A stretch of DNA of 64,000 nt from assembly GCF_058153355.1 (NCBI RefSeq), contig NZ_CM177019.1; one strand, written 5' to 3'. A program made the translations under genes and the position numbers. The notes beneath the pieces are model-generated. The model did no database searches and had not been told where the DNA came from. It saw only the letters and a program-made list of their open reading frames with translations. Numbering within the stretch: position 1 is the first letter of the stretch; each line of letters begins with the position of its first letter. Positions 1 through 64,000 of this stretch are shown piece by piece.

Positions 1-729
1 TGCATGTTGATTACCTGTCGCGTCGATCACTTTCTGCGCCAGCGAACCACCAAACTGCGCCCGCAGCTGCGCGTCAAAATCTTCGGCTGACGGGTCCAGC
101 ACGGGCAACTCCAGACGCGTTGCCACATGTTCTCGGCGTGCCGGACTGGTATCCGCCACCACCACCTGTGCGCCATCAGCTTTAGCGATTGCCGCCGCGC
201 CCAGACCGATTGGCCCCGCCCCGACCACCAGCACCTGCTCGCCGGGAGCAATGGCTGCACGACGCACCGCATGTGCGCTAATAGCGAAAGGTTCAATCAA
301 TGCTGCCGCCTGCGGGTCAATACCGTCTGCGGGCAAAATGTTCGCCACCGGCACGCTCAAATACTCACTAAAACCACCATCCTGATGCACGCCAATAACT
401 GAAATTTTTTCACAGCAATTGGTGCGACCGCTTTTACATGCCGGGCATTGCTGACAGGCAACATAAGGGATCACAGCAACTTGCTGACCATTTTTAAGAT
501 CAGCAATATTTTTACCCAGCCCAACAATCTCCCCACATATTTCATGGCCTAAAACGCGTGGATAACTAAAAAATGGTTGATTTCCACCCCAGGCATGAAT
601 ATCGGTACCGCAAATCCCGACAGACTTAATTTTTATTAATGCTTCATTGTCACCCGGAATAGGTATCTCGCGTTGTTTCCAGACTAATTCTTTCGGCTGC
701 TGGCAAATTAAAACATTCATCGTAGACAT
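1..729 (-). CDS. lgoD: L-galactonate-5-dehydrogenase-like zinc-binding alcohol dehydrogenase, N-terminal part (3' end beyond window start)
   Basis: Minus-strand frame open from ATG at 729-727 (GGAGAG RBS upstream) to window edge; hand translation MSTMNVLICQQPKELVWKQ..., GHE zinc motif and GAGPIGLG Rossmann motif. Absent from ORF track because no stop lies in the window. Divergent from lgoR as in K-12. Confidence 0.85.
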   Translation of the reverse strand, partial: MSTMNVLICQQPKELVWKQREIPIPGDNEALIKIKSVGICGTDIHAWGGNQPFFSYPRVLGHEICGEIVGLGKNIADLKNGQQVAVIPYVACQQCPACKSGRTNCCEKISVIGVHQDGGFSEYLSVPVANILPADGIDPQAAALIEPFAISAHAVRRAAIAPGEQVLVVGAGPIGLGAAAIAKADGAQVVVADTSPARREHVATRLELPVLDPSAEDFDAQLRAQFGGSLAQKVIDATGNQHA

Positions 730-867
730 GATTCGGCTCTCCATTTTTTGTTGCCTTAGATATCAATGAAAATGAAAAATGGCAGCGGAACGGAAAATCT
801 GTTTTGTGAAAACACACGCATAAAAATGTTTTAAATCGGGTTTTAATGGACTCACAAGGAGGAAAAT

Positions 868-1782
868 ATGAGTCGCTCACAAAATTTACGCCACAATGTG
901 ATTAACCAGGTCATTGATGATATGGCGCGAGGTCACATCCCTTCCCCACTTCCATCGCAAAGTGCGCTGGCGGAAATGTACAACATCAGCCGCACCACAG
1001 TGCGTCATATTCTCAGCCACTTACGCGAATGCGGCGTCTTGACGCAGGTTGGAAACGACTATGTTATTGCGCGTAAACCTGACCATGATGACGGTTTCGC
1101 CTGTACTACCGCTTCAATGAGTGAACAAAACAAAGTGTTTGAGCAGGCTTTTTTTACGATGATAAACCAGCGCCAGTTACGCCCAGGGGAAACTTTTTCT
1201 GAACTGCAACTGGCTCGGGCCGCGGGTGTCAGCCCGGTGGTTGTAAGAGAATATCTTTTAAAATTCGGTCGTTATAATCTTATTCAGAGCGAAAAGCGCG
1301 GCCAGTGGAGCATGAAGCAATTCGATCAATCCTACGCCGAGCAGCTGTTTGAGCTACGCGAAATGCTCGAAACGCATTCACTTCAGCACTTTCTCAACCT
1401 GCCTGATCATGATCCCCGCTGGCTGCAGGCGAAAACCATGCTCGAACGTCATCGACTACTGCGTGACAACATCGGCAATAGCTTTCGCATGTTCTCGCAA
1501 CTTGACAGAGATTTTCACTCCTTACTGCTTTCAGCTGCCGATAATATCTTTTTTGATCAATCGCTTGAGATCATCTCAGTCATCTTTCATTTTCACTATC
1601 AATGGGACGAAAGCGATCTTAAACAGCGCAATATCATTGCCGTCGATGAGCATATGACCATTCTCAGCGCTCTGATTTGCCGCAGTGACCTGGATGCCAC
1701 CCTTGCGCTCCGTAACCATTTGAATTCAGCTAAACAATCAATGATTCGATCCATTAATGAGAACACGCGTTATGCTCATTAA
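868..1782 (+). CDS. lgoR: GntR/FadR-family transcriptional regulator of L-galactonate catabolism
   Basis: 304-aa ORF with AAGGAGG RBS; N-terminal GntR-type winged helix, FadR-like C-terminal domain; position between lgoD and lgoT. Confidence 0.85.
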   Translation: MSRSQNLRHNVINQVIDDMARGHIPSPLPSQSALAEMYNISRTTVRHILSHLRECGVLTQVGNDYVIARKPDHDDGFACTTASMSEQNKVFEQAFFTMINQRQLRPGETFSELQLARAAGVSPVVVREYLLKFGRYNLIQSEKRGQWSMKQFDQSYAEQLFELREMLETHSLQHFLNLPDHDPRWLQAKTMLERHRLLRDNIGNSFRMFSQLDRDFHSLLLSAADNIFFDQSLEIISVIFHFHYQWDESDLKQRNIIAVDEHMTILSALICRSDLDATLALRNHLNSAKQSMIRSINENTRYAH

Positions 1783-1995
1783 GTACGGATTAAAAACAGC
1801 AAACTATTAGCGGGTGCACGGTTTTATCAAAAGATAAATACCGGAAAATTCCGCTTACCTATGCTCACAATCAGTCGACTAAAAATGTTTTTGTGAGCGG
1901 TAGTAAAGTCCTAAAACTTTTACCTGCCGTTAATGTCAACCTTGCGTAATGCACAATTACGTAAACAATTAAAATTATAAATACAGGAGTCCGGC

Positions 1996-3357
1996 GTGGA
2001 AAAAGAAAATATCACCCTCGATCCGCGTTCTTCATTTACTCCATCTTCGTCGGCAGATATTCCCGTGCCACCAGATGGATTAGTTCAACGCAGTACCCGA
2101 ATTAAACGCATTCAAACCACCGCCATGTTGTTATTATTTTTTGCGGCGGTAATCAATTATCTCGACCGCAGTTCACTGTCGGTAGCAAATTTAACGATTC
2201 GTGAAGAATTGGGATTAAGTGCCACCGAAATCGGCGCTTTGCTCTCCGTGTTTTCACTCGCTTACGGGATTGCGCAACTTCCTTGCGGCCCACTATTGGA
2301 TCGTAAAGGCCCGCGCCTGATGCTGGGACTGGGGATGTTCTTCTGGTCACTGTTCCAGGCAATGTCTGGCATGGTGCACAGCTTTACGCAGTTCGTGTTG
2401 GTGCGTATCGGTATGGGGATTGGTGAAGCGCCGATGAACCCATGCGGTGTAAAAGTCATTAACGACTGGTTCAACATCAAAGAGCGCGGACGCCCGATGG
2501 GCTTCTTCAACGCAGCTTCTACCATTGGCGTTGCCGTAAGCCCACCGATTCTGGCGGCGATGATGCTGGTGATGGGCTGGCGCGGGATGTTTATTACCAT
2601 TGGTGTACTGGGGATTTTTCTCGCCATTGGCTGGTATATGCTCTATCGCAACCGCGAGCACGTAGAACTGACTGCCGTTGAACAAGCCTATCTCAATGCC
2701 GGTAGCGTCAATGCCCGCCGTGATCCACTCAGTTTTGCTGAATGGCGCAGCCTGTTCCGTAACCGCACAATGTGGGGAATGATGCTCGGATTCAGTGGCA
2801 TCAATTACACTGCGTGGCTGTATCTGGCCTGGCTGCCAGGTTACCTGCAAACAGCCTATAATCTGGATTTAAAAAGCACCGGGTTGATGGCGGCTATCCC
2901 TTTCCTGTTTGGGGCTGCCGGGATGCTGGTCAATGGTTACGTTACCGACTGGCTGGTCAAAGGAGGAATGGCTCCGATTAAAAGCCGTAAGATCTGCATT
3001 ATTGCCGGGATGTTCTGTTCTGCCGCCTTTACGCTGGTAGTACCGCAAGCGACAACATCCATGACAGCGGTTCTGCTGATTGGCATGGCACTGTTCTGTA
3101 TTCACTTTGCTGGAACATCCTGCTGGGGATTGATCCACGTCGCTGTCGCTTCTCGCATGACTGCATCGGTGGGCAGTATCCAGAACTTTGCCAGCTTCAT
3201 CTGCGCCTCTTTCGCGCCGATCATTACTGGTTTTATTGTCGATACCACCCACTCATTCCGTCTGGCGCTAATCATCTGCGGTTGCGTCACCGCGGCGGGT
3301 GCACTGGCATACATCTTCCTGGTTCGTCAGCCGATCAACGACCCACGTAAAGATTAA
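1996..3357 (+). CDS. lgoT: MFS transporter, L-galactonate:H+ symporter
   Basis: 453-aa multi-TM MFS protein, GTG start after ACAGGAG RBS; length and position match K-12 YjjL/LgoT. Confidence 0.85.
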   Translation: MEKENITLDPRSSFTPSSSADIPVPPDGLVQRSTRIKRIQTTAMLLLFFAAVINYLDRSSLSVANLTIREELGLSATEIGALLSVFSLAYGIAQLPCGPLLDRKGPRLMLGLGMFFWSLFQAMSGMVHSFTQFVLVRIGMGIGEAPMNPCGVKVINDWFNIKERGRPMGFFNAASTIGVAVSPPILAAMMLVMGWRGMFITIGVLGIFLAIGWYMLYRNREHVELTAVEQAYLNAGSVNARRDPLSFAEWRSLFRNRTMWGMMLGFSGINYTAWLYLAWLPGYLQTAYNLDLKSTGLMAAIPFLFGAAGMLVNGYVTDWLVKGGMAPIKSRKICIIAGMFCSAAFTLVVPQATTSMTAVLLIGMALFCIHFAGTSCWGLIHVAVASRMTASVGSIQNFASFICASFAPIITGFIVDTTHSFRLALIICGCVTAAGALAYIFLVRQPINDPRKD

Positions 3358-3366
3358 TTTCCCTAT

Positions 3367-3399
3367 GCCCGATAACATTTTGCTTATCGGGCATTTTTA
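3367..3399. terminator. Hairpin terminator between convergent lgoT and tsr
   Basis: Inverted repeat gcccgataa / ttatcgggc followed by ATTTTTA on the plus strand. Confidence 0.6.
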
Positions 3400-3405
3400 T
3401 GGCGA

Positions 3406-5070
3406 TTAAAACGTTTCCCAGTTCTCTCCGCTATCTGCCACTGCCACTTTGCGCGGCGCAGATGGCGTCACAGTTTTTACTACTGCCGATGCTTCGCGCT
3501 GGCGTTGCTGCTCTTGCTGAATCCGGAACACTGCCACAGCTTCGGTCAGGCGACTGGCCTGCTCCTCCAGCGCGGCGGCGGCGGCGGCAGATTCTTCCAC
3601 CAGCGCGGCGTTTTGTTGGGTTACCCGGTCCATCTCAGCTACTGCTAAGCCAACCTGATCGATACCACGGCTCTGCTCATCAGAAGCCGAAGCAATTTCG
3701 CCCATAATGTCCGTCACGCGGGTCACAGCGCTGACAATCTCTGCCATGGTTTCCCCGGCGCTTTCGACCAGCGTAGAGCCAACATCCACTTTGCCCACCG
3801 AGTCTTCAATCAGGCTTTTAATTTCGCGAGCCGCCTGAGCGCTACGCTGGGCCAGATTACGCACTTCTCCCGCAACCACCGCAAAACCGCGCCCTTGCTC
3901 ACCCGCACGCGCTGCTTCAACCGCCGCGTTCAAAGCCAGAATATTGGTCTGGAAGGCAATGCCGTCAATTACGCTGATAATATCGGCGATTTTCTGCGAA
4001 CTGGTGGAGATATCGCGCATGGTCTGCACCACGTTATCCACCACTTTGCCGCCGCGTTGCGCCGTTTCGGAAGCACTTAACGCCAGGTGGCTGGCCTGAC
4101 GCGCATTTTCGGCGTTCTGCTTCACCGTTGCGGTCAGTTGCTCCATGCTGGCTGCCGTCTCTTCCAGCGAAGCGGCCTGTTGCTCGGTGCGCGAAGAAAG
4201 ATCGTTATTGCCGGTGGCGATTTCGCTGGCACCGCTATAGATAGCATTGGCCCCGTTGCGCACATCACCGACGGTACGCATCAGCTCTCCCTGCATATGG
4301 CGCAAACTCTCTGCCAGTTGCCCCATCTCATTAGAACCATCCACCTCAATCGGTTTCACCAGATCGCCACCTGCAATATGACGAATGCTGTCAATCAGGC
4401 GATTCATTGGCGCTACCAACGAGGCTTTAATACCGAACCAGACGGCGAAGATGACTGCCAGTACGACGATCATCACGCCCACCAGAATCCACATCGCCTG
4501 GCTGTAGGAGGCATTATTATCGCTGACGGCGATATCATAGAGCCGATCGTTTTGCTCCATGTAAGCCACATACTGCTTCTCGAAACCGTCCTGATATCCC
4601 TGAGTCGGCTGATCAAAGAATTCGTTGATTTTGCCTGCACCTAACAGTTGGATCAGTTCCGCCAGCGCATTGTGATAAATATCGTAATTACGTTTGATCT
4701 CTGCCGCTGCGGCGGTGCTCTGACGCGGGTCACGCGGCAATGCTTCGTAATCCGCCCAGTTTTTTTCCGCCTGTTTCAGCGAAATACTGGCACTCTGCAT
4801 CAGCTCGGCAACGGTTGAACCGCTACCAATATTGTTCTGATCCATCATGTAGCGGATCCCCGCGCGGTTGAGGGTGTTACGCGTCTGTAACAACGCGACC
4901 CAGCTGCCATTCAGCGTGGATTGCTGCTGGCGAATGGTTTGTAAAACAGTGAAATTTTCTTTGTCATTCTTTAAGGCATTAAAGAACAGACCGCCTGATG
5001 TCAGTTGTAAAAGGCCAAAAACGGCCAAAACCAGCAGTAAGCTGGTCACGATCTTGATACGTTTTAACAT
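3406..5070 (-). CDS. tsr: Methyl-accepting chemotaxis protein I (serine chemoreceptor)
   Basis: [14 protein letters not shown]-terminus, periplasmic ligand domain, conserved MCP signalling region ([32 protein letters not shown]), C-terminal NWETF. Start taken at Met6 of the listed ORF. Confidence 0.95.
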
Positions 5071-5101
5071 GGTTTCTCTTTCCACTAGACAGATACACTG
5101 G

Positions 5102-5128
5102 TTGTCGGCCTGGTGGTGGAAAACTTTA
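5102..5128 (-). promoter_or_regulatory. sigma28 (FliA) class-III flagellar promoter of tsr
   Basis: Minus strand reads TAAAGTTT-N11-GCCGACAA, near-perfect match to FliA consensus TAAAGTTT-N11-GCCGATAA, about 30 nt upstream of the tsr start. Confidence 0.7.
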
Positions 5129-5209
5129 TGCTGTGGAAAAGCGTCGGCACTGCTTTTGTTGCAGCAAACTTGCGTTTTTTGTGAGGGTCACACTCTATAG
5201 CGGCAGTTT

Positions 5210-6115
5210 ATGGTACAAAGTATCAATCTTCTTCGAACCAGTGATACTCCCATGGCTTATAGCATCGATATCATCTCCTGTATTACCGAACGGTTTATGG
5301 CGTTAACCGCCACTGAAAAGCGTATCGCACAATTTATTCTTGATGACGTCTCTGCCGCAGTAGAGTTGCCAATTGCTGAGCTGGCACGGTTAACGCAAAC
5401 CAGTCAGGCGTCGGTGACGCGTTTTGCCCGTGCTCTGGGGTGCAAAGATGTCCGCGAGTTGAAAGTCAAACTGGCGCAGTCACTGGCTGTCGGGCAGCGG
5501 TTTATTCTCGATGTACCGGATCTTGACGGTGTTCAGGGGATCTACGAAGCGATTATTAGCGTGCTGGAAACGCATCGTCGTTCGCTGGATATGAATGCCA
5601 TCAGCCAGGCTGTAAGCTGGTTAAGTCAGGCGCGGCAAATTCTTGCGTTAGGAACTGGCGGCGGTTCCACTATCTGTTCACAGGAGATTCAGTACCGTTT
5701 ATTCCGTCTGGGGCTACCGGTGGTCAGTCAGAATGATGCCCTGATGATGAGAATGATGTGCTCGGCAGTGATGCCGCAGGATGTGGTGATTGTGCTGTCG
5801 CTGGGCGGTTATACACCGGAAATCATCGAAAGTGCGGCAATCGCCCGTCAGTATGGCGCGCGTGTTATTGCCATTACGCCAGCACAAACACCGCTGGCAG
5901 AACAGGTAGATCTGGTATTGCCGTTACTGGTTCAGGAGAGTGATTACATTTTTAAGCCCACCCCTTCCCGCTACGCGATGTTAGCCATGGTCGATGTACT
6001 GGCAACAGAACTGGCAATGGCAAATAAAGCGCAGGCGAAAGATCGCCTGCGGCGGATAAAACTGGTGTTAGACAGCCACCGTGGGGGCGCTAACCGCCAG
6101 CCACTTGGCGATTAG
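5210..6115 (+). CDS. RpiR/MurR-family transcriptional regulator (HTH_6 plus SIS sugar-phosphate-binding domain)
   Basis: HTH segment LARLTQTSQASVTRFARALGCKDVRELK; SIS-like ILALGTGGGS; start uncertain (Met at 5210, 5252 or 5297). Confidence 0.75.
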   Translation: MVQSINLLRTSDTPMAYSIDIISCITERFMALTATEKRIAQFILDDVSAAVELPIAELARLTQTSQASVTRFARALGCKDVRELKVKLAQSLAVGQRFILDVPDLDGVQGIYEAIISVLETHRRSLDMNAISQAVSWLSQARQILALGTGGGSTICSQEIQYRLFRLGLPVVSQNDALMMRMMCSAVMPQDVVIVLSLGGYTPEIIESAAIARQYGARVIAITPAQTPLAEQVDLVLPLLVQESDYIFKPTPSRYAMLAMVDVLATELAMANKAQAKDRLRRIKLVLDSHRGGANRQPLGD

Positions 6116-6124
6116 CATTGTCGG

Positions 6125-7594
6125 TTATGCTTCTTCAGGTTTGGTGATCACGACACTCTGGTTTTCACGCTCATTGGTGATAATAGCCAAAGCTTCTTCC
6201 CGGCTGACCTGACTTGCTGGCGTTACCAACGTCACCAGTACGCCAGCGACCAGGCTGCCCAGCACTGACGGAATACACGGGTTACCCCAGTAAGCCAGCC
6301 AGTCGGCATTCATCAGCACCACAATTGACATCACCATACCGCTCACTAACGCCGCCAGCGCGCCCTGCCAGTTAAAGCGTAGCCAGAAGCGACCGAGAAT
6401 CGAGCAGATAAACAGCCCGGACATCAGCATCGAAATCATTTTGGTAATGTAGCTGATGATGTCATTAGAGGTCAGAGCAAAGACCAGCGCCAGGCCAATA
6501 ACAAAGGTCAACATCCAGCGTGAGTAAGTAATGGCCTTGTCCTCCGGCGGCATTCTGCCGGTAATCATGGTGTAGACGTCGCGCATCATAATCGCCACCG
6601 CCGCGATGGCATCGGAGCTGGCGGAAGACATGGTGGCTGAAAGCCCGGCAATCAGCACCACCAGCCCAAGAATGGCAGGTAAGAAACTGGTCGCGAACAA
6701 GAAGGCGTAGTTGCTGTTTTCCAGATTTGGGTTCATGGTGAACGCCGCCATGCCGATAATGGCAGGCAGAATCGAGAAGAACAGATACAACACGCCAGTA
6801 ATAACAAATGAACGCCGTACAGAGGGAACGTCTTTTCCCGAGTAAATACGCTGGCGATAAGACGGTGTTGCCAGCACACCTACGCCAATAACCAGTGCCA
6901 GCGAAAGCGCAGGCAGCACGCCCATTTTATCAATCGCAAACAGGCTCATCGCTTTTGGGTCCATCGCCTGCTCAATCGCACTCCAGCCGCCAACGTGAAC
7001 AACGGCAAGAATAGCCATTAATATAAAGCCAAAGAACAGAATTAGGGCCTGAATAGTATCTGTCCACACTACCGCCGAATAACCGCCGATAATAACGTAA
7101 ATCGCAAAGGCCAAAGCGATAATTAATTTTGCTACAGTAAGATCAATACCCGTCGCCCAGGCAAGATACATACTGCCACCTAATATATGCGCTCCCAGCC
7201 AGCCAATAGAGGCAATAAATATCATCAGGCCGACAATATTTTTAATTAAATGGCTGCCGCCAGTATAATAAGATATTTCTTCACTCATGGTCATAAAACG
7301 TAATTTACGTACCGGTGCAAACAGCCACGCCACCAGTAATATACCTACGGCCCCACCGACGCCATAAAGCATTCCGGCCCAGCCATTGCTGTAGCCAAAG
7401 CCCACTGCGCCCATACTGGAACCCGTGCCAACCATCGTGGCAACGGTTGACCCCAGCGTCAGAAACAGCGGCAGCGAACGCCCGCCCAGCAGAAAATCTT
7501 CTCCGCTTTTCTGATTACGAGAAACAAACCAACCAAGCCAAATCATGGCGATGGCATAAATAATAAAGCCGACTAAAAAGATATGACTGTTCAT
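6125..7594 (-). CDS. Sodium:solute symporter (SSS) family transporter
   Basis: 489-aa polytopic membrane protein with SSS-type N-terminal region (GGRSLPLFLTLGSTVATMVGTGSSMG). Confidence 0.75.
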   Translation of the reverse strand: MNSHIFLVGFIIYAIAMIWLGWFVSRNQKSGEDFLLGGRSLPLFLTLGSTVATMVGTGSSMGAVGFGYSNGWAGMLYGVGGAVGILLVAWLFAPVRKLRFMTMSEEISYYTGGSHLIKNIVGLMIFIASIGWLGAHILGGSMYLAWATGIDLTVAKLIIALAFAIYVIIGGYSAVVWTDTIQALILFFGFILMAILAVVHVGGWSAIEQAMDPKAMSLFAIDKMGVLPALSLALVIGVGVLATPSYRQRIYSGKDVPSVRRSFVITGVLYLFFSILPAIIGMAAFTMNPNLENSNYAFLFATSFLPAILGLVVLIAGLSATMSSASSDAIAAVAIMMRDVYTMITGRMPPEDKAITYSRWMLTFVIGLALVFALTSNDIISYITKMISMLMSGLFICSILGRFWLRFNWQGALAALVSGMVMSIVVLMNADWLAYWGNPCIPSVLGSLVAGVLVTLVTPASQVSREEALAIITNERENQSVVITKPEEA

Positions 7595-7696
7595 AATTCA
7601 CATCCTGCCAGTAGAGAGAAATTAATGTAAGAGTTCCCGGAGTGCTGAATGTATTCAGCACTCAATTGCGGTCTGTTTTTTTAATTCTTAAATTTA

Positions 7697-8092
7697 TTAG
7701 CGGGTCGCGTTATAACAGGTCACATCGACTTCGACTTTACAATCGACAACCAGATCAGCCACACAACAAATACGTGCAGGCGGATTCTCGCCAAAAAATT
7801 CTCTGAATACTTTATTAAATGACTGGAAATAGCGGGCGTCGGTCAGGATCACTTTCACGTGAACCACATCCGCCAGGCTATAACCGGCTTCAGTCATGAT
7901 GTCGACACAGTTTTGGATCGCCAGTCGTGACTGTTCAACGATTCCGCCTTCTACCACTTCACCGTTTTTCATGGGTGTTTGCCCGGAGACGTACAGCCAG
8001 CCGCCCGCCTCAACCGCCCTGGCAAAAGGCAAATGCTGCCCGCCAGTGCCTGTTCCACCTTCCGTACCGTAACGTTTAATGCTCATATTCAC
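7697..8092 (-). CDS. RidA/YjgF-family reactive enamine/imine deaminase
   Basis: 131-aa protein with RidA-fold signatures; 3 bp downstream of the aminoacylase gene. Confidence 0.8.
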   Translation of the reverse strand: MNMSIKRYGTEGGTGTGGQHLPFARAVEAGGWLYVSGQTPMKNGEVVEGGIVEQSRLAIQNCVDIMTEAGYSLADVVHVKVILTDARYFQSFNKVFREFFGENPPARICCVADLVVDCKVEVDVTCYNATR

Positions 8093-8095
8093 TCC

Positions 8096-9547
8096 TTAAT
8101 GTGAGGTCTGCCGGCGCAGGAAGCGTCCCGCACGGCCTGTAATGTGTTTATCGCGACCATAGCTCATAACGCCGTTCACCATCACCGCCTCAATGCCATC
8201 TGCCGGGCGTTTGGGATCAGAAAAGCTGGCAACATCACGAATGGTTTGTGGATCGAACAACACCAGGTCCGCAAAATAGCCAACTTTCACCAGTCCACGC
8301 TGGGGCAGGCGAAAACGGCTGGCAGAAAGCCCGGTCATTTTGTGGATAGCCGTGGTCAGTGGGAATAAGCCTTCATCACGGCAATAGTGGCCCAGCACGC
8401 GAGGGAAGGCGCCCCATAAACGTGGATGCGGCATGGGATCATTGGGCAGGCCGTCAGAGCCAATCATACTGACCGGATAACTCAACACTCGGCGGACGTC
8501 GCGCTCGTCCATGTTGTAATAGATAGCCCCGGCAGGCATTAGCAGCTTCGCGGCCTCCAGCATACTCATCTGCCAGTCGATGGCGATTTGCGCCAGTGTT
8601 TTCCCGGCCTGCTGCGGATGTGTTTGTGACCAGGTGATCACAATATCGAATTCGTCGGTGACTTGTTTGAGATCCAGCGTTGAAGAGCTGGCTGAGTAAG
8701 GGTAGACATCGCAGCCAATTTCCTGGTGTTGACGCATTTGGTCAAAAAAAGCCAATGTTTCTTTTGTCCGCCCCCAGTTTTTCGCCCCGGCGCATTTATG
8801 GTGGGAAACCACGATAGGCACTTTGCCATGACGCCCAATACGAAACGCCTCATCCAGGGCATCGAGAATCGGTTCAAATTCAGAACGCAGATGGGTGGTA
8901 TAAACGCCCTTCTCACCGGCTAATTCTTCCGCCAGCGCCATGACTTCTTCGGTAGTCGCCTGAAATGCCGTTGCATAGGCCAGCCCGGAACTTAACCCCA
9001 GCGCCCCCTGACTCAACGCCAGACGTAAGTCGGCACGCATAGCGGCAATTTCATCCACCGTCGCCGGGCGAAACAGGTCGTCCATATGGTTATTACGCAG
9101 CGCCGTATGACCAATCAGCGTGCCAACGTTCAGTGACGGCCTGGCTGCTTCCACTGCCTGGGCATAGCTTTCAACGGTGGGATAAATAAAGTGCTCTGCT
9201 TCCCCCAACAGATTCATCGGGTCAGGAACTTCACCTTTCATTTTCGCCGACGCCGCACTAATCCCGCAGTTACCGACAATCACCGTAGTGATCCCCTGGC
9301 TGATCTTTGGCAGATATTCCGGGATGCGAATAACGTTGATATCGTCATGGGTATGAACGTCGATAAACCCTGGTGCCAGCACCCGCCCTTCCCCGTCAAT
9401 GACCTGCTGCGCCGTAACGTTAAGCGCAGGGGCAATATCGACAATCCGATCACCTGTTATTGCCACGTCACCGCGAAATTCAGGGCCGCCGCTACCGTCG
9501 ATAACGGTCACATTTTTGATTAACCAGTCAACCTGCATGTTCGTCAC
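8096..9547 (-). CDS. N-acyl-D-amino-acid deacylase (D-aminoacylase) family amidohydrolase
   Basis: 483 aa; metal-binding HTHDD motif near N-terminus, GNCG segment, length typical of D-aminoacylases. Confidence 0.75.
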   Translation of the reverse strand: MTNMQVDWLIKNVTVIDGSGGPEFRGDVAITGDRIVDIAPALNVTAQQVIDGEGRVLAPGFIDVHTHDDINVIRIPEYLPKISQGITTVIVGNCGISAASAKMKGEVPDPMNLLGEAEHFIYPTVESYAQAVEAARPSLNVGTLIGHTALRNNHMDDLFRPATVDEIAAMRADLRLALSQGALGLSSGLAYATAFQATTEEVMALAEELAGEKGVYTTHLRSEFEPILDALDEAFRIGRHGKVPIVVSHHKCAGAKNWGRTKETLAFFDQMRQHQEIGCDVYPYSASSSTLDLKQVTDEFDIVITWSQTHPQQAGKTLAQIAIDWQMSMLEAAKLLMPAGAIYYNMDERDVRRVLSYPVSMIGSDGLPNDPMPHPRLWGAFPRVLGHYCRDEGLFPLTTAIHKMTGLSASRFRLPQRGLVKVGYFADLVLFDPQTIRDVASFSDPKRPADGIEAVMVNGVMSYGRDKHITGRAGRFLRRQTSH

Positions 9548-9738
9548 TCCATTTCTGCAATGGTGACAAGTTAACCATTTACAAGGACGAAAAACAGTGG
9601 AAAACTACGCAAAACCCAGATGATTTTATGATACTTTTATTCATAAACTATAAGATAAATAAACTAAATATTTATATTTCATTTAGTTACAAATGATACC
9701 CATATCCGATACGGTGAAAAACTTAAAAGGTAAATGTT

Positions 9739-10959
9739 ATGAAATACCACTCAGAACCTCTGGTTCCCCATAAATCGGCCCTGATGCAAATGCCCGCAAA
9801 TCTCCTTGCCGAAGATGTCTGTTTACCTGCCGCGATCATTAAAAAGCAGGCCCTGGAGAACAACATTACGTGGATGCAACGCTACGCTGACGCGCGCGGC
9901 GTTTCACTGGCACCGCACGGTAAAACCACCATGACGCCGTGGATTTTTCAGGCGCAGCAGGCGGCAGGCGCCTGGGCAATAGGTGTCGGTAGCGCATGGC
10001 AGGCTGGTGCGGCAATGGCGAGCGGTATTCAGCGTGTGCTGATGGTTAACCAGTTGATCGGCAAGGCAAATATGCAGTTGATTGCCCGGTTGCAACGACA
10101 TTACCCGACGGTCGATTTTATCTGCTGTATCGACAGCATTGAGAACGCCCGCGCTTTGTCTGCCTTTTTTGCCAGTCAGCAACAGACACTGAACGTGATG
10201 ATTGAGCTGGGTGTTCCCGGCGGACGCTGTGGTTGCCGCTCAACGGATGCAGCACTGGCACTGGCTAAACAGGCGGCCCAATTACCAGGGCTACGTCTGC
10301 GCGGGCTTGAGTTATATGAAGGTGTTTTACACGGTGACGATCCACAACCGCAGGTAGAAGCTCTGCTGCGGGATGCCGCACAACTGGCCTGTGATATGGC
10401 AAGTTTGGTTGATGGCGAGTTTATTCTCACCGGAGCAGGCACGGTCTGGTATGACGTGGTGTGCAATATCTGGCTGGCGGCAGAAAAGCCTGATAACTGC
10501 CGCATTGTTATTCGCCCTGGCTGCTACATCACTCACGACACCGGGATCTACGACGCGGCACAACAACAGTTGCTCGCCCGTGATCCTGTGGCCTGTGATC
10601 TGGCAGGCGATCTCACATCTGCGCTGGAACTGGTCGCCATGGTGCAATCGGTGCCGGAAGCTGATCGTGCGGTGGTAAATTTTGGTAAGCGTGATTGCGC
10701 CTTCGACGCCGGACTGCCGCAACCAGTCGCCCACTATCGCAACGGCAAATCACTGGCATTTGATCCACAGGCGATTCGCAGTACAGGTATTATGGATCAG
10801 CACTGCATGTTGCAACTGTCAGCTAATAGCGACGTGCAAGTGGGGGATATTCTGGTGTTTGGCACATCGCATCCGTGCCTGACCTTCGACAAATGGAAAA
10901 CGTTGTTATTGGCTGATGACGACTACAACGTACTGGCGGAATTAGACACTCTCTTCTAA
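9739..10959 (+). CDS. Alanine-racemase-fold PLP enzyme of the DSD1 / D-threonine aldolase / D-serine dehydratase-like family
   Basis: 406 aa; PLP-lysine motif APHGKT near N-terminus; divergent from the aminoacylase operon across an AT-rich 190-bp spacer. Confidence 0.7.
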   Translation: MKYHSEPLVPHKSALMQMPANLLAEDVCLPAAIIKKQALENNITWMQRYADARGVSLAPHGKTTMTPWIFQAQQAAGAWAIGVGSAWQAGAAMASGIQRVLMVNQLIGKANMQLIARLQRHYPTVDFICCIDSIENARALSAFFASQQQTLNVMIELGVPGGRCGCRSTDAALALAKQAAQLPGLRLRGLELYEGVLHGDDPQPQVEALLRDAAQLACDMASLVDGEFILTGAGTVWYDVVCNIWLAAEKPDNCRIVIRPGCYITHDTGIYDAAQQQLLARDPVACDLAGDLTSALELVAMVQSVPEADRAVVNFGKRDCAFDAGLPQPVAHYRNGKSLAFDPQAIRSTGIMDQHCMLQLSANSDVQVGDILVFGTSHPCLTFDKWKTLLLADDDYNVLAELDTLF

Positions 10960-10964
10960 GAATA

Positions 10965-10996
10965 CCCCTTCGGTTAATTATCGAAGGGGCATTTTT
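10965..10996 (+). terminator. Rho-independent terminator after the DSD1-like gene
   Basis: ccccttcg / cgaagggg stem followed by CATTTTTATT. Confidence 0.7.
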
Positions 10997-11042
10997 ATTG
11001 TGATCTCAATCACATATCCACCCGACGAATAATTCTTGCCCA

Positions 11043-11070
11043 ACCGCTCACCGCCATTCCTGACCGCTTA
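11043..11070 (+). promoter_or_regulatory. Direct-repeat BtsR (YehT) response-regulator site upstream of btsT
   Basis: ACCGCTCA-N12-ACCGCTTA direct repeat about 280 bp upstream of btsT; matches the ACC(G/A)CT(C/T)A repeat motif I recall for the yjiY promoter. Confidence 0.55.
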
Positions 11071-11349
11071 CGTCCCAAATATAACCACTCAGTTATTTAC
11101 CTTACTTTACGCGCGCGTAACTCTGGCAACATCACTGCAGGATAGCGGTCAATTTACCTCCTCAAACGCAACGCAAACCTAGAACGGCTTCGGCCTATGA
11201 TTAACAAATTACTCTATGGATTTTGGTTTGCAGGAAGGCAGCAAGTGAGTGAATCCCCGGGAGCTTACAAAAGTAAGTGACAGGGGTGAACGAACGCAGC
11301 TGCCGCACCTGTAAGCCAAAAGACGACGAGTAAAATGCCAGGTTTTACT

Positions 11350-13500
11350 ATGGATACGAAAAAACTATTCAAGCACATACCCTGGGTGATTCTTGGAATC
11401 ATCGGTGCATTCTGCCTCGCGGTAGTTGCATTACGTCGGGGGGAGCACGTCAGCGCCCTGTGGATCGTGGTCGCCTCTGTGTCGGTGTATCTGGTGGCTT
11501 ATCGCTACTACAGTTTGTACATCGCCCAGAAAGTGATGAAACTCGACCCCACGCGCGCGACGCCTGCGGTTATTAACAATGACGGTCTGAACTATGTTCC
11601 GACCAACCGTTACGTGTTGTTTGGTCACCACTTCGCCGCTATCGCCGGTGCTGGTCCGCTGGTTGGTCCGGTTCTCGCCGCGCAGATGGGCTACCTGCCT
11701 GGCACGCTGTGGTTGCTGGCGGGGGTAGTGCTGGCCGGTGCGGTTCAGGACTTTATGGTGCTGTTTATCTCCTCTCGCCGTAACGGCGCATCTCTCGGTG
11801 AGATGATCAAAGAAGAGATGGGACCAGTACCGGGGACTATCGCGCTGTTTGGCTGTTTCTTAATCATGATCATCATCCTCGCCGTTCTGGCGCTGATTGT
11901 GGTTAAAGCCCTGGCCGAAAGTCCGTGGGGTGTCTTCACCGTTTGCTCAACCGTACCAATTGCGCTGTTTATGGGTATCTACATGCGCTTTATCCGTCCG
12001 GGGCGTGTAGGTGAAGTCTCTGTTATTGGTATCGTGCTGCTGGTTGCCTCTATCTACTTCGGTGGTGTGATTGCTCACGATCCGTACTGGGGTCCGGCAC
12101 TGACCTTTAAAGACACCACCATTACCTTCGCACTGATTGGCTATGCGTTTGTTTCCGCACTGCTGCCGGTGTGGCTGATCCTCGCACCGCGCGACTATCT
12201 GGCAACCTTCCTGAAAATCGGCGTTATCGTCGGCCTGGCGCTGGGTATCGTGGTGCTGAACCCGGAACTGAAAATGCCTGCGATGACCCAGTACATTGAC
12301 GGTACTGGCCCGCTGTGGAAAGGCGCTCTGTTCCCGTTCCTGTTCATCACCATCGCCTGTGGTGCGGTATCTGGCTTCCACGCGCTAATCTCTTCCGGTA
12401 CGACGCCGAAACTGCTGGCTAACGAAACCGACGCGCGTTTCATCGGCTACGGTGCAATGCTGATGGAGTCCTTCGTGGCGATTATGGCGCTGGTTGCTGC
12501 GTCCATCATCGAACCGGGTCTTTACTTCGCGATGAATACTCCGCCTGCGGGCCTTGGCATCACCATGCCTAACCTGCATGAGATGGGTGGCGAGAACGCG
12601 CCGATCATCATGGCACAACTGAAAGACGTTACCGCACACGCGGCAGCGACCGTCAGCTCCTGGGGCTTCGTGATTTCGCCAGAGCAGATCCTGCAAACCG
12701 CGAAAGACATTGGTGAGCCTTCTGTCCTGAACCGTGCAGGTGGTGCGCCGACGCTGGCGGTAGGTATCGCTCACGTGTTCCACAAAGTGCTGCCGATGGC
12801 TGACATGGGCTTCTGGTATCACTTCGGTATTCTGTTCGAAGCCCTGTTCATCCTGACCGCGCTGGATGCGGGTACCCGTTCTGGCCGCTTTATGCTGCAG
12901 GACCTGCTGGGTAACTTCATCCCGTTCCTGAAAAAAACCGACTCTCTGGTTGCTGGTATCATCGGTACTGCGGGCTGTGTGGGTCTGTGGGGCTACCTGC
13001 TGTATCAGGGCGTGGTCGATCCGCTGGGCGGCGTTAAGAGCCTGTGGCCGCTGTTCGGTATCTCCAACCAGATGCTGGCAGCCGTGGCGCTGGTACTGGG
13101 CACCGTTGTGCTGATTAAGATGAAACGCACCCAATACATCTGGGTAACTGTTGTTCCGGCTGTATGGCTGCTTATCTGCACCACCTGGGCGCTGGGCCTG
13201 AAACTGTTCAGCACCAACCCGCAGATGGAAGGCTTCTTCTACATGGCAAGCCAGTACAAAGAGAAGATTGCTAACGGTACTGACCTGACGGCACAGCAGA
13301 TTGCCAACATGAACCACATCGTTGTGAACAACTACACCAACGCAGGCCTGAGTATTCTGTTCCTGATTGTGGTGTACAGCATCATCTTCTACGGTTTCAA
13401 AACCTGGCTGAAGGTGCGTAACAGCGACAAACGTACTGACAAAGAAACACCGTACGTTCCAATCCCGGAAGGCGGCGTGAAGATCTCTTCGCACCACTAA
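11350..13500 (+). CDS. btsT: CstA-family pyruvate/H+ symporter
   Basis: 716 aa from MDTKKLFKHIPWVILG; CstA-family membrane protein; followed by yjiX and yjiA. Confidence 0.95.
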   Translation: MDTKKLFKHIPWVILGIIGAFCLAVVALRRGEHVSALWIVVASVSVYLVAYRYYSLYIAQKVMKLDPTRATPAVINNDGLNYVPTNRYVLFGHHFAAIAGAGPLVGPVLAAQMGYLPGTLWLLAGVVLAGAVQDFMVLFISSRRNGASLGEMIKEEMGPVPGTIALFGCFLIMIIILAVLALIVVKALAESPWGVFTVCSTVPIALFMGIYMRFIRPGRVGEVSVIGIVLLVASIYFGGVIAHDPYWGPALTFKDTTITFALIGYAFVSALLPVWLILAPRDYLATFLKIGVIVGLALGIVVLNPELKMPAMTQYIDGTGPLWKGALFPFLFITIACGAVSGFHALISSGTTPKLLANETDARFIGYGAMLMESFVAIMALVAASIIEPGLYFAMNTPPAGLGITMPNLHEMGGENAPIIMAQLKDVTAHAAATVSSWGFVISPEQILQTAKDIGEPSVLNRAGGAPTLAVGIAHVFHKVLPMADMGFWYHFGILFEALFILTALDAGTRSGRFMLQDLLGNFIPFLKKTDSLVAGIIGTAGCVGLWGYLLYQGVVDPLGGVKSLWPLFGISNQMLAAVALVLGTVVLIKMKRTQYIWVTVVPAVWLLICTTWALGLKLFSTNPQMEGFFYMASQYKEKIANGTDLTAQQIANMNHIVVNNYTNAGLSILFLIVVYSIIFYGFKTWLKVRNSDKRTDKETPYVPIPEGGVKISSHH

Positions 13501-13509
13501 CCGTGTTTA

Positions 13510-13536
13510 GCCCCGCTTCGGCGGGGCTTTGTTCTT
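13510..13536 (+). terminator. Rho-independent terminator after btsT
   Basis: gccccgc-ttcg-gcggggc hairpin followed by TTTGTTCTT. Confidence 0.7.
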
Positions 13537-13549
13537 ATCAGAGTGAACT

Positions 13550-13753
13550 ATGTTTGGTAACTTAGGACAGGCAAAAAAATATCTCGGCCAGGCGGCGAAG
13601 ATGTTGATTGGCATTCCAGACTACGACAACTACGTCGAGCATATGAAGACCAACCATCCCGACAAGCCGTACATGAGCTATGAAGAATTCTTCCGCGAAC
13701 GCCAGAACGCGCGCTACGGCGGCGATGGTAAAGGCGGTATGCGCTGTTGTTAA
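13550..13753 (+). CDS. yjiX: Small conserved protein (DUF466, CstA-associated)
   Basis: 67-aa ORF directly downstream of btsT. Confidence 0.85.
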
Positions 13754-13763
13754 TGGAGAGAGC

Positions 13764-14720
13764 ATGAACCCGATTGCAGTTACCCTACTCACCGGTTTTT
13801 TAGGCGCAGGCAAAACCACCCTGCTGCGCCATATTCTTAATGAACAGCACGGCTACAAAATTGCCGTGATTGAAAACGAATTCGGCGAAGTCTCCGTTGA
13901 TGATCAACTGATTGGCGACCGCGCCACGCAGATCAAAACGCTGACCAACGGCTGCATCTGTTGTTCGCGCTCCAACGAGCTGGAGGACGCGCTACTCGAC
14001 CTGCTGGATAATCTCGACAAGGGCAATATTCAGTTCGACCGTCTGGTCATTGAATGCACAGGCATGGCCGATCCCGGCCCGATTATTCAGACCTTTTTCT
14101 CCCATGAGATTTTATGCCAGCGTTACCTGCTGGACGGCGTGATTGCGCTGGTGGATGCGGTACATGCCGATGAGCAGATGAACCAGTTCACCATCGCCCA
14201 GTCACAGGTTGGCTACGCCGACCGCATTCTGCTGACCAAAACCGACGTCGCAGGCGAAGCAGAAAAACTGCGTGAACGCCTGGCGCGCATCAACGCCCGC
14301 GCACCGGTCTACACCGTCACCCACGGCGACATCGATCTGGGCCTGCTGTTCAACACCAACGGTTTTATGCTGGAAGAAAACGTCGTCAGCACCAAACCGC
14401 GTTTCCACTTTATCGCGGATAAACAAAACGATATTTCGTCGATTGTGGTGGAACTGGATTACCCGGTAGATATCAGCGAAGTTTCTCGGGTGATGGAAAA
14501 CCTGCTGCTGGAATCGGCGGATAAACTGCTGCGTTACAAAGGGATGCTGTGGATTGACGGCGAACCAAATCGCCTGCTGTTCCAGGGCGTCCAGCGCCTC
14601 TACAGCGCCGACTGGGACCGCCCGTGGGGCGATGAAAAACCGCATAGCACAATGGTGTTTATCGGGATTCAGCTGCCGGAGGAAGAGATTCGGGCTGCGT
14701 TTGCGGGGTTGAGGAAGTAA
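13764..14720 (+). CDS. yjiA: CobW/P47K-family GTPase
   Basis: 318 aa from internal Met (GGAGAG RBS); P-loop GFLGAGKTT. Confidence 0.9.
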   Translation: MNPIAVTLLTGFLGAGKTTLLRHILNEQHGYKIAVIENEFGEVSVDDQLIGDRATQIKTLTNGCICCSRSNELEDALLDLLDNLDKGNIQFDRLVIECTGMADPGPIIQTFFSHEILCQRYLLDGVIALVDAVHADEQMNQFTIAQSQVGYADRILLTKTDVAGEAEKLRERLARINARAPVYTVTHGDIDLGLLFNTNGFMLEENVVSTKPRFHFIADKQNDISSIVVELDYPVDISEVSRVMENLLLESADKLLRYKGMLWIDGEPNRLLFQGVQRLYSADWDRPWGDEKPHSTMVFIGIQLPEEEIRAAFAGLRK

Positions 14721-14788
14721 GTTCGGGAAAGATCAACTTTTTGAGAGTTCCACCGCAATATTATTACGAGTGGAACTCTTTAGATATG

Positions 14789-16463
14789 TCAGACCAACCA
14801 AAGCTTCTTCAATTGCGTTTTCATTTTTTCATGTCTCATTTTCAGTTCAGCCAATCCCCATTCTGAAGAATTACAAACATCTTTTGTTAAATCAAAAGAG
14901 CTTTTACTATTAAGTTTCTCATAAATAGATTTCTTTTTGATAAAATCATAGTGTTGTGCTTCAGAATTTTTGGAACCACTTATGAGTGTTAAATTACCTA
15001 TTTTATGCAGCCAGTAGACATGCTCTTGAGGTTGGAATCTATTAATCCAGTATTCATTAACTAATGCTTGAGGAAGAATATGCTCAATTGTGATTCTCCC
15101 CGTATAGGTTTTAATCACGCTCTCATCTTGTTGCTCCATATCTAAGCGAAGCAAAATTGCTTTTATTAAGTTCACTTGATTCGGACGAGGCTCATATAAA
15201 TCTTCATCCAGTGCAGCTATAAAACCTGAATTATCTGCATGTTGGTTTATCTGATTTATCACAGAATCAAAAGGCATATCATTATTTATTGCTACCAGAG
15301 CTGAATAACAAACCATTTCTCTTTGGCTTTTAATTTGTTTTTTTAACCACCCATGCATATATACCTTCTCAAAGGCGGTAATAAATTGAGAAAAATCATC
15401 TAAATTAAAATCTTCTGTACGAGCCATTCGATTCATGAATGCCATAACCGGAGGAATCCACTCATCTACCCCTAAATTACTTAGCGATGCTATTTTTCGT
15501 CGTATTGAAGGGTGTTCAAAATCATTCTCTAAAATCTTAGTATAATTTTTTGCAGAATTAACCAACATCAGTGACATAGCAATAGCATCTCCATCAAATT
15601 GCTGCTGGAGATTTTCAATAAAAGCTTCAAAACCTTTTTGTAACACCCTGTCACGATCTTTTTTCTCGGAAAGCTTATGAAGAGTAAGAAATTTATCAAG
15701 CCGTCTCACTCCAACCATATCTTCAATTTGCGACCATGCTGATTCTATTTGCTCTAATTTTTTATTATGTGTAGAAGCTGATTCAAACAGTGCATTTTTT
15801 AAAAGAACTGCATTACTTAAAGGTAAACCTCGACTATTTAATACATTAAAGAGTCTAAATGATGATGCGAAATCATCTGTTTGCACAAATACGATATATA
15901 CATTTTGCAAAATATATTTAGCAAGCAACTTCAACTCATCAACAGATAACCGCAACAAATAATCTCTAATTGTTTCAGCGTTGCTAATGAATACTAAATC
16001 AGTATCCGATGGCTTTTCAGGCTTATAATCTTTAGAATCCTGCAGTATATAATATTTATAAAGATCATACTCTTTTTTTCTAACAATTAGTCTTGGTTCA
16101 TCTGTTTCATCAGAATAAACATCAATAGGTAGAACTCTTTTTTTGCAAATCATCTTTTATCCCCTGAATCGGGATGATTTTTTTTAGCTCGGAGACAATA
16201 ATACTTAACGTTGTAAGACGTTGTTGCCCATCTACAACTTCATACTGATTTTGCCCTTTATTGATACAAATCATACTCCCAATAAAATATTCATTCTCTT
16301 CTGATTGAGAGCTTTTATAAATGTCATCAATGAGTTGCTCTGCATTATCTACCGTCCAACTGTAAGGACGCTGATAAGAAGGAATAATAAACTTTTTGTT
16401 TTCAGTAAGGATATCCTGCACCTTACATTCTTTAGCTTCCATTTCATATACCCAATCAAACAA
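14789..16463 (-). pseudogene. GmrSD-like type IV restriction endonuclease (DUF262 ParB-like N-domain plus DUF1524 HNH-like C-domain), frameshifted
   Basis: Two overlapping minus-strand ORFs (16463-16122 and 16153-14789). The upstream piece has the DUF262 motif PSYQRPYSW...DGQQR. They are joined only by a 1-nt frame change inside an A7 run (plus-strand T7 at 16138-16144). AT-rich. Confidence 0.7.
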
Positions 16464-16599
16464 TCAACAATAACATTATCTTTCTTGCCCGAAAGAAACG
16501 CAACTATAAGATTTTTATATATTTTGTTAGAGATATTAGTAGCAAAAGGCCACGATAAATTTCTCTCCCCTTCCCCATACGGGAAGGGGAAATACCCCC

Positions 16600-16764
16600 T
16601 CACTCCACATCCTCCCTGCGTAACCCAATATCCCTCAACCGTTCATCACTCATCTGCTGTAACACGCGTCGGGTCTGCATTTGCCGCCGCCAACGCCTCA
16701 CCGCCTGCCAGAGTTGCACCAGGCCGATAAACGGCGCTTTAGCTCTGTTTTCGTGAAATACCAT
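16600..16764 (-). CDS. yjiS: DUF1127-family small protein (YjiS-like)
   Basis: Hand-translated 54-aa ORF MVFHENRAKAPFIGLVQLWQAVRRWRRQMQTRRVLQQMSDERLRDIGLRREDVE with the DUF1127 signature; below the ORF-track length cut-off; divergent from yjiR. Confidence 0.7.
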   Translation of the reverse strand: MVFHENRAKAPFIGLVQLWQAVRRWRRQMQTRRVLQQMSDERLRDIGLRREDVE

Positions 16765-16940
16765 CTGCTGCCTCCTCATCTTTCAGAGGCTTCATCATCC
16801 GCCTTCTGGCAGTTCACAATACAGATGCAAATATTAGTTTTATTTAACATACAGACAGGTTAAAACAACATCTGCATCCGGTTTTTTAGCCTCATCTGTA
16901 CCGGTTTTTCTCTCTGTATGGTCCAAATAAGGAGTACAGC

Positions 16941-18353
16941 ATGACGCGTTATCAACATCTGGCGACTCTGCTTGCCGAACGGATTGAGCAAGGGCTGTAT
17001 CGTCACGGGGAGAAATTGCCGTCGGTGCGCAGCTTAAGTCAGGAGCACGGCGTCAGTATCAGCACCGTGCAGCAGGCGTATCAGACGCTGGAGACGATGA
17101 AGCTCATCACTCCGCAGCCGCGTTCGGGTTATTTTGTCGCACAACGTAAAGCCCAGCCGCCAGTACCGCCGATGACGCGTCCGGTGCAGCGCCCGGTGGA
17201 AATTACCCAGTGGGATCAGGTGCTGGATATGCTGGAGGCGCATAGCGACAGTTCCATTGTTCCGTTAAGCAAAAGCACGCCGGATGTCGAAACGCCCAGC
17301 TTGAAACCGCTGTGGCGGGAGCTAAGCCGGGTGGTGCAGCATAATCTGCAAACCGTTCTCGGTTATGACTTGTTAGCCGGTCAGCGAGTATTGCGAGAGC
17401 AGATTGCCCGCCTGATGCTCGACAGCGGCTCGGTAGTCACCGCCGATGACATCATTATTACCAGCGGCTGCCATAACTCGATGTCGCTGGCGTTAATGGC
17501 GGTGTGTAAACCGGGCGATATTGTCGCGGTCGAATCCCCCTGTTATTACGGTTCGATGCAGATGCTGCGCGGCATGGGCGTGAAAGTGATTGAAATCCCA
17601 ACCGATCCAGAAACAGGCATCAGCGTTGAAGCGCTGGAACTGGCGCTGGAACAGTGGCCAATTAAAGGCATCATTCTGGTGCCAAACTGTAATAATCCGC
17701 TGGGATTTATTATGCCGGACGCGCGCAAACGGGCCGTTCTCTCTCTCGCTCAGCGTCATGATATTGTGATTTTTGAAGATGATGTCTATGGCGAACTGGC
17801 AACGGAGTATCCGCGCCCGCGGACCATTCATTCCTGGGATATCGACGGGCGAGTGCTGCTGTGCAGTTCGTTCAGTAAAAGCATTGCACCAGGCCTGCGC
17901 GTGGGTTGGGTCGCACCGGGGCGTTATCACGATAAACTGCTGCATATGAAATACGCCATCAGCAGCTTTAATGTGCCGTCCACGCAAATGGCGGCGGCAA
18001 CGTTTGTGCTGGAAGGTCACTATCATCGCCATATCCGGCGGATGCGGCAGAATTATCAGCGCAATTTGGCGCTTTATACCTGCTGGATACGGGAATATTT
18101 TCCCTGCGAAATCTGTATTACGCGCCCGAAAGGCGGATTTTTACTGTGGATAGAATTGCCTGAACAGGTCGATATGGTCTGCGTTGCGCGACAGCTGTAC
18201 CGCATGAAAATCCAGGTGGCGGCAGGCTCGATTTTCTCGGCTTCCGGCAAATACCGTAATTGTCTACGCATCAACTGCGCTTTACCGCTCAGCGAAACCT
18301 ATCGCGAAGCACTGAAGCAAATTGGCGAGGCCGTGTATCGGGCAATGGAATGA
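16941..18353 (+). CDS. yjiR: MocR-family regulator (GntR HTH fused to aminotransferase-like domain)
   Basis: 470 aa; N-terminal GntR HTH and class-I aminotransferase-like fold; AAGGAG RBS. Confidence 0.9.
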   Translation: MTRYQHLATLLAERIEQGLYRHGEKLPSVRSLSQEHGVSISTVQQAYQTLETMKLITPQPRSGYFVAQRKAQPPVPPMTRPVQRPVEITQWDQVLDMLEAHSDSSIVPLSKSTPDVETPSLKPLWRELSRVVQHNLQTVLGYDLLAGQRVLREQIARLMLDSGSVVTADDIIITSGCHNSMSLALMAVCKPGDIVAVESPCYYGSMQMLRGMGVKVIEIPTDPETGISVEALELALEQWPIKGIILVPNCNNPLGFIMPDARKRAVLSLAQRHDIVIFEDDVYGELATEYPRPRTIHSWDIDGRVLLCSSFSKSIAPGLRVGWVAPGRYHDKLLHMKYAISSFNVPSTQMAAATFVLEGHYHRHIRRMRQNYQRNLALYTCWIREYFPCEICITRPKGGFLLWIELPEQVDMVCVARQLYRMKIQVAAGSIFSASGKYRNCLRINCALPLSETYREALKQIGEAVYRAME

Positions 18354-18450
18354 ATTCGAAATAGTGGCGAAGCGCCTGATTTCCTCTCACGAATCGCGTG
18401 TGACTCGTTTTATCTTTGCTGGGTCATCGCCACGTTCCAGCCTGAATTAG

Positions 18451-18570
18451 GCAAAGTGCGCTTTGTTCATGCCGGATGCCATGTGAACGCCTTACCAGGT
18501 CTACAAAATCTTTAAAGTTCAATATATTTAATGGGTTATGTAGACCTGATAAGTGTAGCGCATCAGGCTG
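18451..18570. repeat. REP/BIME palindromic units
   Basis: gccggatgc...cgcctta... and inverted gtagacctgataag...gcgcatcaggc units typical of E. coli REP elements. Confidence 0.7.
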
Positions 18571-18595
18571 CTTTGCGTTTGTCATCCGTCTCTGA

Positions 18596-19552
18596 TTAGT
18601 ACTCGATCCATGGATCACGCTTGCTTTCAGGCAAGGGCTGATCTAATGCCTGCATTTGCTCTGCCGAAAGTCCGGTATATCGTTGTATCCATTCAGGATC
18701 GGCCCCATTCTGCAACAACAATCGGAGGAGGCTCCGTTCCCCTTCTACTTTCCCTTCTTTCCTCCCCCTCTCCCTTCCCAACAGCCATCCATCATTATGA
18801 ATTCGCTCTGCAATTGTCATTATTCGCTCCCTGTGGTGTGGCATTCGCCTGGTAAGTTCGCTGATAAACGCCTTAAAACGCGCTTCATCGCCAGTCAGTA
18901 AAATGTAATTTAACAGCGCAGTTATCTGGCTGTCATTAGCGCACCCTGTAACCAGTAATACTGCCAGTTGATCAATAAGCCCCATTAGATCGCGCTGGCG
19001 AATATGCTTTTGGATCAACTCCAACAGGGCGACTCTGCGATGCTGCACAATCTCGTCATCCGGCACGATAGTGATATCCACCAGCGGGAACGCGGCGTTA
19101 TAAAGCTTCCGTGCGGTAGTCGGGTCGGCAAATTCGTCCAGCCAGCACAAAGACCAGGGATAAGGACTACGGCTACCGTGATAAAACAGCATCGGGATGA
19201 CCAGCGGTAGCGGTCGGCGTTTATCATGTTCGATATGGCGCTGCATCACCGCCATGGAATAGCGCATCAGGCGAAAAGCCATGTGAATATCCTCACGGCT
19301 CTGATGTTCAATCACCACATAGATATAGCCATCTCCTTTACGGGTCTTTACCGACCACAGAATATCGGAATGTAGCGCCCGTAATTTTTCATCGACAAAG
19401 CTGGCGGATTCCAGTTTTAAGCTATCGAGATCGCACAGTTCACGTAAATCTATTGGTAAGTGGATCTCCATAAAATCCCGCGCGGTGTCAGGGTGGGTGA
19501 GAAAGGATTTAAATAATGCGTCATGCGGCGTACTGGTCGTGAAGTTTGTCAT
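18596..19552 (-). CDS. rpnD: Rpn-family recombination-promoting nuclease (PD-(D/E)XK, transposase_31-like), uninterrupted
   Basis: 318 aa; N-terminal HDALFKSFL and core typical of the YhgA/Rpn family; adjacent to mdtM where K-12 has yjiP/yjiQ. Confidence 0.8.
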
Positions 19553-20029
19553 GGCGATCCGTCACCTGTAGATAAGATGGCCCGACTTTAGCGACTAACA
19601 AAACCATTCTCACCCGGCTATTTTCCGTTCCCCGAGGCGCTTTCTAGGCTATTTTTGTTCCTCTGCAAACGATACATTTTTCCGGAAACAGGCTCGCGTT
19701 TTACATTTCCTGTACCCGGCAGATATTCCCCTTTCCACCGCGCTCTTTTGATTAACCGCAAATTTTAATTACACTTAAGGTGTATATTTTCTATGCAACC
19801 CATCAATTCAAGAGGTGTAATGTGCTGATGACTATTTGTAATCGTTATACATTCTGACCCGAAGTCAGAAAGTATTTCACTGTCTGTGTGTTCACAGGCA
19901 GTGTGGTTGATTACATGAAATTCAGTACATTTGCAGTCTCGTTGCCCTTCTCACCTGCCTTTCGTCATTACCGACGGTATTGAATTTCGTTTTCCCCGTT
20001 GGGGTTCTCCGGACAAGGAGTTGTTTGTT

Positions 20030-32800: not shown

Positions 32801-35114
32801 ACTACCGGATGAGGATGTGAAATTTACCTTGCCAGCATCTATGACAGGGAACTTCACGCTAAGTAGTGACACCGCTCGCACCGATTCAAACGGCAATGCC
32901 GTGGTCACATTGCGAGGCACAAAAGCGGGTGGGTTTACAGTGACGGCGACACTGAGCAGAAATAATACCAGTGCTAATCAGCTAGTCTATTTTATTGGGG
33001 ATACAAGCAGCGCGCAGCTCCAGCCGCTGACTGCCTCATTAAATACCATAGTTGCTGGCAACAGTACGGGGAGTACCCTGACAGCAACGATCCTGGACGC
33101 TTACCAAAATCCGCTTAAAGACCAACAGGTCACTTTCCAGAGTAACGATGTCACACTAAGCGGAACAGAAGTCACCACCAATACGCAGGGTCAAGCGACA
33201 GTAATAATGACCAGCAATATTGCCGGACAACATAACGTAGTGGTGAGCCGGAAAGCGCAATCATCCGATAATAAAACGTTTAGTTTATCAGTGCTCCCGG
33301 ATGAAAGTTCGGCGAAGATAATAAGTATAACCGGAGCCGAAAAAACGATAATGGTTGGCGAAAACATCACGCTACGTATACACGTACAGGATGCGTTTAA
33401 TAACGTCATAGCCGGTCAACGCGTCAGATTAAGTGCGCTGCCAACAGCTAACATTACGATAGACGATACGGCTTACACCGATAATAACGGCTATGCGTAC
33501 GTTAACCTTATCAGCACCCAGCCTGGGGTCTATCAGGTGACAGCATCGCTGGACAATAACAGTAGTCGTAAAGTTGACGTGAGTGTGGCAAAGGGCAAAC
33601 TCGAGTTAACATCATCGAAGCCAGAAACCACGGTCCATAACAGTGAAGGTATTACACTGACCGCAACGGCAAGAAATATTCAGGGTGAATTGATGCCGGG
33701 GCAAATTATCACCTTTAGCGTAACACCTGATGGGGCAACGCTAAGCAATACAGGGGAAATCCTGACTGATCAGTCAGGTCAGGCCAAAGTGACGCTGACC
33801 AGTGACAAAGTCAATGTATATACCGTTACGGCCACAATGGGCAAAGACGTTCCCGTTCAGAGCCAGGTGACGGTTGCGGTTAAGGCTGATGCTAAAACGG
33901 CACATGTTGTGAGTGTCGTGGCTTCTCCTGACACCATAATCGCCGACGGGGTTGATAGCAGCACCATCACTTCACGAGTAGAAGATGATTATGGATTCCC
34001 GGTTGAAGGTGTCGACGTTAGTTACAGCTTAGACACCAAAGGCAGCCCGGTGATTAATAATCCAACTACGCGTACCGATCAGTCCGGGCAAGTCACGGCG
34101 ACAATAACAGGTACATTGGCAGAAGCTCTAATTGTCAATGTTCAGGTCCCTGGCACAGTCCACAAATCCGCAGCCATTACATTGATTCCTGGTACGGCAG
34201 ATGAAAGTAAATCAACATTGAAATCTAGCGTTAGCTCTTTTATGGCTGACTTCCAGGAGAGCGCGACACTTACGTTAATATTGCAAGACAAGTACGGTAA
34301 CCCGATAGTGACGTCTGATCATCTGGAATTTGTCCAGTCAGGTGCCTACGTGAACCTCCTGAAGTTGAGCAATATTGATTACAGCCAAAGAAATTATGGC
34401 GAGTACACCGTCACTGTCACTGGCGGCGTAGAGGGCAGAGCGACTCTCATTCCTATGCTGAACGGTGTTCATCAAGCAAACTTAAGCATATCACTGGATC
34501 TTGTCCGCTCAATAAAAGACATGCACGGTCATGTAACAGTCAACAACCATACCTTCACAACGGCTACATTCCCCAGTGAAGGTTTTATAGGGGCGTACTA
34601 CACACTTAATGATGACAACTTTGAAGCGGGTAAAACCGTTAGTGATTATATGTTCACAAGTTCACAGAGTTGGGTGTCTGTCGATGCTTCAGGTAAAGTT
34701 TCTTTCACAAATACCGGCGACCAAACTTCAGTCGTAATAAGCGCTGTTCCCAGACAAGGAGGTACAACCTACCAGACATTAATTAAGCTGAAAGGCTGGT
34801 GGGTGAATCATGGGAATCAAACCAATATCTGGCTAACTGCCAATGCGTTCTGCAACGCGAAAAGTGATGGATATAATCTTCCTGGCGTCGCACATTTAAC
34901 GTCTGGCGAAAACAAACGCACGTTGGGATCGCTATATGGTGAGTGGGGGAACGTTGGGGAGTTTTCCAGTGATTCGCAATTTACCGCGGGTGATTACTGG
35001 ACCAATCAACAGGATGATTACAATAGACACGTCTATGTGCAGATGCTGACGGGCAGGATTGGAAGCGACGCAGATTCCAGCGCTCAACTAACTGCCTGCC
35101 GTAAATCACTTTAA
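29874..35114 (+). CDS. Inverse autotransporter adhesin (intimin/invasin family, type Ve)
   Basis: 1746 aa; LysM-like segment; beta-barrel domain with intimin-like motifs (GAEYWRDY, ERPANGWD, EQYYGD, LAGSRYDLIDRNNNIVLEYRKKE); about a dozen Big_1 Ig-like repeats; C-terminal C-type-lectin-like domain. Confidence 0.85.
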   Translation: MASTNAQQIKNNDQNSLCGLGDKIRRLAAGVCLFTQIFFPVIATAQNVVHAKPQMTVSSPPPLTENKTVPYTLGALESAQSVADRFGISLEELRRLNQFRTFARGFDNVRQGEELDVPATTSQRSHELQNAVSPANAENTLENQIASTSQRVGTLLSQGMNSEQASSMARGWASSEASGTMTDWLNNFGTAKISLGVDEDFSLKNSEFDFLHPWYDTPDYLLFSQHTLHRTDDRTQINTGLGWRYFTPSWMSGINLFFDHDLSRYHSRAGLGAEYWRDYLKLSSNAYIGLTGWRSAPELDNDYEARPANGWDLRAEGWLPAWPHLGGKLVFEQYYGDEVALFDKNDRQSNPHAITAGLNYTPFPLLTLSAEQRQGKQGENDSRFAVDLTWQPSSSMQKQLNPDEVAGRRSLAGSRYDLIDRNNNIVLEYRKKELIRLSLLDPVKGKSGEIKSLVSSLQTKYALKGYKIDAAALESAGGKVSTSGKDITVTLPGYRFTNTPETDNTWPIDVTAEDVKGNLSHREQSMVVIQAPALSQKDSLLSVNPLTLAADKKSTTTLTVTAHDSDGTPVPGLALQTRSEGVQDITLSDWTDNGDGSYTQMLTAGTTSGSVTLTPQLNGESAVKESIVVNIVPVVSSRDHSSISIDNILYYAGDDIKVRVELKDDKNKPVEYQEDALVKAVTVENSKPGATVVWHEEHPGVYAANYPAHKQGAALRAQLSLHNWNTPLQSHIYNIEANQNKAHVATLSATNNDVYADKKTFNTITINVTDESDNPLRNHQVTFKNEKGSAEFVEPTQQNTDAHGVATINMISQVAEENTISATLPNGSTQRVTAKFVSDSNTPKLKQLVAAPDTISAGNSQGSTLTATVTDFHNNPLKDMKVNFVAPTDSQLDNTTATTDQSGIARVHLTSSKAGNYTVDASLEADKNIHQSVTVTVVPNREQSVIILNAGSGSTIANNTDTVTLTASVKDVYGHSLPDEDVKFTLPASMTGNFTLSSDTARTDSNGNAVVTLRGTKAGGFTVTATLSRNNTSANQLVYFIGDTSSAQLQPLTASLNTIVAGNSTGSTLTATILDAYQNPLKDQQVTFQSNDVTLSGTEVTTNTQGQATVIMTSNIAGQHNVVVSRKAQSSDNKTFSLSVLPDESSAKIISITGAEKTIMVGENITLRIHVQDAFNNVIAGQRVRLSALPTANITIDDTAYTDNNGYAYVNLISTQPGVYQVTASLDNNSSRKVDVSVAKGKLELTSSKPETTVHNSEGITLTATARNIQGELMPGQIITFSVTPDGATLSNTGEILTDQSGQAKVTLTSDKVNVYTVTATMGKDVPVQSQVTVAVKADAKTAHVVSVVASPDTIIADGVDSSTITSRVEDDYGFPVEGVDVSYSLDTKGSPVINNPTTRTDQSGQVTATITGTLAEALIVNVQVPGTVHKSAAITLIPGTADESKSTLKSSVSSFMADFQESATLTLILQDKYGNPIVTSDHLEFVQSGAYVNLLKLSNIDYSQRNYGEYTVTVTGGVEGRATLIPMLNGVHQANLSISLDLVRSIKDMHGHVTVNNHTFTTATFPSEGFIGAYYTLNDDNFEAGKTVSDYMFTSSQSWVSVDASGKVSFTNTGDQTSVVISAVPRQGGTTYQTLIKLKGWWVNHGNQTNIWLTANAFCNAKSDGYNLPGVAHLTSGENKRTLGSLYGEWGNVGEFSSDSQFTAGDYWTNQQDDYNRHVYVQMLTGRIGSDADSSAQLTACRKSL

Positions 35115-35132
35115 TTTCTGAAGTAGTTATTA

Positions 35133-35163
35133 AAGGATACCCTTTTGCGAGGGTATCCTTTCA
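35133..35163. terminator. Strong hairpin after the inverse-autotransporter gene
   Basis: aaaggataccc / gggtatccttt stem with ttttgcga loop, 19 bp after the stop. Confidence 0.55.
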
Positions 35164-35185
35164 GACTCATGACAAAAGCCAAATT

Positions 35186-35290
35186 GCCTGATGCGCTACG
35201 CTTATCAGGCTTACACTATCTCTCTAATATATTGAATTTTTATGCTTTTGTAGGGAGCGCAAGGCGTTTATGCCGCATCTGGCACGAGCA
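35186..35290. repeat. REP/BIME palindromic units
   Basis: gcctgatgcgctacgcttatcaggc and gtaggg...gccgcatctggc units. Confidence 0.6.
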
Positions 35291-35294
35291 AACA

Positions 35295-35867
35295 TTAATC
35301 AGCTCTTTTCTTCGGGCACTCAAGAAACTCAACAGCAACCGTTGATGTCAGCCAGACCCCGTTTTCCGCTTGCCAGAAAGGGATGCCTCGTTTCGCCATT
35401 TCCTGTGCTTTGACGGTTAAAATAACCGGCGATCCGTGTCTTGCTCCCACTTTGCGTGCCGTTGCTTCATCAACAGAGAGATGCACGTAATGACGCTCTC
35501 CTGGAATCAGCCCTTGTTTTTTTATCTCGTCAAGAAAGCGGCTTGCCGTACCGTGGTAGAGAAACTGTGGCGGTGTTTTTTCGGCAAAGGCAATGGCGAC
35601 CTGCGAAGTCGAATGCCCCTGAACCGCGCGAATGCACCTACTATCACTGGAATAACTAAAACGCTTTTTATCGCTGGTGGCGACAACGGTATCCAGTAAT
35701 GCACGGGTTAACCGCTTACCTGCTTTTTGTGCACAAAGTATGAGCTTATCAATATCCGCCCATCCTTCACGGTCAAGTACGATACCAATCGCCTCCGGTT
35801 TATGTCGGAGAACAAAACTTAAAAACTTGCTCGTATCCGCCAGCTCTTTTTCGTTGTACTTTGCCAT
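35295..35867 (-). CDS. kptA: RNA 2'-phosphotransferase (Tpt1 family)
   Basis: 190-aa ORF with KptA/Tpt1 core (RAVQGHS...HYVHLS). Confidence 0.9.
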
Positions 35868-36116
35868 CGCATTTTCGTCCCTGGATTTTCCGTTTTTATT
35901 TACTCACGTCATTGTCACTGGATTTATGAATTTTCTGCAACGAAATCCTTCGCAGCATCTTGTTCAAACAGCGTAATTTTTCCGCTATGCAAAAAACGCA
36001 TAGCCAGAAACATACTTGCATTTTCCCCATACCCACATGGCTGATAAGGTTTTTCAGCTCCAGGAATTTTCCTGGCTCAAGCAACACACAAACACAAAAA
36101 AACAATGGGGATTGTT

Positions 36117-36800
36117 ATGACACAACAAGGGGATGCTGTAGCCGGGGAGCTGGCGACAGAAAAAGTGGGCATTAAAGGGTATCTGGCTTTTTTTCTTACC
36201 ATAATCTTTTTTTCCGGTGTTTTTTCCGGGACAGACAGCTGGTGGCGCGTTTTTGATTTTTCCGTTCTGAACGGATCGTTTGGGCAACTGCCTGGTGCGA
36301 ACGGAGCCACCACCTCATTTCGCGGCGCGGGTGGCGCGGGAGCTAAAGATGGCTTTCTCTTTGCGCTGGAGCTGGCACCATCAGTCATTCTCTCTCTGGG
36401 GATTATTTCAATTACCGATGGTCTTGGCGGATTACGCGCCGCGCAGCAGTTAATGACGCCAGTGCTAAAACCGTTGCTTGGCATTCCAGGAATCTGCTCG
36501 CTGGCGCTGATCGCTAACTTGCAAAACACTGATGCCGCCGCCGGTATGACCAAAGAGCTGGCGCAGGAAGGTGAAATTACCGAACGCGATAAAGTGATTT
36601 TCGCCGCATATCAAACCAGCGGTAGCGCCATCATCACCAACTACTTCTCTTCCGGCGTCGCGGTGTTTGCCTTTCTGGGGACGTCCGTAATCGTACCTTT
36701 AGCCGTCATCCTGGTATTTAAATTTGTCGGTGCCAATATTTTGCGCGTCTGGCTTAACTTTGAAGAACGTCGCAACCCAACGCAAGGAGCGCAAGCATGA
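36117..36800 (+). CDS. yjiH: Nucleoside-recognition-domain inner membrane protein
   Basis: 227 aa from internal Met; stop overlaps yjiG start. Confidence 0.85.
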   Translation: MTQQGDAVAGELATEKVGIKGYLAFFLTIIFFSGVFSGTDSWWRVFDFSVLNGSFGQLPGANGATTSFRGAGGAGAKDGFLFALELAPSVILSLGIISITDGLGGLRAAQQLMTPVLKPLLGIPGICSLALIANLQNTDAAAGMTKELAQEGEITERDKVIFAAYQTSGSAIITNYFSSGVAVFAFLGTSVIVPLAVILVFKFVGANILRVWLNFEERRNPTQGAQA

Positions 36801-37258
36801 CAACTCAGGTCCGCAAAAACGTCATGGATATGTTTATTGATGGCGCACGCCGTGGCTTTACTATCGCCACCACCAACCTGCTGCCGAACGTGGTGATGGC
36901 ATTTGTCATCATTCAGGCGCTGAAAATTACCGGCCTGCTCGACTGGGTGGGGCATATCTGTGAACCCGTAATGGCGCTGTGGGGATTGCCCGGTGAAGCG
37001 GCAACCGTCCTTTTAGCCGCATTAATGAGTATGGGCGGCGCAGTCGGTGTTGCCGCCAGTCTGGCAACCGCCGGCGCATTAACCGGCCACGATGTCACTG
37101 TTTTACTGCCTGCAATGTATTTAATGGGCAACCCGGTGCAAAATGTCGGTCGCTGCCTGGGGACAGCCGAAGTGAATGCCAAATATTACCCGCACATCAT
37201 TACGGTCTGCGTCATTAACGCATTGCTGTCGATCTGGGTTATGCAGCTTATTGTTTAA
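36797..37258 (+). CDS. yjiG: SpmB-like inner membrane protein
   Basis: 153 aa; ATGA overlap with yjiH; precedes iadA. Confidence 0.85.
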   Translation: MTTQVRKNVMDMFIDGARRGFTIATTNLLPNVVMAFVIIQALKITGLLDWVGHICEPVMALWGLPGEAATVLLAALMSMGGAVGVAASLATAGALTGHDVTVLLPAMYLMGNPVQNVGRCLGTAEVNAKYYPHIITVCVINALLSIWVMQLIV

Positions 37259-37270
37259 CAAGGAGTTATC

Positions 37271-38443
37271 ATGATTGATTATTCCGCAGCCGGTTTTACC
37301 CTGCTGCAGGGAGCGCATTTGTATGCGCCGGAAGATCGGGGAATTTGCGATGTCCTCGTCGCTAACGGCAAAATTATCGCCGTTGCCAGCAATATCCCTT
37401 CTGACATCGTACCTGACTGCATGGTCGTCGATCTCCGCGGGCAGATCCTCTGCCCTGGTTTTATTGACCAACACGTCCATTTGATTGGCGGTGGCGGAGA
37501 AGCTGGCCCCACTACGCGTACGCCGGAAGTGGCGTTAAGTCGTCTGACAGAAGCGGGCGTCACGTCAGTGGTTGGACTGCTGGGCACCGACTCTGTCTCT
37601 CGCCACCCGGAATCCCTGCTCGCCAAGACCCGTGCGCTCAATGAGGAAGGCATCAGCGCCTGGATGCTGACCGGCGCTTATCATGTACCTTCCCGCACCA
37701 TTACAGGTTCCGTGGAAAAAGACGTGGCAATTATCGATCGCGTGATTGGCGTGAAATGCGCAATCTCTGATCACCGCTCTGCCGCACCGGACGTTTATCA
37801 CCTGGCCAATATGGCGGCGGAATCCCGCGTTGGCGGTTTGCTCGGCGGTAAGCCTGGCGTCACAGTGTTCCACATGGGCGACAGTAAAAAGGCATTGCAG
37901 CCTATCTATGACCTGCTGGAAAACTGCGATGTTCCCATCAATAAGTTGCTGCCGACCCACGTTAACCGCAACGTACCGTTGTTTGAGCAGGCGCTGGAGT
38001 TTGCGCGCAAAGGCGGTACCATCGACATCACCAGCAGCATTGACGAACCAGTCGCCCCTGCCGAAGGTATTGCCCGCGCCGTTCAGGCCGGTATTCCGCT
38101 GGCACGCGTCACCCTCAGCTCTGACGGCAACGGTAGCCAGCCGTTCTTCGATGACGAAGGGAATTTAACCCATATCGGTGTTGCAGGTTTTGAAACGTTG
38201 CTGGAAACCGTGCAGGTGCTGGTCAAAGACTATGATTTCAGTATCAGCGATGCCCTGCGCCCGCTCACCAGTAGCGTAGCCGGTTTCCTTAACCTGACCG
38301 GGAAAGGCGAAATTCTGCCAGGCAATGACGCAGATTTGCTGGTCATGACGCCAGAACTGCGCATTGAACAGGTATACGCCCGCGGCAAACTGATGGTTAA
38401 AGACGGCAAAGCCTGCGTGAAAGGAACGTTTGAAACGGCATAA
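37271..38443 (+). CDS. iadA: Isoaspartyl dipeptidase
   Basis: 390 aa; amidohydrolase with HVHLIGGGGE metal-binding motif. Confidence 0.9.
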   Translation: MIDYSAAGFTLLQGAHLYAPEDRGICDVLVANGKIIAVASNIPSDIVPDCMVVDLRGQILCPGFIDQHVHLIGGGGEAGPTTRTPEVALSRLTEAGVTSVVGLLGTDSVSRHPESLLAKTRALNEEGISAWMLTGAYHVPSRTITGSVEKDVAIIDRVIGVKCAISDHRSAAPDVYHLANMAAESRVGGLLGGKPGVTVFHMGDSKKALQPIYDLLENCDVPINKLLPTHVNRNVPLFEQALEFARKGGTIDITSSIDEPVAPAEGIARAVQAGIPLARVTLSSDGNGSQPFFDDEGNLTHIGVAGFETLLETVQVLVKDYDFSISDALRPLTSSVAGFLNLTGKGEILPGNDADLLVMTPELRIEQVYARGKLMVKDGKACVKGTFETA

Positions 38444-38507
38444 ACGGTTGTCAGCCGCCCGAATGGACGTAGAATGCCCGCAAGGGCGGCTGACAGAGTA
38501 AAACGTA

Positions 38508-39419
38508 ATGGATGACTGTGGTGCGGTTTTGCATAATATTGAAACAAAATGGCTTTATGATTTTCTGACCCTGGAAAAATGCCGCAACTTTTCCCAGGCG
38601 GCAGTCAGTCGCAACGTCTCACAACCCGCATTTAGCCGTCGCATCCGCGCGCTGGAACAGGCAATTGGCGTTGAATTGTTTAACCGCCAGGTGACACCTC
38701 TGCAACTCTCGGAACAAGGGAAAATCTTCCATTCGCAGATCCGCCATCTGCTGCAACAGTTAGAGAGCAACCTTGCAGAACTGCGTGGCGGCAGCGATTA
38801 CGCGCAACGTAAAATCAAGGTAGCCGCTGCACACTCTCTTTCTCTCGGTCTTTTACCGTCAATTATCAGCCAGATGCCGCCGCTCTTTACCTGGGCGATT
38901 GAAGCCATTGATGTTGATGAAGCGGTCGATAAACTGCGTGAAGGGCAAAGCGACTGTATTTTTTCCTTTCATGACGAAGATTTGCTGGAAGCGCCGTTTG
39001 ACCACATTCGCTTATTTGAATCTCAATTGTTCCCCGTCTGCGCCAGTGACGAACACGGAGAAGCACTTTTTAACCTCGCACAGCCACACTTTCCGTTACT
39101 GAATTACAGCCGCAACTCCTACATGGGGCGATTGATTAACCGTACCCTGACGCGCCACAGTGAGTTAAGTTTCAGCACCTTTTTTGTCTCGTCGATGAGC
39201 GAGCTTTTAAAGCAGGTTGCCCTCGACGGCTGTGGGATTGCCTGGCTGCCGGAGTACGCCATCCAACAAGAAATTCGCAGCGGGAAGCTTATCGTTCTGA
39301 ATCGGGACGAACTGGTGATCCCGATTCAGGCCTATGCATACCGGATGAATACCCGTATGAATCCCGTGGCCGAACGCTTCTGGCGCGAACTGCGCGAGCT
39401 GGAGATTGTGCTTAGCTGA
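38508..39419 (+). CDS. hypT: LysR-type hypochlorite-responsive regulator
   Basis: 303 aa; N-terminal LysR HTH; position after iadA. Confidence 0.85.
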
Positions 39420-39804
39420 CATTCTCCAGCGTCGCACTACACCAACCGCCACTATCCCAGACCAGATCATACGTTAGCGGTTCATCGTCGTGGTGCAGCA
39501 TTATCTCAAGGCTGATCGCCAGAGTGTGGCTGTACGCTTCTTTCAAATTGACCTGCAACGCCGCAATCCGAGGCTCATGAAATAACAGTGCAGAACGTAG
39601 TTGACGGCAATACCAGCTCTGGAGATGTTTGTCGCTCTGGTTATGCACTTGCCACTCAGGCATACCTGAAACAAGTAATGAAGGTAATGCCGAATGAGGA
39701 GAATTAAAAAGAGTGAGGAGATCGCTGCATACCGATTTACGCAGTGATAACGTTTTATTGCCTGATATTTCAGGTGAAACAGCCTGAAGTGATTGGCGCA
39801 TCAT
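39412..39804 (-). CDS. iraD: Anti-adaptor protein stabilising RpoS
   Basis: 130 aa from MMRQSLQAV; convergent with hypT, 3' ends overlap by 8 bp. Confidence 0.85.
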
Positions 39805-40475
39805 TTTGCGCACTCCTGACGTTTAGCAACATATGTGGCTTGCCCTGAATACCGGGCACCACTGTATTGATGCTCATTTTCCATAGCCATTCCCTTTTGT
39901 TCATTACATCCATGTCAGTCTGAGACAGGCCTGAATCCTGTCAGCAAAGTATAAAACCTTACTTGCCTATGAATATCTACTGACTTTTCAGGAAAAAAGT
40001 CATGATTTGATAAAAATCATCAAACTCAAAAAAAAACTGCTAGTATATTCTGAATATTCCGAATAGTTACGTAGATGAAAATACTTGTCACCGCCGCTAC
40101 TTAATCCCGGCGGGACATTATTTATTTTCGTATAATCAACCATGTATTATTTGAAACAATTAGTTTGTAAATAATATAAATTGATAACATATCAAATACA
40201 TCAAAAACACCATTCACAGGCATTATTAATATAGACATCAATATAACAACATCAAATTCCAATTAGTAATAAGATATGCTTTTTAATTGCATGCAAATAA
40301 TTTTAAATGAGCGTTTTTTGATACTTTAGAGTGTTTCCCACCCTTTAATATGACCGTGTAGAGTTGATATCACTACAACAGAAACATGCATGTCATTTGT
40401 TTACTTCTCTTTTTACTACAGAAAAATTTATCTATTTTTCTAAGCATCAGTGAAATACTCATAAAGGTAACTATT

Positions 40476-41306
40476 ATGTCTATGCCATTAAGCAATACCG
40501 CTAATAACCAAATCTATACAAATAATCACTTCCTTCATCATCCAAAAGTCGACAATAAGTTAACACGTGAATATGAATATGCACGCATGGATACGGGAAA
40601 TATCTATCTCCTGCCTCTTACTCGTGGCAATAACCATAATTACGATGGAAAAAGCGTTGTCGAAATTAGAAAACTTGATATTAGCAAAGAGTCCTGGCCA
40701 TTTAATTATGTGACAGAAACATGCAGAGAATTCAATGGTATTACAACAACAGGACGTATGCTCTATCGAAACTTGAAAATCACCTCAGCTTTAGACGAAA
40801 TATATGGTGGTATATGTAAAAAGGCGCATGCTGCCACAGAGTTAGCGGAAGGATTACAACTAAATTTATTTATGAAGAGCCCTTTCGATCCTGTTGAGGA
40901 ATATACAGTTCATGAAATAACATTAGGCCCTGGTTGCAATGTTCCAGGTTATGCTGGAACCACGATAGGATATATTTCAACCCTTCCAGCTTCTCAGGCA
41001 AAAAGATGGACCAATGAGCAGCCAAGGATTGATATCTATATTGATCAGATAATGACGGTAACAGGGGTAGCAAATTCTTCCGGATTCGCCCTTGCCGCAT
41101 TACTTAATGCTAATATTGGAATGGGAAATGACCCAATAATTGGTATAGAAGCTTATCCAGGTACCGCGGAGATCCATGCAAAAATGGGATATAAAGTTAT
41201 CCCCGGTGATGAAGATGAGCCACTCAAACGCATGACTCTGCAACCGTCATCTCTTCCAGAACTGTTTGAATTAAAAAATGGTGAATGGAATTATATTGGT
41301 AAATAA
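40476..41306 (+). CDS. yjiC: Uncharacterised protein YjiC
   Basis: 276 aa from MSMPLSN; AT-rich; position between iraD and uxuR. Confidence 0.75.
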   Translation: MSMPLSNTANNQIYTNNHFLHHPKVDNKLTREYEYARMDTGNIYLLPLTRGNNHNYDGKSVVEIRKLDISKESWPFNYVTETCREFNGITTTGRMLYRNLKITSALDEIYGGICKKAHAATELAEGLQLNLFMKSPFDPVEEYTVHEITLGPGCNVPGYAGTTIGYISTLPASQAKRWTNEQPRIDIYIDQIMTVTGVANSSGFALAALLNANIGMGNDPIIGIEAYPGTAEIHAKMGYKVIPGDEDEPLKRMTLQPSSLPELFELKNGEWNYIGK

Positions 41307-41446
41307 CCACTGGGAAGAATGAGTACTAATATTCAGGTTATACAGATAGTTAAACAATACCCTGCAATTTACAAAGTAATACTCATTGCAACTTCTTAAT
41401 TTAAGAAAGCGCAAGGAACGTTTACCCTTGCGCTTATCATAATAAG

Positions 41447-42220
41447 TCAGGCGTCGACTTTATCCAGCGGCCATGAATCAAACAGATAGCCATCAAAATA
41501 AATATCGTCAACGTTCGAGAATTCAAGCAGACGTTGCTTCACGTTTTCCAGATGCTGCCACATTGCCAGCTTCGCCGCTCGGGCGTCTTTTTTGATTAAC
41601 GCGGCGAGGATCTGTTTGTGATCGCCCAACCACTCTTTGCGATACAGGCTGTCATCCAGATGGCTGTGCAATTGGATCCACATTGGATTGTTTTCCCGCC
41701 ACTGCCAGGACTGACGGAATAGCTCCACCAGCATGCTGTTATGCGTCGCTTCGGCAATGGCGAGATGGAACTGCATGTCACCGCTTTCGCTGCTGCCCGG
41801 TGCACTGGAAGCCAGCTCACGCTCTTCCAGTTGCAATGCCTGACGCATTTTGACGATATCTTCGCGGGTAGCCTGCAGGGCGGCAAATTCCGCGATGTTA
41901 CTTTCCAGTAACTGACGCGCCTGTAACAGCTCAAAAGGACCCGCATCATTGCAAACGTTGGCATCCGGACTGTCTGTGTTGTGGCTGCCTGAGCTATCAA
42001 GAACATATATACCGGCACCCCGGCGCACTTCCACCAGCCCTTTGATCTCCAGCATGATCAGCGCTTCACGTACCACCGTCCGCGTGACATCAAGCATTTC
42101 TGCAATTTCACGCTCCGGCGGCAGCCGCTCGCCAGGATTGTACGGCGTCTTTATGATCAGATCGCGGATCATCGCCCCGACTTCCTGGTAAGGTCTTTGC
42201 GCAGAGGTGGCAGATTTCAT
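41447..42220 (-). CDS. uxuR: GntR/FadR-family repressor of hexuronate genes
   Basis: 257 aa; GntR HTH; upstream of uxuBA. Confidence 0.95.
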   Translation of the reverse strand: MKSATSAQRPYQEVGAMIRDLIIKTPYNPGERLPPEREIAEMLDVTRTVVREALIMLEIKGLVEVRRGAGIYVLDSSGSHNTDSPDANVCNDAGPFELLQARQLLESNIAEFAALQATREDIVKMRQALQLEERELASSAPGSSESGDMQFHLAIAEATHNSMLVELFRQSWQWRENNPMWIQLHSHLDDSLYRKEWLGDHKQILAALIKKDARAAKLAMWQHLENVKQRLLEFSNVDDIYFDGYLFDSWPLDKVDA

Positions 42221-42257
42221 GGTGTTGTGTCCGTTAGGTGCAGTTAATCAAATTTTT

Positions 42258-42291
42258 GCCGGATGCGTCGTGCACGCCTTATCCGGCCTAC
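42258..42291. repeat. REP element
   Basis: gccggatgcgtcgtgcacgccttatccggcctac, canonical REP-like palindrome. Confidence 0.75.
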
Positions 42292-42433
42292 AACGGGCGA
42301 TTTTACGGCCCCCGTCAATCTCAAACTATACCATTAGCACTGGAAGTTAGCACGTACAGGTGGGCAAAAAACGAAAACTGGTCAACCAAATATTATTTTG
42401 ATTGACCAGTAAGTCTGTTGGGTAATCAGTCAG

Positions 42434-43894
42434 TTACAGCGCAGCCACACACTCGCGCGCACCGCGTTCACACAGCTGCTGATATGCCGCCGTCACCGCG
42501 CCAACAAAGTCGGCATTCTGCGGCAGATCATCGGCAAAAATACCGCTCAGGCCCAGCAGCGCTTTCACGCGGTCTGCGCCCTGATACTGCGCGTTGATCT
42601 TCTGGAACTCCGCCAGCATCGGGTCGACCACGTCAATAGCATTACCCTGCTCATCCACGCCCTGGGTGTAACGCATCCAGCCAGCCACGCCCAGCGCCAG
42701 ATGACGCCAGCTACCACCGTTTTGCAGGTGCAGACGCACCGGATCCAGCAGACGCTGCGGTAACTTCTGGCTGCCGTCCATCGCAATCTGCCAGGTACGG
42801 TGACGCAGAGACGGGTTGCTGAAACGCTCGATCAGCAGCGTCGCATAGGCGTTCAGGTCCGTACCTTCCGGCATCGACAGCGTTGGCGCTTGTTCCTGCA
42901 TCATCAGGGCAAAGGCCGCTTTGCGATAATCCGGATTAGTCATGGTGTCGGCAATAGTTTCATAGCCGCCGAGGTAACCGAGGTACGCCAGGAAAGAGTG
43001 GCTACCGTTCAGCATACGCAGCTTCATCATTTCGAACGGCACAACGTCTGCAACAAACTGTGCGCCCACTTTATCCCAGTCCGGGCGACCATTAACAAAG
43101 TTATCTTCAATCACCCACTGACGGAACGGTTCGCAGGCAATGGCGCACGGGTCGTAAACACCCAGCTGGTCAGCAATTTCCTGTAAGGTTTCTGGCGTCG
43201 CCGCCGGAACGATGCGGTCAACCATGGTGCACGGGAAGGTGACGTTCTCTTCAATCCATGCCGCCAGCTGTGGATCACGCGCCTGAGCCAGCCCCAGAAC
43301 CGCGACCTTCGCCACATGACCGTTTTCACGCACGTTGTCGCAGGACATCACCGTAAACGCTTTCAGCCCTTTTTCACGACGCAGGCGCAAGGCTTCGACG
43401 ATGTAACCAATCGCGGACTTCGGCGCAGTCGGGTTTTCCAGATCGTGCTTAATCAGCGGATTATTGAGATCCAGCTGACCGCTTGCCGCATCGGCGCAAT
43501 AACCTTTCTCTGTGACCGTCAGGGAGACAATCGCCGTCTGCGGACGCGCCATCGCGTTGAGAATACCTTCACAACCGTCGATTTCCGGGTGCAGCGCTTC
43601 TTTCATCGAGCCAATAATTTTCAGCTCGGTGCTTTCTGCGCCTTTTTCCGCCACGGTATACAGCAGTTGCTGTTTTTTCAGGTTTTCGATCAGCACGCGG
43701 TCGTTACCTGGCATCAGGTTAACTTCGCAGATCCCCCAGTCGCTATCCGTGCTTTCCAGCAGGTGATGGGTGTACAGCGCCTGGTGCGCGCGGTGAAACG
43801 CCCCGCAACCGAGATGCACAATGCGTGATTCCAGACGAGAATGATCCCATGACGGGCGGGCAACCGGCAGATTGCTGTCAACAATAGTAGTCAT
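42434..43894 (-). CDS. uxuB: D-mannonate oxidoreductase
   Basis: 486 aa; mannitol-dehydrogenase-family fold; between uxuR and uxuA. Confidence 0.95.
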   Translation of the reverse strand: MTTIVDSNLPVARPSWDHSRLESRIVHLGCGAFHRAHQALYTHHLLESTDSDWGICEVNLMPGNDRVLIENLKKQQLLYTVAEKGAESTELKIIGSMKEALHPEIDGCEGILNAMARPQTAIVSLTVTEKGYCADAASGQLDLNNPLIKHDLENPTAPKSAIGYIVEALRLRREKGLKAFTVMSCDNVRENGHVAKVAVLGLAQARDPQLAAWIEENVTFPCTMVDRIVPAATPETLQEIADQLGVYDPCAIACEPFRQWVIEDNFVNGRPDWDKVGAQFVADVVPFEMMKLRMLNGSHSFLAYLGYLGGYETIADTMTNPDYRKAAFALMMQEQAPTLSMPEGTDLNAYATLLIERFSNPSLRHRTWQIAMDGSQKLPQRLLDPVRLHLQNGGSWRHLALGVAGWMRYTQGVDEQGNAIDVVDPMLAEFQKINAQYQGADRVKALLGLSGIFADDLPQNADFVGAVTAAYQQLCERGARECVAAL

Positions 43895-43974
43895 CGTAAA
43901 CTCCAGAATCCGTCTTCAGAGAGTGACGGCAAGGAAGAAGGAACCGGCACGGCGCGCAGCCATGCCGGTGGATA

Positions 43975-45159
43975 TTAACGGCTAAAGAAAGCGCGCTGGA
44001 TCGCCATTTCGACACCGCGAACTTCGGCCAGGCCTTTCAGACGACCAATTGCGGAGTAACCTGGGTTGGTTTTCTTCTTCAGGTCGTCCAGCATCTGATG
44101 ACCGTGGTCCGGACGCATCGGGATCAGGTCTTCTTTGCCTTCCGCTTTACGACGGTGTTCTTCTTCAACAATCGCTTTCACCACTTCGTACATATCAACG
44201 TCACCGTTCAGGTGCGCCGCTTCGTGGAAGGTTTTCGGGTTATCTTCACGCATGGTGGAACGCAGATGGGTGAAGTAAATACGCGGACCGAACTGCTTGA
44301 TCATATCAACCAGATCGTTGTCAGCACGCACGCCGTAGGAACCGGTGCACATGGTGAAACCGTTCGCCATGCTGTTTACGGTATCAACCATCCACTGCAT
44401 ATCTTCAATGGTGGAAACGATACGCGGCAGGCCGAGGATTGGGCGCGGCGGATCGTCCGGGTGAACAGCCATACGCACGCCAACTTCTTCCGCAACTGGA
44501 ATGATCGCCTTCAGGAAGACCGCAAAGTTTTCGCGCAGTTTGGCTTTGTCGATATCTTTGTACAGCTCCAGGTGCTTACGGAACTGGTCAAGGGTGTAGC
44601 CTTCTTCCGCGCCCGGCAGACCGGCAATGATGTTACGGGTCAGACGCGCTTTGTCTTCGTCGCTCATAGTGGCGAAGCGTTCAGCGGCCTGAGCAATTTC
44701 TTCTTCGGTGTAATCCGCTTCCGCGCCTGGACGCTTGAGGATGTGCATTTCAAACGCAGCAAATTCGATCTGGTCGAAGCGCAGAGCTTTGGAGCCGTCT
44801 GGCAGCACGTATTCGAGGTCAGTACGGGTCCAGTCGAGCACCGGCATGAAGTTGTAGCACACGGTGCGAATGCCGCACTGCGCCAGATTGCGCAGGGTCT
44901 GCTGATAGTTAGCGATCCACTGCTCGTAGTTGCCAGTATGAGTTTTGATATCTTCGTGAATTGGCACGCTTTCTACGACAGACCACACCAGGCCTGCGTC
45001 TTCAACGATCGCCTTGCGTTTGAGGATCTCTTCTACGGACCATACTTCCCCGTTCGGGATATGGTGCAAAGCGGTAACCACGCCAGTCGCGCCCGCCTGA
45101 CGGACATCAGCTAAAGTGACCGGATCATTTGGGCCGTACCAGCGCCAGGTCTGTTCCAT
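43975..45159 (-). CDS. uxuA: D-mannonate dehydratase
   Basis: 394 aa from [14 protein letters not shown]. Confidence 0.95.
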
Positions 45160-45498
45160 GATTTTTCCTCTTTCACATAGTGGGTTCCACAGCAAAGAGA
45201 CGCGGAACCCTGGAGTTGTTTAGGTATCCGGATGAACAACCAGACCGCAGCCGTGGCATTGCATCGGATGAGATGGCGTATAAGTTCTACCTTTTGGTAA
45301 GACATGTCAACCCGAATTCTAAAATTGGTTAACCACATCACAAGATTTTCACGCGCACGCTCGTTGCTGCAAATTGCAGCAACGGGTAATTGACAGTTAT
45401 TAATCAGAGCGTGTGACATTCATCGCAACAATGGTTGACCAATTTACATAACATGTCGCCCAAAATAACAACGGTTCAACCAGGTAAGGTAAAACGTT

Positions 45499-46842
45499 AT
45501 GCATGTGCTTAACATTCTTTGGGTAGTATTCGGTATCGGCCTGATGCTGGTACTGAATTTGAAGTTCAAAATCAATTCAATGGTGGCTTTGCTAGTGGCG
45601 GCGCTGTCCGTCGGGATGTTGGCGGGCATGGATTTGATGTCGCTGCTGCACACCATGAAAGCGGGCTTCGGCAACACGCTGGGGGAACTGGCAATCATTG
45701 TTGTGTTCGGTGCGGTCATTGGTAAATTGATGGTCGACTCCGGCGCGGCCCATCAGATAGCGCATACGCTGCTGGCGCGTCTCGGCCTGCGCTATGTCCA
45801 GATATCGGTGATTATCATCGGCCTGATTTTTGGTCTGGCGATGTTCTATGAAGTGGCCTTTATCATGTTAGCGCCGCTGGTTATCGTCATTGCCGCCGAA
45901 GCTAAAATTCCGTTCCTGAAACTGGCTATTCCGGCAGTAGCGGCTGCTACCACCGCACATTCACTGTTCCCACCGCAGCCGGGTCCGGTGGCGCTGGTGA
46001 ATGCTTATGGCGCGGATATGGGGATGGTTTATATCTATGGTGTACTGGTGACAATCCCAAGCGTAATCTGCGCAGGCCTGATTCTGCCGAAGTTCCTCGG
46101 TAATCTTGAGCGCCCAACGCCATCATTCCTCAAAGCGGATCAACCGGTGGATATGAATAATCTCCCCTCTTTCGGCGTTTCGATTCTGGTACCGCTGATC
46201 CCGGCGATCATTATGATCTCTACCACTATCGCCAATATCTGGCTGGTCAAAGACACCCCTGCGTGGGAAGTCGTTAACTTTATAGGTTCATCGCCGATTG
46301 CAACGTTTATTGCGATGGTGGTTGCATTCGTACTCTTTGGCACCGCGCGTGGTCATGACATGCAGTGGGTGATGAACGCCTTTGAAAGCGCGGTAAAAAG
46401 CATTGCGATGGTGATTCTGATCATTGGTGCGGGCGGCGTGCTGAAGCAGACCATCATCGACACCGGCATTGGTGACACCATCGGCATGTTGATGTCCCAC
46501 GGCAATATCTCGCCCTACATCATGGCGTGGCTGATCACTGTGCTAATTCGTCTGGCGACGGGTCAAGGTGTGGTTTCGGCGATGACTGCCGCCGGGATTA
46601 TCAGTGCTGCAATCCTTGATCCAGCAACCGGTCAACTGGTTGGCGTGAATCCGGCGCTGCTGGTGCTGGCGACAGCTGCAGGTTCCAACACCCTCACCCA
46701 CATTAATGATGCCTCATTCTGGCTGTTCAAAGGTTACTTTGACCTGTCAGTAAAAGACACGTTGAAAACATGGGGTCTGCTGGAGCTGGTCAACTCCGTG
46801 GTTGGGCTGATTATTGTGTTGATTATCAGCATGGTCGCGTAA
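45499..46842 (+). CDS. gntP: GntP-family fructuronate/gluconate transporter
   Basis: 447 aa polytopic GntP-family permease, divergent from uxuA. Confidence 0.9.
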
Positions 46843-46885
46843 AAGAACGCCAGAGCCTGCCAATGGCAGGCTCTGTTCGGATTGT

Positions 46886-46988
46886 CGGCAAAGTGCGCTT
46901 TGTTTATGCCAGATGCGACGCTGGCGCGTCTTATCTGGCCTACAAAGGGCTAACGTGCGGGTTTGTAGGTAGCGTAGCGCATCAGGCA
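46886..46988. repeat. REP/BIME palindromic units
   Basis: gccagatgcgacgctggcgcgtcttatctggcctac and inverted gtaggtagcgtagcgcatcaggc. Confidence 0.75.
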
Positions 46989-47026
46989 ATATTGCGTACC
47001 AGCATTAGCAATGTCCTGTGATTTCT

Positions 47027-47929
47027 TTATTGATAAACAAAAGTCACGCCAATAATCGATTGCACATTCCCTGCAGTCACCTGCCCTCCGGTACGTGCGT
47101 AATTTGCCGTTAATCCCAGACTTACCGCCGAAGTCCCTACTGCTCCTAACGATACCGTGTTATTCGCTGGAATAATCGTACCGTTGCGCGTTAACTGTAC
47201 GCCGACGCCCTGTGCTGGTGAAAACGACGCGGTATTGGTGAAAATCGAGTTGCCCGCATCTGCGGTTGTGCCGGAGAGGTAATACCCCAGGTTTTGGCTT
47301 TTCGCACAATAAACGGTAAGAGGAATAGGTACCGAACCGGGATAGTCCGGCAGAGTCACGGTGACATCACGAGCAGAAACATCACAGCCGCCAGTGGGCA
47401 CCACCACATCATTATTGGCGTAAATATTCCACACAAACTGGAAATCATCGCTGTTATAGTTGTTGGTCTGTCGCAAAATAAGCACGGCAATTAATGAGCC
47501 AGCTTTAATCGCCACCCCGCCCGCACTGCTCACAGGCGTCAAATAAAGCGCCACCGGCCACGGCTTATCCGTTCTCGAATTATAAACAACGCGCGGCGTT
47601 TCGCTGGTGGTAGGAAATGGATAGCTACTGCCACTATATTTTACGGTCCCGGAAAAATGAGATAACACGCCGCCATAAGCCGAACCTCGTTGCAGTGTGA
47701 CATAGTCTGTAATGGTTTCCGGGTAATCGTTATGGCAAAAGATTTGCGTCGAAAGATCTACGACCAGGTTTTGCCCCACATTCACGGCGGGCGCAAGGTT
47801 TACATAAACATTGGCGCTGCCACCGCCAATAGGGATAGCGGTGCCATTGGCGGTTTTACAGGCGAATGACCAGGCATTTACCGACCAACCCATCAACAGT
47901 ACAGCAAACAGGGTAATAACTCTTTTCAT
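47027..47929 (-). CDS. fimH: Type 1 fimbrial mannose-binding tip adhesin
   Basis: 300 aa; MKRVITLFAVLLMGWSVNAWSFACKTANGTAIPIGGGSANVYVNLAP. Confidence 0.97.
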   Translation of the reverse strand: MKRVITLFAVLLMGWSVNAWSFACKTANGTAIPIGGGSANVYVNLAPAVNVGQNLVVDLSTQIFCHNDYPETITDYVTLQRGSAYGGVLSHFSGTVKYSGSSYPFPTTSETPRVVYNSRTDKPWPVALYLTPVSSAGGVAIKAGSLIAVLILRQTNNYNSDDFQFVWNIYANNDVVVPTGGCDVSARDVTVTLPDYPGSVPIPLTVYCAKSQNLGYYLSGTTADAGNSIFTNTASFSPAQGVGVQLTRNGTIIPANNTVSLGAVGTSAVSLGLTANYARTGGQVTAGNVQSIIGVTFVYQ

Positions 47930-47948
47930 TACAATCATCTCTTCGGAT

Positions 47949-48452
47949 TCAGCTGTAGGTATAGGTGATGCTAATCACTGCCTGAATGGTTCCCTGAGTG
48001 GCTCCGCCATTTACCGTCAATGCTCTGACCTGTAACGGGAAGTGCGCTGATTGTGAGGAATCATCCACCTGAACTGTTTTGGTTGCGCCAGTATTCAATG
48101 TGTTGCCACTGTCATCCTGTAGCTCTAACTGGATGTTTTGCGCGGTCCCCTGGTTTTTATAATATCCCGTACTATCGGCTGCCCCGCTGAAGCTGGCGGT
48201 GACCCTCGATGTTCCCACCGGACAATGAGTCAACTCAAGCGCAACATCATGCCAGGCCGATGCCGCACCGGCAGACACGAGACTGAAAGAATAAAGATCG
48301 CCGAGATCAACCGTGGCATTAGTGGTGGAAACCGTGCACGGTTTGGCGACGACCTTACCGTTCACGGTGATCGTGACATCGGCGGCCTGTAGCGTCGCAC
48401 TTACGAGCGTCAACATTGCCGCCAATAAACACCCACGTATGCGCCATTTCAT
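47949..48452 (-). CDS. fimG: Type 1 fimbrial minor subunit
   Basis: 167 aa from MKWRIRGCLL. Confidence 0.95.
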   Translation of the reverse strand: MKWRIRGCLLAAMLTLVSATLQAADVTITVNGKVVAKPCTVSTTNATVDLGDLYSFSLVSAGAASAWHDVALELTHCPVGTSRVTASFSGAADSTGYYKNQGTAQNIQLELQDDSGNTLNTGATKTVQVDDSSQSAHFPLQVRALTVNGGATQGTIQAVISITYTYS

Positions 48453-48464
48453 GAGCATCTCCAG

Positions 48465-48995
48465 TTACTGATATTCAAGAGTGAAGGTAGCCGTGGCATT
48501 GATATGCCCCGCAGTGACAGGCACCTGTGTCGCCATTAGCCGGGCGTAAAAATTCAGCGTATTTGGTTTACCCGGCGTCAGGGTCGTCCACGAAATCGCG
48601 GAGGATGGCGCATTAAGGGGGATCTGATTTTGTTGCTCATTCAGAAGCTGTATTCCCAGCCCCGCAGCCGCTGACACCGTATTTTCAAGTGCAAGCAGGT
48701 TGGCATTGTGACTATCTGCAACGCCGGTAAACCCAACCTTTACGGCAGAAACGGCATTACCACAGGGTGACAGCAAAATACGAAATGGAACGACAGGAGT
48801 CGTCGCGCCAATGTTGTTAAATTGCTTCGCCGCGTTTTCCATCAGATCAACAGTAAAATTGGTTGATTCAGCGGCCACACTACAGCCGTTATCTCTGACA
48901 TAGCCGCGGATAGTAATCGTGCTATCCGCAGCCAAAGCGTGACTTACCGCCAGCCACAAAAAAGCGCACAGAAGATAAAAAGGTTTGCTTTTCAT
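48465..48995 (-). CDS. fimF: Type 1 fimbrial minor subunit
   Basis: 176 aa pilin-like protein between fimD and fimG. Confidence 0.95.
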
Positions 48996-49004
48996 CACGC
49001 CCCC

Positions 49005-51641
49005 TTAACGACATTCAGCTGATAGCTGGGTTAATAACTGCTGCTGACTCTCTGGTGGCAGTTGATAATTGGCGACACAGTGAGCATTTTCCTCTTCTCC
49101 CCATTTCACCTGAACTTTTCCCGCTAAAGGCATCCCGCTGAGATAAACCTGACCATTATCCGCAACAATGCCGCTACTCTGGCTACTCTCTGATGTGACC
49201 ATCGCCCCAAACGGCAGCGGCTTATTATTGTGGGTTAGCGTCATGAGCAGTTTTATCCCAACACGCGCTTTAAACTCTGCTCGCACAATTGCCCCACGGG
49301 TGGGAACAACGTTAGCGACCGCGTTATCTAAATCGACGTTATCAGCCAGGGTATTGGTATCCAGCGCCACTCTATTTTCCCGATATTCTGTGGCATAAGG
49401 CAGCACGGCATAGCCGCGCCAGTCGGTACGCACCCCCGTCTGGTTTTCAACTTTTGCATCTTTTGCGCCGGGCGTTTTAACAAGCACCACCGTATCGTTT
49501 AACGGCTGCCCCAGCGTTACGCCATTGGCATGAGCCAATACCCCACCGCTGATTCCGTAATAGAGCTGCTTAATATCATCGCTATGGCTGTAACCAATGT
49601 TGGCATTGCCGTAGCCACCGCGATAATTCAGCGCGGCGTAGCCTGTACTTCCGCTATTACCATCGCCTCCCCCGGCATAGCCGGTTTGCACGCTATAGCT
49701 GAGGTTATTGTCTTCCAGCAACGTACCGTATACGCCCGCAAGGTTGGTCATCCGACCGTTGAGATCGTGTGACATGCTGTAGCTGGCACTGGCATGTCGC
49801 CACTGAGATTTACTGTCAGAACGCAGCCAGTGGCTGAAAGGAATATTGATGTTAAGAGCCAACATCTGATCCCGTCCTTTTTGCCACGCGTTTTTCGTCA
49901 GGCTATAGCTGAGCGTCCAGTTGATATCTTCGAAAGCAGTATTTAATCCAGCCTGGAATTGCTCATCGACATTACTCGTTCCCCAATAAGTTTGATGGCT
50001 ACCACTCAAATACAGTGTTGATGTGCGTCCGAGTTGCTGAGTAACAGTGAGCTGTAATTTCCCGCGTTTGTTATAAGCGAGATTGTAATAGTCGGTAAAT
50101 TTCGGCTTAACCTGAATAACACCATCCTGTGTTTCGATGTTGTAGCCACTCATTCGGCTGTATGTTGTATCAGCGAAATTAAAATACCCGCTGGTCGAGT
50201 AACGGTAACCCACTAACTGAAAATTCGTACCTGACTCATTGAGCGATTTGTTATAGAGAAAACGCACCGATTGCCCGTCATGCTGACTGTCATCAGGAAG
50301 TGTGGAATTAGCCTGCGTCATATCCACGGACAGAGCGCCCAGTGCCCCCATGTTTTTCCCGATACCGAAATTAAAAGCGCGATAACGATCCGCCAGTTGC
50401 GTTCCACCATATATTGTCCAGCCAGCCGGAAGGCCGTGGAGTAATGTACTCTGGAAAAAACGGGGTTTATCCTGTTGCGCATTTCCACTACGGTATTCTC
50501 CTGCCGTAATGGAATAACGAGTATGCCCTTCACGTTGCAAAAGCGGGACTGACGAATAGGGTACGGTAAAGATCTGCGTGCTACCGTCAGCCTCTTTAAT
50601 CGTTACCTGCAAGTCACCACTATTACCTGCGGCATAGATATCGTTGATGGTAAAAGGCCCCGGTGGCACCGTACTATTATAAATGTCATACCCATTTTGT
50701 TTAATAGTGACCTGTGCAGTACCACGAGCAATACCGTGGATCACCGGGGCAAATCCTCTTTGGCTATCGGGTAACATATTGTCATCTGAGGCCAATTGTG
50801 CGCCGCGGAAGTTAATACCATCAAAAATATCGCCCTGAGTATAACCATCACCCAGCGTCAGCCGGGAACGCAACGGTATTATGTCTCGCTCAAGCCAGGT
50901 ATTGATATGCTGCCATTTATTTTTGCTACCTGATGAACTGTCGCTACTGTTATAACTCCAGGTGGTATTGTCGCGTAAACGCCATGCACCAATATTTAAC
51001 CCACTCTGTAGGTTTAAATATGCATAATGGCTGTTACCACCAATCCGATTCTGTACACTATTTCCGCTGAAATTATAATTGAGCAATCCGGCATTAATAC
51101 CGGGATCCCATAACTCAGGAGGAATATAACCACGCGCGCGATTACTCATAAATGCCTGAGGGATCGTCAGGTTGAGTCGCTGCTGACCAACATCCAGATG
51201 CGCAGTAGCGTCATGGATCATTGAGGTTAATGGCACGCAGGCATCATCCGCCAGCAGATTCATACCGGAGACAGAAGCCGTATTCAGCCCCATACTGGCA
51301 AGTTGCGCGCGTGTCAGGCAGGGAACAATCCCTTGTTCACTGTCGCCCGTATTAAATGTGACATCACGCGTTGCCATATAACCATTATTCAAATAGATAT
51401 CGACGCGATACGTCCCTGGCGGTAATTCTTGACCATTCTCGAAACGCGATAAATCGGCCACAGCCTGGGGATCATCCGCTAAAAAGCGCGGATTAAAATA
51501 GAGTTCGGCAGATGACAAATGTGCCTGTGCGGCAAAAGCACAGGCGACAAAGAGCCGAACAAAAAAACCAGCCAGACGAGGCTTACGAATATGCAAGCAT
51601 TGTGTGTTTCGCTGGTAAAGTCTTAAATTCAGATATGACAT
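49005..51641 (-). CDS. fimD: Type 1 fimbrial outer-membrane usher
   Basis: 878-aa usher. Confidence 0.97.
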   Translation of the reverse strand: MSYLNLRLYQRNTQCLHIRKPRLAGFFVRLFVACAFAAQAHLSSAELYFNPRFLADDPQAVADLSRFENGQELPPGTYRVDIYLNNGYMATRDVTFNTGDSEQGIVPCLTRAQLASMGLNTASVSGMNLLADDACVPLTSMIHDATAHLDVGQQRLNLTIPQAFMSNRARGYIPPELWDPGINAGLLNYNFSGNSVQNRIGGNSHYAYLNLQSGLNIGAWRLRDNTTWSYNSSDSSSGSKNKWQHINTWLERDIIPLRSRLTLGDGYTQGDIFDGINFRGAQLASDDNMLPDSQRGFAPVIHGIARGTAQVTIKQNGYDIYNSTVPPGPFTINDIYAAGNSGDLQVTIKEADGSTQIFTVPYSSVPLLQREGHTRYSITAGEYRSGNAQQDKPRFFQSTLLHGLPAGWTIYGGTQLADRYRAFNFGIGKNMGALGALSVDMTQANSTLPDDSQHDGQSVRFLYNKSLNESGTNFQLVGYRYSTSGYFNFADTTYSRMSGYNIETQDGVIQVKPKFTDYYNLAYNKRGKLQLTVTQQLGRTSTLYLSGSHQTYWGTSNVDEQFQAGLNTAFEDINWTLSYSLTKNAWQKGRDQMLALNINIPFSHWLRSDSKSQWRHASASYSMSHDLNGRMTNLAGVYGTLLEDNNLSYSVQTGYAGGGDGNSGSTGYAALNYRGGYGNANIGYSHSDDIKQLYYGISGGVLAHANGVTLGQPLNDTVVLVKTPGAKDAKVENQTGVRTDWRGYAVLPYATEYRENRVALDTNTLADNVDLDNAVANVVPTRGAIVRAEFKARVGIKLLMTLTHNNKPLPFGAMVTSESSQSSGIVADNGQVYLSGMPLAGKVQVKWGEEENAHCVANYQLPPESQQQLLTQLSAECR

Positions 51642-51707
51642 TATTCCTCCGGTTTAAAATTACCCGGCAGTCAATTCTTTTTATTCAGGCGAAAAATTCC
51701 CCCTGCG

Positions 51708-52433
51708 TTATTCCATTACGCCCGTCATTTTTGGGGTAAGTGCGCCATAATCATTTATTGTTCGGTAAGTAATGTTGCTTCCTGCATCAGAAGGTAATTT
51801 AACTGTGCTTTCGCCCATTGGAGGCACCAATGCATTTTCAAGAACCCGAGTTCCGGCATTCAACTCTGTTACCGTCAGGTAATAGGGTGTCGGGTTAATC
51901 AGCGTCAGAGAATTCGCGCTACGACGAAATCTTAATTTTTCTGCGGCCTGATCGGGTGGCAACGCTAATTTAGCCGGGCGATAGTACAATTTAATGCGGC
52001 TGATAATTGCGAGCTGTAGCGTATTCTCAATCAATTTTGATTTATCCATTGACGGAATCGCTTTAACGTTCATCCAGAATAAACTTTCCCGATCCTGTGG
52101 CAATTGGTTATTTGTGGCATCAAGAATACGTAAGGTATTCTCTTTTTTTCCCTTCATCGCAAACAGAGGTGGCGTCACGATAAAACGACCATCCTTTACA
52201 CCATCGGCATTTTCCACCCATGATTGAATTAAATAGGTGCTATTTTCATCATTATTTGTCACGGCAAGTTGCACTTGTTTTTGCCCTGCCGGATAAATTA
52301 CGCGAGTCGCACCTAAGGCCACTCCTGCTTCCGCGCGTCCGGCAGCCATCATTGCCATGATCATCAGGATACCTGCCAGCAAGCAGAATGTTATTTCCTG
52401 CAATTTCCTTACATTGACGTTTTTATTACTCAC
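51708..52433 (-). CDS. fimC: Type 1 fimbrial periplasmic chaperone
   Basis: 241-aa PapD-like chaperone. Confidence 0.97.
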   Translation of the reverse strand: MSNKNVNVRKLQEITFCLLAGILMIMAMMAAGRAEAGVALGATRVIYPAGQKQVQLAVTNNDENSTYLIQSWVENADGVKDGRFIVTPPLFAMKGKKENTLRILDATNNQLPQDRESLFWMNVKAIPSMDKSKLIENTLQLAIISRIKLYYRPAKLALPPDQAAEKLRFRRSANSLTLINPTPYYLTVTELNAGTRVLENALVPPMGESTVKLPSDAGSNITYRTINDYGALTPKMTGVME

Positions 52434-52469
52434 TGTCCTGTTCCTGTTATCACATTATCTGCTGAACAA

Positions 52470-53009
52470 TTACTGATAGGTTAAAGAGAACCAGGCCTGA
52501 GCATTGGCGATGCCGCCAGTAACCCGACGCCCGGTAGCACGATATTTGGCGATGAAATGTAACGACGTAGAGCCTGAGTAAAGTCGTTTCCAGTTTGCTG
52601 GAGGACGATTAATCGGTACAAGGTTTCCTTCATCATCAAACAACGCTACGCCAATATTGGTGGCAATCCCTGGCCCCTCTCCCACGGAAAGCACATCCGG
52701 ATTTTTACCATCCGCGACACCGTGAAACGCCACACCCACACGTTCACTCACCACCGTGCTACATTCCCGTAAATGAATAACAAAAGGCACCGGTGCGCTA
52801 TCTTCCCCAACCGCATGAAACCGGTTACTGCTGATTTGCCTCATATTGACCGTCATTTGTTTATCACCAGCTTCAATCCGGCAAGCTTCTGCAATAATGA
52901 CGCCCTGAAATTGCATATTTCCGCCGGGCAACGTGGTGTTCCATTTATTTCCGGCCAGAGCAAACATTGGCAGCAACGACGCTAATAGAAATAATCTCTT
53001 CCTTTTCAT
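52470..53009 (-). CDS. fimI: Type 1 fimbrial FimA-like protein
   Basis: 179 aa from [16 protein letters not shown]; the listed ORF's 5' extension overlaps fimA and is discounted. Confidence 0.85.
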
Positions 53010-53073
53010 CGTTATTTTTATCGCACAAGGGTGGGCATCCCTGCCCATAATGACGTCCCTGAACCTGGGTAGG

Positions 53074-53622
53074 TTATTGATACTGAACCTTGAAAGTCGC
53101 ATCCGCATTAGCAGCACCTGGGGTTGCGGCACCGGTTGCAAAGTAACGCGCCTGGAACGGAATGGTGTTAGTACCGTTATTCAGGGTTGTTTCTGCACTA
53201 AATGTCGCACCGTCCAGCGCCAGTGCAGCACCCGTTCTGTCCAGGATCTGCACACCAACGTTTGTTGCACTACCTGCAGCAGAACTCTGCAGAGCCAGAA
53301 CGTTGGTATGAGTCGCATCAATCGCCGTACCTAAAAAGGCAACAGCGGCTTTTGATGCAACATTGGTATCGCAATCATTCAGCTGAATGTTAAAACCGAC
53401 AGCAGAACTGGTTGCTCCGTCCTGTGCCAGCGATGCGGCACGAACCTGTCCTAACTGAACGGTTTGATCAACAGAGCCTGCATCAACTGCGCAAGCGGCG
53501 TTAACAACTTCCCCTTTAAAGTGAACGGTCCCACCATTAACCGTCGTGGCAGCGGCCAGAGCCGCTGTAGAACTGAGGGACAGAGCCGACAGAACAACGA
53601 TTGCCAGAGTTTTAATTTTCAT
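53074..53622 (-). CDS. fimA: Type 1 fimbrial major subunit
   Basis: 182 aa from [23 protein letters not shown]; the listed ORF carries a spurious upstream extension. Confidence 0.97.
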
Positions 53623-53738
53623 GCTGCTTTCCTTTAAAAAACTATTTCTAAATCGACATGGGCAGTCGTTCTGTACACTTTGTTTTGAAACGAATTGGAC
53701 TGCCAACACTGCACAGTTCTTCCCCAAAAGATGAAACA

Positions 53739-54053
53739 TTTGGGGCCATTTTGACTCATAGAGGAAAGCATTACGCACGAACTTTCTTAGTTTATTATTT
53801 GGATTTATATTCTATTAATACATTATTTTATAGATTTTTATATTGAACGCGGTGGTTTTTGGAGAGATGAATGAGGAAGTTGCTTCGAGACACAGAAACG
53901 TTAGCTTTACCTATAGCGGAGGTGATGTGAAATTAATTTATAAGAGAAACAATTTACATATCAAACAGTTAGTTGCTTTATGTCGTTTTTTTATATTTTT
54001 ATGCTTGAGAACAAATACAAAACTTTTTTATGATATGGACAGTTTGGCCCCAA
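53739..54053. promoter_or_regulatory. fimS: fimS invertible phase-variation switch, bounded by 9-bp inverted repeats
   Basis: TTGGGGCCA at 53739-53747 and exact reverse complement TGGCCCCAA at 54045-54053, 315 bp end to end, between fimE and fimA. Confidence 0.9.
54005..54035 (+). promoter_or_regulatory. Candidate sigma70 promoter inside fimS (probable fimA promoter), directed toward fimE in this sequence
   Basis: TTGAGA-18 bp-TATGATA on the plus strand, about 10 bp inside the fimE-proximal inverted repeat. No comparably good -35/-10 pair was found on the minus strand at the fimA-proximal end. Confidence 0.5.
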
Positions 54054-54100
54054 TTGTCTTATATTTCCTTATCTTTTCATATTATTATCAATAAGTTACA

Positions 54101-54697
54101 TCAGGCATCTTCTCTTTTTAATTTTTCGTTTATGAGATTATTTCTTTCCCATAATCCGGCAAAACGTGCAGCATTACTGGCGGTATAACGCACAGTATGG
54201 CGAATATTTCGATGCCCGAGATAATCCTGAATTAAACGGGTATCTGCACCACGCTCCGCCAGTTCATAACCGCAAGCATGCCTTAACATATGAGGATGAG
54301 TCTGCGTCACGGTTCCAGCTTCAATACCGGCATCGCGAATAATGCGATAGGCCTGCTGGCGAGAAAGTCGACTCCCGCGGCGAGAAATAAATATGGCGTC
54401 GGTCTGGTCAGCGCCTTTCCAGTTAATACGTTCCTGGGTCCAGCGCTCCACAGCTTCACGCTCATCAAAACGTAACGGGTGAACGGTAGAAAATCCGTTC
54501 TTCAGTCGGCGAATATTTATTCGACCTTCGTTAAGGTCAAGATCCTGATAATGCAGATCAAGCAGTTCACTAATACGCATCCCATGCCGATATGCCAACA
54601 AAATTAGGCAATAATCTCTGGCTCCCGTTGCCCCGTAACAAACCGCCTGCATCATGTCCTGAACTTCTTTACCGGTAAGATAACGACGTTTACTCAC
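54101..54697 (-). CDS. fimE: Tyrosine recombinase (ON-to-OFF fim switch)
   Basis: 198 aa; recombinase motifs HPHMLRHACGY...LGHRNIRHTVRYT. Confidence 0.97.
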   Translation of the reverse strand: MSKRRYLTGKEVQDMMQAVCYGATGARDYCLILLAYRHGMRISELLDLHYQDLDLNEGRINIRRLKNGFSTVHPLRFDEREAVERWTQERINWKGADQTDAIFISRRGSRLSRQQAYRIIRDAGIEAGTVTQTHPHMLRHACGYELAERGADTRLIQDYLGHRNIRHTVRYTASNAARFAGLWERNNLINEKLKREDA

Positions 54698-55174
54698 AAT
54701 AGTAGTACTCCTGACTGAGATATATTTGAATGAATACCTATAGGAAACCTCGATCGGTTAAAATTAGCCCAATAGATAAAAAGATAACCACACAGGAAGT
54801 TATGTGGCTATCAGTCAATTACATTAAATATCATACAAAAATAAAATATCACTGATGTGACAACATCTATTTTCATTGATTTGATTCAATATAACAATAG
54901 ATTGCAGCGGATTAACTTCCAGTTGCTTAAAAAATAAAGAAAAAAGTGCAGAAACAGGAGAACTTGAGTGATGTGTAAATTTATGAATGATTTTGTTTAT
55001 TTATTTTGAAGAACATAAACCATTGTATTTTGTATGGATATGGTTAACTTAATGTTTATTATGATAATTAAGAATCACACTTACAATAACATCAATTAAT
55101 AAATGGTTAATCATTTTTGATATATCGTAAGAATAATGTATTTTTTAACACCATCCCTGGTATCTCATCTATCT

Positions 55175-55777
55175 CTATAAAACAGCGTGATGCTGTCGTC
55201 CTCTGGCTCTATCCCAGATGCCGTAAAAACGCCCTGCATTGCTGGCGGTATACCAGACAGTATGACGAATATTGCGATGCCCAAGATAATCCTGGATAAG
55301 TCGTGTATCTATTCCCATATTCGCCAAAGCAAAACCACACGAATGGCGTAACATATGCGGATGAATCTCCAGTGATAACCCAGCATTACCACCAGAAGTC
55401 GAGATAATATGGTAAAACTGTTGCCGAGAAAGCGGGTTCCCCTTACGTGATAAAAATACCCACTCGCTCTCAGCATGCGGATAAGAAGTACGTATACTCA
55501 ACCAGTTTTTTAAAGCCTGAACTTCTTTGTTCAATAGCGGGTGCGTTGTTGAAAAGCCTTTTTTTAATCGATGGATATAGATACACTTTGCCTTAAGATC
55601 AATATCCGAAATCCTCAATCGACAAATTTCACTCGCCCGGAAACCATGAATAAAACAAAGCAAAGTCAGACAATAATTACGTGCTGCATGAGGCCCGGTA
55701 TTTGCTGCTTTAAGGAGTGACTCGATTTCACTATGGGTCAGGAAGTTCCTTTTTTTGTTATCAGCCTTATTCTTCAT
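55175..55777 (-). CDS. fimB: Tyrosine recombinase (bidirectional fim switch)
   Basis: 200 aa; paralogue of FimE (HPHMLRHSCGF...LGHRNIRHTVWYT). Confidence 0.97.
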   Translation of the reverse strand: MKNKADNKKRNFLTHSEIESLLKAANTGPHAARNYCLTLLCFIHGFRASEICRLRISDIDLKAKCIYIHRLKKGFSTTHPLLNKEVQALKNWLSIRTSYPHAESEWVFLSRKGNPLSRQQFYHIISTSGGNAGLSLEIHPHMLRHSCGFALANMGIDTRLIQDYLGHRNIRHTVWYTASNAGRFYGIWDRARGRQHHAVL

Positions 55778-56801
55778 CGTTTTCCCTTATAATTACAGAC
55801 GCGCACTAGCTGTGCTGGGTTAGCAATAATCCAACATTTTAATCCTGGTTATGTTTATAAAAGCGAACGTTTGCTTAATAACTAACGTAAGTGGACCAGT
55901 TCTTCTGAGTGAACTAAAATGGAGTAGCGATAGTTACTTATAATAACTTTGCCATACAAACGCCATGCTCTTGCATGCTATGTACCCTTATATATTTATC
56001 AATCTGATACGAATCTAATAATAACCCTCATCATTAATGCAACTAATCTTATCTATATATCATGTGATATGTTCTGTAACAAGTAAAATCAACATAAAAA
56101 ATTCAGCAAAATTTAATATTCGTTCAACTAGCCGTCTCACATATGACATTATTAGTCAACTGCATTTGCCACAAAATGGCTATTTCATGGAACGCAGTAA
56201 TTTCTTAGCGTCTATTATCATGCTAATTCTTAGGTCCCTAGCGATTATTCCTGCCTGGTTCGTCAGCTTACGCCATGAGATTGCTACATTCCTTTTTATC
56301 CTGGAGATATGGGGGAACGCAGGCGACGCTTTTTCATCTACATTCGTTGGTAAATATGGCTTTGGTCACTACGACTTAAACCTTCCTCAATCACAGCTAT
56401 TCGCCGGGCGATACGGCAAACAAACTAAGTGAAACATCATCCTGAAAACACCAATGCGTACTGAACATCAACAAGCCTCTCCTGATCGACTTCAGAAGTG
56501 ACCAGTTACAAGCCACAAACCTGGAAACATATTTCATGATGAGAATTATGCTCAGCCTGATGGCGGGTAAACACTTATTTTCACCACGCTCACTGAGTTA
56601 GCCAGCAAAGCTCCCCTTGTTTAGAGTGCAAATAAATAACATATAAAACAAATAGTTAATAAAATATCTTTGATTTGTGAAGGCCATCGTAAGTGTTCGT
56701 CTGACTTCACATGGCATCTTCTTCATAGAAAAATATAGACATATTTTGTGACACGAATTGCAAATCTGGTTTTGTTATATGGCTTGTGTGATTTTTGATA
56801 T

Positions 56802-56824
56802 GGTATAACAGGTATAAAGGTGTA
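56802..56824. promoter_or_regulatory. NanR operator (GGTATA repeats) in the fimB-nanC intergenic region
   Basis: GGTATAACAGGTATAAAGGTGTA, three tandem GGTATA-type hexamers about 380 bp upstream of nanC. Confidence 0.65.
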
Positions 56825-57205
56825 CCGAAGTAGTCAATGAGACTGAGCATCTCGCAATCTATGACAAACATCACTTCAGTCTGAAAGGAGTATGAAAATG
56901 AGATCAACAAACTTTCTATTTTATGACTCTGGGTAAAATGGATTGAGTAAGTGATATCGCTTACGAATATTCAAATCAATTAAACATCAGAAGAGATTTT
57001 ATACTCAGGTATTTAATCTGGCCCTCTGTTTATTTAAATAATGTGGAAGAGAATTTTCACAGGAGACCTTATACAAAAAATATAAAATACAGCTACCCGT
57101 TACCAAAGACACTATAAGCCTGGCAAAAAATATTACACAACATAAATGCTAATTGTTTATGCGGGCTTTGTATTGCTTTCTGTATCCTACAAATGAGTGA
57201 AATTT

Positions 57206-57922
57206 ATGAAAAAGGCTAAAATACTTTCTGGCGTATTATTACTGTGCTTTTCGTCACCATTAATTTCTCAAGCTGCGACACTGGACGTACGTGGTGGATA
57301 TCGTAGTGGAAGCCACGCCTATGAGACTCGACTCAAAGTCAGTGAGGGATGGCAAAATGGATGGTGGGCAAGCATGGAAAGTAATACCTGGAATACCATT
57401 CATGATAATAAAAAGGAAAATGCCGCACTCAATGATGTTCAGGTTGAAGTTAATTACGCGATTAAACTTGATGATCAATGGACGGTGCGCCCGGGAATGT
57501 TAACGCATTTTAGCAGCAACGGCACACGCTACGGACCCTACGTAAAATTGTCCTGGGACGCGACAAAAGATCTTAATTTTGGTATTCGCTATCGTTACGA
57601 CTGGAAAGCTTACCGACAACAAGACTTATCCGGTGATATGTCTCGTGATAATGTTCATCGTTGGGATGGATATGTCACTTACCATATTAATAGTGATTTC
57701 ACCTTCGCATGGCAAACGACGCTATACAGCAAACAAAACGATTATCGCTATGCAAACCATAAGAAATGGGCGACGGAAAATGCATTTGTTCTACAATACC
57801 ATATGACGCCTGATATTACGCCATACATAGAATATGACTACCTTGACCGTCAGGGTGTTTATAACGGCAGAGATAATTTATCAGAAAACAGTTATCGCAT
57901 TGGTGTGTCATTTAAACTGTAG
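57206..57922 (+). CDS. nanC: KdgM-family N-acetylneuraminic acid outer-membrane channel
   Basis: 238 aa from MKKAKILSGVLLL with signal peptide; C-terminal aromatic residue pattern of a beta-barrel. Confidence 0.9.
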   Translation: MKKAKILSGVLLLCFSSPLISQAATLDVRGGYRSGSHAYETRLKVSEGWQNGWWASMESNTWNTIHDNKKENAALNDVQVEVNYAIKLDDQWTVRPGMLTHFSSNGTRYGPYVKLSWDATKDLNFGIRYRYDWKAYRQQDLSGDMSRDNVHRWDGYVTYHINSDFTFAWQTTLYSKQNDYRYANHKKWATENAFVLQYHMTPDITPYIEYDYLDRQGVYNGRDNLSENSYRIGVSFKL

Positions 57923-57941
57923 TAGACAGGAGACAGTCACA

Positions 57942-59048
57942 ATGAATAAAACAATAACGGCGCTTGCTATCATGATGGCTTCATTTGCCGCAAACGCGTC
58001 TGTATTACCGGAAACTCCGGTGCCATTTAAAAGTGGTACCGGAGCAATTGATAACGACACTGTCTACATTGGTTTAGGTAGCGCAGGTACAGCATGGTAC
58101 AAGCTGGATACACAGGCCAAAGATAAAAAATGGACAGCGTTAGCTGCATTCCCTGGTGGACCGAGAGATCAAGCAACCTCTGCATTTATTGATGGCAATC
58201 TGTATGTGTTTGGCGGCATTGGCAAAAACAGCGAGGGCTTGACTCAGGTATTTAATGACGTACACAAATACAACCCCAAAACCAATAGCTGGGTTAAATT
58301 GATGTCGCACGCGCCGATGGGCATGGCGGGCCATGTGACTTTTGTACATGACGGCAAGGCTTATGTTACTGGCGGTGTTAACCAGAATATCTTCAATGGC
58401 TATTTTGAAGATCTCAACGAAGCTGGAAAAGATCCAACCGCTATAGATAAAATCAACGCCCACTATTTTGACAAAAAAGCAGAAGATTATTTCTTCAATA
58501 AGTTTCTGTTGTCTTTTGATCCCTCAACACAGCAATGGAGTTACGCTGGCGAATCTCCCTGGTACGGGACGGCTGGTGCAGCGGTTGTGAATAAAGGCGA
58601 TAAAACCTGGCTTATTAATGGTGAAGCCAAACCAGGACTACGAACGGATGCCGTATTTGAACTTGATTTCACCGGTAATAATTTAAAATGGAATAAACTT
58701 GCTCCCGTCTCATCACCAGATGGCGTCGCTGGCGGTTTTGCGGGGATAAGCAATGACTCACTTATATTTGCCGGGGGGGCCGGATTCAAGGGGGCGCGGG
58801 AAAATTATCAGAACGGTAAGAACTATGCGCATGAAGGCCTGAAAAAATCATATAGCGCTGATATTCATCTTTGGCATAACGGGAAATGGGATAAATCGGG
58901 CGAATTATCGCAAGGTCGGGCCTACGGAGTATCATTGCCCTGGAATAATAGTTTATTAATTATTGGCGGTGAAACTGCAGGCGGCAAAGCGGTGACGGAT
59001 TCAGTTTTGATCTCTGTGAAGGATAATAAAGTCACAGTACAAAACTAA
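57942..59048 (+). CDS. nanM: N-acetylneuraminate mutarotase (Kelch-repeat beta-propeller)
   Basis: 368 aa from MNKTITALAIMMASFAANA. Confidence 0.9.
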   Translation: MNKTITALAIMMASFAANASVLPETPVPFKSGTGAIDNDTVYIGLGSAGTAWYKLDTQAKDKKWTALAAFPGGPRDQATSAFIDGNLYVFGGIGKNSEGLTQVFNDVHKYNPKTNSWVKLMSHAPMGMAGHVTFVHDGKAYVTGGVNQNIFNGYFEDLNEAGKDPTAIDKINAHYFDKKAEDYFFNKFLLSFDPSTQQWSYAGESPWYGTAGAAVVNKGDKTWLINGEAKPGLRTDAVFELDFTGNNLKWNKLAPVSSPDGVAGGFAGISNDSLIFAGGAGFKGARENYQNGKNYAHEGLKKSYSADIHLWHNGKWDKSGELSQGRAYGVSLPWNNSLLIIGGETAGGKAVTDSVLISVKDNKVTVQN

Positions 59049-59112
59049 TGCTTCAGGGCCCCAGTAAAGGGGCTCTGCTATCAATTTGCCATTTCAATTA
59101 CGCGAAAATTAT

Positions 59113-60093
59113 ATGAACGCAATAATAACGCCCGATTATTACTATGTTCTTACCGTTGCCGGTCAGTCTAATGCCATGGCGTATGGCGAAGGACTGCCAT
59201 TACCGGACAGGGAAGATGCGCCTCATCCCAGGATTAAACAATTAGCGAGATTTGCGCATACGCATCCCGGAGGCCCGTCATGTCACTTTAACGACATTAT
59301 TCCACTGACTCACTGCCCACACGATGTTCAGGATATGCAGGGTTATCACCATCCTCTGGCAACGAATCATCAAACACAGTACGGCACCGTTGGCCAGGCA
59401 CTGCATATTGCACGGAAATTACTGCCCTTTATTCCTGATAACGCGGGGGTTCTCATCGTTCCATGTTGCCGTGGCGGATCGGCTTTTACCGCGGGCAGCG
59501 AGGGGACATATTCAGAACGGCACGGAGCCAGCCATGATGCTTGTCGTTGGGGAACGGATACTCCGCTATACCAGGATTTAGTCAGCAGAACGCGAGCCGC
59601 ACTGGCAAAAAATCCGCAGAACAAATTCCTCGGCGTATGCTGGATGCAAGGCGAATTTGACTTAATGACCAGTGACTACGCGTCACACCCTCAATACTTT
59701 AATCATATGGTTGAAGCCTTTCGTAGGGATCTAAAACAATACCATTCTCAGCTTAATAATATTACTGACGCACCGTGGTTTTGCGGCGATACCACCTGGT
59801 ACTGGAAAGAAAATTTCCCTCATGCGTATGAAGCTATTTATGGCAATTATCAAAATAATGTTTTAGCCAATATTATTTTCGTCGACTTCCAGCAACAAGG
59901 TGCAAGAGGACTGACGAACGCGCCTGATGAAGATCCAGACGATTTAAGCACGGGATATTACGGTTCAGCGTACCGGTCACCGGAGAACTGGACGACGGTA
60001 CTGCGAAGCAGTCATTTCAGCTCAGCAGCCCGTCGGGGGATTATTTCTGACAGATTTGTAGAAGCAATTTTGCAGTTTTGGCGCGAAAGGTGA
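59113..60093 (+). CDS. nanS: 9-O-acetyl-N-acetylneuraminate esterase
   Basis: 326 aa from MNAIITPDYYYVLTVAGQSNAMAYG (SGNH-like GQSN motif). Confidence 0.85.
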   Translation: MNAIITPDYYYVLTVAGQSNAMAYGEGLPLPDREDAPHPRIKQLARFAHTHPGGPSCHFNDIIPLTHCPHDVQDMQGYHHPLATNHQTQYGTVGQALHIARKLLPFIPDNAGVLIVPCCRGGSAFTAGSEGTYSERHGASHDACRWGTDTPLYQDLVSRTRAALAKNPQNKFLGVCWMQGEFDLMTSDYASHPQYFNHMVEAFRRDLKQYHSQLNNITDAPWFCGDTTWYWKENFPHAYEAIYGNYQNNVLANIIFVDFQQQGARGLTNAPDEDPDDLSTGYYGSAYRSPENWTTVLRSSHFSSAARRGIISDRFVEAILQFWRER

Positions 60094-60100
60094 GCGTTCA

Positions 60101-60751
60101 TTAATTTGATTTATTCGCATCCATCAACGCTTTTAACTGCTCCGGCGAAAACGGTGGTTTGCGTCGGTGCAACATCGCATGGCAATTAGGGCACACAGGA
60201 AGCAAATCATTAACTGGATCCAGCTGGTAATCCTCTTTAATGGCTGAAAGCGGCACCAGGTGATGCACATGGATAAAGCCTTCAGCGATATCACCATAGA
60301 TCTTCACCAGATCAACGCCGCATACTTTGCACTGGCATCCATGATGTTCGACCGCTTTATCTCGGGCCTTTTTATCGCGTTCATAGCGGTTTACTGTCAC
60401 CTTTATCGCCGCACCTTCAAGGTATGTCTCCTGCGACGGCAACTCATCCGGGAACAGAACGTCGGCTATGGGAGCCGCAGCGGCTTTATCCTGATGAATA
60501 TGAAATCCCTGCTCTATGAGTAGTTTGACGCATTTAGATTTTATTCCGCCGGTGAAATCCGCAGGGGTAAATTGCGTCCCCGTCATCAATGTCGCTGCGA
60601 TGCCAGCAATCGCCTTCGAGGGGTAACGTCGGCCATGATATTCAATCTCATACAACCGCGCAGGCTGGAACTGATGAGTTTCTCCCGCATCCCATAAATG
60701 GATAGCTTCGATGATATACCGCCGCGGAAGATGATCAGGGAGTTTATTCAT
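60101..60751 (-). CDS. HNH endonuclease with uncharacterised N-terminal putative DNA-recognition domain (candidate type IV restriction enzyme)
   Basis: 216 aa; C-terminal zinc-finger HNH (CQCKVCG...HVHHLVPLS...NDLLPVCPNCH); stop 7 bp from the nanS stop, convergent. Confidence 0.65.
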   Translation of the reverse strand: MNKLPDHLPRRYIIEAIHLWDAGETHQFQPARLYEIEYHGRRYPSKAIAGIAATLMTGTQFTPADFTGGIKSKCVKLLIEQGFHIHQDKAAAAPIADVLFPDELPSQETYLEGAAIKVTVNRYERDKKARDKAVEHHGCQCKVCGVDLVKIYGDIAEGFIHVHHLVPLSAIKEDYQLDPVNDLLPVCPNCHAMLHRRKPPFSPEQLKALMDANKSN

Positions 60752-60830
60752 GGAGAATGTCCTTATACGTTCTCAGAACAGGCAGCAAAAAAACAAATGA
60801 GATCAAGGTAATATATCTTCACTTGCAGGC

Positions 60831-61760
60831 TTGAACAGCAGAAAATTTGCGAGCATGATCGCAATTATTTCACTGCCAGGGATATCAATGGCTTCCAGTA
60901 AATCGCTACAGCAGGCAATTGCCAACATAAAAATCTGGCACAAGGGTGAACAGCGCGCGCCGCATAAGCCATTGTTACTGCTATACGTATTAGCGGGATA
61001 CCTGAATGGACATCCGCGCCTTTTCGATTATGGCTCGGAAATCTACGAACCTCTGCACAGTTTACTGGAACGTTTTGGGCCACAGCGTTCACAGTACCGA
61101 CCTGATATGTCGTTCTGGCGATTACAAGGCGACGGATTCTGGCAATTACACAATGCCGAACTTTGCTCAACAGCAGGGAGTAGCCGACAACCGCCAGTGA
61201 AGGAACTGACCGAACACCGCGTTGCAGGCGGTTTCGATGAACAGCACTATGCCCTGGTAATCGGCAATAAAAAACTCATCAATACCCTAGCGCAACAGAT
61301 ACTCGAAGCGCACTTCACCGAGAGCATTCAGGAAGAAATTGCTGACGAGCTGGGTTTTGATCTCCAGCAAATCCGTAAACAGCGCGACCCGTTATTTCGC
61401 AAAAATGTATTACGCGCTTATAAATACCAGTGCGCGATATGTGGCTTTAATATGCGCCACGACGACACCACCGTCGCGTTGGAAGCGGCGCATATAAAAT
61501 GGAAACAGCACGGCGGTCCTTGTGAAATTCCTAATGGCCTGGCGCTTTGTGCAATACACCATAAAGCCTTTGATAAAGGATCGATTGGCCTGGATGAAAA
61601 TATGCGGGTACTGGTCTCGGATGCGGTAAACGGCGGAGGGATCGTTGAGAAACTATTCTGGGATTTTGACGGGAAAACTATTGCGTTACCACAGGTGCGT
61701 AAAAATTACCCTTTTGAGGGGTTTGTGGAGTGGCATCGAAAAGAGGTTTTTAGGGGGTGA
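60831..61760 (+). CDS. HNH endonuclease with N-terminal modified-DNA-sensing-type domain (possibly sulfur-binding-domain-like; candidate type IV restriction enzyme)
   Basis: 309 aa; C-terminal HNH (CAICGFN...EAAHIKW...CAIHHKAFD); roughly 200-aa N-terminal domain; divergent from the 216-aa HNH gene. Confidence 0.6.
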   Translation: MNSRKFASMIAIISLPGISMASSKSLQQAIANIKIWHKGEQRAPHKPLLLLYVLAGYLNGHPRLFDYGSEIYEPLHSLLERFGPQRSQYRPDMSFWRLQGDGFWQLHNAELCSTAGSSRQPPVKELTEHRVAGGFDEQHYALVIGNKKLINTLAQQILEAHFTESIQEEIADELGFDLQQIRKQRDPLFRKNVLRAYKYQCAICGFNMRHDDTTVALEAAHIKWKQHGGPCEIPNGLALCAIHHKAFDKGSIGLDENMRVLVSDAVNGGGIVEKLFWDFDGKTIALPQVRKNYPFEGFVEWHRKEVFRG

Positions 61761-61822
61761 GGTAGGCTATCTTGTGCATACAAATAGACAAATAAATTGT
61801 ATAAAGAGATAGCCTACAAATA

Positions 61823-63133
61823 CTAAATAAATTCAGCCCCACTAGGAAAACGCAACTCTGATGTCTGTAAACTCTCGCCAATAAAGAAAGGTACAACCCA
61901 TAAACGTAACCTATTTTCCTTCTGATGGCTAAATTCATAAGGATGAGGAGATGGCTGATTAAATCCGTTATGATAGGGGTATATCAAAATCATATCACCT
62001 TCCCCCTCCTGGTAATTCAATCCATAGGCAAGCATTTGGTAGAGATCGGCTTGAGATTGCTCAAGACTGTCCTTTCTGCCATTAACTATCTTCCATTTAA
62101 CATCACAGGTAATAACTGAACCAGTAGTACTTTTACGAGGCCGTAAACAAATATCAGGCCGCAGCTTAAATAAAGCTTTACCGTTATAACTAATCAGATT
62201 TTTTGAACTTACCTGTGCGTCCACTCGCCATTTATCATAATAACGATAACGCATCCATGTCGTCACAAAAGATTCAAAAACAGCCTCCATCGGGAAAAGC
62301 AGTGAAAAAGCATTAACATCCCCATACATACAGTGTGGAGAATCGCCCAATAAAATCATCTTCGCCCACGCTAATGCTTGCTCATAGTGATGCATTTGTC
62401 TATCAAAGTGTAACTGCTCGAAAGCTATATAAGCATCATGAACTGACGTGATATTTTCAAAGTGAAACTGCAGCTGTGTTATCTGCTGTAATAATTGTGG
62501 ATTACTGGTCTGGCGACTAATCTTATTGATTGCAGTTTTGAGTATCCGGTTTTCCAGACGATTGACGCTGTACTCGTCATACTCTACCTGAAAACGATCC
62601 CGCCTAATACAGTTTTTGCTTAATTGTGCAGAGATCCGTAATCTTCCTTTCATCCATGGAAGATTATCTTCCTGACGTAAATAGTCACGTTTTAACCCTC
62701 TCTGCACAATCTTACGCACGCTCTCTATAAATTGTTGAATAAAGATATCCATCAGAGGCATTTTAGATATTTTGACGCCAGATTCAGAGGAGGCAATATG
62801 ACGAAATGATTTTAACGTACGTAACATCATCAGTAATTGTTGACGAACAGTATCCTCATTATCCTGACCTGTTTTAGGCAGGATTTCGAGAAATCGCCCC
62901 CCTGGCAGTGAGATTACTCCTGCATAGTTTTTTACCTGCAGCGTTTTTACTCCATTCCGGCTGCTAAGGGTGAGCAAACGATGAGTATTATCAGCATCGT
63001 CTTTCAGACAGCGCAGCTCAAGCCATTTAAATAGGTCTGCAGGTAGCACTACCGCATTATTTATACGGGCATCACCTTCCTCACTCACTAAATGCCCGTA
63101 TTCGAACACAGTGAAATGACTGGAAGATTTCAT
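61823..63133 (-). CDS. McrC-like PD-(D/E)XK nuclease subunit of a McrBC-type GTP-dependent restriction system
   Basis: 436 aa from MKSSSHFTVFEY; C-terminal D...DVKWK PD-(D/E)XK signature; ATG overlaps the upstream McrB-like stop (ATGA). The listed ORF start at 63199 is discounted. Confidence 0.7.
   Translation of the reverse strand: MKSSSHFTVFEYGHLVSEEGDARINNAVVLPADLFKWLELRCLKDDADNTHRLLTLSSRNGVKTLQVKNYAGVISLPGGRFLEILPKTGQDNEDTVRQQLLMMLRTLKSFRHIASSESGVKISKMPLMDIFIQQFIESVRKIVQRGLKRDYLRQEDNLPWMKGRLRISAQLSKNCIRRDRFQVEYDEYSVNRLENRILKTAINKISRQTSNPQLLQQITQLQFHFENITSVHDAYIAFEQLHFDRQMHHYEQALAWAKMILLGDSPHCMYGDVNAFSLLFPMEAVFESFVTTWMRYRYYDKWRVDAQVSSKNLISYNGKALFKLRPDICLRPRKSTTGSVITCDVKWKIVNGRKDSLEQSQADLYQMLAYGLNYQEGEGDMILIYPYHNGFNQPSPHPYEFSHQKENRLRLWVVPFFIGESLQTSELRFPSGAEFI

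Positions 63134-64000: not shown

Follow-up and report, generated by a model that had tools for sequence, protein, structure and literature searches.

The sequence at 5102–5128 on the minus strand of the window (the whole 64 kb stretch of DNA that was analyzed) is very probably a functional class-3 FliA promoter of tsr, placed at one edge of the variable slot that separates tsr from btsT and carried as a diverged allele inherited together with the gene cassette filling this slot; its activity in this strain, its transcription start and its evolutionary route are what we infer. The promoter as such is already known, being the well-studied textbook FliA promoter of tsr, and only its slot-edge position and its cassette-linked variant are added here.

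The sigma-28 promoter of tsr

The promoter and the gene that it precedes are arranged as follows:

5128–5121, minus strand: −35 octamer TAAAGTTT, 8/8 consensus bases
5120–5110, minus strand: 11-nt spacer TCCACCACCAG
5109–5102, minus strand: −10 octamer GCCGACAA, 7/8 against the consensus GCCGATAA; GCCGAAAA in K-12 tsr
5071–5095, minus strand: 5′ UTR of tsr, with the Shine-Dalgarno-like GGAAAGAG at 5083–5076
5070–3406, minus strand: tsr coding sequence (serine chemoreceptor, 554 aa), with its ATG at 5070

Read along the minus strand, the order is CACAG, CA, TAAAGTTT, TCCACCACCAG, GCCGACAA, CCAGTGTATCTGTCTAGTGGAAAGAGAAACC and ATG, with CCAGTG directly after the −10 octamer and the ATG 31 nt after it. 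The GTG at 5085, an artefact of choosing the longest ORF, was rejected as the tsr start in favor of the ATG at 5070. Compared with the sigma-28 consensus TAAAGTTT-N11-GCCGATAA, as quoted by Hollands et al. (2010; PMC2859248), the tsr promoter matched at 15/16 bases, i.e., with one mismatch, and was the sole match at ≤3 mismatches in the 64 kb window. The −10 part of this consensus combines an extended −10 GC with a CGA core.

At the same position, K-12 tsr carries TAAAGTTT-TTCCTTTCCAG-GCCGAAAA, likewise with an N11 spacer. ChIP-seq of FliA gave a strong peak (score 94) over the K-12 motif, TAAAGTTTTTCCTTTCCAGGCCGAAAAT, and the tsr RNA value of K-12 is 630 in the wild type but 9 in a fliA mutant (Fitzgerald et al., 2014; PMC4183435). 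Genomic SELEX with the RpoF holoenzyme located a site in the yjiY/tsr spacer (Shimada et al., 2017; PMC5493296), and tsr is counted among eight well-characterized sigma-28 operons (Hollands et al., 2010; PMC2859248). The original prediction of a sigma-28 promoter of tsr at 5102–5128 is thus borne out, as the motif is found at exactly these coordinates and is the positional ortholog of the FliA-dependent K-12 promoter. Judged from its sequence, the motif represents a genuine, conserved sigma-28 promoter that is allelic to the known one.

Conservation was evaluated on 27 motif-anchored tsr upstream regions, representing more than 20 genera or species and four E. coli haplotypes among the loci listed. 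The information content per position was 1.87 bits in the −35 octamer and 1.76 bits in the −10 octamer, as against 0.74 bits in the spacer, 0.24 bits in the upstream flank and 0.45 bits in the downstream flank. The spacer was 11 nt long in 27/27 regions while its sequence varied, and the −35 octamer was invariant in all four E. coli tsr-upstream haplotypes. In motif-matching Enterobacteriaceae orthologs (≥82% Tsr identity), the octamers were located 28–34 nt before the ATG. In the −10 octamer of tsr orthologs, GCCGA and the last two A were near-invariant and position 6 was A, C or T; the C present in the window was also found in the Siccibacter tsr ortholog. Position 6 also deviates from the consensus in the proven K-12 promoter of tsr (A) and in that of aer (C). 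The aer promoter with C at this position is functional, its full in vivo activity requiring CRP (PMC2859248).

A fortuitous resemblance to the consensus, with tsr being transcribed from elsewhere, appears extremely improbable. A consensus match alone is not proof, and dinucleotide-preserving shuffles of the window yielded 0.85 matches per window when three mismatches were allowed; at ≤1 mismatch, however, 0/100 shuffles contained any match. Moreover, the site is orthologous to one that is FliA-bound and FliA-dependent in K-12, and it is the motif that is conserved across genera and not its flanks. A scan of 4900–5400 for sigma-70-like promoters and terminators found none, and hence neither a promoter competing for tsr nor a clear promoter for the divergent RpiR gene.

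The transcription start is predicted to lie most likely at G5096, the sixth nucleotide after the −10 octamer, which would give a leader of ∼26 nt. The prediction follows the spacing at aer, where primer extension placed the start 6 bp after the −10 octamer (Hollands et al., 2010; PMC2859248), and the same offset is implied by the K-12 CRP site centered at −132.5 of tsr. No published nucleotide-level tsr start was found in the texts searched, and the supplements of Romero 2014 and Kim 2012 hold no tsr entry. The start had earlier been expected 7–10 nt downstream of the −10 octamer, a range that is slightly off and should include 6 in view of the aer start. The sigma-28 RNA polymerase would recognize TAAAGTTT and GCCGACAA, 11 nt apart, and start ∼6 nt past the latter, near G5096, producing the ∼26-nt leader with the Shine-Dalgarno sequence GGAAAGAG; tsr would accordingly be expressed only late in the flagellar hierarchy, after FlgM export frees FliA.

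Contents and edges of the tsr-btsT slot

The DNA between tsr and btsT contains the following features, the genes being named according to RefSeq and Pfam:

5131–10964: cassette without a K-12 counterpart
5252–6115, plus strand: RpiR/MurR regulator
6125–7594, minus strand: sodium:solute symporter
7697–8086, minus strand: RidA
8096–9538, minus strand: N-acyl-D-amino-acid deacylase-like amidohydrolase (D-aminoacylase-type)
9739–10959, plus strand: D-serine-dehydratase-like deaminase
10965–10989, plus strand: terminator-like hairpin followed by a T run, 3′ of the deaminase gene
10999–11014: near-perfect CRP site TGTGATCTCAATCACA, orthologous to the −132.5 site of K-12 tsr, beside btsT only
11110–11096, minus strand: perfect CpxR consensus box GTAAAGTAAGGTAAA, upstream of btsT

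By BLAST, the last position alignable to K-12 is 5130, which is 2 bp upstream of the −35 octamer; the left boundary of the island does lie at the tsr promoter, as had been proposed. All four E. coli upstream sequences diverge within 0–2 bp of TAAAGTTT. On the right side, K-12 homology resumes at the CRP site, just past the terminator-like hairpin; from the 3′ half of this hairpin (10965–10989) onward, the window carries the same allele that is found downstream of hpaC in hpa-type strains. A 9-mer, TCACACTCT, common to the K-12 filler and the left end of the island was dismissed as compatible with chance (rough expectation about 0.1).

The notion of a single insertion into a K-12-like genome could not be upheld, as the slot has at least four alternative contents in E. 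coli:

Empty as in K-12, with btsT 377 bp away: 2752 genomes
hpa cluster: 2071 genomes
One gene for a 180-aa hypothetical protein, O157:H7 type: 363 genomes
RpiR cassette as in the window: 193 genomes

Of about 5389 genomes matching the tsr region, 5379 fall into these four states; among the remaining genomes, the few that were inspected showed IS-mediated loss of tsr.

The deaminase, the amidohydrolase, RidA and the symporter being encoded together suggest that the cassette probably functions in N-acyl-D-amino-acid or D-amino-acid catabolism, leading from an N-acyl-D-amino-acid to a 2-oxo-acid. The cassette happens to sit between the gene of a serine chemoreceptor and that of a pyruvate transporter. 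In strain MB52, the RpiR cassette is extended by an Ldh-family oxidoreductase, an APC permease and an aldehyde dehydrogenase. The five genes code for a regulator, a transporter and three enzymes, with no mobility genes among them. No direct or terminal inverted repeats were found to pair the two junctions (near 5131 and near 10997), the annotation of the syntenic record has no tRNA from lgoD to yjiA, and the base composition is not deviant (G+C of 0.46–0.55 in the cassette and 0.45–0.57 in the flanks). A site-specific insertion mechanism was rejected, as the island ends carry no att-like or IS-like repeat pairs.

The RpiR gene had been placed only about 80 bp beyond the promoter on the other strand. 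This holds for the longest ORF, whose ATG at 5210 is 81 nt beyond the −35 edge, but not for the likelier start at 5252. In two E. coli genomes, RefSeq starts this gene at the ATG corresponding to 5252, and conservation of the gene with Leclercia also stops at this ATG; a gap of 123 nt between the RpiR start and the −35 edge is thus more likely on comparative grounds. An inverted-repeat pair, AGTTTATGGTACAAAGTATCA / TGATACTTTTATTCATAAACT, is present at 5205–5225 and 9629–9649, where the cassette has its two divergent promoter regions, and its core, TACTTTGTACCATAA, is conserved upstream of the Leclercia RpiR gene. The pair could serve the RpiR regulator as an operator, and it also argues for a gene start at 5252 and not at 5210.

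The CRP and CpxR sites, which are near tsr in K-12, are located about 5.9 kb from the tsr promoter in the window, the distance of the CpxR box from the tsr −35 octamer being about 200 bp in K-12 and about 6 kb in the window. CRP at −132.5 has no detectable effect on tsr in K-12 (PMC2859248). tsr is listed as Cpx-repressed in the literature, with one conflicting result, and the CpxR box may mediate this repression.

Just upstream of btsT, a 130-bp imperfect palindrome is inserted at 11205–11334, with an RNA fold of −61.7 kcal/mol (z = −8.8), and it might be ERIC/IRU-like. K-12, O157 and two other RpiR-type strains lack it, and the MB52 copy is 100% identical. Its megablast matches are at this locus only, one place per genome, and at ≥80% coverage it is present in 2061 genomes, approximately the number of hpa-type genomes. 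This distribution suggests that the btsT-proximal flank of the window is of the hpa type.

The slot is also occupied variously in other genera. Among the loci listed, which include no Salmonella, Escherichia albertii or E. fergusonii, btsT adjoins tsr in at least six species of other genera, including Citrobacter and several Enterobacter, and the tsr-btsT spacer of C. youngae (355 bp) is similar in length to that of K-12. In Enterobacter cloacae, hpaR adjoins tsr. In Leclercia adecarboxylata, tsr is adjoined by the complete RpiR cassette, its five genes ordered and oriented as in the window, and then by hpaR. Other genes are found beside tsr in Kluyvera, Pseudescherichia, C. werkmanii, Pseudocitrobacter and others.

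Divergence of the promoter allele and its linkage to the cassette

Over the first 300 nt of the tsr coding sequence, the window is 98% identical to K-12, 81% to Citrobacter youngae and 83% to Leclercia, and the hpa-type and O157-type alleles are also 98% identical to the window; overall, the window tsr is 96% identical to K-12 tsr. Over the 60 nt from the junction to the ATG, the identity is 77% to K-12, 79% to C. youngae, 77% to E. cloacae and 75% to Leclercia. The 14 differences from K-12 in these 60 nt all fall within 5084–5120, sparing both the GCCGA core and the −35 octamer, and are distributed over the spacer (5/11), the −10 octamer (1/8) and the 5′ UTR (about 8/18). From the Shine-Dalgarno sequence onward (5083–5071), the window is identical to K-12, whereas 5084–5101 is strongly diverged. 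The earlier statement that the insertion left the tsr regulatory region essentially untouched is contradicted by these figures, since the identity to K-12 over the 60 nt is no better than that to other genera while the adjoining coding sequence reaches 98%. It fails upstream of the −35 octamer as well, where all the DNA has been replaced and the CRP site and CpxR box have been left with btsT, ∼5.9 kb off.

A 58-nt query holding the window promoter and leader allele matched exactly 193 E. coli genomes, and the RpiR island was present in 193/5426 E. coli genomes; the linkage of allele and island is one of equal counts (193 and 193) and not of a genome-by-genome list. As both were counted in 193 genomes, the promoter allele appears to travel with the island. 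On this comparison, the window promoter is a diverged allele co-inherited with the cassette and not K-12-type sequence left in place, and E. coli-level homology would really resume only at the Shine-Dalgarno sequence (5083). Purifying selection would have preserved nothing here but the pair of sigma-28 octamers, the length of the spacer and the Shine-Dalgarno sequence, and the sharp junction at the −35 octamer would largely be the footprint of selection on the octamers and not a recombination end-point. The locus thus offers an example at nucleotide resolution of how a promoter comes to mimic an island boundary when purifying selection acts on two 8-bp contacts of the sigma factor, and it calls for caution in annotation, as BLAST end-points at conserved motifs are not the same as recombination breakpoints.

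Some variation was also observed at the opposite end of tsr. The last 150 nt of the gene (3′ end, 3406–3560) are 85% identical to K-12 as compared to 95–99% elsewhere, and the window Tsr has 554 aa vs. 551 aa in K-12, the stretch just before the C-terminus appearing variable. On the plus strand, TAAAGATTAATTTCCCTATGCCCGATAA at 3348–3375 is the ortholog of a weak FliA ChIP-seq site designated “tsr/yjiZ convergent” (score 3; Fitzgerald et al., PMC4183435). This site overlaps with the stop codon of lgoT, in an orientation that would be antisense to tsr, and the CCCGATAA within it forms one arm of the bidirectional lgoT/tsr terminator hairpin.

In the rest of the window, 13401–38400 contains an immigration-control-type region with type I restriction-modification hsd genes, DUF262 genes and the inverse autotransporter gene iatD; no complete E. 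coli genome exceeds about 95% identity to this stretch, which is matched in 5 pieces. The segment 38401–63400 (mcrBC, uxuAB, gntP and fim) is 98.6% identical to strain MB50. The strain of the window has no close representative among the genomes compared.

Origin of the slot haplotypes and comparison with known systems

According to one explanation, the cassette was simply inserted upstream of an unchanged, resident K-12-like promoter, and tsr is regulated as in K-12. BLAST homology to K-12 up to 5130 with both octamers intact is in line with this, and CRP at −132.5 is without a detectable effect on tsr in K-12, so its loss may not matter. The explanation is nevertheless improbable in view of the 14 positions that differ from K-12 over the 60 nt leading up to the ATG, as compared to about 2% in the adjacent coding sequence, the identity of these 60 nt to K-12 being no higher than to other genera, the confinement of the promoter allele to 193 genomes, and the displacement of the distal CpxR and CRP sites by ∼5.9 kb. 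The allele count and the divergence largely refute it. The opposite polarity, in which the tsr-RpiR cassette arrangement is ancestral or very old and was deleted in K-12-type genomes, is less easily set aside but still seems unlikely, as tsr-btsT adjacency is the commonest state in other genera (at least six species among the loci listed) and only 193/5426 E. coli genomes contain the cassette. It draws support from Leclercia adecarboxylata, which has the same five-gene cassette next to tsr with proteins 76–96% identical, a range similar to that of the core genes (Tsr 87%, LgoT 91% and LgoR 84%). Two further points in its favor are the window 5′ UTR, which is closer to the Citrobacter/Enterobacter form (ATCTGTCTAG.GG) than to the K-12 form, and the same right-flank allele in RpiR-type and hpa-type strains.

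We favor the reading in which the empty slot is ancestral and cargo was gained and then swapped through homologous recombination within the core genes on either side, a process that would move whole haplotypes. The limits of the slot are the tsr −35 octamer at its left end and the btsT terminator/CRP site at its right end. More tentatively, the tsr-btsT gap could be regarded as a promoter-anchored cassette slot with edges pinned within a few bp, whose haplotypes, each consisting of cargo with its own diverged tsr promoter and leader, are exchanged by homologous recombination and persist as a long-lived trans-genus polymorphism. If so, strain-specific tsr regulation could be expected, e.g., through lost proximity of the Cpx or CRP sites or through read-through from hpaR. 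The four E. coli tsr-upstream haplotypes may differ in tsr expression or Cpx control, and such differences matter when results on K-12 chemotaxis are extrapolated to other strains.

The window promoter shares with the K-12 tsr promoter an identical −35 octamer, an 11-nt spacer, the GCCGA core, the Shine-Dalgarno sequence and a position 30–31 nt before the ATG. It differs from K-12 at 5/11 spacer positions and at −10 position 6 (C in the window, A in K-12); its leader is 1 nt longer with ∼8 differing positions, and all the DNA upstream of the −35 octamer is different. The GCCGAC variant of the −10 octamer is common to the window tsr promoter and the E. coli aer sigma-28 promoter (TAAAGATA-N11-GCCGACAT). 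The aer −35 octamer, however, is weaker (6/8), and the promoter needs CRP at −49.5 (Hollands et al., 2010), whereas the −35 octamer of the window tsr promoter is perfect and has no CRP site in its vicinity.

At the level of the slot, the closest parallel is the hpa (4-hydroxyphenylacetate) cluster of E. coli B, C and W type strains, which fills the same tsr-btsT slot and has the right-flank allele in common with the window. Unlike the window, the hpa-type strains carry 11 hpa genes as cargo and a K-12-type tsr spacer and leader with one spacer difference. The location of the hpa cluster next to tsr is presumably already published. Chromosomal hotspots of integration or replacement between conserved core genes are a general concept from E. 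coli pangenome studies. The tsr-btsT slot resembles such hotspots in harboring non-homologous alternative cargo between the same core genes, here without mobility genes or att-like repeats and with states that recur across genera; it is unlike them in that both of its edges coincide within a few bp with regulatory elements, the tsr edge with the sigma-28 −35 octamer and the btsT edge with the terminator/CRP site.

Follow-up and report, generated by a model that had tools for sequence, protein, structure and literature searches.

A five-gene island between tsr and btsT in Escherichia coli is probably an ong module for N-acetylated amino-sugar acids

The ong cluster of Pseudoalteromonas converts 2-acetamido-2-deoxy-D-gluconate (GlcNAc1A) to 2-keto-3-deoxygluconate (KDG), acetate, and ammonia (PMC9537276). 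Growth of P. prydzensis ACAM 620 on GlcNAc1A requires each ong gene; OngB releases acetate to form GlcN1A, OngC converts GlcN1A to KDG and NH3, and OngR is a repressor (PMC9537276). The structure of the P. prydzensis deacetylase, PpOngB, has been solved, and GlcNAc1A is the only substrate hydrolyzed by this enzyme and by homologues as distant as 57% identity (PMC12017989). The kcat/Km of PpOngB on GlcNAc1A is 1.6 per s per mM. A second relative, the Klebsiella pneumoniae D-acylase KleDacyl (WP_002887553.1; PDB 9G5M/9GV8), was characterized for biocatalysis on N-acetyl-D-amino acids only, and GlcNAc1A is not mentioned (PMC12149444). Five protein families of the P. prydzensis cluster are found together in an E. 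coli island. The features of the island and its edges are listed below in the coordinates of the window, which is the whole 64,000-nucleotide stretch of DNA that was analyzed.

5102..5128, minus strand: putative sigma28-type promoter of tsr, read from the sequence as TAAAGTTT (5128-5121), N11, and GCCGACAA (5109-5102)
5131..11043: island-specific DNA, 5,913 bp, at a site where K-12 instead has 135 bp of tsr-btsT spacer (from a blastn alignment of that spacer to the window)
5252..6115, plus strand: ongR-like MurR/RpiR-family regulator, 287 aa (Pfam HTH_6 and SIS)
6125..7594, minus strand: ongIT-like sodium:solute symporter (SSS), 489 aa (Pfam SSF)
7640..7663: perfect 11-bp palindrome between the RidA and transporter genes, GAGTGCTGAAT-AC-ATTCAGCACTC on the minus strand
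7697..8086, minus strand: ongD-like RidA, 129 aa (Pfam Ribonuc_L-PSP)
8096..9538, minus strand: ongB-like metal-dependent de-N-acetylase with the D-aminoacylase fold, 480 aa (Pfam Amidohydro_3)
9539..9738: putative divergent AT-rich control region between the ongB-like and ongC-like genes
9739..10959, plus strand: ongC-like fold-type III PLP deaminase, 406 aa (Pfam Ala_racemase_N and D-ser_dehydrat)
10965..10999, plus strand: intrinsic terminator after the ongC-like gene, with a 10-bp stem, 6 G-C pairs, and a T-run
11043..11070, plus strand: direct repeat upstream of btsT, ACCGCTCA (11043-11050) and ACCGCTTA (11063-11070)

Homology to the K-12 spacer stops at 5130 and restarts at 11044. No island is present in K-12 (C600), where a 377-bp spacer lies between the neighbors tsr and btsT. 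Both edges abut core flank DNA. On the left is the putative tsr promoter, which resembles the sigma28 (FliA) consensus, and on the right is the direct repeat, which is presumably a BtsR/YehT-type site. The island contains five intact ORFs, whose starts were chosen to agree with the PGAP annotation of an E. coli locus (L001) that is 98.8% identical. Its GC content of 0.44-0.57 per 500 bp resembles that of the flanks. The original prediction, made from the window sequence, had anticipated the absence of the genes from K-12, the core-like GC, the exact set of Pfam domains in the five proteins, and a terminator belonging to the PLP gene, which the terminator scan places at 10965-10989 plus the T-run. 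It also placed the island correctly between the tsr promoter and the btsT site and described the operon layout correctly. Minor details required revision: the right end is 11043 rather than 11000, the deacylase-RidA gap is 9 bp rather than 3 bp, and the deacylase is 480 rather than 483 aa with the PGAP-matched start.

Each of the five proteins has a full-length homologue in the ong cluster of Pseudoalteromonas sp. ZZD1, namely OngR (44% identity), OngIT (58%), OngD (84%), OngB (54%), and OngC (45%); four of the five were compared with strain ZZD1 and not with P. prydzensis ACAM 620 itself. Vibrio clusters have the same genes, and identities are 51-55% for the regulator, 68-69% for the transporter, 85-86% for RidA, 61-62% for the deacylase, and 44-46% for the PLP enzyme. 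Unlike the P. prydzensis cluster, the island lacks a TonB receptor, the GH20 enzyme OngA, and KdgK, and its ongR-like gene stands apart, convergent with the transporter gene, rather than within an ongCRBD operon. Homologues of DgoK, DgoA, KdgK, Eda, and the two ORFs downstream of Vibrio eda were not found in the 64-kb window. Jiang et al. had already catalogued 13 E. coli strains, including E308, as carriers of five ong genes, with ongC, R, B, D, and IT present and lpmo, kdgK, and ongA absent (Supplementary Data 3, PMC9537276). As judged by these comparisons, the island appears to be the form in which E. coli carries the ong pathway known for N-acetyl-glucosaminic acid, and it is thereby largely explained.

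The deacylase was compared with solved structures. Its PDB matches include KleDacyl (9g5m; E 1e-281, 84% identity) and PpOngB (9kb1; E 5e-167, 53% identity, ungapped), the latter being 92% identical to ZZD1 OngB. Of 18 PpOngB residues that bind metal, act in catalysis, or contact GlcNAc1A, 17 are kept, the exception being Gly348, which is Asn in the window enzyme. The conserved set (PpOngB numbering) comprises the catalytic Asp and the Cys/His/His metal site; L116, Y194, K254, Y285, S291, L370, and R379, which bind the carboxylate and acetamido groups; E226, S290, S292, and Q298, which bind sugar hydroxyls; and the small residues A193 and A256. The fold, metal site, catalytic Asp, and binders of the alpha-carboxylate and acetamido groups are also common to AfDam of Alcaligenes faecalis (1M7J) and the Bordetella N-acyl-D-glutamate deacylase (3GIP). 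The specificity pocket is not. At the positions that discriminate OngB from D-aminoacylase, AfDam carries F, M, G, T, and M. In place of the hydrophobic or basic pocket residues of AfDam/BbDam (Phe191, Met254, Thr, Leu298/Arg295, and Met346 of the classical enzymes), the window enzyme has Ala, Ala, Ser, Gln, and Asn and hence a polar, OngB-like pocket. AfDam and BbDam are inactive on GlcNAc1A, whereas PpOngB and two homologues do not hydrolyze N-acetyl-D-amino acids (PMC12017989).

These data bear on the substrate class. The original prediction was a module for N-acyl derivatives of ordinary D-amino acids, a reading that would cover N-acetyl-D-serine, -threonine, -aspartate, and -methionine, with deacylation followed by dehydration or aldol cleavage of the D-serine/D-threonine type. 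KleDacyl is enantiospecific on N-acetyl-D-Met, -Phe, -Trp, and -aminobutyrate (PMC12149444), and OngC also deaminates D-serine and D-threonine (PMC9537276). However, KleDacyl is very inefficient: for N-acetyl-D-Met its Km is 32 mM and its kcat/Km just 2.8 per min per mM (PMC12149444). N-Acetyl-D-serine and N-acetyl-D-glutamate are hydrolyzed poorly or not at all by PpOngB (PMC9537276; PMC12017989). KleDacyl shares the Gln at the specificity position and Asn342 with the window enzyme, and it binds glycerol at Glu220, Lys248, and Asn342 (PMC12149444). The KleDacyl gene lies in an orthologous cluster adjoining lgoT/lgoR that retains the DGOK kinase and DgoA-like aldolase lost from E. coli. In the closest clusters, the operon also encodes a kinase and an aldolase for 2-keto-3-deoxy-hexonates, and in Pseudomonas an OngB-like gene occurs alongside one for a GntP sugar-acid permease; because of this linkage, the substrate is expected to be a hexonate rather than a serine, threonine, or aspartate derivative. 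A pathway for amino acids with three or four carbons would have no use for such genes, and the SIS-type regulator belongs to a class that senses sugar phosphates. The D-amino acid substrates are thus improbable, and the five proteins match the ong cluster instead (PMC9537276). The predicted order of reactions, namely uptake, N-deacylation, PLP-dependent alpha,beta-elimination, and RidA action on the enamine/imine, agrees with the ong homologues. GlcNAc1A is formally an N-acyl-D-amino acid, yet it is a six-carbon sugar acid, and its product is KDG.

The PLP enzyme presumably converts a 2-amino-2-deoxy-hexonate to a 2-keto-3-deoxy-hexonate and ammonia. Its closest solved relative is 3gwq (E 1e-106), an uncharacterized protein labeled D-serine deaminase. 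It shares the Ala_racemase_N and D-ser_dehydrat domains with the DSD1-type group (D-serine dehydratase, D-threonine aldolase, and D-threo-3-hydroxyaspartate dehydratase), but the relationship is distant: 7dib, 4v15, 6qkb, and 3wqc match with E 1e-27 to 1e-17, and with the NCBIfam BhcC model the score is 106 bits, where the cut-off is 690. OngC forms a clade of its own (PMC9537276). PHGKT and SHPC motifs are common to the window enzyme and the Klebsiella, Vibrio, and Pseudoalteromonas copies. In the divergent control region, the blocks 9568-9585, 9590-9614, and 9629-9643 are conserved over 13 Enterobacterales loci, and a near-palindrome lies at 9656-9689. A sigma70 scan found sites no more numerous than in shuffled sequences.

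The regulator start agrees with PGAP and with 287-aa homologues, and the protein is presumed to repress the module. The P. prydzensis transporter operon lies outside OngR control (PMC9537276), so regulation may differ. The regulator and transporter genes are convergent, with 9 bp between their stop codons. The symporter is the presumed importer of the N-acetyl amino-sugar acid. RidA contains the 'PAR' arginine motif and presumably acts as an enamine/imine deaminase after the PLP step. The palindrome at 7640..7663 may form a hairpin in RNA or serve as an operator; related hairpins centered on CTGAATAAACAG occur at the equivalent position in Leclercia, Klebsiella, and Vibrio rumoiensis.

We consider it likely that the island is the E. 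coli ong module and scavenges an N-acetylated 2-amino-2-deoxy-hexonic acid, most likely GlcNAc1A. This assignment draws on the homology, residue conservation, synteny, and distribution computed here, and the enzymatic steps and repression come from the literature on homologues. By analogy, we infer that the E. coli proteins act like their ong homologues, and the choice of finishing enzymes is inferred likewise. GlcNAc1A, the C1-oxidized form of GlcNAc, is freed by lytic polysaccharide monooxygenases or sugar oxidases acting on chitin or GlcNAc. The acid would be taken up by the symporter (6125-7594), and the zinc amidohydrolase (8096-9538) would cut off the acetyl group to give D-glucosaminate. 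The PLP enzyme (9739-10959) would then remove the C3 hydroxyl and the amino group to yield KDG and ammonia, RidA (7697-8086) would speed hydrolysis of the enamine/imine intermediate, and the RpiR-type protein (5252-6115) would keep the genes repressed until substrate or product is present. Since neither a kinase nor an aldolase is encoded in the island, core E. coli enzymes would have to finish the keto-deoxy acid, either KdgK/Eda or, for a galacto-epimer substrate, DgoK/DgoA. Core E. coli K-12 supplies both pairs (kdgK and eda, dgoK and dgoA). The island also lacks the LPMO, GH20 hexosaminidase, and TonB receptors of the marine system, and E. coli would therefore use only free monomer released by others.

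The exact epimer is uncertain because the nearest relatives have a galactonate-type, not a gluconate-type, kinase and aldolase beside the cluster. What is new, according to the predicted gene families, is that the Klebsiella, Leclercia, and Paraburkholderia clusters carry DgoK/DgoA-type rather than KdgK/Eda-type genes together with Asn at PpOngB position 348, a combination with which a galacto-epimer substrate would be compatible. The same machinery in the enterobacterial/Burkholderiaceae clade, including the island, might thus use N-acetyl-D-galactosaminic acid and form 2-keto-3-deoxy-galactonate for DgoK/DgoA (De Ley-Doudoroff). A DGOK-family kinase (Pfam E 4e-90) and aldolase follow the transporter or RidA gene in Leclercia, Klebsiella, Rahnella, Buttiauxella, Cedecea, and five Paraburkholderia loci. 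The linked aldolase matches the KDPGal-aldolase model with 302 bits and the eda model with 116, and it matches E. coli DgoA (2v81) with 286 bits and Eda with 57. Asn348 occurs in 25 sequences, all from DGOK/aldolase-linked lineages and none with KdgK nearby; the Gly/Cys348 lineages (Pseudoalteromonas, Vibrio) possess KdgK/Eda. However, every PpOngB residue that touches a GlcNAc1A hydroxyl is kept, including Glu226 at the C4-OH, and the correlation is based on just two or three independent lineages. The kinase/aldolase pair is lost in E. coli, Franconibacter, and Shimwellia, and the literature searched yielded no description of galactosaminate catabolism or a natural source. We regard the galacto-epimer as a possible but unlikely substrate, and GlcNAc1A as the preferred one.

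The island is present in 193-194 of 5,426 complete E. coli genomes and is chromosomal in every case, in line with the presence/absence polymorphism expected originally. The 96% of genomes without it, the deletion of the dgoK-dgoA pair, and the last 10 C-terminal residues of the symporter, which differ from Klebsiella and Leclercia at the junction where dgoK-dgoA is missing, would fit a decaying remnant, functionless in E. coli today after deletion of the kinase/aldolase genes and neighboring modules. Decay is very improbable: none of the five ORFs is shortened compared with its homologues, 193 genomes retain the whole island at 98.1-99.1% identity with no pseudogene flags among the copies listed, and, as is generally known, core E. 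coli has both candidate kinase/aldolase pairs. A functional ong module remains the favored interpretation. Within E. coli it is an accessory island, as predicted, but it is more likely to be an ancestral cluster that some lineages have lost than a recent gain, because the same cluster adjoins lgoT in Leclercia and Klebsiella, and also tsr in Leclercia.

The segment between tsr and btsT carries five genes that encode a regulator (R), a transporter (T), a RidA protein (D), an amidohydrolase (B), and a PLP enzyme (C). Gene starts were chosen to agree with the PGAP annotation of the closest E. coli locus (L001; 98.8% identity) and with the lengths of homologues.

Features of the tsr-btsT region, with the source of each assignment.
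1996-3357, plus strand, lgoT (ORF list)
3406-5070, minus strand, tsr (ORF list)
5252-6115, plus strand, R, MurR/RpiR regulator, 287 aa (Pfam HTH_6 + SIS)
6125-7594, minus strand, T, SSS transporter, 489 aa (Pfam SSF)
7697-8086, minus strand, D, RidA, 129 aa (Pfam Ribonuc_L-PSP)
8096-9538, minus strand, B, amidohydrolase, 480 aa (Pfam Amidohydro_3)
9739-10959, plus strand, C, fold-type III PLP enzyme, 406 aa (Pfam Ala_racemase_N + D-ser_dehydrat)
10965-10989, plus strand, terminator 3' of C (terminator scan and sequence)
from 11350, plus strand, btsT, followed by yjiX and yjiA (ORF list)

The Pfam domains of the five proteins are exactly those named in the original prediction. On the minus strand, B, D, and T make up one unit, in which the genes are separated by 9 bp and 102 bp. 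The tight deacylase-RidA-transporter operon that had been proposed is correct in its layout and its gap of about 100 bp, but the other gap is 9 bp rather than 3 bp. B and C diverge, with an AT-rich spacer of 200 bp between them, and C has its own clear terminator, as anticipated. R and T are convergent, and their stop codons are 9 bp apart. NCBIfam was set aside as a source of function because the five proteins gave below-cut-off matches only (HexR, 199 versus 296; PRK09061, 155 versus 340; BhcC, 106 versus 690).

The island is missing from a K-12 derivative, where tsr and btsT are neighbors, as stated in the original prediction, with a spacer of 377 bp. Alignment of this spacer to the window shows homology until 5130 and again from 11044, and the island measures 5,913 bp in the window compared to 135 bp at the same place in K-12. 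The island's left boundary is immediately upstream of a sigma28-type promoter of tsr (TAAAGTTT-11 nt-GCCGACAA, minus strand, 5128-5102), and its right boundary falls at the direct repeat ACCGCTCA/ACCGCTTA upstream of btsT. We take the first to be a FliA promoter and the second to be a BtsR site, both names being assigned from the literature; the aligned edges agree with the bounds that had been predicted at these two elements. The proposed presence/absence check located the island core in 194 of 5,426 complete E. coli genomes (~3.6%), on chromosomes only, at 98.1-99.1% identity. For the core genes that flank the island (11350-14720), the highest identity to a genome of this set is 98.7%. Because the flanks reach no more than 98.7% and the island no more than 99.1%, the lineage of the source strain is absent from the set. 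Birds (chicken, turkey, and other) were the source of ~19 of 60 sampled island-positive genomes. Poultry isolates appear frequent among the carriers, and this raw share of carriers may reflect an enrichment.

The five protein families are the same as those of the ong cluster of Pseudoalteromonas prydzensis, which identifies the island as ong type. In that cluster, the SSS transporter OngIT imports N-acetyl-D-glucosaminic acid (2-acetamido-2-deoxy-D-gluconic acid, GlcNAc1A), OngB deacetylates it to D-glucosaminate (GlcN1A), and the PLP enzyme OngC converts D-glucosaminate to 2-keto-3-deoxygluconate (KDG) and ammonia; the RidA protein OngD is essential in vivo, and the MurR/RpiR protein OngR is a repressor (PMC9537276). 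By the definition of Jiang et al., an ong cluster contains four or more homologues of the ong genes of ACAM 620, located together, at E < 1e-5 and identity > 30%. The exact sequence of the crystallized ACAM 620 OngB (PpOngB) was located on a 2.7-kb contig only, so the cluster of Pseudoalteromonas sp. ZZD1 was used; it stands in for ACAM 620 for R, T, D, and C, and its OngB is 92% identical to PpOngB. With ZZD1 as the reference, five of five homologues were found together at 44-84% full-length identity (R 44%, T 58%, D 84%, B 54%, C 45%). Pfam domains and these identities show that the OngC-, OngD-, OngIT-, and OngR-type members are all present in the island. The same five genes are clustered in Vibrio loci at 44-86% identity.

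The island has been catalogued before and belongs to a kind of system that is not new, because the supplement of Jiang et al. lists E. coli carriers. Supplementary Data 3 has entries for 13 strains of E. coli (E308 among them), one of E. fergusonii, and one of Escherichia sp., in which ongC, ongR, ongB, ongD, and ongIT are present and lpmo, kdgK, and ongA are absent (PMC9537276). The position of the E308 island agrees with the locus tags in that supplement. Literature searches for enterobacterial ong clusters returned nothing beyond PMC9537276, PMC12017989, and a paper on a Klebsiella acylase, KleDacyl (PMC12149444). The new elements here are the precise boundaries, the probable ancestral position with differential loss, the link to KleDacyl, and an association of DgoK/DgoA with an Asn at OngB position 348.

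The original prediction assigned N-acyl-D-amino acids as the substrate class, and the pocket of B argues against it. B does have the classical D-aminoacylase fold, the Cys/His/His metal site, and the catalytic Asp. B aligns without gaps to PpOngB (PDB 9KB1; E 5e-167, 53% identity). The metal ligands of PpOngB are Cys97, His222, and His252 (a subtype V site), Asp368 is catalytic, and GlcNAc1A is bound by L116, Y194, E226, K254, Y285, S290, S291, S292, Q298, L370, and R379 (PMC12017989). The C3-C6 hydroxyls are held by Ser292, Glu226, Ser290, and Gln298, the other binding residues contact the acetamido and carboxylate groups, and the pocket is opened by the small residues Ala193, Ala256, and Gly348 (PMC12017989). 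A MAFFT alignment shows that B is identical to PpOngB at 17 of these 18 positions, the exception being Asn in place of Gly348; KleDacyl and all Enterobacterales and Burkholderiaceae copies share this Asn. At the discriminating sites of the same alignment, the residues of AfDam, a true D-aminoacylase, are Phe, Met, Gly, Thr, and Met. Neither the hydrophobic pocket of AfDam (Phe191, Met254, Leu298, Met346, Thr) nor the basic pocket of BbDam (Arg295) is present in B, where the corresponding residues are Ala, Ala, Gln, Asn, and Ser. GlcNAc1A was the sole substrate hydrolyzed by PpOngB (1.6 per s per mM) and by two homologues down to 57% identity, and AfDam and BbDam were inactive on it (PMC12017989). 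The D-aminoacylase pocket is absent and the OngB pocket is conserved, so the proposed substrate class is not upheld.

B also matches the structures of KleDacyl from Klebsiella pneumoniae (PDB 9G5M/9GV8; E 1e-281, 84% identity). KleDacyl was assayed with N-acetyl-D-amino acids only, and the activity was weak (Km 19-32 mM, kcat/Km 1.5-2.8 per min per mM); its crystal holds glycerol at Glu220, Lys248, and Asn342, and the paper does not mention sugar acids (PMC12149444). The three glycerol-binding residues correspond to Glu226, Lys254, and position 348 of PpOngB. We infer that D-acylase activity is a side activity of KleDacyl and that its physiological substrate is probably misstated. KleDacyl, presented in 2025 as a D-acylase with which to produce D-amino acids, is encoded in an ong-type cluster (its gene at 9001-10440 in K. 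pneumoniae loci L086 and L087). This location joins two literatures, the ong work of 2022 and 2025 suggesting another physiological substrate for the enzyme.

C has an Ala_racemase_N barrel and a C-terminal D-ser_dehydrat domain, as in the DSD1 type (Pfam). C carries the motifs PHGKT and SHPC, which are kept in the cluster-encoded homologues, in an alignment from which the L059 row was disregarded because its ORF came from the wrong strand. In this family, the motifs correspond to the PLP lysine and the His-x-Cys metal motif. Membership of C in the BhcC equivalog was rejected at 106 bits against the cut-off of 690.

The E. coli island differs from the marine ong system in that it has the cytoplasmic monomer branch only. 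No AA10 LPMO, TonB-dependent receptor, or periplasmic GH20 OngA was found in the island, and Jiang et al. score E. coli as lacking lpmo, ongOT-1, and ongA (PMC9537276). The P. prydzensis cluster includes KdgK, whereas the E. coli island has no kinase; homologues of KdgK, Eda, DgoK, and DgoA were sought in the 64-kb window, and none were found. K-12 has KdgK/Eda and DgoK/DgoA. In the proposed pathway, T would import a free N-acetyl-hexosaminic acid, B would remove the acetyl group, C would carry out PLP-dependent elimination and deamination, and D would hydrolyze the imine. The resulting 2-keto-3-deoxy-hexonate would be phosphorylated and cleaved by core enzymes, either KdgK/Eda or DgoK/DgoA, and R would repress the system until induced. 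All of these steps are projected onto E. coli from the marine homologues, the only ones for which the enzymology is demonstrated. Literature searches found no E. coli or Klebsiella reports of growth on GlcNAc1A, its deacetylation to GlcN1A, or deamination to KDG. Because it lacks the LPMO, TonB receptors, and GH20, E. coli would feed on monomer that others produce. The carriers, ~3.6% of the complete E. coli genomes, could use C1-oxidized N-acetyl-hexosamine released by the LPMOs or oxidases of other organisms, which would be a rare nutrient niche.

In Enterobacterales and Paraburkholderia, the cluster is linked to a kinase of the DGOK family (Pfam E 4e-90) and to an aldolase that is DgoA-like by its scores. 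The aldolase reaches 302 bits on the KDPGal-aldolase model versus 116 on eda, and its match to E. coli DgoA (2v81) scores 286 bits compared to 57 for Eda. Vibrio and Pseudoalteromonas clusters have KdgK and Eda instead. All 25 OngB sequences from enterobacteria and Burkholderiaceae carry Asn348, and no other sequence does; DgoK/DgoA is linked in 14 of these loci and KdgK in none. The linkage and Asn348 together suggest, tentatively, that this branch, which includes the E. coli island, is specialized for N-acetyl-D-galactosaminic acid or takes both epimers, with 2-keto-3-deoxy-galactonate passing to DgoK/DgoA. We consider use of the galacto epimer unlikely, since all hydroxyl-binding residues are conserved, including Glu226, the partner of the C4 hydroxyl, the correlation is based on few independent lineages, and no report of galactosaminate catabolism was found in the literature searched. 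The DgoK/DgoA linkage of the enterobacterial version is not discussed in the ong papers (PMC9537276, PMC12017989). If the galacto assignment were true, it would describe a new catabolic route for oxidized GalNAc in gut and soil bacteria, and the published Klebsiella 'D-acylase' would be a sugar-acid deacetylase.

Relatives of the ong-type island bear on its origin. The exact KleDacyl sequence lies in Klebsiella in the order C, then B-D-T-DGOK-aldolase, then R, adjoining lgoT/lgoR/lgoD. Leclercia adecarboxylata has the same order, adjoining tsr and lgoT. Because these clusters adjoin lgoT, and also tsr in Leclercia, the E. coli island appears to occupy the ancestral enterobacterial position, and its distribution probably results from loss in most E. 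coli, not from gain. Recent horizontal acquisition is less likely given this conserved place and the core-like GC content, which was noted in the original prediction. The E. coli cluster lacks the kinase/aldolase pair, and the C-terminal tail of its transporter differs exactly where the pair would start, which fits a deletion of the pair. The Franconibacter and Shimwellia clusters likewise lack it. Comparison of the tsr-btsT spacer (window 5086-11349) with L082, L083, L084, and L001 revealed a hotspot with several states in E. coli. The spacer is empty in K-12, contains an hpa (4-hydroxyphenylacetate) cluster in E2863, and contains ong with a module for hydroxyproline catabolism in E308; in the window and in L001, ong is there by itself. 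In Klebsiella, the ong, hydroxyproline, and hpa genes are next to one another, an arrangement that suggests stepwise loss from an ancestral block.

In Pseudomonas, the OngB-like gene is accompanied by an RpiR gene and by a sugar-acid permease of the GntP family, a pairing that points to a hexonate substrate. These loci (L014, 7673-11437, and 54 others) contain only the permease, the regulator, and the OngB-like deacetylase, which is 62-64% identical and has Gly at position 348. RidA and the PLP deaminase are missing nearby except at one locus (L041).

The spacer between the divergent genes B and C contains three non-coding blocks (9568-9585, 9590-9614, and 9629-9643) that are nearly invariant in 13 Enterobacterales loci from different genera and are likely promoter or operator elements. 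A consistent RpiR-type operator or palindrome could not be derived from the conserved blocks and palindromes. A sigma70 promoter scan gave 7 sites compared to 6.9 expected in shuffles, and no promoter is claimed. Between the RidA and transporter genes, E. coli, Leclercia, Klebsiella, and Vibrio rumoiensis have a strong hairpin or palindrome with CTGAATA(A/C)A at its center (7640-7663 in the window; ~11890-11925 in L002, ~10900-10940 in L086, and ~12100-12120 in L049). It may act in RNA processing or stability or serve as a binding site. Rfam returned no match on the island. Outside the island, the control region of btsT is separated from the start of the gene by an ERIC/IRU-like repeat of ~130 bp (11205-11334), which contains GTGAATCCCCGGGAGCTTACAAAAGTAAGTGACAGGGGTGAACG and has a weak match to Rfam V_AS5 (31.6 bits) below the gathering score. 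The repeat is absent from K-12, which has 7 bp there instead, and parts of it match other chromosomal sites and plasmids.

Follow-up and report, generated by a model that had tools for sequence, protein, structure and literature searches.

Three BtsR-type octamers and a predicted CRP site upstream of btsT, beside a replaceable islet

The stretch of DNA analysed here, referred to as the window (64,000 nucleotides), carries upstream of the pyruvate/H+ symporter gene btsT (yjiY) an array of three same-strand octamers which, judged by its sequence, is the orthologue of the operator already known from K-12. The segment at about 10999-11132 very probably represents a conserved btsT control module that comprises a CRP site, a spacer with a fixed length of 28 bp, the three octamers and an activator-dependent promoter, with BtsR acting on the repeats and CRP being required in addition. 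BtsS is known to sense pyruvate and BtsR to activate btsT, for which cAMP-CRP is also needed (PMC7730263, PMC10653868); the published work on BtsSR-dependent induction concerns the promoters of K-12 and Salmonella. What the window holds is thus known biology, in a register slightly shifted from that of the initial annotation, which had placed a BtsR site of two repeats at 11043-11070 and had regarded it as the right-hand boundary of an inserted island.

Repeat array upstream of btsT

The three octamers, the starts of which lie 20 and 21 bp apart, and the spacers between them are arranged as follows:

11043-11050, + strand, distal octamer ACCGCTCA, which fits ACC[GA]CT[CT]A and was the first half-site of the initial annotation
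11051-11062, + strand, first inter-octamer spacer CCGCCATTCCTG, 12 nt
11063-11070, + strand, middle octamer ACCGCTTA, which was the second half-site of the initial annotation and corresponds to repeat 1 of the published site in K-12
11071-11083, second inter-octamer spacer, 13 nt
11084-11091, + strand, promoter-proximal octamer ACCACTCA, which corresponds to repeat 2 of the published site and has the same sequence in K-12

The pair ACCGCTCA-N12-ACCGCTTA is present on the + strand at 11043-11070 as had been described, and so are its distances to the neighbouring features: 279 nt lie between 11070 and the btsT ATG at 11350 (given earlier as about 280 bp), and about 45 nt separate 11043 from a terminator, likewise as described, the hairpin of which occupies 10965-10989 and the T-rich tail of which extends to about 10999. 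The description with two repeats is incomplete, however, in that it overlooked the third copy, ACCACTCA at 11084-11091, which follows after another 13 nt. Taken singly, matches to ACC[GA]CT[CT]A are frequent (the window has 12, and about 8 are expected), whereas three copies within 60 bp arose in none of 300 shuffles and two copies in nine of them.

Relation to the published K-12 site

In the abstract of their 2012 study, Kraxenberger et al. reportedly described binding of YehT (BtsR) to two ACC[G/A]CT[C/T]A direct repeats with a 13-bp spacer in the yjiY promoter. A full-text literature search for the wording of this YehT/BtsR motif gave no statement of it, and the only site sequence found in print is that of an oligo used for SPR. 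This K-12 oligo, named 'yjiY YehT bs' and published by the same laboratory, reads CCTTT GCCGCTCA ACCGCAAAACTG ACCGCTTA CATCCCTAAAATA ACCACTCA GTTA (PMC4847170). Its spacers are N12 after GCCGCTCA and N13 between ACCGCTTA and ACCACTCA, and only the latter two octamers, 13 bp apart, fit the motif, the two degenerate positions of which are exactly those where ACCGCTTA and ACCACTCA differ. Since both the degenerate positions and the spacer match, the wording of the motif agrees with the printed oligo.

At the place of the distal octamer, K-12 and E. albertii both have GCCGCTCA, the first base of which (G) departs from the motif. The segment 11063-11091 of the window aligns with the published K-12 site, with the motif of which the oligo sequence is consistent. 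Both members of this pair (11063-11070 and 11084-11091) satisfy ACC[G/A]CT[C/T]A and are separated by the 13-nt spacer, whereas the pair at 11043-11070 satisfies the motif in the window but has a spacer of 12 nt and hence lacks the 13-bp spacing. K-12 and the window are 92% identical over 11044-11207, after which btsT follows, and the repeats are orthologous by position; this positional orthology holds in an alignment of 8 E. coli contexts, among which the middle octamer is invariant.

Because GCCGCTCA lies outside the motif and the pair with the 13-bp spacer aligns at 11063-11091, the second octamer of the initial annotation corresponds to the first octamer of the published site. The assignment to BtsR stands insofar as the octamer consensus is that of BtsR/YehT and the location is the btsT (yjiY) control region, but the pair had been drawn one repeat too far upstream, with N12 rather than N13. 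The alignment with the K-12 btsT promoter, which had been proposed as a check, recovers an orthologous region, although one in which the first K-12 octamer departs from the motif.

The window shares with the K-12 yjiY site identical ACCGCTTA and ACCACTCA octamers, the 13-bp spacer and the same downstream promoter sequence. It differs from K-12 in the distal copy, which is a perfect ACCGCTCA in the window and GCCGCTCA in K-12, in the two spacers that follow the CRP site and the distal octamer, which represent a different allele, in the presence of a 126-nt ERIC element between the promoter region and the ATG, and in the upstream neighbour, which is tsr in K-12 and a D-amino-acid islet in the window.

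Conservation of the array in Enterobacterales

The btsT locus was compared using one genome per species. Of the 80 loci obtained, 78 had sufficient upstream DNA, and they range over the Enterobacterales, with Escherichia, Salmonella and Citrobacter at one end and Erwinia, Pantoea and Rahnella at the other. A same-strand three-octamer array lies upstream of btsT in all 78 species and scores 21-24 of 24 consensus positions, while shuffled upstream regions reach 14-19 of 24 on the same consensus. The two spacers measure (12,12) in 53 species, (12,13) in 20, (13,13) in four and (13,12) in one, so that the spacing from distal to middle octamer is N12 in 73 of the 78. A perfect fit to the motif is found in 54/78 species for the distal octamer, 69/78 for the middle and 56/78 for the proximal one. 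The ACC.CT columns carry about 1.6-2.0 bits over all three octamers (1.8-2.0 bits in the distal one), and the spacer columns stay below 1 bit except for three with 1.0-1.5 bits: in either spacer the 13th column, which is padded with gaps, and in the second spacer one further column. As unconstrained sequence would be randomised at such evolutionary depth, the distal octamer, judged from this alignment, is under constraint comparable to that on the proximal repeat and is not a chance occurrence. The array is the same in Salmonella, where btsT has been reported to depend on BtsSR (PMC9504724). A possible fourth copy in register appears to be present in a Citrobacter, in Phytobacter massiliensis and in Pantoea coffeiphila (loci L031, L056 and L078).

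Within E. coli, the upstream region occurs in several allelic forms. The 58-mer of the window type, with its perfect ACCGCTCA, was found in 2254 of 5426 complete genomes, and the K-12-type allele with GCCGCTCA in 2632 of the 5426; identity reaches at least 99% in 2020 of these, lies at 90-99% in 23 and at 80-90% in the remaining 589, which appear to be mosaics. O157 has a third version of the upstream sequence, which carries ACCGCTCA.

Predicted CRP site, variable spacer and probable core promoter

The repeats are flanked by the following elements:

10999-11014, CRP-type palindrome TGTGATCTCAATCACA, with which the btsT control module begins on its upstream side
11015-11042, variable 28-bp spacer that separates the CRP site from the repeats, fixed in length and not in sequence
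11094-11132, + strand, conserved core-promoter stretch ATTTACC...ACTTTACGCGCGCG...TCTGGCAACAT, from the conservation profile

The palindrome at 10999-11014 is the only perfect match to TGTGA-N6-TCACA in the window, and a CRP-type site is present in all 8 aligned E. coli contexts, whatever sits upstream of it. Outside Escherichia, 73 of 75 species have their best CRP-like 16-mer with its start 43-45 bp ahead of the first octamer, 64 of them at exactly 44 bp, and these sites match 8-10 of the 10 half-site bases as compared to 4-6 for the background. A crp mutation abolishes btsT expression (PMC7730263), and CRP dependence has also been reported elsewhere (PMC10653868, PMC5431176). On the strength of its conserved position, 10999-11014 is a predicted CRP site that forms part of the btsT module. 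The 28 bp between this site and the repeats occur in E. coli in three unrelated versions of equal length (K-12, window and O157 types), and across genera their columns mostly hold less than 0.5 bit, with a maximum of 0.7, except for the base directly before the first octamer (1.2 bits).

Within the conserved core-promoter stretch, TCTGg together with CAACAT at 11122-11132 would form an extended -10 element. Counted from the +1 that such an element implies, the octamers may be centred near -51, -72 and -92, with the CRP site near -132, positions that are given with low confidence. A sigma-54 promoter was considered for TGGCAACATCACTGCA (TGGCA-N8-TGCA) at 11124-11139, which has the right -24/-12 spacing, and was rejected, since K-12 has ACA at -12 and the spacing differs in other genera; furthermore, LytTR regulators are not known to be sigma-54 activators. 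The match at 11124-11139 is probably due to chance, and the conserved TCTGGCAnnAT would suit an extended -10 better than a sigma-54 promoter. Just downstream, at 11135-11148, lies a short hairpin, CUGC-AGGAUA-GCGG, the loop of which contains a GGA that resembles a CsrA site and is not conserved outside Escherichia.

The inserted islet and its right junction

Pfam matches and the annotation of NZ_CP074749 identify the five genes of an islet inserted between tsr and the module:

about 5131-10998, inserted islet, five genes
5210-6115, + strand, MurR/RpiR regulator
6125-7594, - strand, sodium:solute symporter
7697-8092, - strand, RidA protein
8096-9547, - strand, N-acyl-D-amino-acid deacylase-type amidohydrolase
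9739-10959, + strand, D-serine-dehydratase-like PLP deaminase
10965-10999, + strand, terminator-like hairpin (10965-10989) and T tract, which ends the deaminase gene and is the last feature of the islet

The hairpin of the terminator has a 10-pair stem with six G-C pairs and a 5-nt loop, followed by the tail CATTTTTATT. Of 5426 E. coli genomes, 194 carry the islet, which takes the place of about 90 bp between tsr and btsT in K-12. The two genes are divergent and directly adjacent in Salmonella, Citrobacter, Kosakonia, Pluralibacter and others, for which reason the empty state of the spacer is taken as ancestral. Judged from the sequences compared, the tsr-btsT spacer is a hot spot of replacement with at least five states:

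empty (K-12, URN1)
hpa cluster (O121, EC21Z-048)
D-amino-acid islet (window, R32_14_1F)
FAD-oxidoreductase/2Fe-2S cluster (E308)
single hypothetical ORF (O157)

The alternative occupants of this slot, that is the hpa cluster, the FAD-oxidoreductase/2Fe-2S cluster, the O157 ORF and the D-amino-acid islet, all have their right ends just upstream of the CRP site. Since the module reaches to 10999 and every occupant ends just before the CRP site, the right junction of the islet is placed at about 10998/10999. The site has accordingly been kept beside the inserted gene cluster, as the initial annotation had stated, but the repeat does not mark the right-hand island boundary: the terminator and the repeats are separated by the CRP site at 10999-11014, and the boundary should have been drawn about 45 bp further upstream. 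Megablast shows contiguous homology to K-12 from 11044 onwards, and the boundary-like look of the repeat results from the lack of sequence conservation in the 28-bp spacer.

The reading as a classical mobile genomic island was rejected, since the islet has no integrase, no flanking repeats and no deviation in G+C content. The Pfam search for mobility genes found no integrase or transposase within the islet, all five genes of which are metabolic or regulatory; a search for flanking repeats around it found none, and its G+C content of 0.46-0.55 is similar to that of the flanks. The islet is best seen as a replaceable cassette, one of several that are exchanged by homologous recombination via the tsr and btsT flanks. 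Over the region tested, no complete E. coli genome is identical to the window, the best match being 99.3% for the islet and about 98% for the promoter region.

The hpa cluster (O121, EC21Z-048; at about 11985-12020 of locus L002) and the islet end with the same terminator stem, CCCCTTC...GAAGGGG, followed by a T tract, and have different loops. This common stem suggests a shared right-flank haplotype and swapping of cassettes. A further observation concerns contig CACSKA010000015.1 of 'Chryseobacterium sp. 18061' (locus L068, positions 1-2000), which encodes an enterobacterial BtsT (93% amino acid identity) and upstream of it homologues of the islet deaminase (80% aa) and of the D-aminoacylase (78% aa). 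The contig is probably mislabelled or a contaminant; it shows that islet and btsT are also adjacent outside Escherichia.

ERIC-type element between the promoter region and btsT

Downstream of the promoter region follow a repeat element and the btsT gene itself:

11209-11334, + strand, ERIC/IRU-type imperfect palindromic repeat, 126 nt, between the promoter region and the btsT ATG
11350-13500, + strand, btsT (yjiY), pyruvate/H+ symporter, 716 aa, annotated as btsT in homologous E. coli records

The element occurs once in the window and ends 15 nt before the ATG at 11350. E. coli genomes carry it at 10 places (median). It is predicted to fold into a long imperfect hairpin (-61.7 kcal/mol, z = -7.0), and it agrees with each of the two ERIC primer sequences in 20 of 22 bases. 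Because it is a dispersed repeat, forms a long hairpin and matches both primers, 11209-11334 is assigned to the ERIC/IRU elements, which it resembles in its length (about 127 bp in that family), its imperfect palindrome, its many genomic copies and its location outside coding sequence, none of which is unusual here. A search of 10900-11450 against Rfam gave only sub-threshold matches, the one for the ERIC-type element being to V_AS5.

At btsT, the element is present in 2060 of 5426 genomes (38%), including the strains with the hpa cluster, and is missing in K-12, where the site is empty, and in R32_14_1F, E308, URN1 and O157. R32_14_1F carries the same islet as the window, yet lacks the ERIC-type element. 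The distance from the end of the proximal octamer to the ATG is 135 nt in K-12 as compared to 258 nt in the window, and the distance of 280 bp between the repeats of the initial annotation and the ATG is therefore a consequence of the 126-nt insertion. The pyruvate-responsive control region had been described as intact, which holds for the module upstream of the promoter, where every part is present, but not for the stretch between the promoter region and the ATG, which is interrupted by the insertion. From its position, the ERIC element presumably sits in the 5' leader of btsT. Post-transcriptional control of btsT by CsrA has been reported (PMC7730263, PMC10653868, PMC5431176).

The start of btsT in annotated homologues corresponds to the ATG at 11350 (MDTKK), whereas the mechanically derived open reading frame begins at an in-frame ATG at 11335, next to the 3' end of the ERIC element. 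The BtsT protein is 100% identical to that of two Escherichia sp. representatives, the DNA of which is 97-98% identical. In K-12, btsS and btsR lie elsewhere on the chromosome from btsT.

Alternative readings of the repeats

The array could be read more narrowly in two ways. Function is unlikely to be limited to the two published repeats at 11063-11091, with the distal octamer being no more than a relic or a near-copy arisen by chance. Such a reading would accord with the published description, which gives two repeats, and with K-12, in which a G as the first base of the distal copy is tolerated, an allele carried by about half of the E. coli genomes. Yet a relic would hardly be retained at N12 in 73/78 species and fit the motif perfectly in 54/78, a proportion similar to the 56/78 of the proximal octamer, next to spacer columns that are largely randomised, and the binding-site oligo of the original authors covers all three copies (PMC4847170). 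Still somewhat less probable is that the upstream pair ACCGCTCA-N12-ACCGCTTA at 11043-11070 itself constitutes the BtsR operator and the island boundary, even if both of its octamers fit the consensus, N12 is the commonest spacing of adjacent octamers across genera and the contiguous stretch that megablast aligns with K-12 begins at 11044. In K-12 the first octamer of that pair, GCCGCTCA, falls outside the published motif, the published 13-bp spacer is found only in the pair at 11063-11091, and the proximal octamer, which this pair leaves out, is conserved as well as the distal one. As to the boundary, the upstream CRP site belongs to the module by its fixed offset of 44 bp, and all alternative islets end before it.

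A different question is whether the repeats are bound by another factor, such as the paralogous LytTR regulator YpdB/PyrR. The two systems have been reported to cross-regulate btsT and yhjX (PMC7730263, PMC10653868); however, the recognition repeats of YpdB are GGCATTTCAT, and a PyjiY fragment with the octamers discussed here served as non-binding control DNA for YpdB in SPR, which makes this explanation highly improbable. The reading preferred here is that of a three-octamer BtsR array preceded by a CRP site, and it builds on sequences, positions, orthology with K-12, conservation and junctions that were observed directly.

Proposed mechanism and comparison with other regulators

In the proposed sequence of events, external pyruvate would be sensed by BtsS, upon which BtsR, a response regulator of the LytTR type, would occupy the repeats with one LytTR domain per octamer. 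Since their starts are 20-21 bp apart, all three octamers would be located on one face of the DNA, two helical turns from each other. The middle and proximal repeats (11063-11091) correspond to the site defined by experiment in K-12. The distal repeat at 11043-11050 would represent a conserved third position, the predicted occupancy of which probably adds cooperative binding, and cAMP-CRP, bound at a fixed distance upstream, would be required as well. The islet was placed between tsr and the module without removal of any part of the latter, and a later or independent insertion of the ERIC element lengthened the region from promoter to ATG. The distal repeat may be dispensable, as K-12 has working BtsR activation despite the mismatched G at position 1. 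A tentative extension is that the natural BtsR operator is the three-repeat array and that two natural variants, the K-12-type distal G of about half the E. coli genomes and the ERIC insertion of 38%, might tune the strength or timing of btsT induction between lineages.

In practical terms, the analysis provides a precise map of the btsT control region for this strain, with the islet junction placed at the CRP site, and otherwise matters little. The architecture of three repeats plus CRP site and the weakened distal copy in K-12 would, if undescribed, amount to a modest refinement rather than to a new kind of system, while the conservation of the distal repeat and of the CRP offset in Enterobacterales offers a hypothesis on cooperative binding and on strain variation in pyruvate scavenging.

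Operators of other LytTR regulators, including those of YpdB at PyhjX, AgrA, ComE, PlnC/D, VirR and AlgR, resemble the btsT array in consisting of direct repeats of about 8-11 bp, 11-13 bp apart, just upstream of a promoter (PMC4847170). They differ from it in that they usually comprise a pair, as opposed to the three repeats at btsT, and in their unrelated recognition sequence. AlgR at algD also has three sites, but these are dispersed (PMC4064291). The promoter of cstA, which encodes a paralogous pyruvate transporter, likewise has a far-upstream CRP site, and both cstA and btsT are CRP-dependent and controlled by CsrA (PMC7730263); in contrast to btsT, the cstA promoter has no BtsR repeats and is independent of BtsSR.

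Follow-up and report, generated by a model that had tools for sequence, protein, structure and literature searches.

The window, a stretch of 64,000 nucleotides from contig NZ_CM177019.1 (NCBI RefSeq assembly GCF_058153355.1), very probably contains a decayed immigration control region (ICR). We put the probability at about 0.85 that this locus is a derivative of the type-IB haplotype of Escherichia coli by a deletion of ~6.4 kb, that its gene is broken, and that the intact form of the encoded protein is a stand-alone, type IV-like enzyme. The gene is of the GmrSD family (DUF262 + DUF1524) and belongs to its cluster CLS_005. The features of the locus are collected in Table 1.

The interval between yjiA and yjiS spans 14721-16599. 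At 1,879 bp it has the ~1.9 kb that a sequence-only reading had claimed, and its GC content is 0.335, compared with 0.541 in the left flank and 0.512 in the right. Its sole gene is a minus-strand gene with GmrSD_N (DUF262) and GmrSD_C (DUF1524) domains. yjiR starts at 16941 by the window gene calls. The ORF list for this interval includes no methyltransferase gene, and an Rfam scan of 14000-17500 gave nothing over threshold, SymR included. In the best complete E. coli genomes, identity is ~98.7% on the left flank and 96.6% on the right.

The locus was taken by the sequence-only reading for the ICR, a known variable hotspot, and the anchors and gene order bear this out. Variable defence cargo lies between yjiA(-yjiX-btsT) and yjiS-yjiR-rpnD(-mdtM-yjiN), as comparison of gene order with K-12, E. 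coli C and O157 shows. In MG1655 the yjiS-yjiA interval consists of yjiT, yjiV', mcrCB, symE, hsdSMR and mrr and has no DUF262 gene, in line with the claim that the gene is missing from this position in K-12. An earlier figure of ~14 kb for the K-12 block was a fair approximation; the exact yjiS-yjiA length is 15,993 bp and the mrr-to-mcrC block alone is ~11 kb.

Table 1 Features of the yjiA-yjiS locus in the window (positions are those of the whole 64,000-nt stretch).
Feature	Position	Strand	Basis
yjiA (CobW-family GTPase, 318 aa), conserved left ICR anchor	13764..14720	+	ORF list; cobW/CobW_C call on the identical Logan contig; yjiA annotation in every aligned E. coli locus
GmrSD-family (DUF262 + DUF1524; CLS_005) type IV restriction-like pseudogene	14789..16442	-	547/550 aa as in WP_000387532.1 once one A is removed; GC 0.331
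C-terminal fragment ORF, 454 aa: rest of DUF262 (FxxxN), helical linker, DUF1524 His-Me nuclease (IEHILPQ, N483, N492)	14789..16153	-	ORF list, Pfam, PADLOC
Codon 212, GTT (Val), GAT (Asp) in all other alleles; second probable inactivating change	15806..15808	-	Alignment
N-terminal fragment ORF, 106 aa + stop, with QR and VVDGQQRLTT motifs; ends 4 out-of-frame codons (SSTY) past the frameshift run	16122..16442	-	ORF list; Pfam GmrSD_N
Frameshift in codons 100-102: coding-strand A7 (T7 on +), A6 in intact alleles	16138..16144	-	Comparison with the alleles of E. coli C, O157 TR01 and others
Candidate sigma-70-like promoter of the GmrSD gene, CTAACA-16-TATAGT, retained on the gene side of the deletion junction	16503..16530	-	Consensus scan; weak, 9/12 matches, sites fewer than in shuffled sequence
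Deletion junction: left, DNA from upstream of the gene (90 bp kept of the usual 277 bp between it and hsdR); right, symE 3' end	16532..16533		Homology breakpoints
symE 3' remnant, last ~24 nt with stop codon, 339-nt symE allele type	16535..16558	+	Comparison with ET201 and EH08-18-36 (end of annotated symE abutting yjiS)
GC-rich hairpin CCCCTTCCCC-ATA-CGGGAAGGGG between convergent symE remnant and yjiS	16567..16589		Read from sequence; kept in all compared haplotypes
yjiS (DUF1127, 54 aa), conserved right ICR anchor	16600..16764	-	ORF list, locus alignments, Logan contig call

As judged from comparison of its sequence with other haplotypes, the locus derives from the type-IB haplotype by deletion. 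Upstream of the gene, 90 bp correspond to the gmrSD-hsdR intergenic DNA of that haplotype, in register and with 1-2 substitutions. The match to E. coli C and O157 extends up to 16532, and that to ET201 and EH08-18-36 begins at 16535. The deletion extends from 187 bp upstream of hsdR to 24 nt before the symE stop. Direct joining of the 90-bp shared upstream DNA to the 24-nt symE tail is what an internal deletion leaves behind. Among complete E. coli genomes, none reads across the junction 16532/16533. The hairpin beyond the symE remnant lacks a T run, and the scan therefore did not call it a terminator.

The ancestor had the order yjiA, CLS_005 gmrSD-family gene (minus strand), hsdR-hsdM-hsdS (EcoAI family), symE and yjiS. 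A single deletion of ~6.4 kb removed most of the gmrSD-hsdR intergenic DNA, the whole hsdRMS and all of symE but its last ~24 nt, and the gmrSD-family gene was left as the lone defence gene. Slippage within its A6 run added one A and shifted the frame.

We conceived that the gene could instead have entered on its own, as a cassette, at a locus that was empty beforehand. Its low GC marks it as horizontally acquired, and its orthologues do travel solitary, for example in a cassette-array-like region of Vibrio parahaemolyticus. However, the type-IB upstream DNA is followed directly by the end of symE, and in the same frame of reference a 564-bp hsdR stub is found in E. coli C and an hsdS stub in EH08-18-36. 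An independent insertion is thus extremely improbable, and the symE tail together with the upstream DNA shared with type IB led us to reject it. The same symE tail tells against the proposal that the single gene is an alternative cargo replacing mrr-hsdRMS-mcrBC; it is rather a remnant of the type-IB haplotype.

The haplotype from which the locus descends is widespread. The gene of WP_000387532.1 (550 aa) is present in 619 of 5,426 complete E. coli genomes (11%), every time beside yjiA, that is, in the mrr position. Carriers of the CLS_005 gene include O157:H7, ATCC 8739 and E. coli C. Its usual neighbours are type IB hsdRMS, symE and often a second GmrSD, and the normal type-IB haplotype was observed in O157 TR01, FDAARGOS_946, STEC276, MS15236 and F1005. 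The gene adjoins hsdRMS in most E. coli, yet is transcribed divergently from it. It is common and already catalogued in E. coli, and constitutes no new system, mechanism or architecture. Supplementary Data 6 of a 2025 Nat Commun paper (PMC12373910) includes WP_000387532.1 and the O157 fragment WP_001304004 among CLS_005 members, and the yjiA-adjacent position is shown there for ATCC 8739 and EC4115. The variants CLS_001-020 appear in that paper as single-gene and two-gene type IV architectures, and a CLS_005 representative was reportedly assayed against T-even phages (PMC12373910).

The closest counterpart of the window locus is the ICR of E. coli C, a near-empty region that has been in the literature as an 'empty site' since 2004 (Sibley & Raleigh 2004, as cited in PMC12707154 and PMC3874153). 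There the same gene (99.5% protein identity) lies beside yjiA as the sole complete ORF between yjiA and yjiS; hsdMS, symE, mrr and mcrBC are absent, and the region is ~13 kb shorter than in K-12. Unlike the window, E. coli C has kept 564 bp of type-IB hsdR as a stub, and the end of its deletion lies just past the symE stop codon. Its gene is intact, whereas that of the window carries the frameshift and D212V. Going by their sequences, the loci of E. coli C, EH08-18-36 and the window have been reduced independently and to different end points.

The gene is 1,654 nt long in the window and 1,653 nt in the intact allele. As had been expected, it needs conceptual repair: two overlapping ORFs become a single frame after removal of one A, although the repaired protein has 550 aa rather than the ~560 aa foreseen. 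The predicted pair of DUF262 and DUF1524 domains in an AT-rich gene was recovered by Pfam. In the intact allele of E. coli C (550 aa), GmrSD_N (PF03235) matches residues 8-219 at E 4.7e-41 and GmrSD_C (PF07510) matches residues 412-540 at E 2.1e-27. In precomputed Pfam calls on the window products, the 106-aa product has GmrSD_N and the 454-aa product has GmrSD_N and GmrSD_C. Full-length PADLOC matches are Orf5 PDLC02690 at 1e-141 and HEC-06 at 1.5e-66, and in NCBIfam no model for the CLS_005 protein was found.

The family motifs QR, (I/V)(I/V)DGQQRLTT, FxxxN and C-terminal (E/D)H...N...N, as defined by Machnicka 2015, are all recognizable in the repaired translation. In the N-terminal domain they are Q24-R25, V69-VDGQQRLTT-78 and F195-RLF-N199, of which D71-R75 (DGQQR) is invariant in 26 of 26 homologues. 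The HNH-like motif anticipated at the C terminus is seen as I-E453-H454-ILPQ with N483 and N492, again invariant in all 26. An AlphaFold2 model of the protein has a pLDDT of 86 and a pTM of 0.78. When it was compared with the PDB by Foldseek (E<=1e-3), only DndI, SspE and BrxU matched, with E from 3.5e-14 to 3e-05 and modest TM-scores of 0.29-0.53.

From what is known of the family, the intact 550-aa protein would be a stand-alone enzyme without a cognate methyltransferase. Its N-terminal DUF262 domain would bind and hydrolyse NTP via DGQQR, and DNA would be cut by a C-terminal His-Me finger (E453-H454...N483...N492), connected to that domain through a helical linker. The described activity of GmrSD enzymes is NTP-stimulated cleavage of modified DNA (hmC, glc-hmC, m5C), with restriction of modified phage. 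Since unmodified hosts tolerate the gene by itself, modified (phage) DNA is most likely the target of the intact protein. In E. coli C, Leclercia, Vibrio parahaemolyticus and Nostoc the intact gene stands by itself; in these four contexts, as in the window interval, it has no cognate methyltransferase beside it. A specificity for glc-hmC, as in T4, could be proposed for the CLS_005 protein by analogy only.

The prototypes for glc-hmC and hmC, Eco94GmrSD and EcoCT596 GmrSD, share the two Pfam domains, the catalytic motifs and the single chain, but are ~600-630 aa long, prophage-borne and highly diverged, in cluster CLS_006. The ICR GmrSD of He et al. 2015 is a 733-aa gene at the mcrBC position, not the yjiA-adjacent CLS_005 gene. 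HEC-06 / PADLOC Orf5 shows a full-length match, ~550-570 aa, DGQQR and an EHxxP His-Me motif, and it acts alone; HEC-06 comes from inside Hma systems, whereas the gene of the window type lies beside type I hsd or is solitary. Defence by HEC-06 is lost in DGQQR mutants and in EH mutants (Payne et al. 2024 bioRxiv), which bears on the importance of the region that is split in the window. BrxU (PDB 7P9K), SspE (6JIV, 7DRS) and DndI (9JFL) have the same architecture of DUF262 NTPase and DUF1524 HNH, with 13-15% identity to the CLS_005 protein. BrxU cuts modified DNA, whereas SspE and DndI work in conjunction with host phosphorothioation, attack unmodified DNA and spare modified self. The window has no such partner genes.

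These structural matches raise the question of whether the protein is not type IV at all but a DndI/SspE-like effector that cuts unmodified DNA, is restrained by host modification and is here orphaned from its partner. The best match among solved structures is indeed DndI (9jfl: phmmer E 4.8e-13, Foldseek E 3.5e-14, TM 0.52), which spares self DNA by sensing phosphorothioate, and SspE also ranks above BrxU in both sequence and fold matches. A type IB methyltransferase normally adjoins the gene in E. coli. However, identity to DndI is only ~15%, and neither sspABCD nor dndBCDE, linkage to which would befit a phosphorothioate-sensing effector, is found beside the gene in the window or in 10 other contexts. 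The intact gene occurs without hsdM in E. coli C and alone in Leclercia, Vibrio and Nostoc, where an unrestrained nuclease acting on unmodified DNA should not be tolerated. The family is classed among single-gene GmrSD type IV systems, and its HEC-06 relatives defend alone. We therefore consider a DndI/SspE-like effector very unlikely and retain a stand-alone, type IV-like enzyme as the activity of the intact protein.

The window copy itself is damaged and has probably lost its function. Because of the extra A at 16138-16144, no uninterrupted frame runs over both domains. The frameshift leads to a stop at residue 106, between DGQQR (71-75) and FxxxN (195-199) of the ParB/Srx-like NTPase domain. 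At residue 212 all 26 homologues, the most distant at 52% identity, have Asp, and Val is specific to the window lineage. The copy with A7 and D212V is a new broken allele of CLS_005. Exact-protein look-ups over 153 billion gene positions returned one sample each for the 454-aa and 106-aa products. By descent the copy is a member of the family, but it is most likely a dead pseudogene.

Could the gene still function? The extra A could be a sequencing or assembly error, transcription could slip on A7, or the 106-aa and 454-aa products could form a two-chain enzyme, as GmrS/GmrD was once thought to be. A homopolymer is a classic error site for a frameshift; however, A7 is also present in the Logan assembly of run SRR31441161 (100% identity over 9,365 bp), although this isolate may be that of the window and so may not be independent. 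A7 is, by general knowledge, short for efficient slippage of RNA polymerase. dnaX-like frameshifting on A_AAA_AAG was rejected because, as read from the sequence, a -1 slip does not restore the frame and +1 or -2 is required. The start region and a promoter-like site are preserved. Both fragments retain ORFs, the 454-aa one with its own ATG and GGGGA upstream, from which the C-terminal fragment could still be made, and a two-gene GmrS1/GmrSD2 system exists in ECOR17. But the break falls within the NTPase domain, not between domains, and the 'two-chain' enzyme of CT596 arose as an artefact when a single-chain gene was cloned. Five of the eight substitutions specific to the window lineage are synonymous, suggesting that the gene was constrained for most of its history and that inactivation may be very recent; against function, D212V hits an invariant residue. 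All in all, a functional gene is quite unlikely, and the copy is taken as a pseudogene.

Decay of this gene is not confined to the window. Of 60 carriers sampled systematically from the 619, 24 had an intact copy, 30 a split one and 6 a truncated one. Other decayed alleles are A8->A7 in the O157/O55 clade, MS15236 and F1005, A8->A9 in STEC276, and an IS1 truncation in EH08-18-36. Together with A6->A7 in the window, three tract-length alleles fall within 45 nt, and A8->A7 occurs in strains with differing flanking gene content, as if the A8 and A6 tracts were a reversible phase-variation (contingency) switch with the window in the OFF phase. The A8->A7 allele could, however, have spread by recombination, and tracts of 6-8 nt are generally known to slip rarely compared with known contingency loci. 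The A7 allele of the window was seen in one sample among the gene positions searched. Nine A/T runs of at least 6 occur in the E. coli allele, simply as a result of its 33% GC. Furthermore, neither tract is conserved in the Leclercia, Vibrio and Nostoc orthologues, as it should be in a contingency gene: in their place are AAGAAG and CAGAAACGT in Leclercia, and AAAGAAG and CAAAAGCGC in Vibrio. Phase variation is thus highly improbable and was rejected for this lack of conservation.

A broader reading of the recurrent homopolymer frameshifts (at least three tract alleles, most sampled carriers broken) is a recurrent, perhaps reversible, selected switch-off of a self-toxic type IV nuclease upon a change of host modification, such as gain, loss or specificity change of the adjacent type IB methyltransferase, or else that the split products are a two-chain enzyme. 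We give this only a very small chance. In our preferred reading, the CLS_005 gmrSD gene has been inactivated in the window independently of the other cases.

With E. coli C and the IS1-mediated case of EH08-18-36, the locus brings to three the independent routes by which the type-IB ICR haplotype has been emptied, and it agrees with the view that defence cargo is rapidly gained and lost at the ICR hotspot. The main value of the finding lies in annotation and strain biology. Given the frameshift and D212V, the strain most likely lacks a working restriction function at this locus. It is very probably without working ICR restriction and, like E. coli C, may be unusually permissive to foreign DNA and phages as far as this locus is concerned.

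The yjiA-yjiS interval of the window is 1,879 bp long with a GC content of 33.5% (54% and 51% in the flanks), and holds a single minus-strand gene, seen as two overlapping ORFs. In K-12 MG1655, the same interval spans 15,993 bp with yjiT, yjiV', mcrCB, symE/symR, hsdSMR, and mrr, and locus comparison found no copy of the window's gene there. These results bear out the sequence-only reading of one AT-rich gene, absent from K-12 at this position, in place of a large block.

Features of the window and of compared loci in other genomes
Feature	Coordinates	Strand	Remark
tsr-btsT accessory block	~5100-10990
ORF in accessory block	9739-10959
yjiA	end 14720	+	left anchor
ORF, 454 aa	16153..14789	-	second ORF of interval gene
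ORF, 106 aa	16442..16122	-	first ORF of interval gene
A7 run	16138-16144
Inverted repeat	16481-16498
Promoter-like -10	16503-16508
Agreement with E. coli C and O157	until 16532
Final 24 nt of symE	from 16535
GC-rich hairpin	16567-16589
yjiS, 54 aa	16600-16764	-	right anchor
yjiR	start 16941
Rpn-family gene (rpnD/yjiP), mdtM			right of yjiR
Right flank	16600-19915		yjiS, yjiR, Rpn-family gene
ORF, 1,746 aa	29874-35114
E. coli C WG5 locus	L001:6069-8562
Second, larger GmrSD	L002:20330-22423; L004:20329-22422; L015:17213-19306
Other homopolymer frameshift alleles	L004:13380-13500; L015:10368-10652; L016:10368-10652; L005:13368-13654
Leclercia orthologue	L011:7142-10667; L012
V. parahaemolyticus orthologue	L008-L010:1-17653

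Alignment with E. coli C WG5 and O157:H7 TR01 resolved the two ORFs into one gene split by one extra A, as the coding strand at the break reads GCAAAAAAAGAG in the window and GCAAAAAAGAG in intact alleles. When the extra A is deleted, the product has 550 aa, identical at 547/550 to WP_000387532.1. The DUF262/DUF1524 pair noticed earlier was recovered by Pfam in the intact allele as GmrSD_N (PF03235, residues 8-219, E 4.7e-41) and GmrSD_C (PF07510, residues 412-540, E 2.1e-27), and precomputed matches for the window's own 106-aa and 454-aa products are consistent with it. The family-defining motifs (Machnicka et al. 2015) were all found, namely Q24-R25, VVDGQQRLTT (69-78), F195xxxN199, IEHILPQ (452-458), N483, N492, and the C-terminal W...R...W, and the catalytic motifs do not vary across 26 homologues with identity down to 52%. 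With PADLOC, the full-length protein matched 'Orf5' (1e-141) and HEC-06 (1.5e-66), the latter a GmrSD-like protein of ~560 aa that protects E. coli from phages and is dead when mutated at DGQQR or EH (Payne et al. 2024 bioRxiv). The only significant PDB neighbours of the AlphaFold2 model (pLDDT 86) were DndI, SspE, and BrxU; the nearest solved relatives, DndI and SspE, are phosphorothioate-sensing, but share only ~15% identity with this protein.

WP_000387532.1 and the O157 fragments belong to cluster CLS_005, within the 20 commonest Enterobacteria clusters according to a 2025 GmrSD survey, which also describes cluster representatives being synthesised and then challenged with T-even phages (PMC12373910). 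Orthologues of a constant ~550 aa occur in Leclercia, Pectobacterium, Enterobacter, Vibrio, Photobacterium, and Nostoc, and stand alone without a methyltransferase partner in the contexts examined. The Leclercia orthologue (91% identical) likewise adjoins yjiA (cobW); on its other side lie a gene for penicillin amidase, the cargo reported for the immigration control region (ICR) of E. coli W, and a CobW_C fragment of 159 aa that could stem from a partial duplication of yjiA. The V. parahaemolyticus orthologue (76% identical) sits amid many small same-strand ORFs (acetyltransferases, unknowns). This run looks like an integron-type cassette array, a setting that suggests one route of the gene's movement.

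The CLS_005 gene was found in 619 of 5,426 complete E. coli genomes, near full length in 573 and chromosomal in every case, and it adjoins yjiA at K-12's mrr position in all loci examined. The usual order, read from O157 TR01, FDAARGOS_946, STEC276, MS15236, and F1005, starts with yjiA and the CLS_005 gene (minus strand), followed by a type IB (EcoAI-family) hsdR-hsdM-hsdS set and symE, then in many cases by a second GmrSD of larger size in the place of mcrBC, and lastly by yjiS. That second gene was split or truncated in all O157-type and related loci opened. The ICR GmrSD under discussion in He et al. 2015 occupies the mcrBC position, and 12% of enterobacterial ICRs have GmrSD homologues (2025 review).

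The window agrees with E. coli C and O157 over the gene and the 90 bp that precede its start codon. Past that point E. coli C and O157 run on toward hsdR, and the window passes into the symE tail, the GC-rich hairpin, and yjiS. In ET201 and EH08-18-36, with the same arrangement, an annotated 339-nt symE lies immediately beside yjiS. The joining of gene-upstream DNA to a symE tail shows that the window is the type-IB haplotype after an internal deletion. The missing DNA is ~6.4 kb (measured on O157 TR01), comprising 187 bp of intergenic sequence, hsdRMS, and symE except its tail. The sequence-only interpretation is supported in part: a GmrSD-family gene does sit at a known hotspot, but it is the remnant of a deletion in a common haplotype and not a distinct alternative cargo.

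The window's junction was found in 0 of 5,426 complete E. coli genomes. In E. coli C, a 564-bp hsdR stub is kept and the deletion reaches to just beyond the stop codon of symE, and in EH08-18-36 an IS1-associated deletion runs from within the CLS_005 gene to an hsdS stub. These differing end points indicate, from sequence comparison, at least three independent strippings of the haplotype. The 'empty site' was defined from the locus of E. coli C, the classical 'restrictionless' strain (PMC12707154, PMC3874153); in WG5 the locus holds an intact GmrSD-family gene and the type-IB hsdR stub.

In the window, the +1 frameshift stops translation at residue 106, past DGQQR and ahead of FxxxN and the rest of DUF262, so the NTPase domain itself is divided. 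Rescue by a -1 ribosomal slip on A_AAA_AAG was rejected, because the frame is not restored and +1 or -2 is required. The window lineage also carries D212V, where all 26 other aligned homologues have Asp212. Five of its eight lineage-specific substitutions are synonymous, which suggests that the gene was under constraint until recently. A Logan assembly of run SRR31441161 matches 9,365 bp of the window at 100% identity, with A7 run and junction inside the match, and no further sample of the collection has the 106-aa and 454-aa proteins. The A7 allele is therefore rare and backed at read level, with reads possibly of the same isolate. Between the promoter-like -10 and the start codon lies a perfect inverted repeat, TTTCTT-GCCCGA-AAGAAA, kept in E. 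coli C and O157 with one substitution, which could be a 5'-UTR hairpin or operator.

Decay of the gene recurs in E. coli. Another A tract, which lies 45 nt upstream of the place where A6 became A7 in the window, went from A8 to A7 in the O157:H7/O55:H7 clade, MS15236, and F1005, and from A8 to A9 in STEC276. Among 60 genomes evenly spaced among the 619 carriers, the gene was intact in 24, split in 30, and truncated or IS-hit in 6. AT-richness alone gives the E. coli allele its nine A/T runs of 6 or more. A designed phase-variation switch was rejected, since this AT-richness explains the runs and the Leclercia, Vibrio, and Nostoc orthologues do not keep the A tracts. We attribute the frameshifts to slippage, the gene being AT-rich and often dispensable or costly.

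The analysis shows the domain architecture, motifs, fold class, lack of a partner methyltransferase, frameshift with D212V, and deletion junction. From family knowledge, the intact enzyme would hydrolyse NTP through the DGQQR site and cut DNA by a His-Me finger (E453/H454/N483/N492), with modified DNA as the probable target. E. coli C carries an intact copy with no methyltransferase at all, and in other hosts the gene stands by itself; one argument for modification dependence is that such hosts should not tolerate a nuclease against ordinary DNA. Historically, E. coli C was the host that did not restrict DNA propagated in K-12 and B (PMC12707154, PMC3874153), so the intact enzyme evidently spares DNA with the modifications of those strains. 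T4 DNA with glc-hmC would be a target by analogy only.

Elsewhere in the window, the tsr-btsT accessory block is absent from O157 and K-12. In genomes that match it, the annotation there names a sodium:solute symporter and an N-acyl-D-amino-acid deacylase, and a called gene extending into its listed ORF has alanine-racemase-N/D-serine-dehydratase-like domains. Window 1-14720 is covered at ≥80% by just 158 of 5,426 genomes. The 1,746-aa ORF downstream of the ICR corresponds to the ET201 gene annotated as inverse autotransporter IatD, and has no bearing on the GmrSD finding. Among 5,426 complete E. coli genomes, the best identity is 96.6% for the right flank, about 98.7% for the left flank, and 99.4% for the GmrSD gene. 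These unequal values argue that the ICR junction is also a boundary of segments with separate histories, which fits the known high polymorphism of the region. Both the gene and the hotspot are known, and the deletion-plus-frameshift state is new but unremarkable.

What the first reader, a model, noticed from the sequence alone, without database searches (positions are those of the whole stretch)
16122..16153. Frameshift inside an A7 homopolymer splits the GmrSD-like gene: pseudogene, sequencing error or slipped-strand switch
The DUF262 N-terminal ORF ends at 16122; the downstream ORF begins at 16153 in the -1 frame. The only thing between the frames is a run of seven A (minus strand; plus-strand T7 at 16138-16144). 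By hand, removing one A (A6) or adding two (A9) gives one continuous reading frame ...DDLQK-RVLPIDVY.... The flanks are otherwise intact with no other stops, so inactivation looks recent or reversible.
Basis: seen in the sequence. Interest (0 to 1): 0.6.

Follow-up and report, generated by a model that had tools for sequence, protein, structure and literature searches.

The report
Recently frameshifted GmrSD restriction gene (pseudogene)
An anti-phage restriction gene of the GmrSD family in an Escherichia genome was recently broken by one extra A in a short A-run and also carries a damaging amino-acid change, so it is an ordinary young pseudogene and not a reversible genetic switch.

Summary
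On the minus strand, a 550-codon gene with GmrSD_N and GmrSD_C domains (window 14789-16442) is split at an A7 run (16138-16144). The N-terminal ORF stops at 16122. The C-terminal ORF starts at 16153 in the +1 (= -2) frame.

- **The extra A is lineage-specific.** Intact orthologues have A6: 568 of 574 complete E. coli genomes match exactly, as do 15 of 15 metagenome contigs. None has A7.
- **It is probably not an assembly error.** A short-read Logan contig (SRR31441161) is 100% identical to the window, A7 included. Its sample may be the window's own. The only other 1-bp indels against E. coli C sit at or outside CDS ends.
- **The break is recent.** The closest relative (GCA_015332025.1) differs at 5 positions in 21,654 bp, has A6 and is intact.
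- **Reversion would not restore the protein.** Three of those five differences lie in this gene. One is D212V, at a residue invariant in 116 of 116 homologues.
- **There is no switch signature.** A-runs are no more frequent than codon usage predicts, no RNA structure flanks the tract, and the in-frame A_AAA_AAG site shifts to the wrong frame.
- **Wider pattern.** The same gene is broken independently elsewhere, mostly at the neighbouring A8 run, where A7 is fixed in O157:H7 and O55:H7.

Verdict: a real, recent, ordinary pseudogene of low interest.

The parts
14789..16442 (-). Whole disrupted gene: a single-chain GmrSD-family (DUF262 + DUF1524/HNH) type IV restriction endonuclease homologue. 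It has 550 codons once the extra A is removed. It lies between yjiA and yjiS, which is the immigration control region.
   Evidence: Pfam finds GmrSD_N at residues 8-219 and GmrSD_C at 412-540. It is 99.3-99.5% identical at the nucleotide level to E. coli WP_000387532.1. The best PADLOC match is Orf5, E = 1e-141.
16138..16144 (-). Tract T2: the A7 run that carries the +1 A insertion. It is A6 in intact orthologues.
16122..16442 (-). N-terminal fragment ORF. It is 106 aa from ATG 16442; the mechanical ORF list starts it at TTG 16463. It contains the QR and DGQQR motifs and ends ...DDLQKKSSTY*.
14789..16153 (-). C-terminal fragment ORF, 454 aa (MICKK-RVLPIDVY...). It holds the second half of GmrSD_N and the whole HNH-type GmrSD_C domain. 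It overlaps the N-terminal fragment ORF by 32 nt.
16218..16232 (-). DGQQR motif, residues 71-75. This is the predicted NTP-binding signature of the GmrS/ParB-like domain. The frameshift leaves it on the N-terminal fragment.
   Evidence: invariant in 116 of 116 homologues. Motif role from PMC4619093.
15806..15808 (-). Codon 212, GTT (Val). It is GAT (Asp) in the nearest relative and in every homologue. This is a second lesion and probably inactivating.
15755..15757 (-). Codon 229, TTA (Leu), against TCA (Ser) in the nearest relative. This position is variable in the family.
15068..15088 (-). IEHILPQ, the (I/L/V)(E/D)H(I/L/V)xPQ His-Me/HNH nuclease motif of the GmrD domain. It is intact.
   Evidence: Motif definition from PMC4619093 and PMC4437046.
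16178..16185 (-). Tract T1: an A8 run, wild-type length in the window. This is the tract that actually varies among E. coli: A7 in O157:H7, O55:H7 and others, and A9 in STEC276.
16073..16079 (-). Tract T3: an A7 run, wild-type length in the window. An A8 variant that gives ...RKKRV* is found on 10 contigs elsewhere.
16161..16165 (-). AGGGG, a Shine-Dalgarno-like sequence 7 nt upstream of the C-terminal fragment's ATG. Inference only: it could allow some translation of the C-terminal fragment.
   Evidence: Read from the sequence.
16503..16530 (-). Weak sigma-70-like promoter match (CTAACA-16-TATAGT) upstream of the gene start.
   Evidence: It is a consensus match only, and the region has fewer such matches than its shuffles.

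Best explanation
The locus is a GmrSD-family single-chain type IV (modification-dependent) restriction endonuclease gene. It sits in the immigration control region between yjiA and yjiS of an Escherichia coli-like chromosome.

In this lineage, replication slippage added one A to an A6 run (codons Q100-K101-R102: CAA AAA AGA became CAA AAA AAG A). This shifts the frame in the middle of the N-terminal ParB-like (GmrSD_N) domain. The DGQQR NTP-binding motif ends up on a 106-aa stub. The rest of the domain and the HNH nuclease domain end up on a 454-aa fragment.

The copy also carries D212V, at a residue invariant across the family, and S229L. It is therefore a real, recent, non-functional pseudogene and not a phase-variable switch.

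What is shown: the insertion, its absence from orthologues, its recency, the extra substitutions, and the invariance of D212. What is inferred: slippage as the mutational mechanism, the loss of restriction activity, and the enzyme's substrate (glucosyl-hmC or hmC phage DNA, by family analogy).
For: **The frameshift and what it breaks**
- Sequence and frames.
- The intact orthologue has A6 and reads DDLQKRVLPIDVY.
- Domains and motifs: and PMC4619093.

**A6 is the norm**
- 568 of 574 complete E. coli genomes that carry the gene match A6 exactly, and none has A7.
- 15 of 15 metagenome contigs have A6.
- The A7 N-terminal fragment exists in one sample only.

**The change is probably real**
- The Logan contig SRR31441161_99 is 100% identical to window 11789-19153 and 13941-21353, A7 included.
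- Against about 30 kb of E. coli C, the other 1-bp indels are few and sit at or outside CDS ends (16599 falls at the yjiS stop).

**The change is recent**
- GCA_015332025.1 has the same yjiA-gene-yjiS junction. It differs from the window at 5 positions in 21,654 bp, has A6, and encodes an intact 550-aa ORF.
- That intact allele is found on 16 contigs.

**There is a second lesion**
- D212 is invariant in 116 of 116 homologues of 26-59% identity, within the motif G-L-x-L-x-x-x-D-[IL]-[LI]-K.

**There is no switch signature**
- A synonymous-codon shuffle gives P = 0.18-0.83 for the number and length of A-runs.
- The RNA fold around the tract has z = -0.05.
- The T1 A7 frameshift is inherited across about 300 O157:H7 and O55:H7 genomes. 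Only Xuzhou21 carries that allele with A8.
Against: - No raw reads could be inspected. The Logan contig may come from the same isolate or the same read set as the window, so it excludes an assembler artefact but not a culture-specific or library-specific variant.
- Loss of function is inferred and was not measured.
- A split GmrSD can work when it is divided between domains. The CT596 two-chain form arose from a stop codon followed by re-initiation and was active (PMC4437046).
- The C-terminal fragment has an ATG with a Shine-Dalgarno-like AGGGG 7 nt upstream, so some protein may be made.
- Low-level +1 slippage on A7, by the ribosome or by RNA polymerase, cannot be excluded from sequence alone.
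Confidence: 0.85

Rival explanations
1. Sequencing or assembly error: the true tract is A6 and the gene is intact.
For: Homopolymer miscalls are common. One RefSeq genome, SCU-485, has every A-run of this gene inflated (A14, A8, A11). Xuzhou21 is a lone outlier at tract T1. No reads were available for the window.
Against: - A short-read-style Logan contig reproduces A7 and is 100% identical to the window over the stretches compared.
- Against about 30 kb of E. coli C and 21.65 kb of the nearest relative, the window has no other homopolymer indel inside a CDS.
- The insertion is accompanied by two substitutions in the same gene, one at an invariant residue. That fits a copy that is truly decaying.
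Confidence: 0.05
2. Phase-variable contingency switch: slipped-strand mispairing toggles the A-run between A6 (on) and A7 (off), turning restriction on and off in the population.
For: - The lesion lies in a homopolymer.
- The same gene is frameshifted at three different A-runs in other strains. T1 shows A7 and A9, T2 shows A5 and A7, and T3 shows A8.
- Phase-variable restriction-modification genes exist in other bacteria (general knowledge).
Against: - A6 or A7 is shorter than typical contingency tracts.
- T2 is A6 in at least 568 of 574 genomes and in 15 of 15 metagenome contigs. A7 occurs in one sample and A5 in two short contigs.
- A-runs are not enriched over the codon-usage expectation.
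- The longer T1 frameshift is clonally stable in O157:H7 and O55:H7, with at most 1 possible revertant in about 300 genomes.
- The window copy has D212V, so reversion would not give a wild-type protein.
Confidence: 0.04
3. The split gene is still expressed and functional. Either recoding on the A-run (+1 ribosomal frameshift or transcriptional slippage) yields the full-length enzyme, or the two fragments assemble into a two-chain enzyme.
For: - A +1 slip of tRNA-Lys on CAA AAA AAG A, or loss of one A in the mRNA, would recreate exactly ...LQKRVLP... (sequence).
- The C-terminal fragment has an ATG with AGGGG 7 nt upstream and overlaps the N-terminal ORF, which would allow translational coupling.
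- A two-chain CT596 GmrS/GmrD, produced by a stop codon plus re-initiation, was active (PMC4437046).
Against: - The frameshift is not conserved in any orthologue.
- The in-frame A_AAA_AAG heptamer promotes -1 shifts. That leads to the third frame, which stops after 16 codons, so it is the wrong direction (sequence).
- No stimulatory RNA structure is present.
- No slow codon or stop codon sits in the A site to drive a +1 shift.
- The split falls inside the GmrSD_N domain (residue 101 of 8-219), between its two conserved blocks, and not between domains.
- D212V hits an invariant residue.
Confidence: 0.04
4. Adaptive loss: inactivating this restriction gene was positively selected in the lineage, for example to tolerate incoming modified DNA or to remove a self-toxic nuclease. 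The three hits would then reflect selection and not neutral decay.
For: - Three of the five differences from the nearest relative fall in the 1.65-kb gene out of 21.65 kb. The binomial P is 0.004 if mutations are spread uniformly.
- The gene is independently inactivated many times in E. coli: by frameshifts at T1, T2 and T3, and by IS3 and IS5-family insertions.
- One of these frameshifts is fixed in the O157:H7 and O55:H7 clone.
Against: - If only about 35% of the flanking sites are treated as free to vary, P rises to 0.05. That fits plain neutral accumulation after a first knockout.
- The counts are tiny.
- Most genomes that carry the gene keep it intact: 249 of 574 complete genomes despite heavy O157 oversampling, and 13 of 15 metagenome contigs.
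Confidence: 0.2

Closest known systems
GmrSD homologues of the E. coli immigration control region, such as EcolC_3721 of ATCC 8739 and Z5943m of O157:H7 EDL933, listed in Fig. 8 of He et al. 2015 (PMC4437046)
   Same: It is the same gene at the same locus next to yjiA. ATCC 8739 is among the best DNA matches at 99.3%. It has the same 550-aa DUF262 + DUF1524 architecture. The O157 copy is likewise split by a homopolymer frameshift.
   Different: The window is broken at a different A-run: T2 went from A6 to A7, whereas O157 has T1 going from A8 to A7. The window also carries D212V and S229L. The adjacent hsdRMS genes present in most E. coli carriers are absent, so the gene abuts yjiS directly. 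The paper describes no biochemistry for this orthologue.
Eco94GmrSD, EcoCT596 GmrSD and UTI89 GmrSD: prophage-encoded type IV enzymes that cleave glc-5hmC or 5hmC DNA (PMC4437046, PMC4619093)
   Same: The domain pair is the same (GmrSD_N/ParB-like with DGQQR, and GmrSD_C/HNH with (E/D)HxxP and L(G/A)NLxL...N). The presumed role is also the same: NTP-dependent, modification-dependent restriction of T-even-like phages.
   Different: It is only a distant relative. In He et al. 2015 the one identity figure given for an immigration-control-region homologue is 24%, for the 733-aa APECO1_2080. No direct comparison with Eco94GmrSD was run here. It is shorter (550 aa against 629 aa), chromosomal in the immigration control region and not on a prophage, and its substrate is unknown. 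Here it is inactivated.
BrxU and SspE (DUF262 + DUF1524 defence nucleases; PDB 6jiv and 7dri for SspE)
   Same: They share the ParB-like N-terminal domain and the HNH-type C-terminal domain. SspE profiles and chains match both ends weakly.
   Different: There is no BREX or Ssp gene context. The sequence similarity is weak (E = 1e-8 to 1e-5 for SspE chains). The best PDB hit is an unnamed DUF262 protein, 9jfl, at E = 5e-13.
Phase-variable (contingency) restriction-modification genes with homopolymer or repeat tracts, for example in Haemophilus, Neisseria and Helicobacter
   Same: A frameshift in a homopolymer inside a restriction gene.
   Different: The tract is short (A6), is not polymorphic in populations, and is not enriched beyond codon usage. 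The off allele carries further damage.

Membership tests
[quoted passage not shown] | N-terminal DUF262/GmrSD_N (ParB/Srx-like) domain with the near-invariant DGQQR motif | tested here: met
   PF03235 matches residues 8-219 with E = 4.7e-41. VVDGQQRLTT lies at residues 69-78 and is invariant in 116 of 116 homologues. In the window the frameshift at codon 101/102 cuts the domain in two.
[quoted passage not shown] | C-terminal DUF1524/GmrSD_C His-Me (HNH) nuclease domain with the (I/L/V)(E/D)H(I/L/V)xPQ and L(G/A)NLxLLxxxN motifs | tested here: met
   PF07510 matches residues 412-540 with E = 2.1e-27. IEHILPQ lies at 452-458 and IGNLTLISGSKN at 481-492. The motifs are as defined in PMC4619093.
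[quoted passage not shown] | Both domains on a single polypeptide, or a GmrS + GmrD pair divided between the domains | tested here: not met
   Intact orthologues are single-chain, 550 aa. The window copy is split inside GmrSD_N, not between the domains. It is a disrupted member of the family.
[quoted passage not shown] | NTP-stimulated cleavage of glc-5hmC or 5hmC DNA, and restriction of T-even phages | not testable with these tools
   This needs cloning of the A6 and A7 alleles followed by plaque assays or in vitro cleavage. No publication on this orthologue's activity was found.
Phase-variable contingency locus (slipped-strand switch) | Tract length polymorphic among closely related strains or within populations | tested here: not met
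   T2 is exactly A6 in 568 of 574 complete genomes and in 15 of 15 metagenome contigs. A7 is found in one sample and A5 in two short contigs.
Phase-variable contingency locus (slipped-strand switch) | Repeat tract longer or more frequent than the coding sequence requires | tested here: not met
   A synonymous-codon shuffle (5000 replicates) gives P = 0.18 for runs of 6 or more, 0.58 for 7 or more, and 0.83 for 8 or more and for the maximum run. The gene is 33% G+C and 38 of its 48 Lys codons are AAA.
Phase-variable contingency locus (slipped-strand switch) | The off allele is otherwise intact, so reversion restores function | tested here: not met
   The window allele has D212V at a residue invariant in 116 of 116 homologues, plus S229L.
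Programmed ribosomal frameshift or transcriptional slippage gene | The frameshift is conserved among orthologues, with a slippery site in the right direction and a stimulator | tested here: not met
   Orthologues are in-frame. The A_AAA_AAG site is a -1 site, but a +1 or -2 shift is required. The fold has z = -0.05.

The most novel reading that the evidence does not exclude
Loss of this immigration-control-region GmrSD gene may be repeatedly selected in Escherichia. The ordinary A-runs in its first 380 nt would then act as easy knock-out sites that let lineages shed a modification-dependent barrier. Examples are the O157:H7 and O55:H7 clone at T1 and this window's lineage at T2. The window lineage shows a double hit (D212V plus the frameshift) within a divergence of only 5 changes in 21.65 kb, which would point to recent positive selection and not drift.
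Probability: 0.2. Interest if true: 0.45.

Novelty: new member of a known kind. Interest (0 to 1): 0.2.

Why it matters
The main value is for annotation. The two ORFs at 14789-16153 and 16122-16442 should be annotated as one frameshifted pseudogene of a GmrSD-family type IV restriction enzyme, and not as two proteins.

The strain then has no intact restriction gene in its immigration control region, because no hsdRMS, mrr or mcrBC genes lie between yjiA and yjiS. That may make it more permissive to modified phage or foreign DNA.

The wider pattern is a modest example of defence-gene turnover. The same gene is knocked out independently at several A-runs and by IS elements, and one knock-out is fixed in O157:H7 and O55:H7. 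This does not reveal any new mechanism.

Tried and rejected
- **Species identification.** Two exact-pattern scans of GTDB species representatives found nothing. One used a pattern tolerant of T2 length and one used the gene-yjiS junction. The organism is therefore named only as E. coli-like: 96-98.6% identity to E. coli C across core flanks, with matching contigs from NCBI draft assemblies.
- **Cluster look-up.** The listing of cluster members did not hold the window's fragments or the repaired protein. The look-up of encoding contigs did find them.
- **Recoding.** I looked for a stimulatory RNA structure (z = -0.05) and checked the direction of the A_AAA_AAG heptamer, which is wrong. Rejected.
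- **Antisense terminator.** The hairpin at 16157-16177 followed by T8 on the plus strand is a single consensus match, which is the number expected by chance. Not pursued.
- **Reversion at T1 within O157:H7.** TR01 and NCCP15648 carry the common non-O157 allele. Only Xuzhou21 has the O157 allele with A8. One outlier cannot distinguish reversion from a homopolymer sequencing error.
- **SCU-485 as a natural A8 variant at T2.** All its A-runs are inflated, so it is an assembly artefact. Rejected.
- **Structure prediction.** Not run, because sequence conservation already answered the D212 question.

Full report
**1. The observation**

On the minus strand the sequence reads ...ATT CAG GGG ATA AAA GAT GAT TTG CAA AAA AAG AGT TCT ACC TAT TGA.
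- The A-run occupies 16144-16138, so it is A7 (T7 on the plus strand), as reported.
- The upstream ORF ends with TGA at 16124-16122.
- The downstream 454-aa ORF begins with ATG at 16153-16151 and reads MICKKRVLPIDVY....
- A straight translation of 14789-16463 is open only as far as ...LQKKSSTY*.
- Deleting one A gives ...DDLQKRVLPIDVY... and one continuous 550-codon frame from ATG 16442 to the stop at 14789-14791.

One detail needs correcting: the downstream frame is +1 (equivalently -2) relative to the upstream one, not -1.

**2. What the gene is**

- Pfam places GmrSD_N (PF03235) on residues 8-219 and GmrSD_C (PF07510) on residues 412-540 of the intact orthologue.
- The family's signature motifs are present: VVDGQQRLTT (69-78), FRLFN (195-199), IEHILPQ (452-458) and IGNLTLISGSKN (481-492). 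They are as defined by Machnicka et al. 2015 (PMC4619093).
- PADLOC's best model is 'Orf5' at E = 1e-141, followed by HEC-06 and weak SspE matches. The nearest solved structure is an unnamed DUF262 protein, 9jfl, at E = 5e-13.
- The gene lies between yjiA (13680-14720, +) and yjiS (16600-16779, -). This is the E. coli immigration control region.
- He et al. 2015 (PMC4437046) already list GmrSD homologues at this locus. Their list includes EcolC_3721 of ATCC 8739, which is one of the best DNA matches to the window, and 'Z5943m' of O157:H7 EDL933. I found no biochemistry for this orthologue.
- The gene has 33% G+C, so it looks horizontally acquired. It is rich in lysine codons, and 38 of the 48 are AAA.

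**3. Orthologues at the tract**

- 574 of 5,426 complete E. coli genomes carry the gene.
- A 75-nt probe carrying A6 matches 568 of them exactly.
- A probe carrying the window's A7 matches none at better than 97.4%, which is the value expected for A6 plus one SNP. The only longer tract is in SCU-485. That assembly has every A-run of the gene inflated (A14, A8, A11), which marks it as an artefact.
- 15 of 15 metagenome contigs holding the site have A6.
- In the large assembly collection, the 106-aa A7 N-terminal fragment exists in one sample, Logan SRR31441161. The same fragment on the common allele background is absent. The A5 fragment occurs on two short contigs.

The window's A7 is therefore a private +1 insertion in a tract that is otherwise almost invariant.

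**4. Real change or artefact**

- The Logan contig SRR31441161_99 (36 kb) is 100% identical to the window over 7.4 kb in two overlapping look-ups, A7 included.
- Against about 30 kb of E. coli C, the other 1-bp indels are few and sit at or outside CDS ends, with 16599 falling at the yjiS stop.
- Against the nearest relative, the tract is the only indel in 21.65 kb.
- An assembler or homopolymer artefact is therefore unlikely.
- I cannot exclude that the Logan run and the window come from the same isolate, and I could not see any reads.

**5. Recency and the second lesion**

- YjiR of the window led to NCBI draft assembly GCA_015332025.1. It has the same yjiA-gene-yjiS arrangement and an intact 550-aa gene with A6.
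- The alignment spans 21,654 columns (window 4789-26442). Over it, the two sequences differ at five positions:
  - the extra A in the tract;
  - 15807 (D212V), inside the gene;
  - 15756 (S229L), inside the gene;
  - 19645, which lies outside the listed ORFs;
  - 24195 (K112N in yjiL).
- The intact allele is found on 16 contigs, with either hsdR or yjiS next door.
- In an alignment of 116 full-length homologues (26-59% identity), D212 is invariant. It sits in the motif G205-L-x-L208-x-x-x-D212-[IL]-[LI]-K215, whereas position 229 is variable.
Reverting the tract would leave a protein mutated at an invariant residue.
- Three of the five changes fall in 7.6% of the aligned length. That is unlikely under a uniform model (P = 0.004). 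It becomes unremarkable (P = 0.05) if only about a third of the flanking sites are free to vary. This fits neutral decay after a first knock-out and only hints at selection.

**6. Switch or recoding**

- A synonymous-codon shuffle that keeps the protein and the gene's codon usage gives as many and as long A-runs as observed (P = 0.18-0.83). The tracts are a by-product of AAA-rich coding.
- The 151 nt of RNA around the tract fold no better than shuffles (z = -0.05).
- The insertion creates an in-frame A_AAA_AAG heptamer. That is a -1 slippery site, and a -1 shift enters the third frame, which stops after 16 codons. The productive shift would be +1, and no slow codon or stop codon is present to drive it (sequence).
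- The split lies at residue 101, between the two conserved blocks of the ParB-like domain. This differs from the inter-domain split of the active two-chain CT596 enzyme.
- An AGGGG sequence 7 nt upstream of ATG 16153 might allow some synthesis of the C-terminal fragment. That is inference only.

**7. The wider pattern in this gene**

The tract that really varies in E. coli is the A8 run 33 nt upstream (T1, window 16178-16185).
- It is A8 in 249 complete genomes and A7 in 319.
- The A7 genomes sampled in the listings were mostly O157:H7 and O55:H7, where RefSeq annotates a 94-aa 'DUF262' protein plus a 452-aa 'HNH endonuclease'.
- It is A9 in STEC276. A9-type N-terminal fragments occur on about 100 contigs.
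- T1-A7 also occurs on a non-O157 allele background in two metagenome contigs.
- Only Xuzhou21 carries the O157 allele with A8. The frameshift is therefore clonally stable and does not switch.

Other independent knock-outs of the same gene:
- An A7-to-A8 change at a third run (T3, window 16073-16079) gives ...RKKRV* on 10 contigs.
- IS3 and IS5-family insertions also occur.

The gene is thus lost repeatedly and by several routes, as is usual for defence genes. T2, the tract in the finding, is one of the rarest routes.

**8. Verdict**

- This is a real, recent, lineage-specific +1 A insertion that pseudogenises a known type of gene, a GmrSD-family type IV restriction enzyme of the immigration control region.
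- A second, probably inactivating substitution accompanies it.
- It is not a sequencing error as far as the available assemblies can show. It is not a phase-variable switch, and it is not a recoding site.
- Interest is low. The most novel reading still open is recurrent adaptive loss of this restriction barrier. The evidence for that is suggestive but weak.

Noticed in passing
window 16178-16185 (minus strand A8, tract T1); L002, L003, L014, L023: The neighbouring A8 run, not the reported tract, is the polymorphic one in E. coli. It is A7 in 319 of 574 complete genomes; those sampled in the listings were mostly O157:H7 and O55:H7, where the gene is annotated as two proteins. It is A9 in STEC276 and on about 100 other contigs. 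A7 also occurs on a non-O157 allele in two metagenome contigs.
   Followed up: yes
L006 (E. coli Xuzhou21, NC_017906.1): This is the only complete genome with the O157-type allele and an intact A8 at T1. It is either a rare revertant or a homopolymer sequencing error. The two cannot be told apart here.
   Followed up: partly
L005 (E. coli SCU-485, NZ_CP053245.1): Every A-run of the gene is inflated (A14, A8, A11 and others), and there is a 70-nt deletion. This looks like a systematic homopolymer error in a RefSeq 'complete' assembly.
   Followed up: partly
window 16464-16600 and 13680-16779: The immigration control region of this genome holds only the broken GmrSD gene between yjiA and yjiS. 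There is no hsdRMS, mrr, mcrBC or symE. E. coli C keeps an hsdR remnant here, and most carriers have a full EcoAI-family type I system. No complete E. coli genome shares the window's gene-yjiS junction.
   Followed up: partly
L027 469-2563, L032 469-2563, L037 2232-3395: Other strains with the identical YjiR protein carry a different pair of genes next to yjiS and symE: a 274-aa GmrSD_N protein and a 387-aa GmrSD_C + DUF5655 protein. This is either a natural two-gene GmrS/GmrD system or another split gene.
   Followed up: no
window 15755-15808 and 24195: Three of the five differences from the nearest relative (GCA_015332025.1) fall inside the 1.65-kb GmrSD gene. The fifth is a K112N change in yjiL. 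Uniform-model P = 0.004, and conservative P = 0.05.
   Followed up: yes
window 16157-16185 (+ strand): There is a terminator-like hairpin (TTATCCCCTGAATCGGGATGA) followed by T8, antisense to the gene and formed by the complement of tract T1. It is one consensus match, which is about the number expected by chance.
   Followed up: no
window 25198-27315 and 29874-35114: Relative to E. coli C the window has inserted genes for a 705-aa pentapeptide-repeat protein and a 1,746-aa inverse autotransporter adhesin (IatC-like N-terminus). Window 27582-29624, which aligns to the yjiK and yjiJ genes of E. coli C, is only 81% identical to it.
   Followed up: partly
window 16100-24000 against 14700-16532: The core flanks (yjiR to yjiM) are only about 96-97% identical to any complete E. 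coli genome, whereas the GmrSD gene is 99.3% identical to E. coli alleles. This is consistent with horizontal exchange of the gene among lineages. The exact taxon of the window was not determined.
   Followed up: partly

What the first reader, a model, noticed from the sequence alone, without database searches (positions are those of the whole stretch)
16600..16764. Unlisted 54-aa DUF1127 (YjiS-like) gene below the ORF-track cut-off
Hand translation of the minus strand gives MVFHENRAKAPFIGLVQLWQAVRRWRRQMQTRRVLQQMSDERLRDIGLRREDVE. This carries the DUF1127 signature (arginine-rich segment followed by L-x-x-M-S-D-x-x-L-x-D-I-G-L). It lies divergent from yjiR, and overlaps two longer spurious plus-strand ORFs in the track. 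A perfect hairpin ccccttcc/ggaagggg sits just beyond its stop.
Basis: seen in the sequence. Interest (0 to 1): 0.35.

Follow-up and report, generated by a model that had tools for sequence, protein, structure and literature searches.

The report
Known small gene yjiS (DUF1127)
The 54-codon reading frame is real and is the already-known E. coli small-protein gene yjiS, an arginine-rich DUF1127 protein recently shown to bind the phosphate sensor kinase PhoR, so the finding is correct but ordinary.

Summary
Window 16600..16764 (-) encodes exactly the 54-aa protein quoted. It matches Pfam DUF1127 over the full model (50.2 bits; cut-off 23.3). It lies divergent from yjiR and overlaps two longer plus-strand ORFs that show no coding constraint. 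The gene is not new: RefSeq annotates it as yjiS in about 4,100 of 5,426 complete E. coli genomes, and the K-12-lineage protein is 52/54 identical. Across 21 distinct alleles from Escherichia and Citrobacter the frame keeps 54 codons without indels, and pooled pN/pS is 0.22. Published work shows that E. coli YjiS binds PhoR and restrains pstS expression and phosphate uptake. Salmonella YjiS is translated, is peripheral to the inner membrane and co-purifies with SsrA/B. The hairpin (16567..16589) is real but has no U-tract. It is inherited from the yjiS/symE convergent spacer, and 24 nt of the symE 3' end remain beside it. Side observations: symE and the type I R-M genes are deleted here, and the GmrSD-like gene is frameshifted. 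The yjiR-yjiS spacer carries five fixed-position CTGTAT boxes, a candidate YjiR operator, plus a possible SD-sequestering leader. Both are conserved in homologs down to 46% identity. Interest is low.

The parts
16600..16764 (-). yjiS coding sequence, 54 codons plus TGA. It encodes an arginine-rich DUF1127 small protein (11 Arg, pI 11.6, 6.7 kDa).
   Evidence: Translation. Pfam PF06568, 50.2 bits against GA 23.3. Annotated yjiS at the syntenic place in RefSeq E. coli. pN/pS 0.22 with no indels in 21 distinct alleles. Protein properties.
16771..16777 (-). Shine-Dalgarno sequence GAGGAGG, 6 nt upstream of the ATG at 16764.
   Evidence: The sequence itself. The GGAGG core is invariant in Escherichia, Citrobacter and Klebsiella.
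16784..16792 (-). Conserved 5'-UTR block AAGCCTCTG, a candidate anti-SD segment that pairs with the SD in predicted folds.
   Evidence: Invariant across three genera. The minimum-energy fold of 7/7 homologous leaders pairs a CU-rich block with the SD region, z -1.4 to -3.6. This is inferred, not demonstrated.
16819..16939 (.). Cluster of five CTGTAT/ATACAG boxes (16819-24, 16849-54, 16896-901, 16914-19, 16934-39) in the yjiR-yjiS spacer. They are a candidate operator of the MocR-type regulator YjiR.
   Evidence: Five CTGTAY sites in 121 nt against about one per 1.1 kb in the window. P about 2e-4 for such a cluster anywhere in the window. Invariant in alignment A1. Same offsets 5/25/43/90/120 in homologs down to 46% identity. 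Binding was not tested.
16837..16863 (-). Published candidate sigma-70 promoter of yjiS: TTAACC (16858-63), 15 nt, then TAAAAC (16837-42). K-12 has TAAAAG.
   Evidence: Genomic SELEX found an RpoD-holoenzyme site in the yjiR/yjiS spacer and proposed these hexamers (PMC3946193). Coordinates. The local consensus scan did not call it.
16567..16589 (-). Perfect 9-bp G+C-rich hairpin (CCCCTTCCC, loop GTATG, GGGAAGGGG), 10 nt after the yjiS stop codon, with no U-tract on either strand.
   Evidence: It is present only in alleles with a convergent symE (L001, L004, L008, L009), where one arm change keeps a G-U pair. No terminator was called.
16535..16558 (+). Remnant of the last 24 nt of symE (ATTAGTAGCAAAAGGCCACGATAA). 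A deletion junction follows at about 16533/16534.
   Evidence: BLAST of the window segment against L001 and L024/L025. Comparison with the symE 3' end of L001.
16941..18353 (+). yjiR, a divergent MocR-type regulator gene (GntR HTH plus aminotransferase fold, 470 aa). It is the conserved partner of yjiS.
   Evidence: Pfam. The divergent pairing with a 175-180 nt spacer is conserved in Citrobacter, Klebsiella and more distant homologs.

Best explanation
This is the gene yjiS, the single DUF1127 small protein of E. coli, intact and probably expressed in this strain. It encodes a 6.7-kDa, highly basic protein. The structure model gives one long helix (residues 13-37) with a hydrophobic N-terminal part and an Arg-rich part, followed by a short helix-turn-helix around the conserved SDExLxDIGL motif. 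The most likely mode of action is protein-protein regulation at the cytoplasmic face of the inner membrane. YjiS binds the sensor kinase PhoR and biases the PhoR-PhoB system towards the 'off' (phosphatase) state, which restrains pstS expression and phosphate uptake. What is shown here: the gene identity, the family membership and the selection on the frame. What is shown elsewhere, for a 52/54-identical K-12 protein: PhoR binding and the pstS and phosphate-uptake phenotype. What is inferred: that this allele (E2V, K44R relative to K-12) behaves the same way, and the detailed mechanism, which the authors propose as binding to the acidic linker of PhoR. Transcription probably starts in the 176-nt spacer shared with yjiR, which may be controlled by the MocR-type regulator YjiR through five conserved CTGTAT boxes. 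That regulatory link is inferred only.
For: Identity: exact ORF; Pfam DUF1127 full-length hit, 50.2 bits against 23.3; annotated yjiS at the same place next to yjiR in RefSeq E. coli, including a K-12-lineage genome. Selection: 54 codons with no indels in 21 distinct alleles; variable columns by codon position 21/17/43; pooled pN/pS 0.22 against 0.97-2.0 in four of the five other frames. Start site: conserved ATG plus GGAGG. Function: an E. coli yjiS mutant has raised pstS mRNA and faster phosphate uptake; YjiS-PhoR interaction shown by two-hybrid and Far-Western; E. coli YjiS complements the Agrobacterium triple mutant (PMC12501420). Salmonella YjiS is seen by Ribo-seq and western blot, is peripheral to the inner membrane and salt-extractable, and co-purifies with SsrA/B (PMC11707872). 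Structure model: pLDDT 80.9, helices 13-37, 40-45 and 50-53. The highest helical hydrophobic moment is at residues 12-31.
Against: No expression data exist for this strain. The window allele has V2 where all 22 compared relatives have E2. No canonical terminator follows the gene. The PhoR two-hybrid signal was seen in only one fusion orientation. In Salmonella, single Arg or DIGL substitutions did not abolish the infection phenotype, so the family motif is not proven to be the functional surface. The related CcaF1 binds RNA, so the family may have more than one mode of action. yjiS is missing or decayed in about a quarter of complete E. coli genomes, so it is dispensable.
Confidence: 0.8

Rival explanations
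1. YjiS acts more broadly as a membrane-peripheral modulator of several sensor kinases or inner-membrane proteins, and PhoR is only one client. In Salmonella the relevant client is SsrA/B.
For: [quoted passage not shown] Loss of YjiS raises flagellar gene expression (PMC11707872). The protein is highly basic with an amphipathic helix.
Against: E. coli lacks SsrA/B. Only PhoR has been confirmed with purified E. coli proteins. Pull-down partners were not validated individually.
Confidence: 0.25
2. YjiS is an RNA-binding protein like Rhodobacter CcaF1, and affects RNA maturation or stability through its arginine-rich helix.
For: It has the same Pfam domain and 20% arginine. CcaF1 binds RNA and still complements the Agrobacterium phosphate phenotype.
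Against: Salmonella YjiS pull-downs gave no evidence of associated transcripts. Enterobacterial YjiS forms a separate clade. No sRNA cluster lies downstream here, and Rfam returned nothing above threshold.
Confidence: 0.12
3. The ORF is not a functional gene in this strain. It would be a decaying remnant at the edge of a rearranged region, and the conserved signal is historical.
For: The adjacent region has suffered a deletion and a frameshift. Other strains carry decayed yjiS alleles: a stop at codon 5 in L009, a truncated remnant in L005 and an IS insertion at the start in L029. E2V is unique to this allele.
Against: The frame, start codon, SD, leader, all five spacer boxes and yjiR are intact in the window. 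The only other protein difference from K-12 is K44R, which many alleles share.
Confidence: 0.05
4. yjiS is functionally tied to the neighbouring restriction and defence cassette (the immigration control region), for example as a regulator or accessory of it.
For: Its stop codon lies within about 8 nt of the point where E. coli strains diverge into different restriction cassettes.
Against: The yjiR-yjiS pair is conserved in Klebsiella and more distant taxa, where the downstream genes are MarR/RND efflux, ClpP and others. It has no PADLOC match. The literature treats yjiS as a framework gene flanking the cassette.
Confidence: 0.03

Closest known systems
E. coli K-12 YjiS (RefSeq WP_000394280.1, 'DUF1127 domain-containing protein')
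   Same: Same locus, divergent from yjiR with the same spacer. Same length (54 aa), 52/54 residues identical, and the same SD and leader.
   Different: E2V (unique to the window allele) and K44R. The downstream neighbour is a hairpin, a symE remnant and a frameshifted GmrSD-like gene, instead of the yjiT pseudogene.
Salmonella Typhimurium YjiS (PMC11707872)
   Same: A 54-aa DUF1127 protein with 11 arginines and a DIGL motif, from the enterobacterial YjiS clade.
   Different: In Salmonella it is SsrB-dependent and induced under SPI-2 conditions, and it affects macrophage escape and flagella. E. coli has no SsrA/B. The Salmonella sequence was not compared directly here.
Agrobacterium tumefaciens small DUF1127 proteins SDP1-3 (PMC12501420)
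   Same: Same Pfam domain, and PhoR binding with repression of pstS. E. coli YjiS complements the triple mutant.
   Different: Only about 24% sequence similarity according to the paper. The Agrobacterium proteins are shorter and present in several copies per genome, and they have no YjiR partner that I know of.
Rhodobacter sphaeroides CcaF1 (PMC8034643)
   Same: An arginine-rich DUF1127 domain.
   Different: A 71-aa RNA-binding protein co-transcribed with an sRNA cluster. No such RNAs were found next to yjiS here, and no RNA association was found for Salmonella YjiS.
MgrB and SafA (small-protein modulators of the sensor kinase PhoQ)
   Same: They work alike in outline: a small protein binds a histidine kinase and shifts its output (discussed).
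   Different: They are unrelated in sequence. They are integral membrane proteins acting on the periplasmic domain, whereas YjiS is peripheral and cytoplasmic.

Membership tests
Pfam PF06568 (DUF1127 / YjiS-like) | Match to the family HMM above the gathering score | tested here: met
   50.2 bits against 23.3, E 2e-13, model positions 1-37 of 37 on residues 18-54.
Pfam PF06568 (DUF1127 / YjiS-like) | Arginine-rich segment followed by the conserved SD-x-x-L-x-D-I-G-L motif | tested here: met
   11 Arg in 54 residues. L43 is invariant, and L35, D40, D45 and G47 are at least 90% conserved among 27 homologs down to 35% identity.
Pfam PF06568 (DUF1127 / YjiS-like) | Small stand-alone protein (about 40-80 aa) | tested here: met
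   54 aa. Relatives are mostly 50-70 aa.
Enterobacterial yjiS orthologous group | Position divergent from yjiR (a MocR-type regulator) with a spacer of about 176 nt | tested here: met
   Window spacer 16765..16940. The same arrangement is seen in E. coli, Citrobacter, Klebsiella and more distant homologs.
Enterobacterial yjiS orthologous group | Reading frame conserved under purifying selection | tested here: met
   No indels, pN/pS 0.22, and variation concentrated at third codon positions (43 of 81 variable columns).
Enterobacterial yjiS orthologous group | Translated into a stable protein | not testable with these tools
   Shown for Salmonella by Ribo-seq and western blot. Purified E. coli YjiS was used in vitro. 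No data exist for this strain.
PhoR-binding DUF1127 regulators | Direct binding to PhoR and repression of pstS | not testable with these tools
   Reported for K-12 YjiS, which is 52/54 identical. Inferred for this allele.
Intrinsic (Rho-independent) terminator, for the hairpin | G+C-rich stem-loop | tested here: met
   9 perfect pairs, extendable to 11, with a 5-nt loop.
Intrinsic (Rho-independent) terminator, for the hairpin | Run of U immediately 3' of the stem | tested here: not met
   The stem is followed by AGAGAAAUUUAUCG on the yjiS strand and AAAUACCCCC on the other strand. The scan found 0 sites. Citrobacter yjiS, by contrast, has a canonical GGCCGG...CCGGCCTCTTTT terminator.
MocR/GabR-type operator, for the CTGTAT boxes | Several short direct and inverted repeats in the regulator's own divergent promoter region | tested here: met
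   Five boxes at fixed offsets, conserved to 46% protein identity.
MocR/GabR-type operator, for the CTGTAT boxes | Bound by the cognate regulator (YjiR) | not testable with these tools
   No published YjiR operator was found.

The most novel reading that the evidence does not exclude
yjiR and yjiS form an ancient two-gene module. The PLP-dependent MocR-type regulator YjiR would sense an unknown amino compound and, through five fixed-position CTGTAT boxes, control transcription of yjiS. Translation of yjiS would be further gated by an SD-sequestering leader. This would connect an amino-compound signal to PhoR and phosphate signalling through a 54-aa protein. No paper in the searchable library describes a YjiR operator or links YjiR to yjiS. 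Curated regulon databases such as RegPrecise could not be checked.
Probability: 0.35. Interest if true: 0.4.

Novelty: already known. Interest (0 to 1): 0.1.

Why it matters
As a gene call it matters little, because yjiS is annotated and has been characterised. The case does show that a 60-aa ORF cut-off hides real and physiologically relevant small proteins. The by-products are more useful. One is a precise, testable candidate operator for the uncharacterised regulator YjiR. Another is a candidate translational control element for yjiS. If confirmed, they would say when the cell makes this PhoR modulator, which the two 2025 papers leave open for E. coli.

Tried and rejected
- **NCBIfam:** no model matches the protein.
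- **Rfam, permissive thresholds, 16000..17200:** only sub-threshold matches to archaeal snoRNA and RAGATH models (16-21 bits against gathering scores of 45-54), which I treat as noise.
- **Promoter and terminator scan:** no terminator. The only promoter-like site is downstream of the gene and unrelated to it.
- **PADLOC:** no defence-system model matches YjiS, and I rejected a defence role.
- **Solved structures:** no sequence relative in the PDB (best E 0.43) and no Foldseek match for the model.
- **Covariation in the SD-sequestering stem:** among close relatives the stem is invariant, with 0 compensatory pairs. With distant relatives added, the automatic alignment shifts and the counts are ambiguous. 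Only the individual folds support the stem.
- **The 59-aa start at 16779:** rejected, because that ATG is not conserved outside Escherichia and it overlaps the SD.
- **The two plus-strand ORFs:** rejected as genes. Within the overlap their frames give pN/pS 2.0 and 0.97, and other alleles carry extra stops. The 141-aa ORF also runs across the deletion junction between unrelated segments.
- **Hairpin as a dispersed repeat:** rejected, because it occurs only once in the window.
- **Literature searches for MocR with DUF1127, yjiS or YjiR:** no operator or regulon description was found.

Full report
**1. Observation**

The mechanical ORF list reports the same frame as 59 aa, because it starts at an upstream ATG at 16779.

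The ATG at 16764 is the real start. It is preceded by GAGGAGG (16771..16777) at a 6-nt spacing. It is conserved in all relatives, with GTG in one. The ATG at 16779 overlaps the SD and is absent in Citrobacter and Klebsiella.

The other parts of the observation also hold:
- yjiR (16941..18353, +) is divergent from the gene.
- Plus-strand ORFs of 141 aa (16305..16730) and 60 aa (16681..16863) overlap it.
- The hairpin is at 16567..16589: CCCCTTCCC, a 5-nt loop, then GGGAAGGGG. It occurs once in the window, with none expected in shuffles. The surrounding 81 nt fold at -34.6 kcal/mol, z = -3.6.

**2. Is it a gene?**

Pfam DUF1127 (PF06568) matches residues 18-54 over the whole 37-position model. 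The score is 50.2 bits against a gathering score of 23.3, E = 2e-13.

I compared 23 sequences from E. coli, E. whittamii, other Escherichia and eight Citrobacter genomes. They comprise 21 distinct nucleotide alleles. All have 54 codons and no indels. Variable columns fall 21/17/43 on codon positions 1/2/3. In the C-terminal motif (residues 35-54) the split is 6/1/17.

Pooled pN/pS is 0.22 in the yjiS frame. Four of the five other frames give 0.97-2.0. The fifth, an antisense frame, gives 0.31 but has at least one stop in every allele. The frames of the two overlapping plus-strand ORFs give 2.0 and 0.97, so they show no coding constraint. The 141-aa ORF also runs across a junction between unrelated DNA segments.

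**3. It is already known**

A BLAST of the coding sequence against 5,426 complete RefSeq E. coli genomes finds it in 4,159 of them. It is annotated 'yjiS: DUF1127 domain-containing protein'. A K-12-lineage genome has it next to yjiR and the yjiT pseudogene. Its protein differs from the window's at two residues, E2V and K44R.

The literature defines the E. coli 'immigration control region' as the variable segment between yjiS and yjiA (PMC3874165 and PMC2481252).

Two 2025 papers address function:
- **PMC12501420 (E. coli).** An E. coli yjiS mutant has raised pstS mRNA and faster phosphate uptake. YjiS binds PhoR in a two-hybrid assay (one fusion orientation only) and in Far-Western blots with purified proteins. 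E. coli YjiS complements an Agrobacterium triple DUF1127 mutant.
- **PMC11707872 (Salmonella).** YjiS translation is shown by Ribo-seq and western blot under SPI-2 conditions. The protein associates with the inner membrane in a salt-extractable way. It co-purifies with inner-membrane proteins including SsrA, and it delays escape from macrophages.

**4. Anatomy and likely mechanism**

The protein has 11 Arg in 54 residues, a pI of 11.6 and a mass of 6.7 kDa. An AlphaFold2 model built on a 27-sequence alignment has mean pLDDT 80.9. It shows a disordered N-terminus, one long helix (residues 13-37), and short helices at 40-45 and 50-53 flanking DIGL. The helical hydrophobic moment peaks over residues 12-31. 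That fits the amphipathic-helix membrane association proposed for the Salmonella protein. No solved structure resembles it by sequence or by fold.

My best-supported mechanism is that of the K-12 protein: a peripheral, basic small protein that binds PhoR and keeps the Pho regulon down. The authors propose that it binds the acidic linker between the membrane helix and the PAS domain, so that PhoU can switch PhoR to its phosphatase state.

The evidence has three levels:
- **Shown here:** identity, family membership and selection on the frame.
- **Shown elsewhere:** PhoR binding and the phosphate phenotype.
- **Inferred:** that this allele behaves the same way, and the structural details.

I put the gene identity at about 0.97 and the PhoR mechanism at about 0.55. 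The main rivals are a broader kinase or membrane-protein clientele and RNA binding as in CcaF1. Neither is exclusive of the PhoR mechanism.

**5. The hairpin**

The hairpin is not followed by a U-run on either strand, and the terminator scan calls nothing. Among E. coli alleles, sequence similarity ends within about 8 nt of the yjiS stop codon. After that point the strains diverge into at least five unrelated downstream cassettes.

The hairpin occurs only in the cassette where symE converges on yjiS. There it sits in the 42-nt gap between the two stop codons. About 920 genomes share this arrangement. One allele has a C-to-T change in the stem that preserves a G-U pair.

The window keeps the hairpin and the last 24 nt of symE (16535..16558). 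At about 16533/16534 it then jumps to sequence that, in E. coli C and O157:H7 TR01, lies upstream of a GmrSD-like gene next to yjiA.

So the hairpin is an inherited piece of the yjiS/symE convergent spacer. It may stabilise or define 3' ends, but it fails the U-tract criterion for an intrinsic terminator. Citrobacter yjiS, in contrast, has a canonical terminator.

**6. Regulation (new, but inferred)**

YjiR carries GntR and aminotransferase domains, so it is MocR-type. It is uncharacterised, and the library holds no described operator for it.

The divergent yjiR-yjiS pair, with a spacer of 175-180 nt, is conserved in Citrobacter, in Klebsiella and in homologs down to 46% protein identity, while the other neighbours change.

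The spacer carries five CTGTAT/ATACAG boxes at window 16934-39, 16914-19, 16896-901, 16849-54 and 16819-24. Such a cluster is expected anywhere in the window with P of about 2e-4. The boxes are invariant across three genera. They sit at identical offsets (5, 25, 43, 90, 120) in the distant homologs, with slight degeneracy. Repeats of this kind are typical of MocR/GabR operators; that comparison rests on my own knowledge of the family.

Genomic SELEX placed an RpoD-holoenzyme site in this spacer and proposed TTAACC-15-TAAAAG as the yjiS promoter (PMC3946193). In the window these hexamers are at 16858-63 and 16837-42. Box 4 falls inside that promoter and box 5 falls just downstream of it.

A conserved leader block AAGCCTCTG (16784..16792) pairs with the SD in the minimum-energy fold of all seven leaders tested. 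Two of these have different sequences on both sides: GGCUCU/AGGAGCC and GCUCUUUUC/GAGGAGAGC. Z-scores are modest, -1.4 to -3.6, and formal covariation counts are ambiguous. I regard both the operator and the SD-sequestering stem as hypotheses worth testing, not as findings.

**7. Source and context**

The first 25 kb of the window is at most 98.4% identical to any complete RefSeq E. coli genome. No genome in that set has the symE-remnant/GmrSD junction, because the best coverage of a query spanning it was 83%. The window therefore comes from an E. coli or Shigella-level lineage that is not represented at this locus.

Synonymous divergence of yjiS within E. coli reaches 0.39. From my own knowledge, that is far above typical E. 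coli core-gene divergence. It fits the gene's position at the edge of the recombination-prone restriction region.

**8. Verdict**

The novelty class is 'already known', and interest is low at 0.1. The only part with some novelty value is the candidate YjiR operator and leader structure.

Noticed in passing
window 16533..16558 and the flanking sequence 14700..16610: There is a deletion junction here. The last 24 nt of symE (16535..16558) are fused at about 16533/16534 to DNA that in E. coli C and O157:H7 TR01 lies upstream of a GmrSD-like gene. The window therefore lacks symE and the whole type I R-M (hsd) block between yjiS and yjiA. None of 5,426 complete RefSeq E. coli genomes shows this junction.
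   Followed up: yes
window 14789..16442 (-), insertion at 16144: The GmrSD-like (DUF262/DUF1524) type IV restriction gene next to yjiA is split into 113-aa and 454-aa ORFs by a 1-nt A insertion, relative to the intact 550-aa gene of E. coli ATCC 8739 (99.3% identical otherwise). It is probably a pseudogene. The intact protein matches PADLOC Orf5/HEC-06 models.
   Followed up: yes
window 16819..16939: Five CTGTAT/ATACAG boxes sit at fixed positions in the yjiR-yjiS spacer. They are conserved from Escherichia to homologs with only 46% YjiS identity and are a candidate operator of the uncharacterised MocR-type regulator YjiR.
   Followed up: partly
window 16771..16792 (-): The conserved CU-rich leader block AAGCCTCTG is predicted to pair with the yjiS Shine-Dalgarno sequence in 7 of 7 homologous leaders, which suggests possible translational control. 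Covariation evidence is ambiguous.
   Followed up: partly
window 16759..16761 (codon 2 of yjiS): The window allele has Val (GTA) at position 2, where all 22 compared relatives have Glu (GAA). The effect is unknown. From general knowledge, it could change N-terminal methionine removal.
   Followed up: no
L009 1501..1665; L005 3001..3093; L029 1763..3243: Three decayed yjiS alleles in other E. coli all coincide with damage to the yjiR side. L009 has a stop at codon 5 with a frameshifted, truncated yjiR. L005 has a 3' remnant of yjiS with yjiR deleted. L029 has an IS (rve transposase) inserted between yjiR and yjiS that replaces the yjiS start. This hints that the two genes are lost together.
   Followed up: partly
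yjiS alleles in L001-L015 compared with the window: Synonymous divergence of yjiS within E. coli reaches 0.3-0.4, and nucleotide identity across genomes ranges from 80 to 99%. This is unusually high for one species and fits the gene's place at the border of the recombination-prone immigration control region.
   Followed up: partly
L011 (JAIJJM010000552.1, 'Collinsella sp.' MAG) and L012 (JAEWTL010000091.1, 'Bacillota bacterium' MAG): Contigs binned into Gram-positive MAGs carry an E. coli-type yjiS (93% identical protein) with E. coli-type downstream sequence. This is most likely binning contamination.
   Followed up: no
proteins P0135, P0137, P0144, P0146 and others: The representative search found proteins of about 150-300 aa with two to four tandem stretches matching the DUF1127 query. 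This multi-repeat architecture contrasts with the usual single-domain small proteins.
   Followed up: no
window 18596..19552 (-): The Rpn-family (YhgA-like, PF04754) recombination-promoting nuclease gene beyond yjiR is intact here at 318 aa. The K-12-lineage genome annotates its counterpart as a pseudogene with an internal stop.
   Followed up: no
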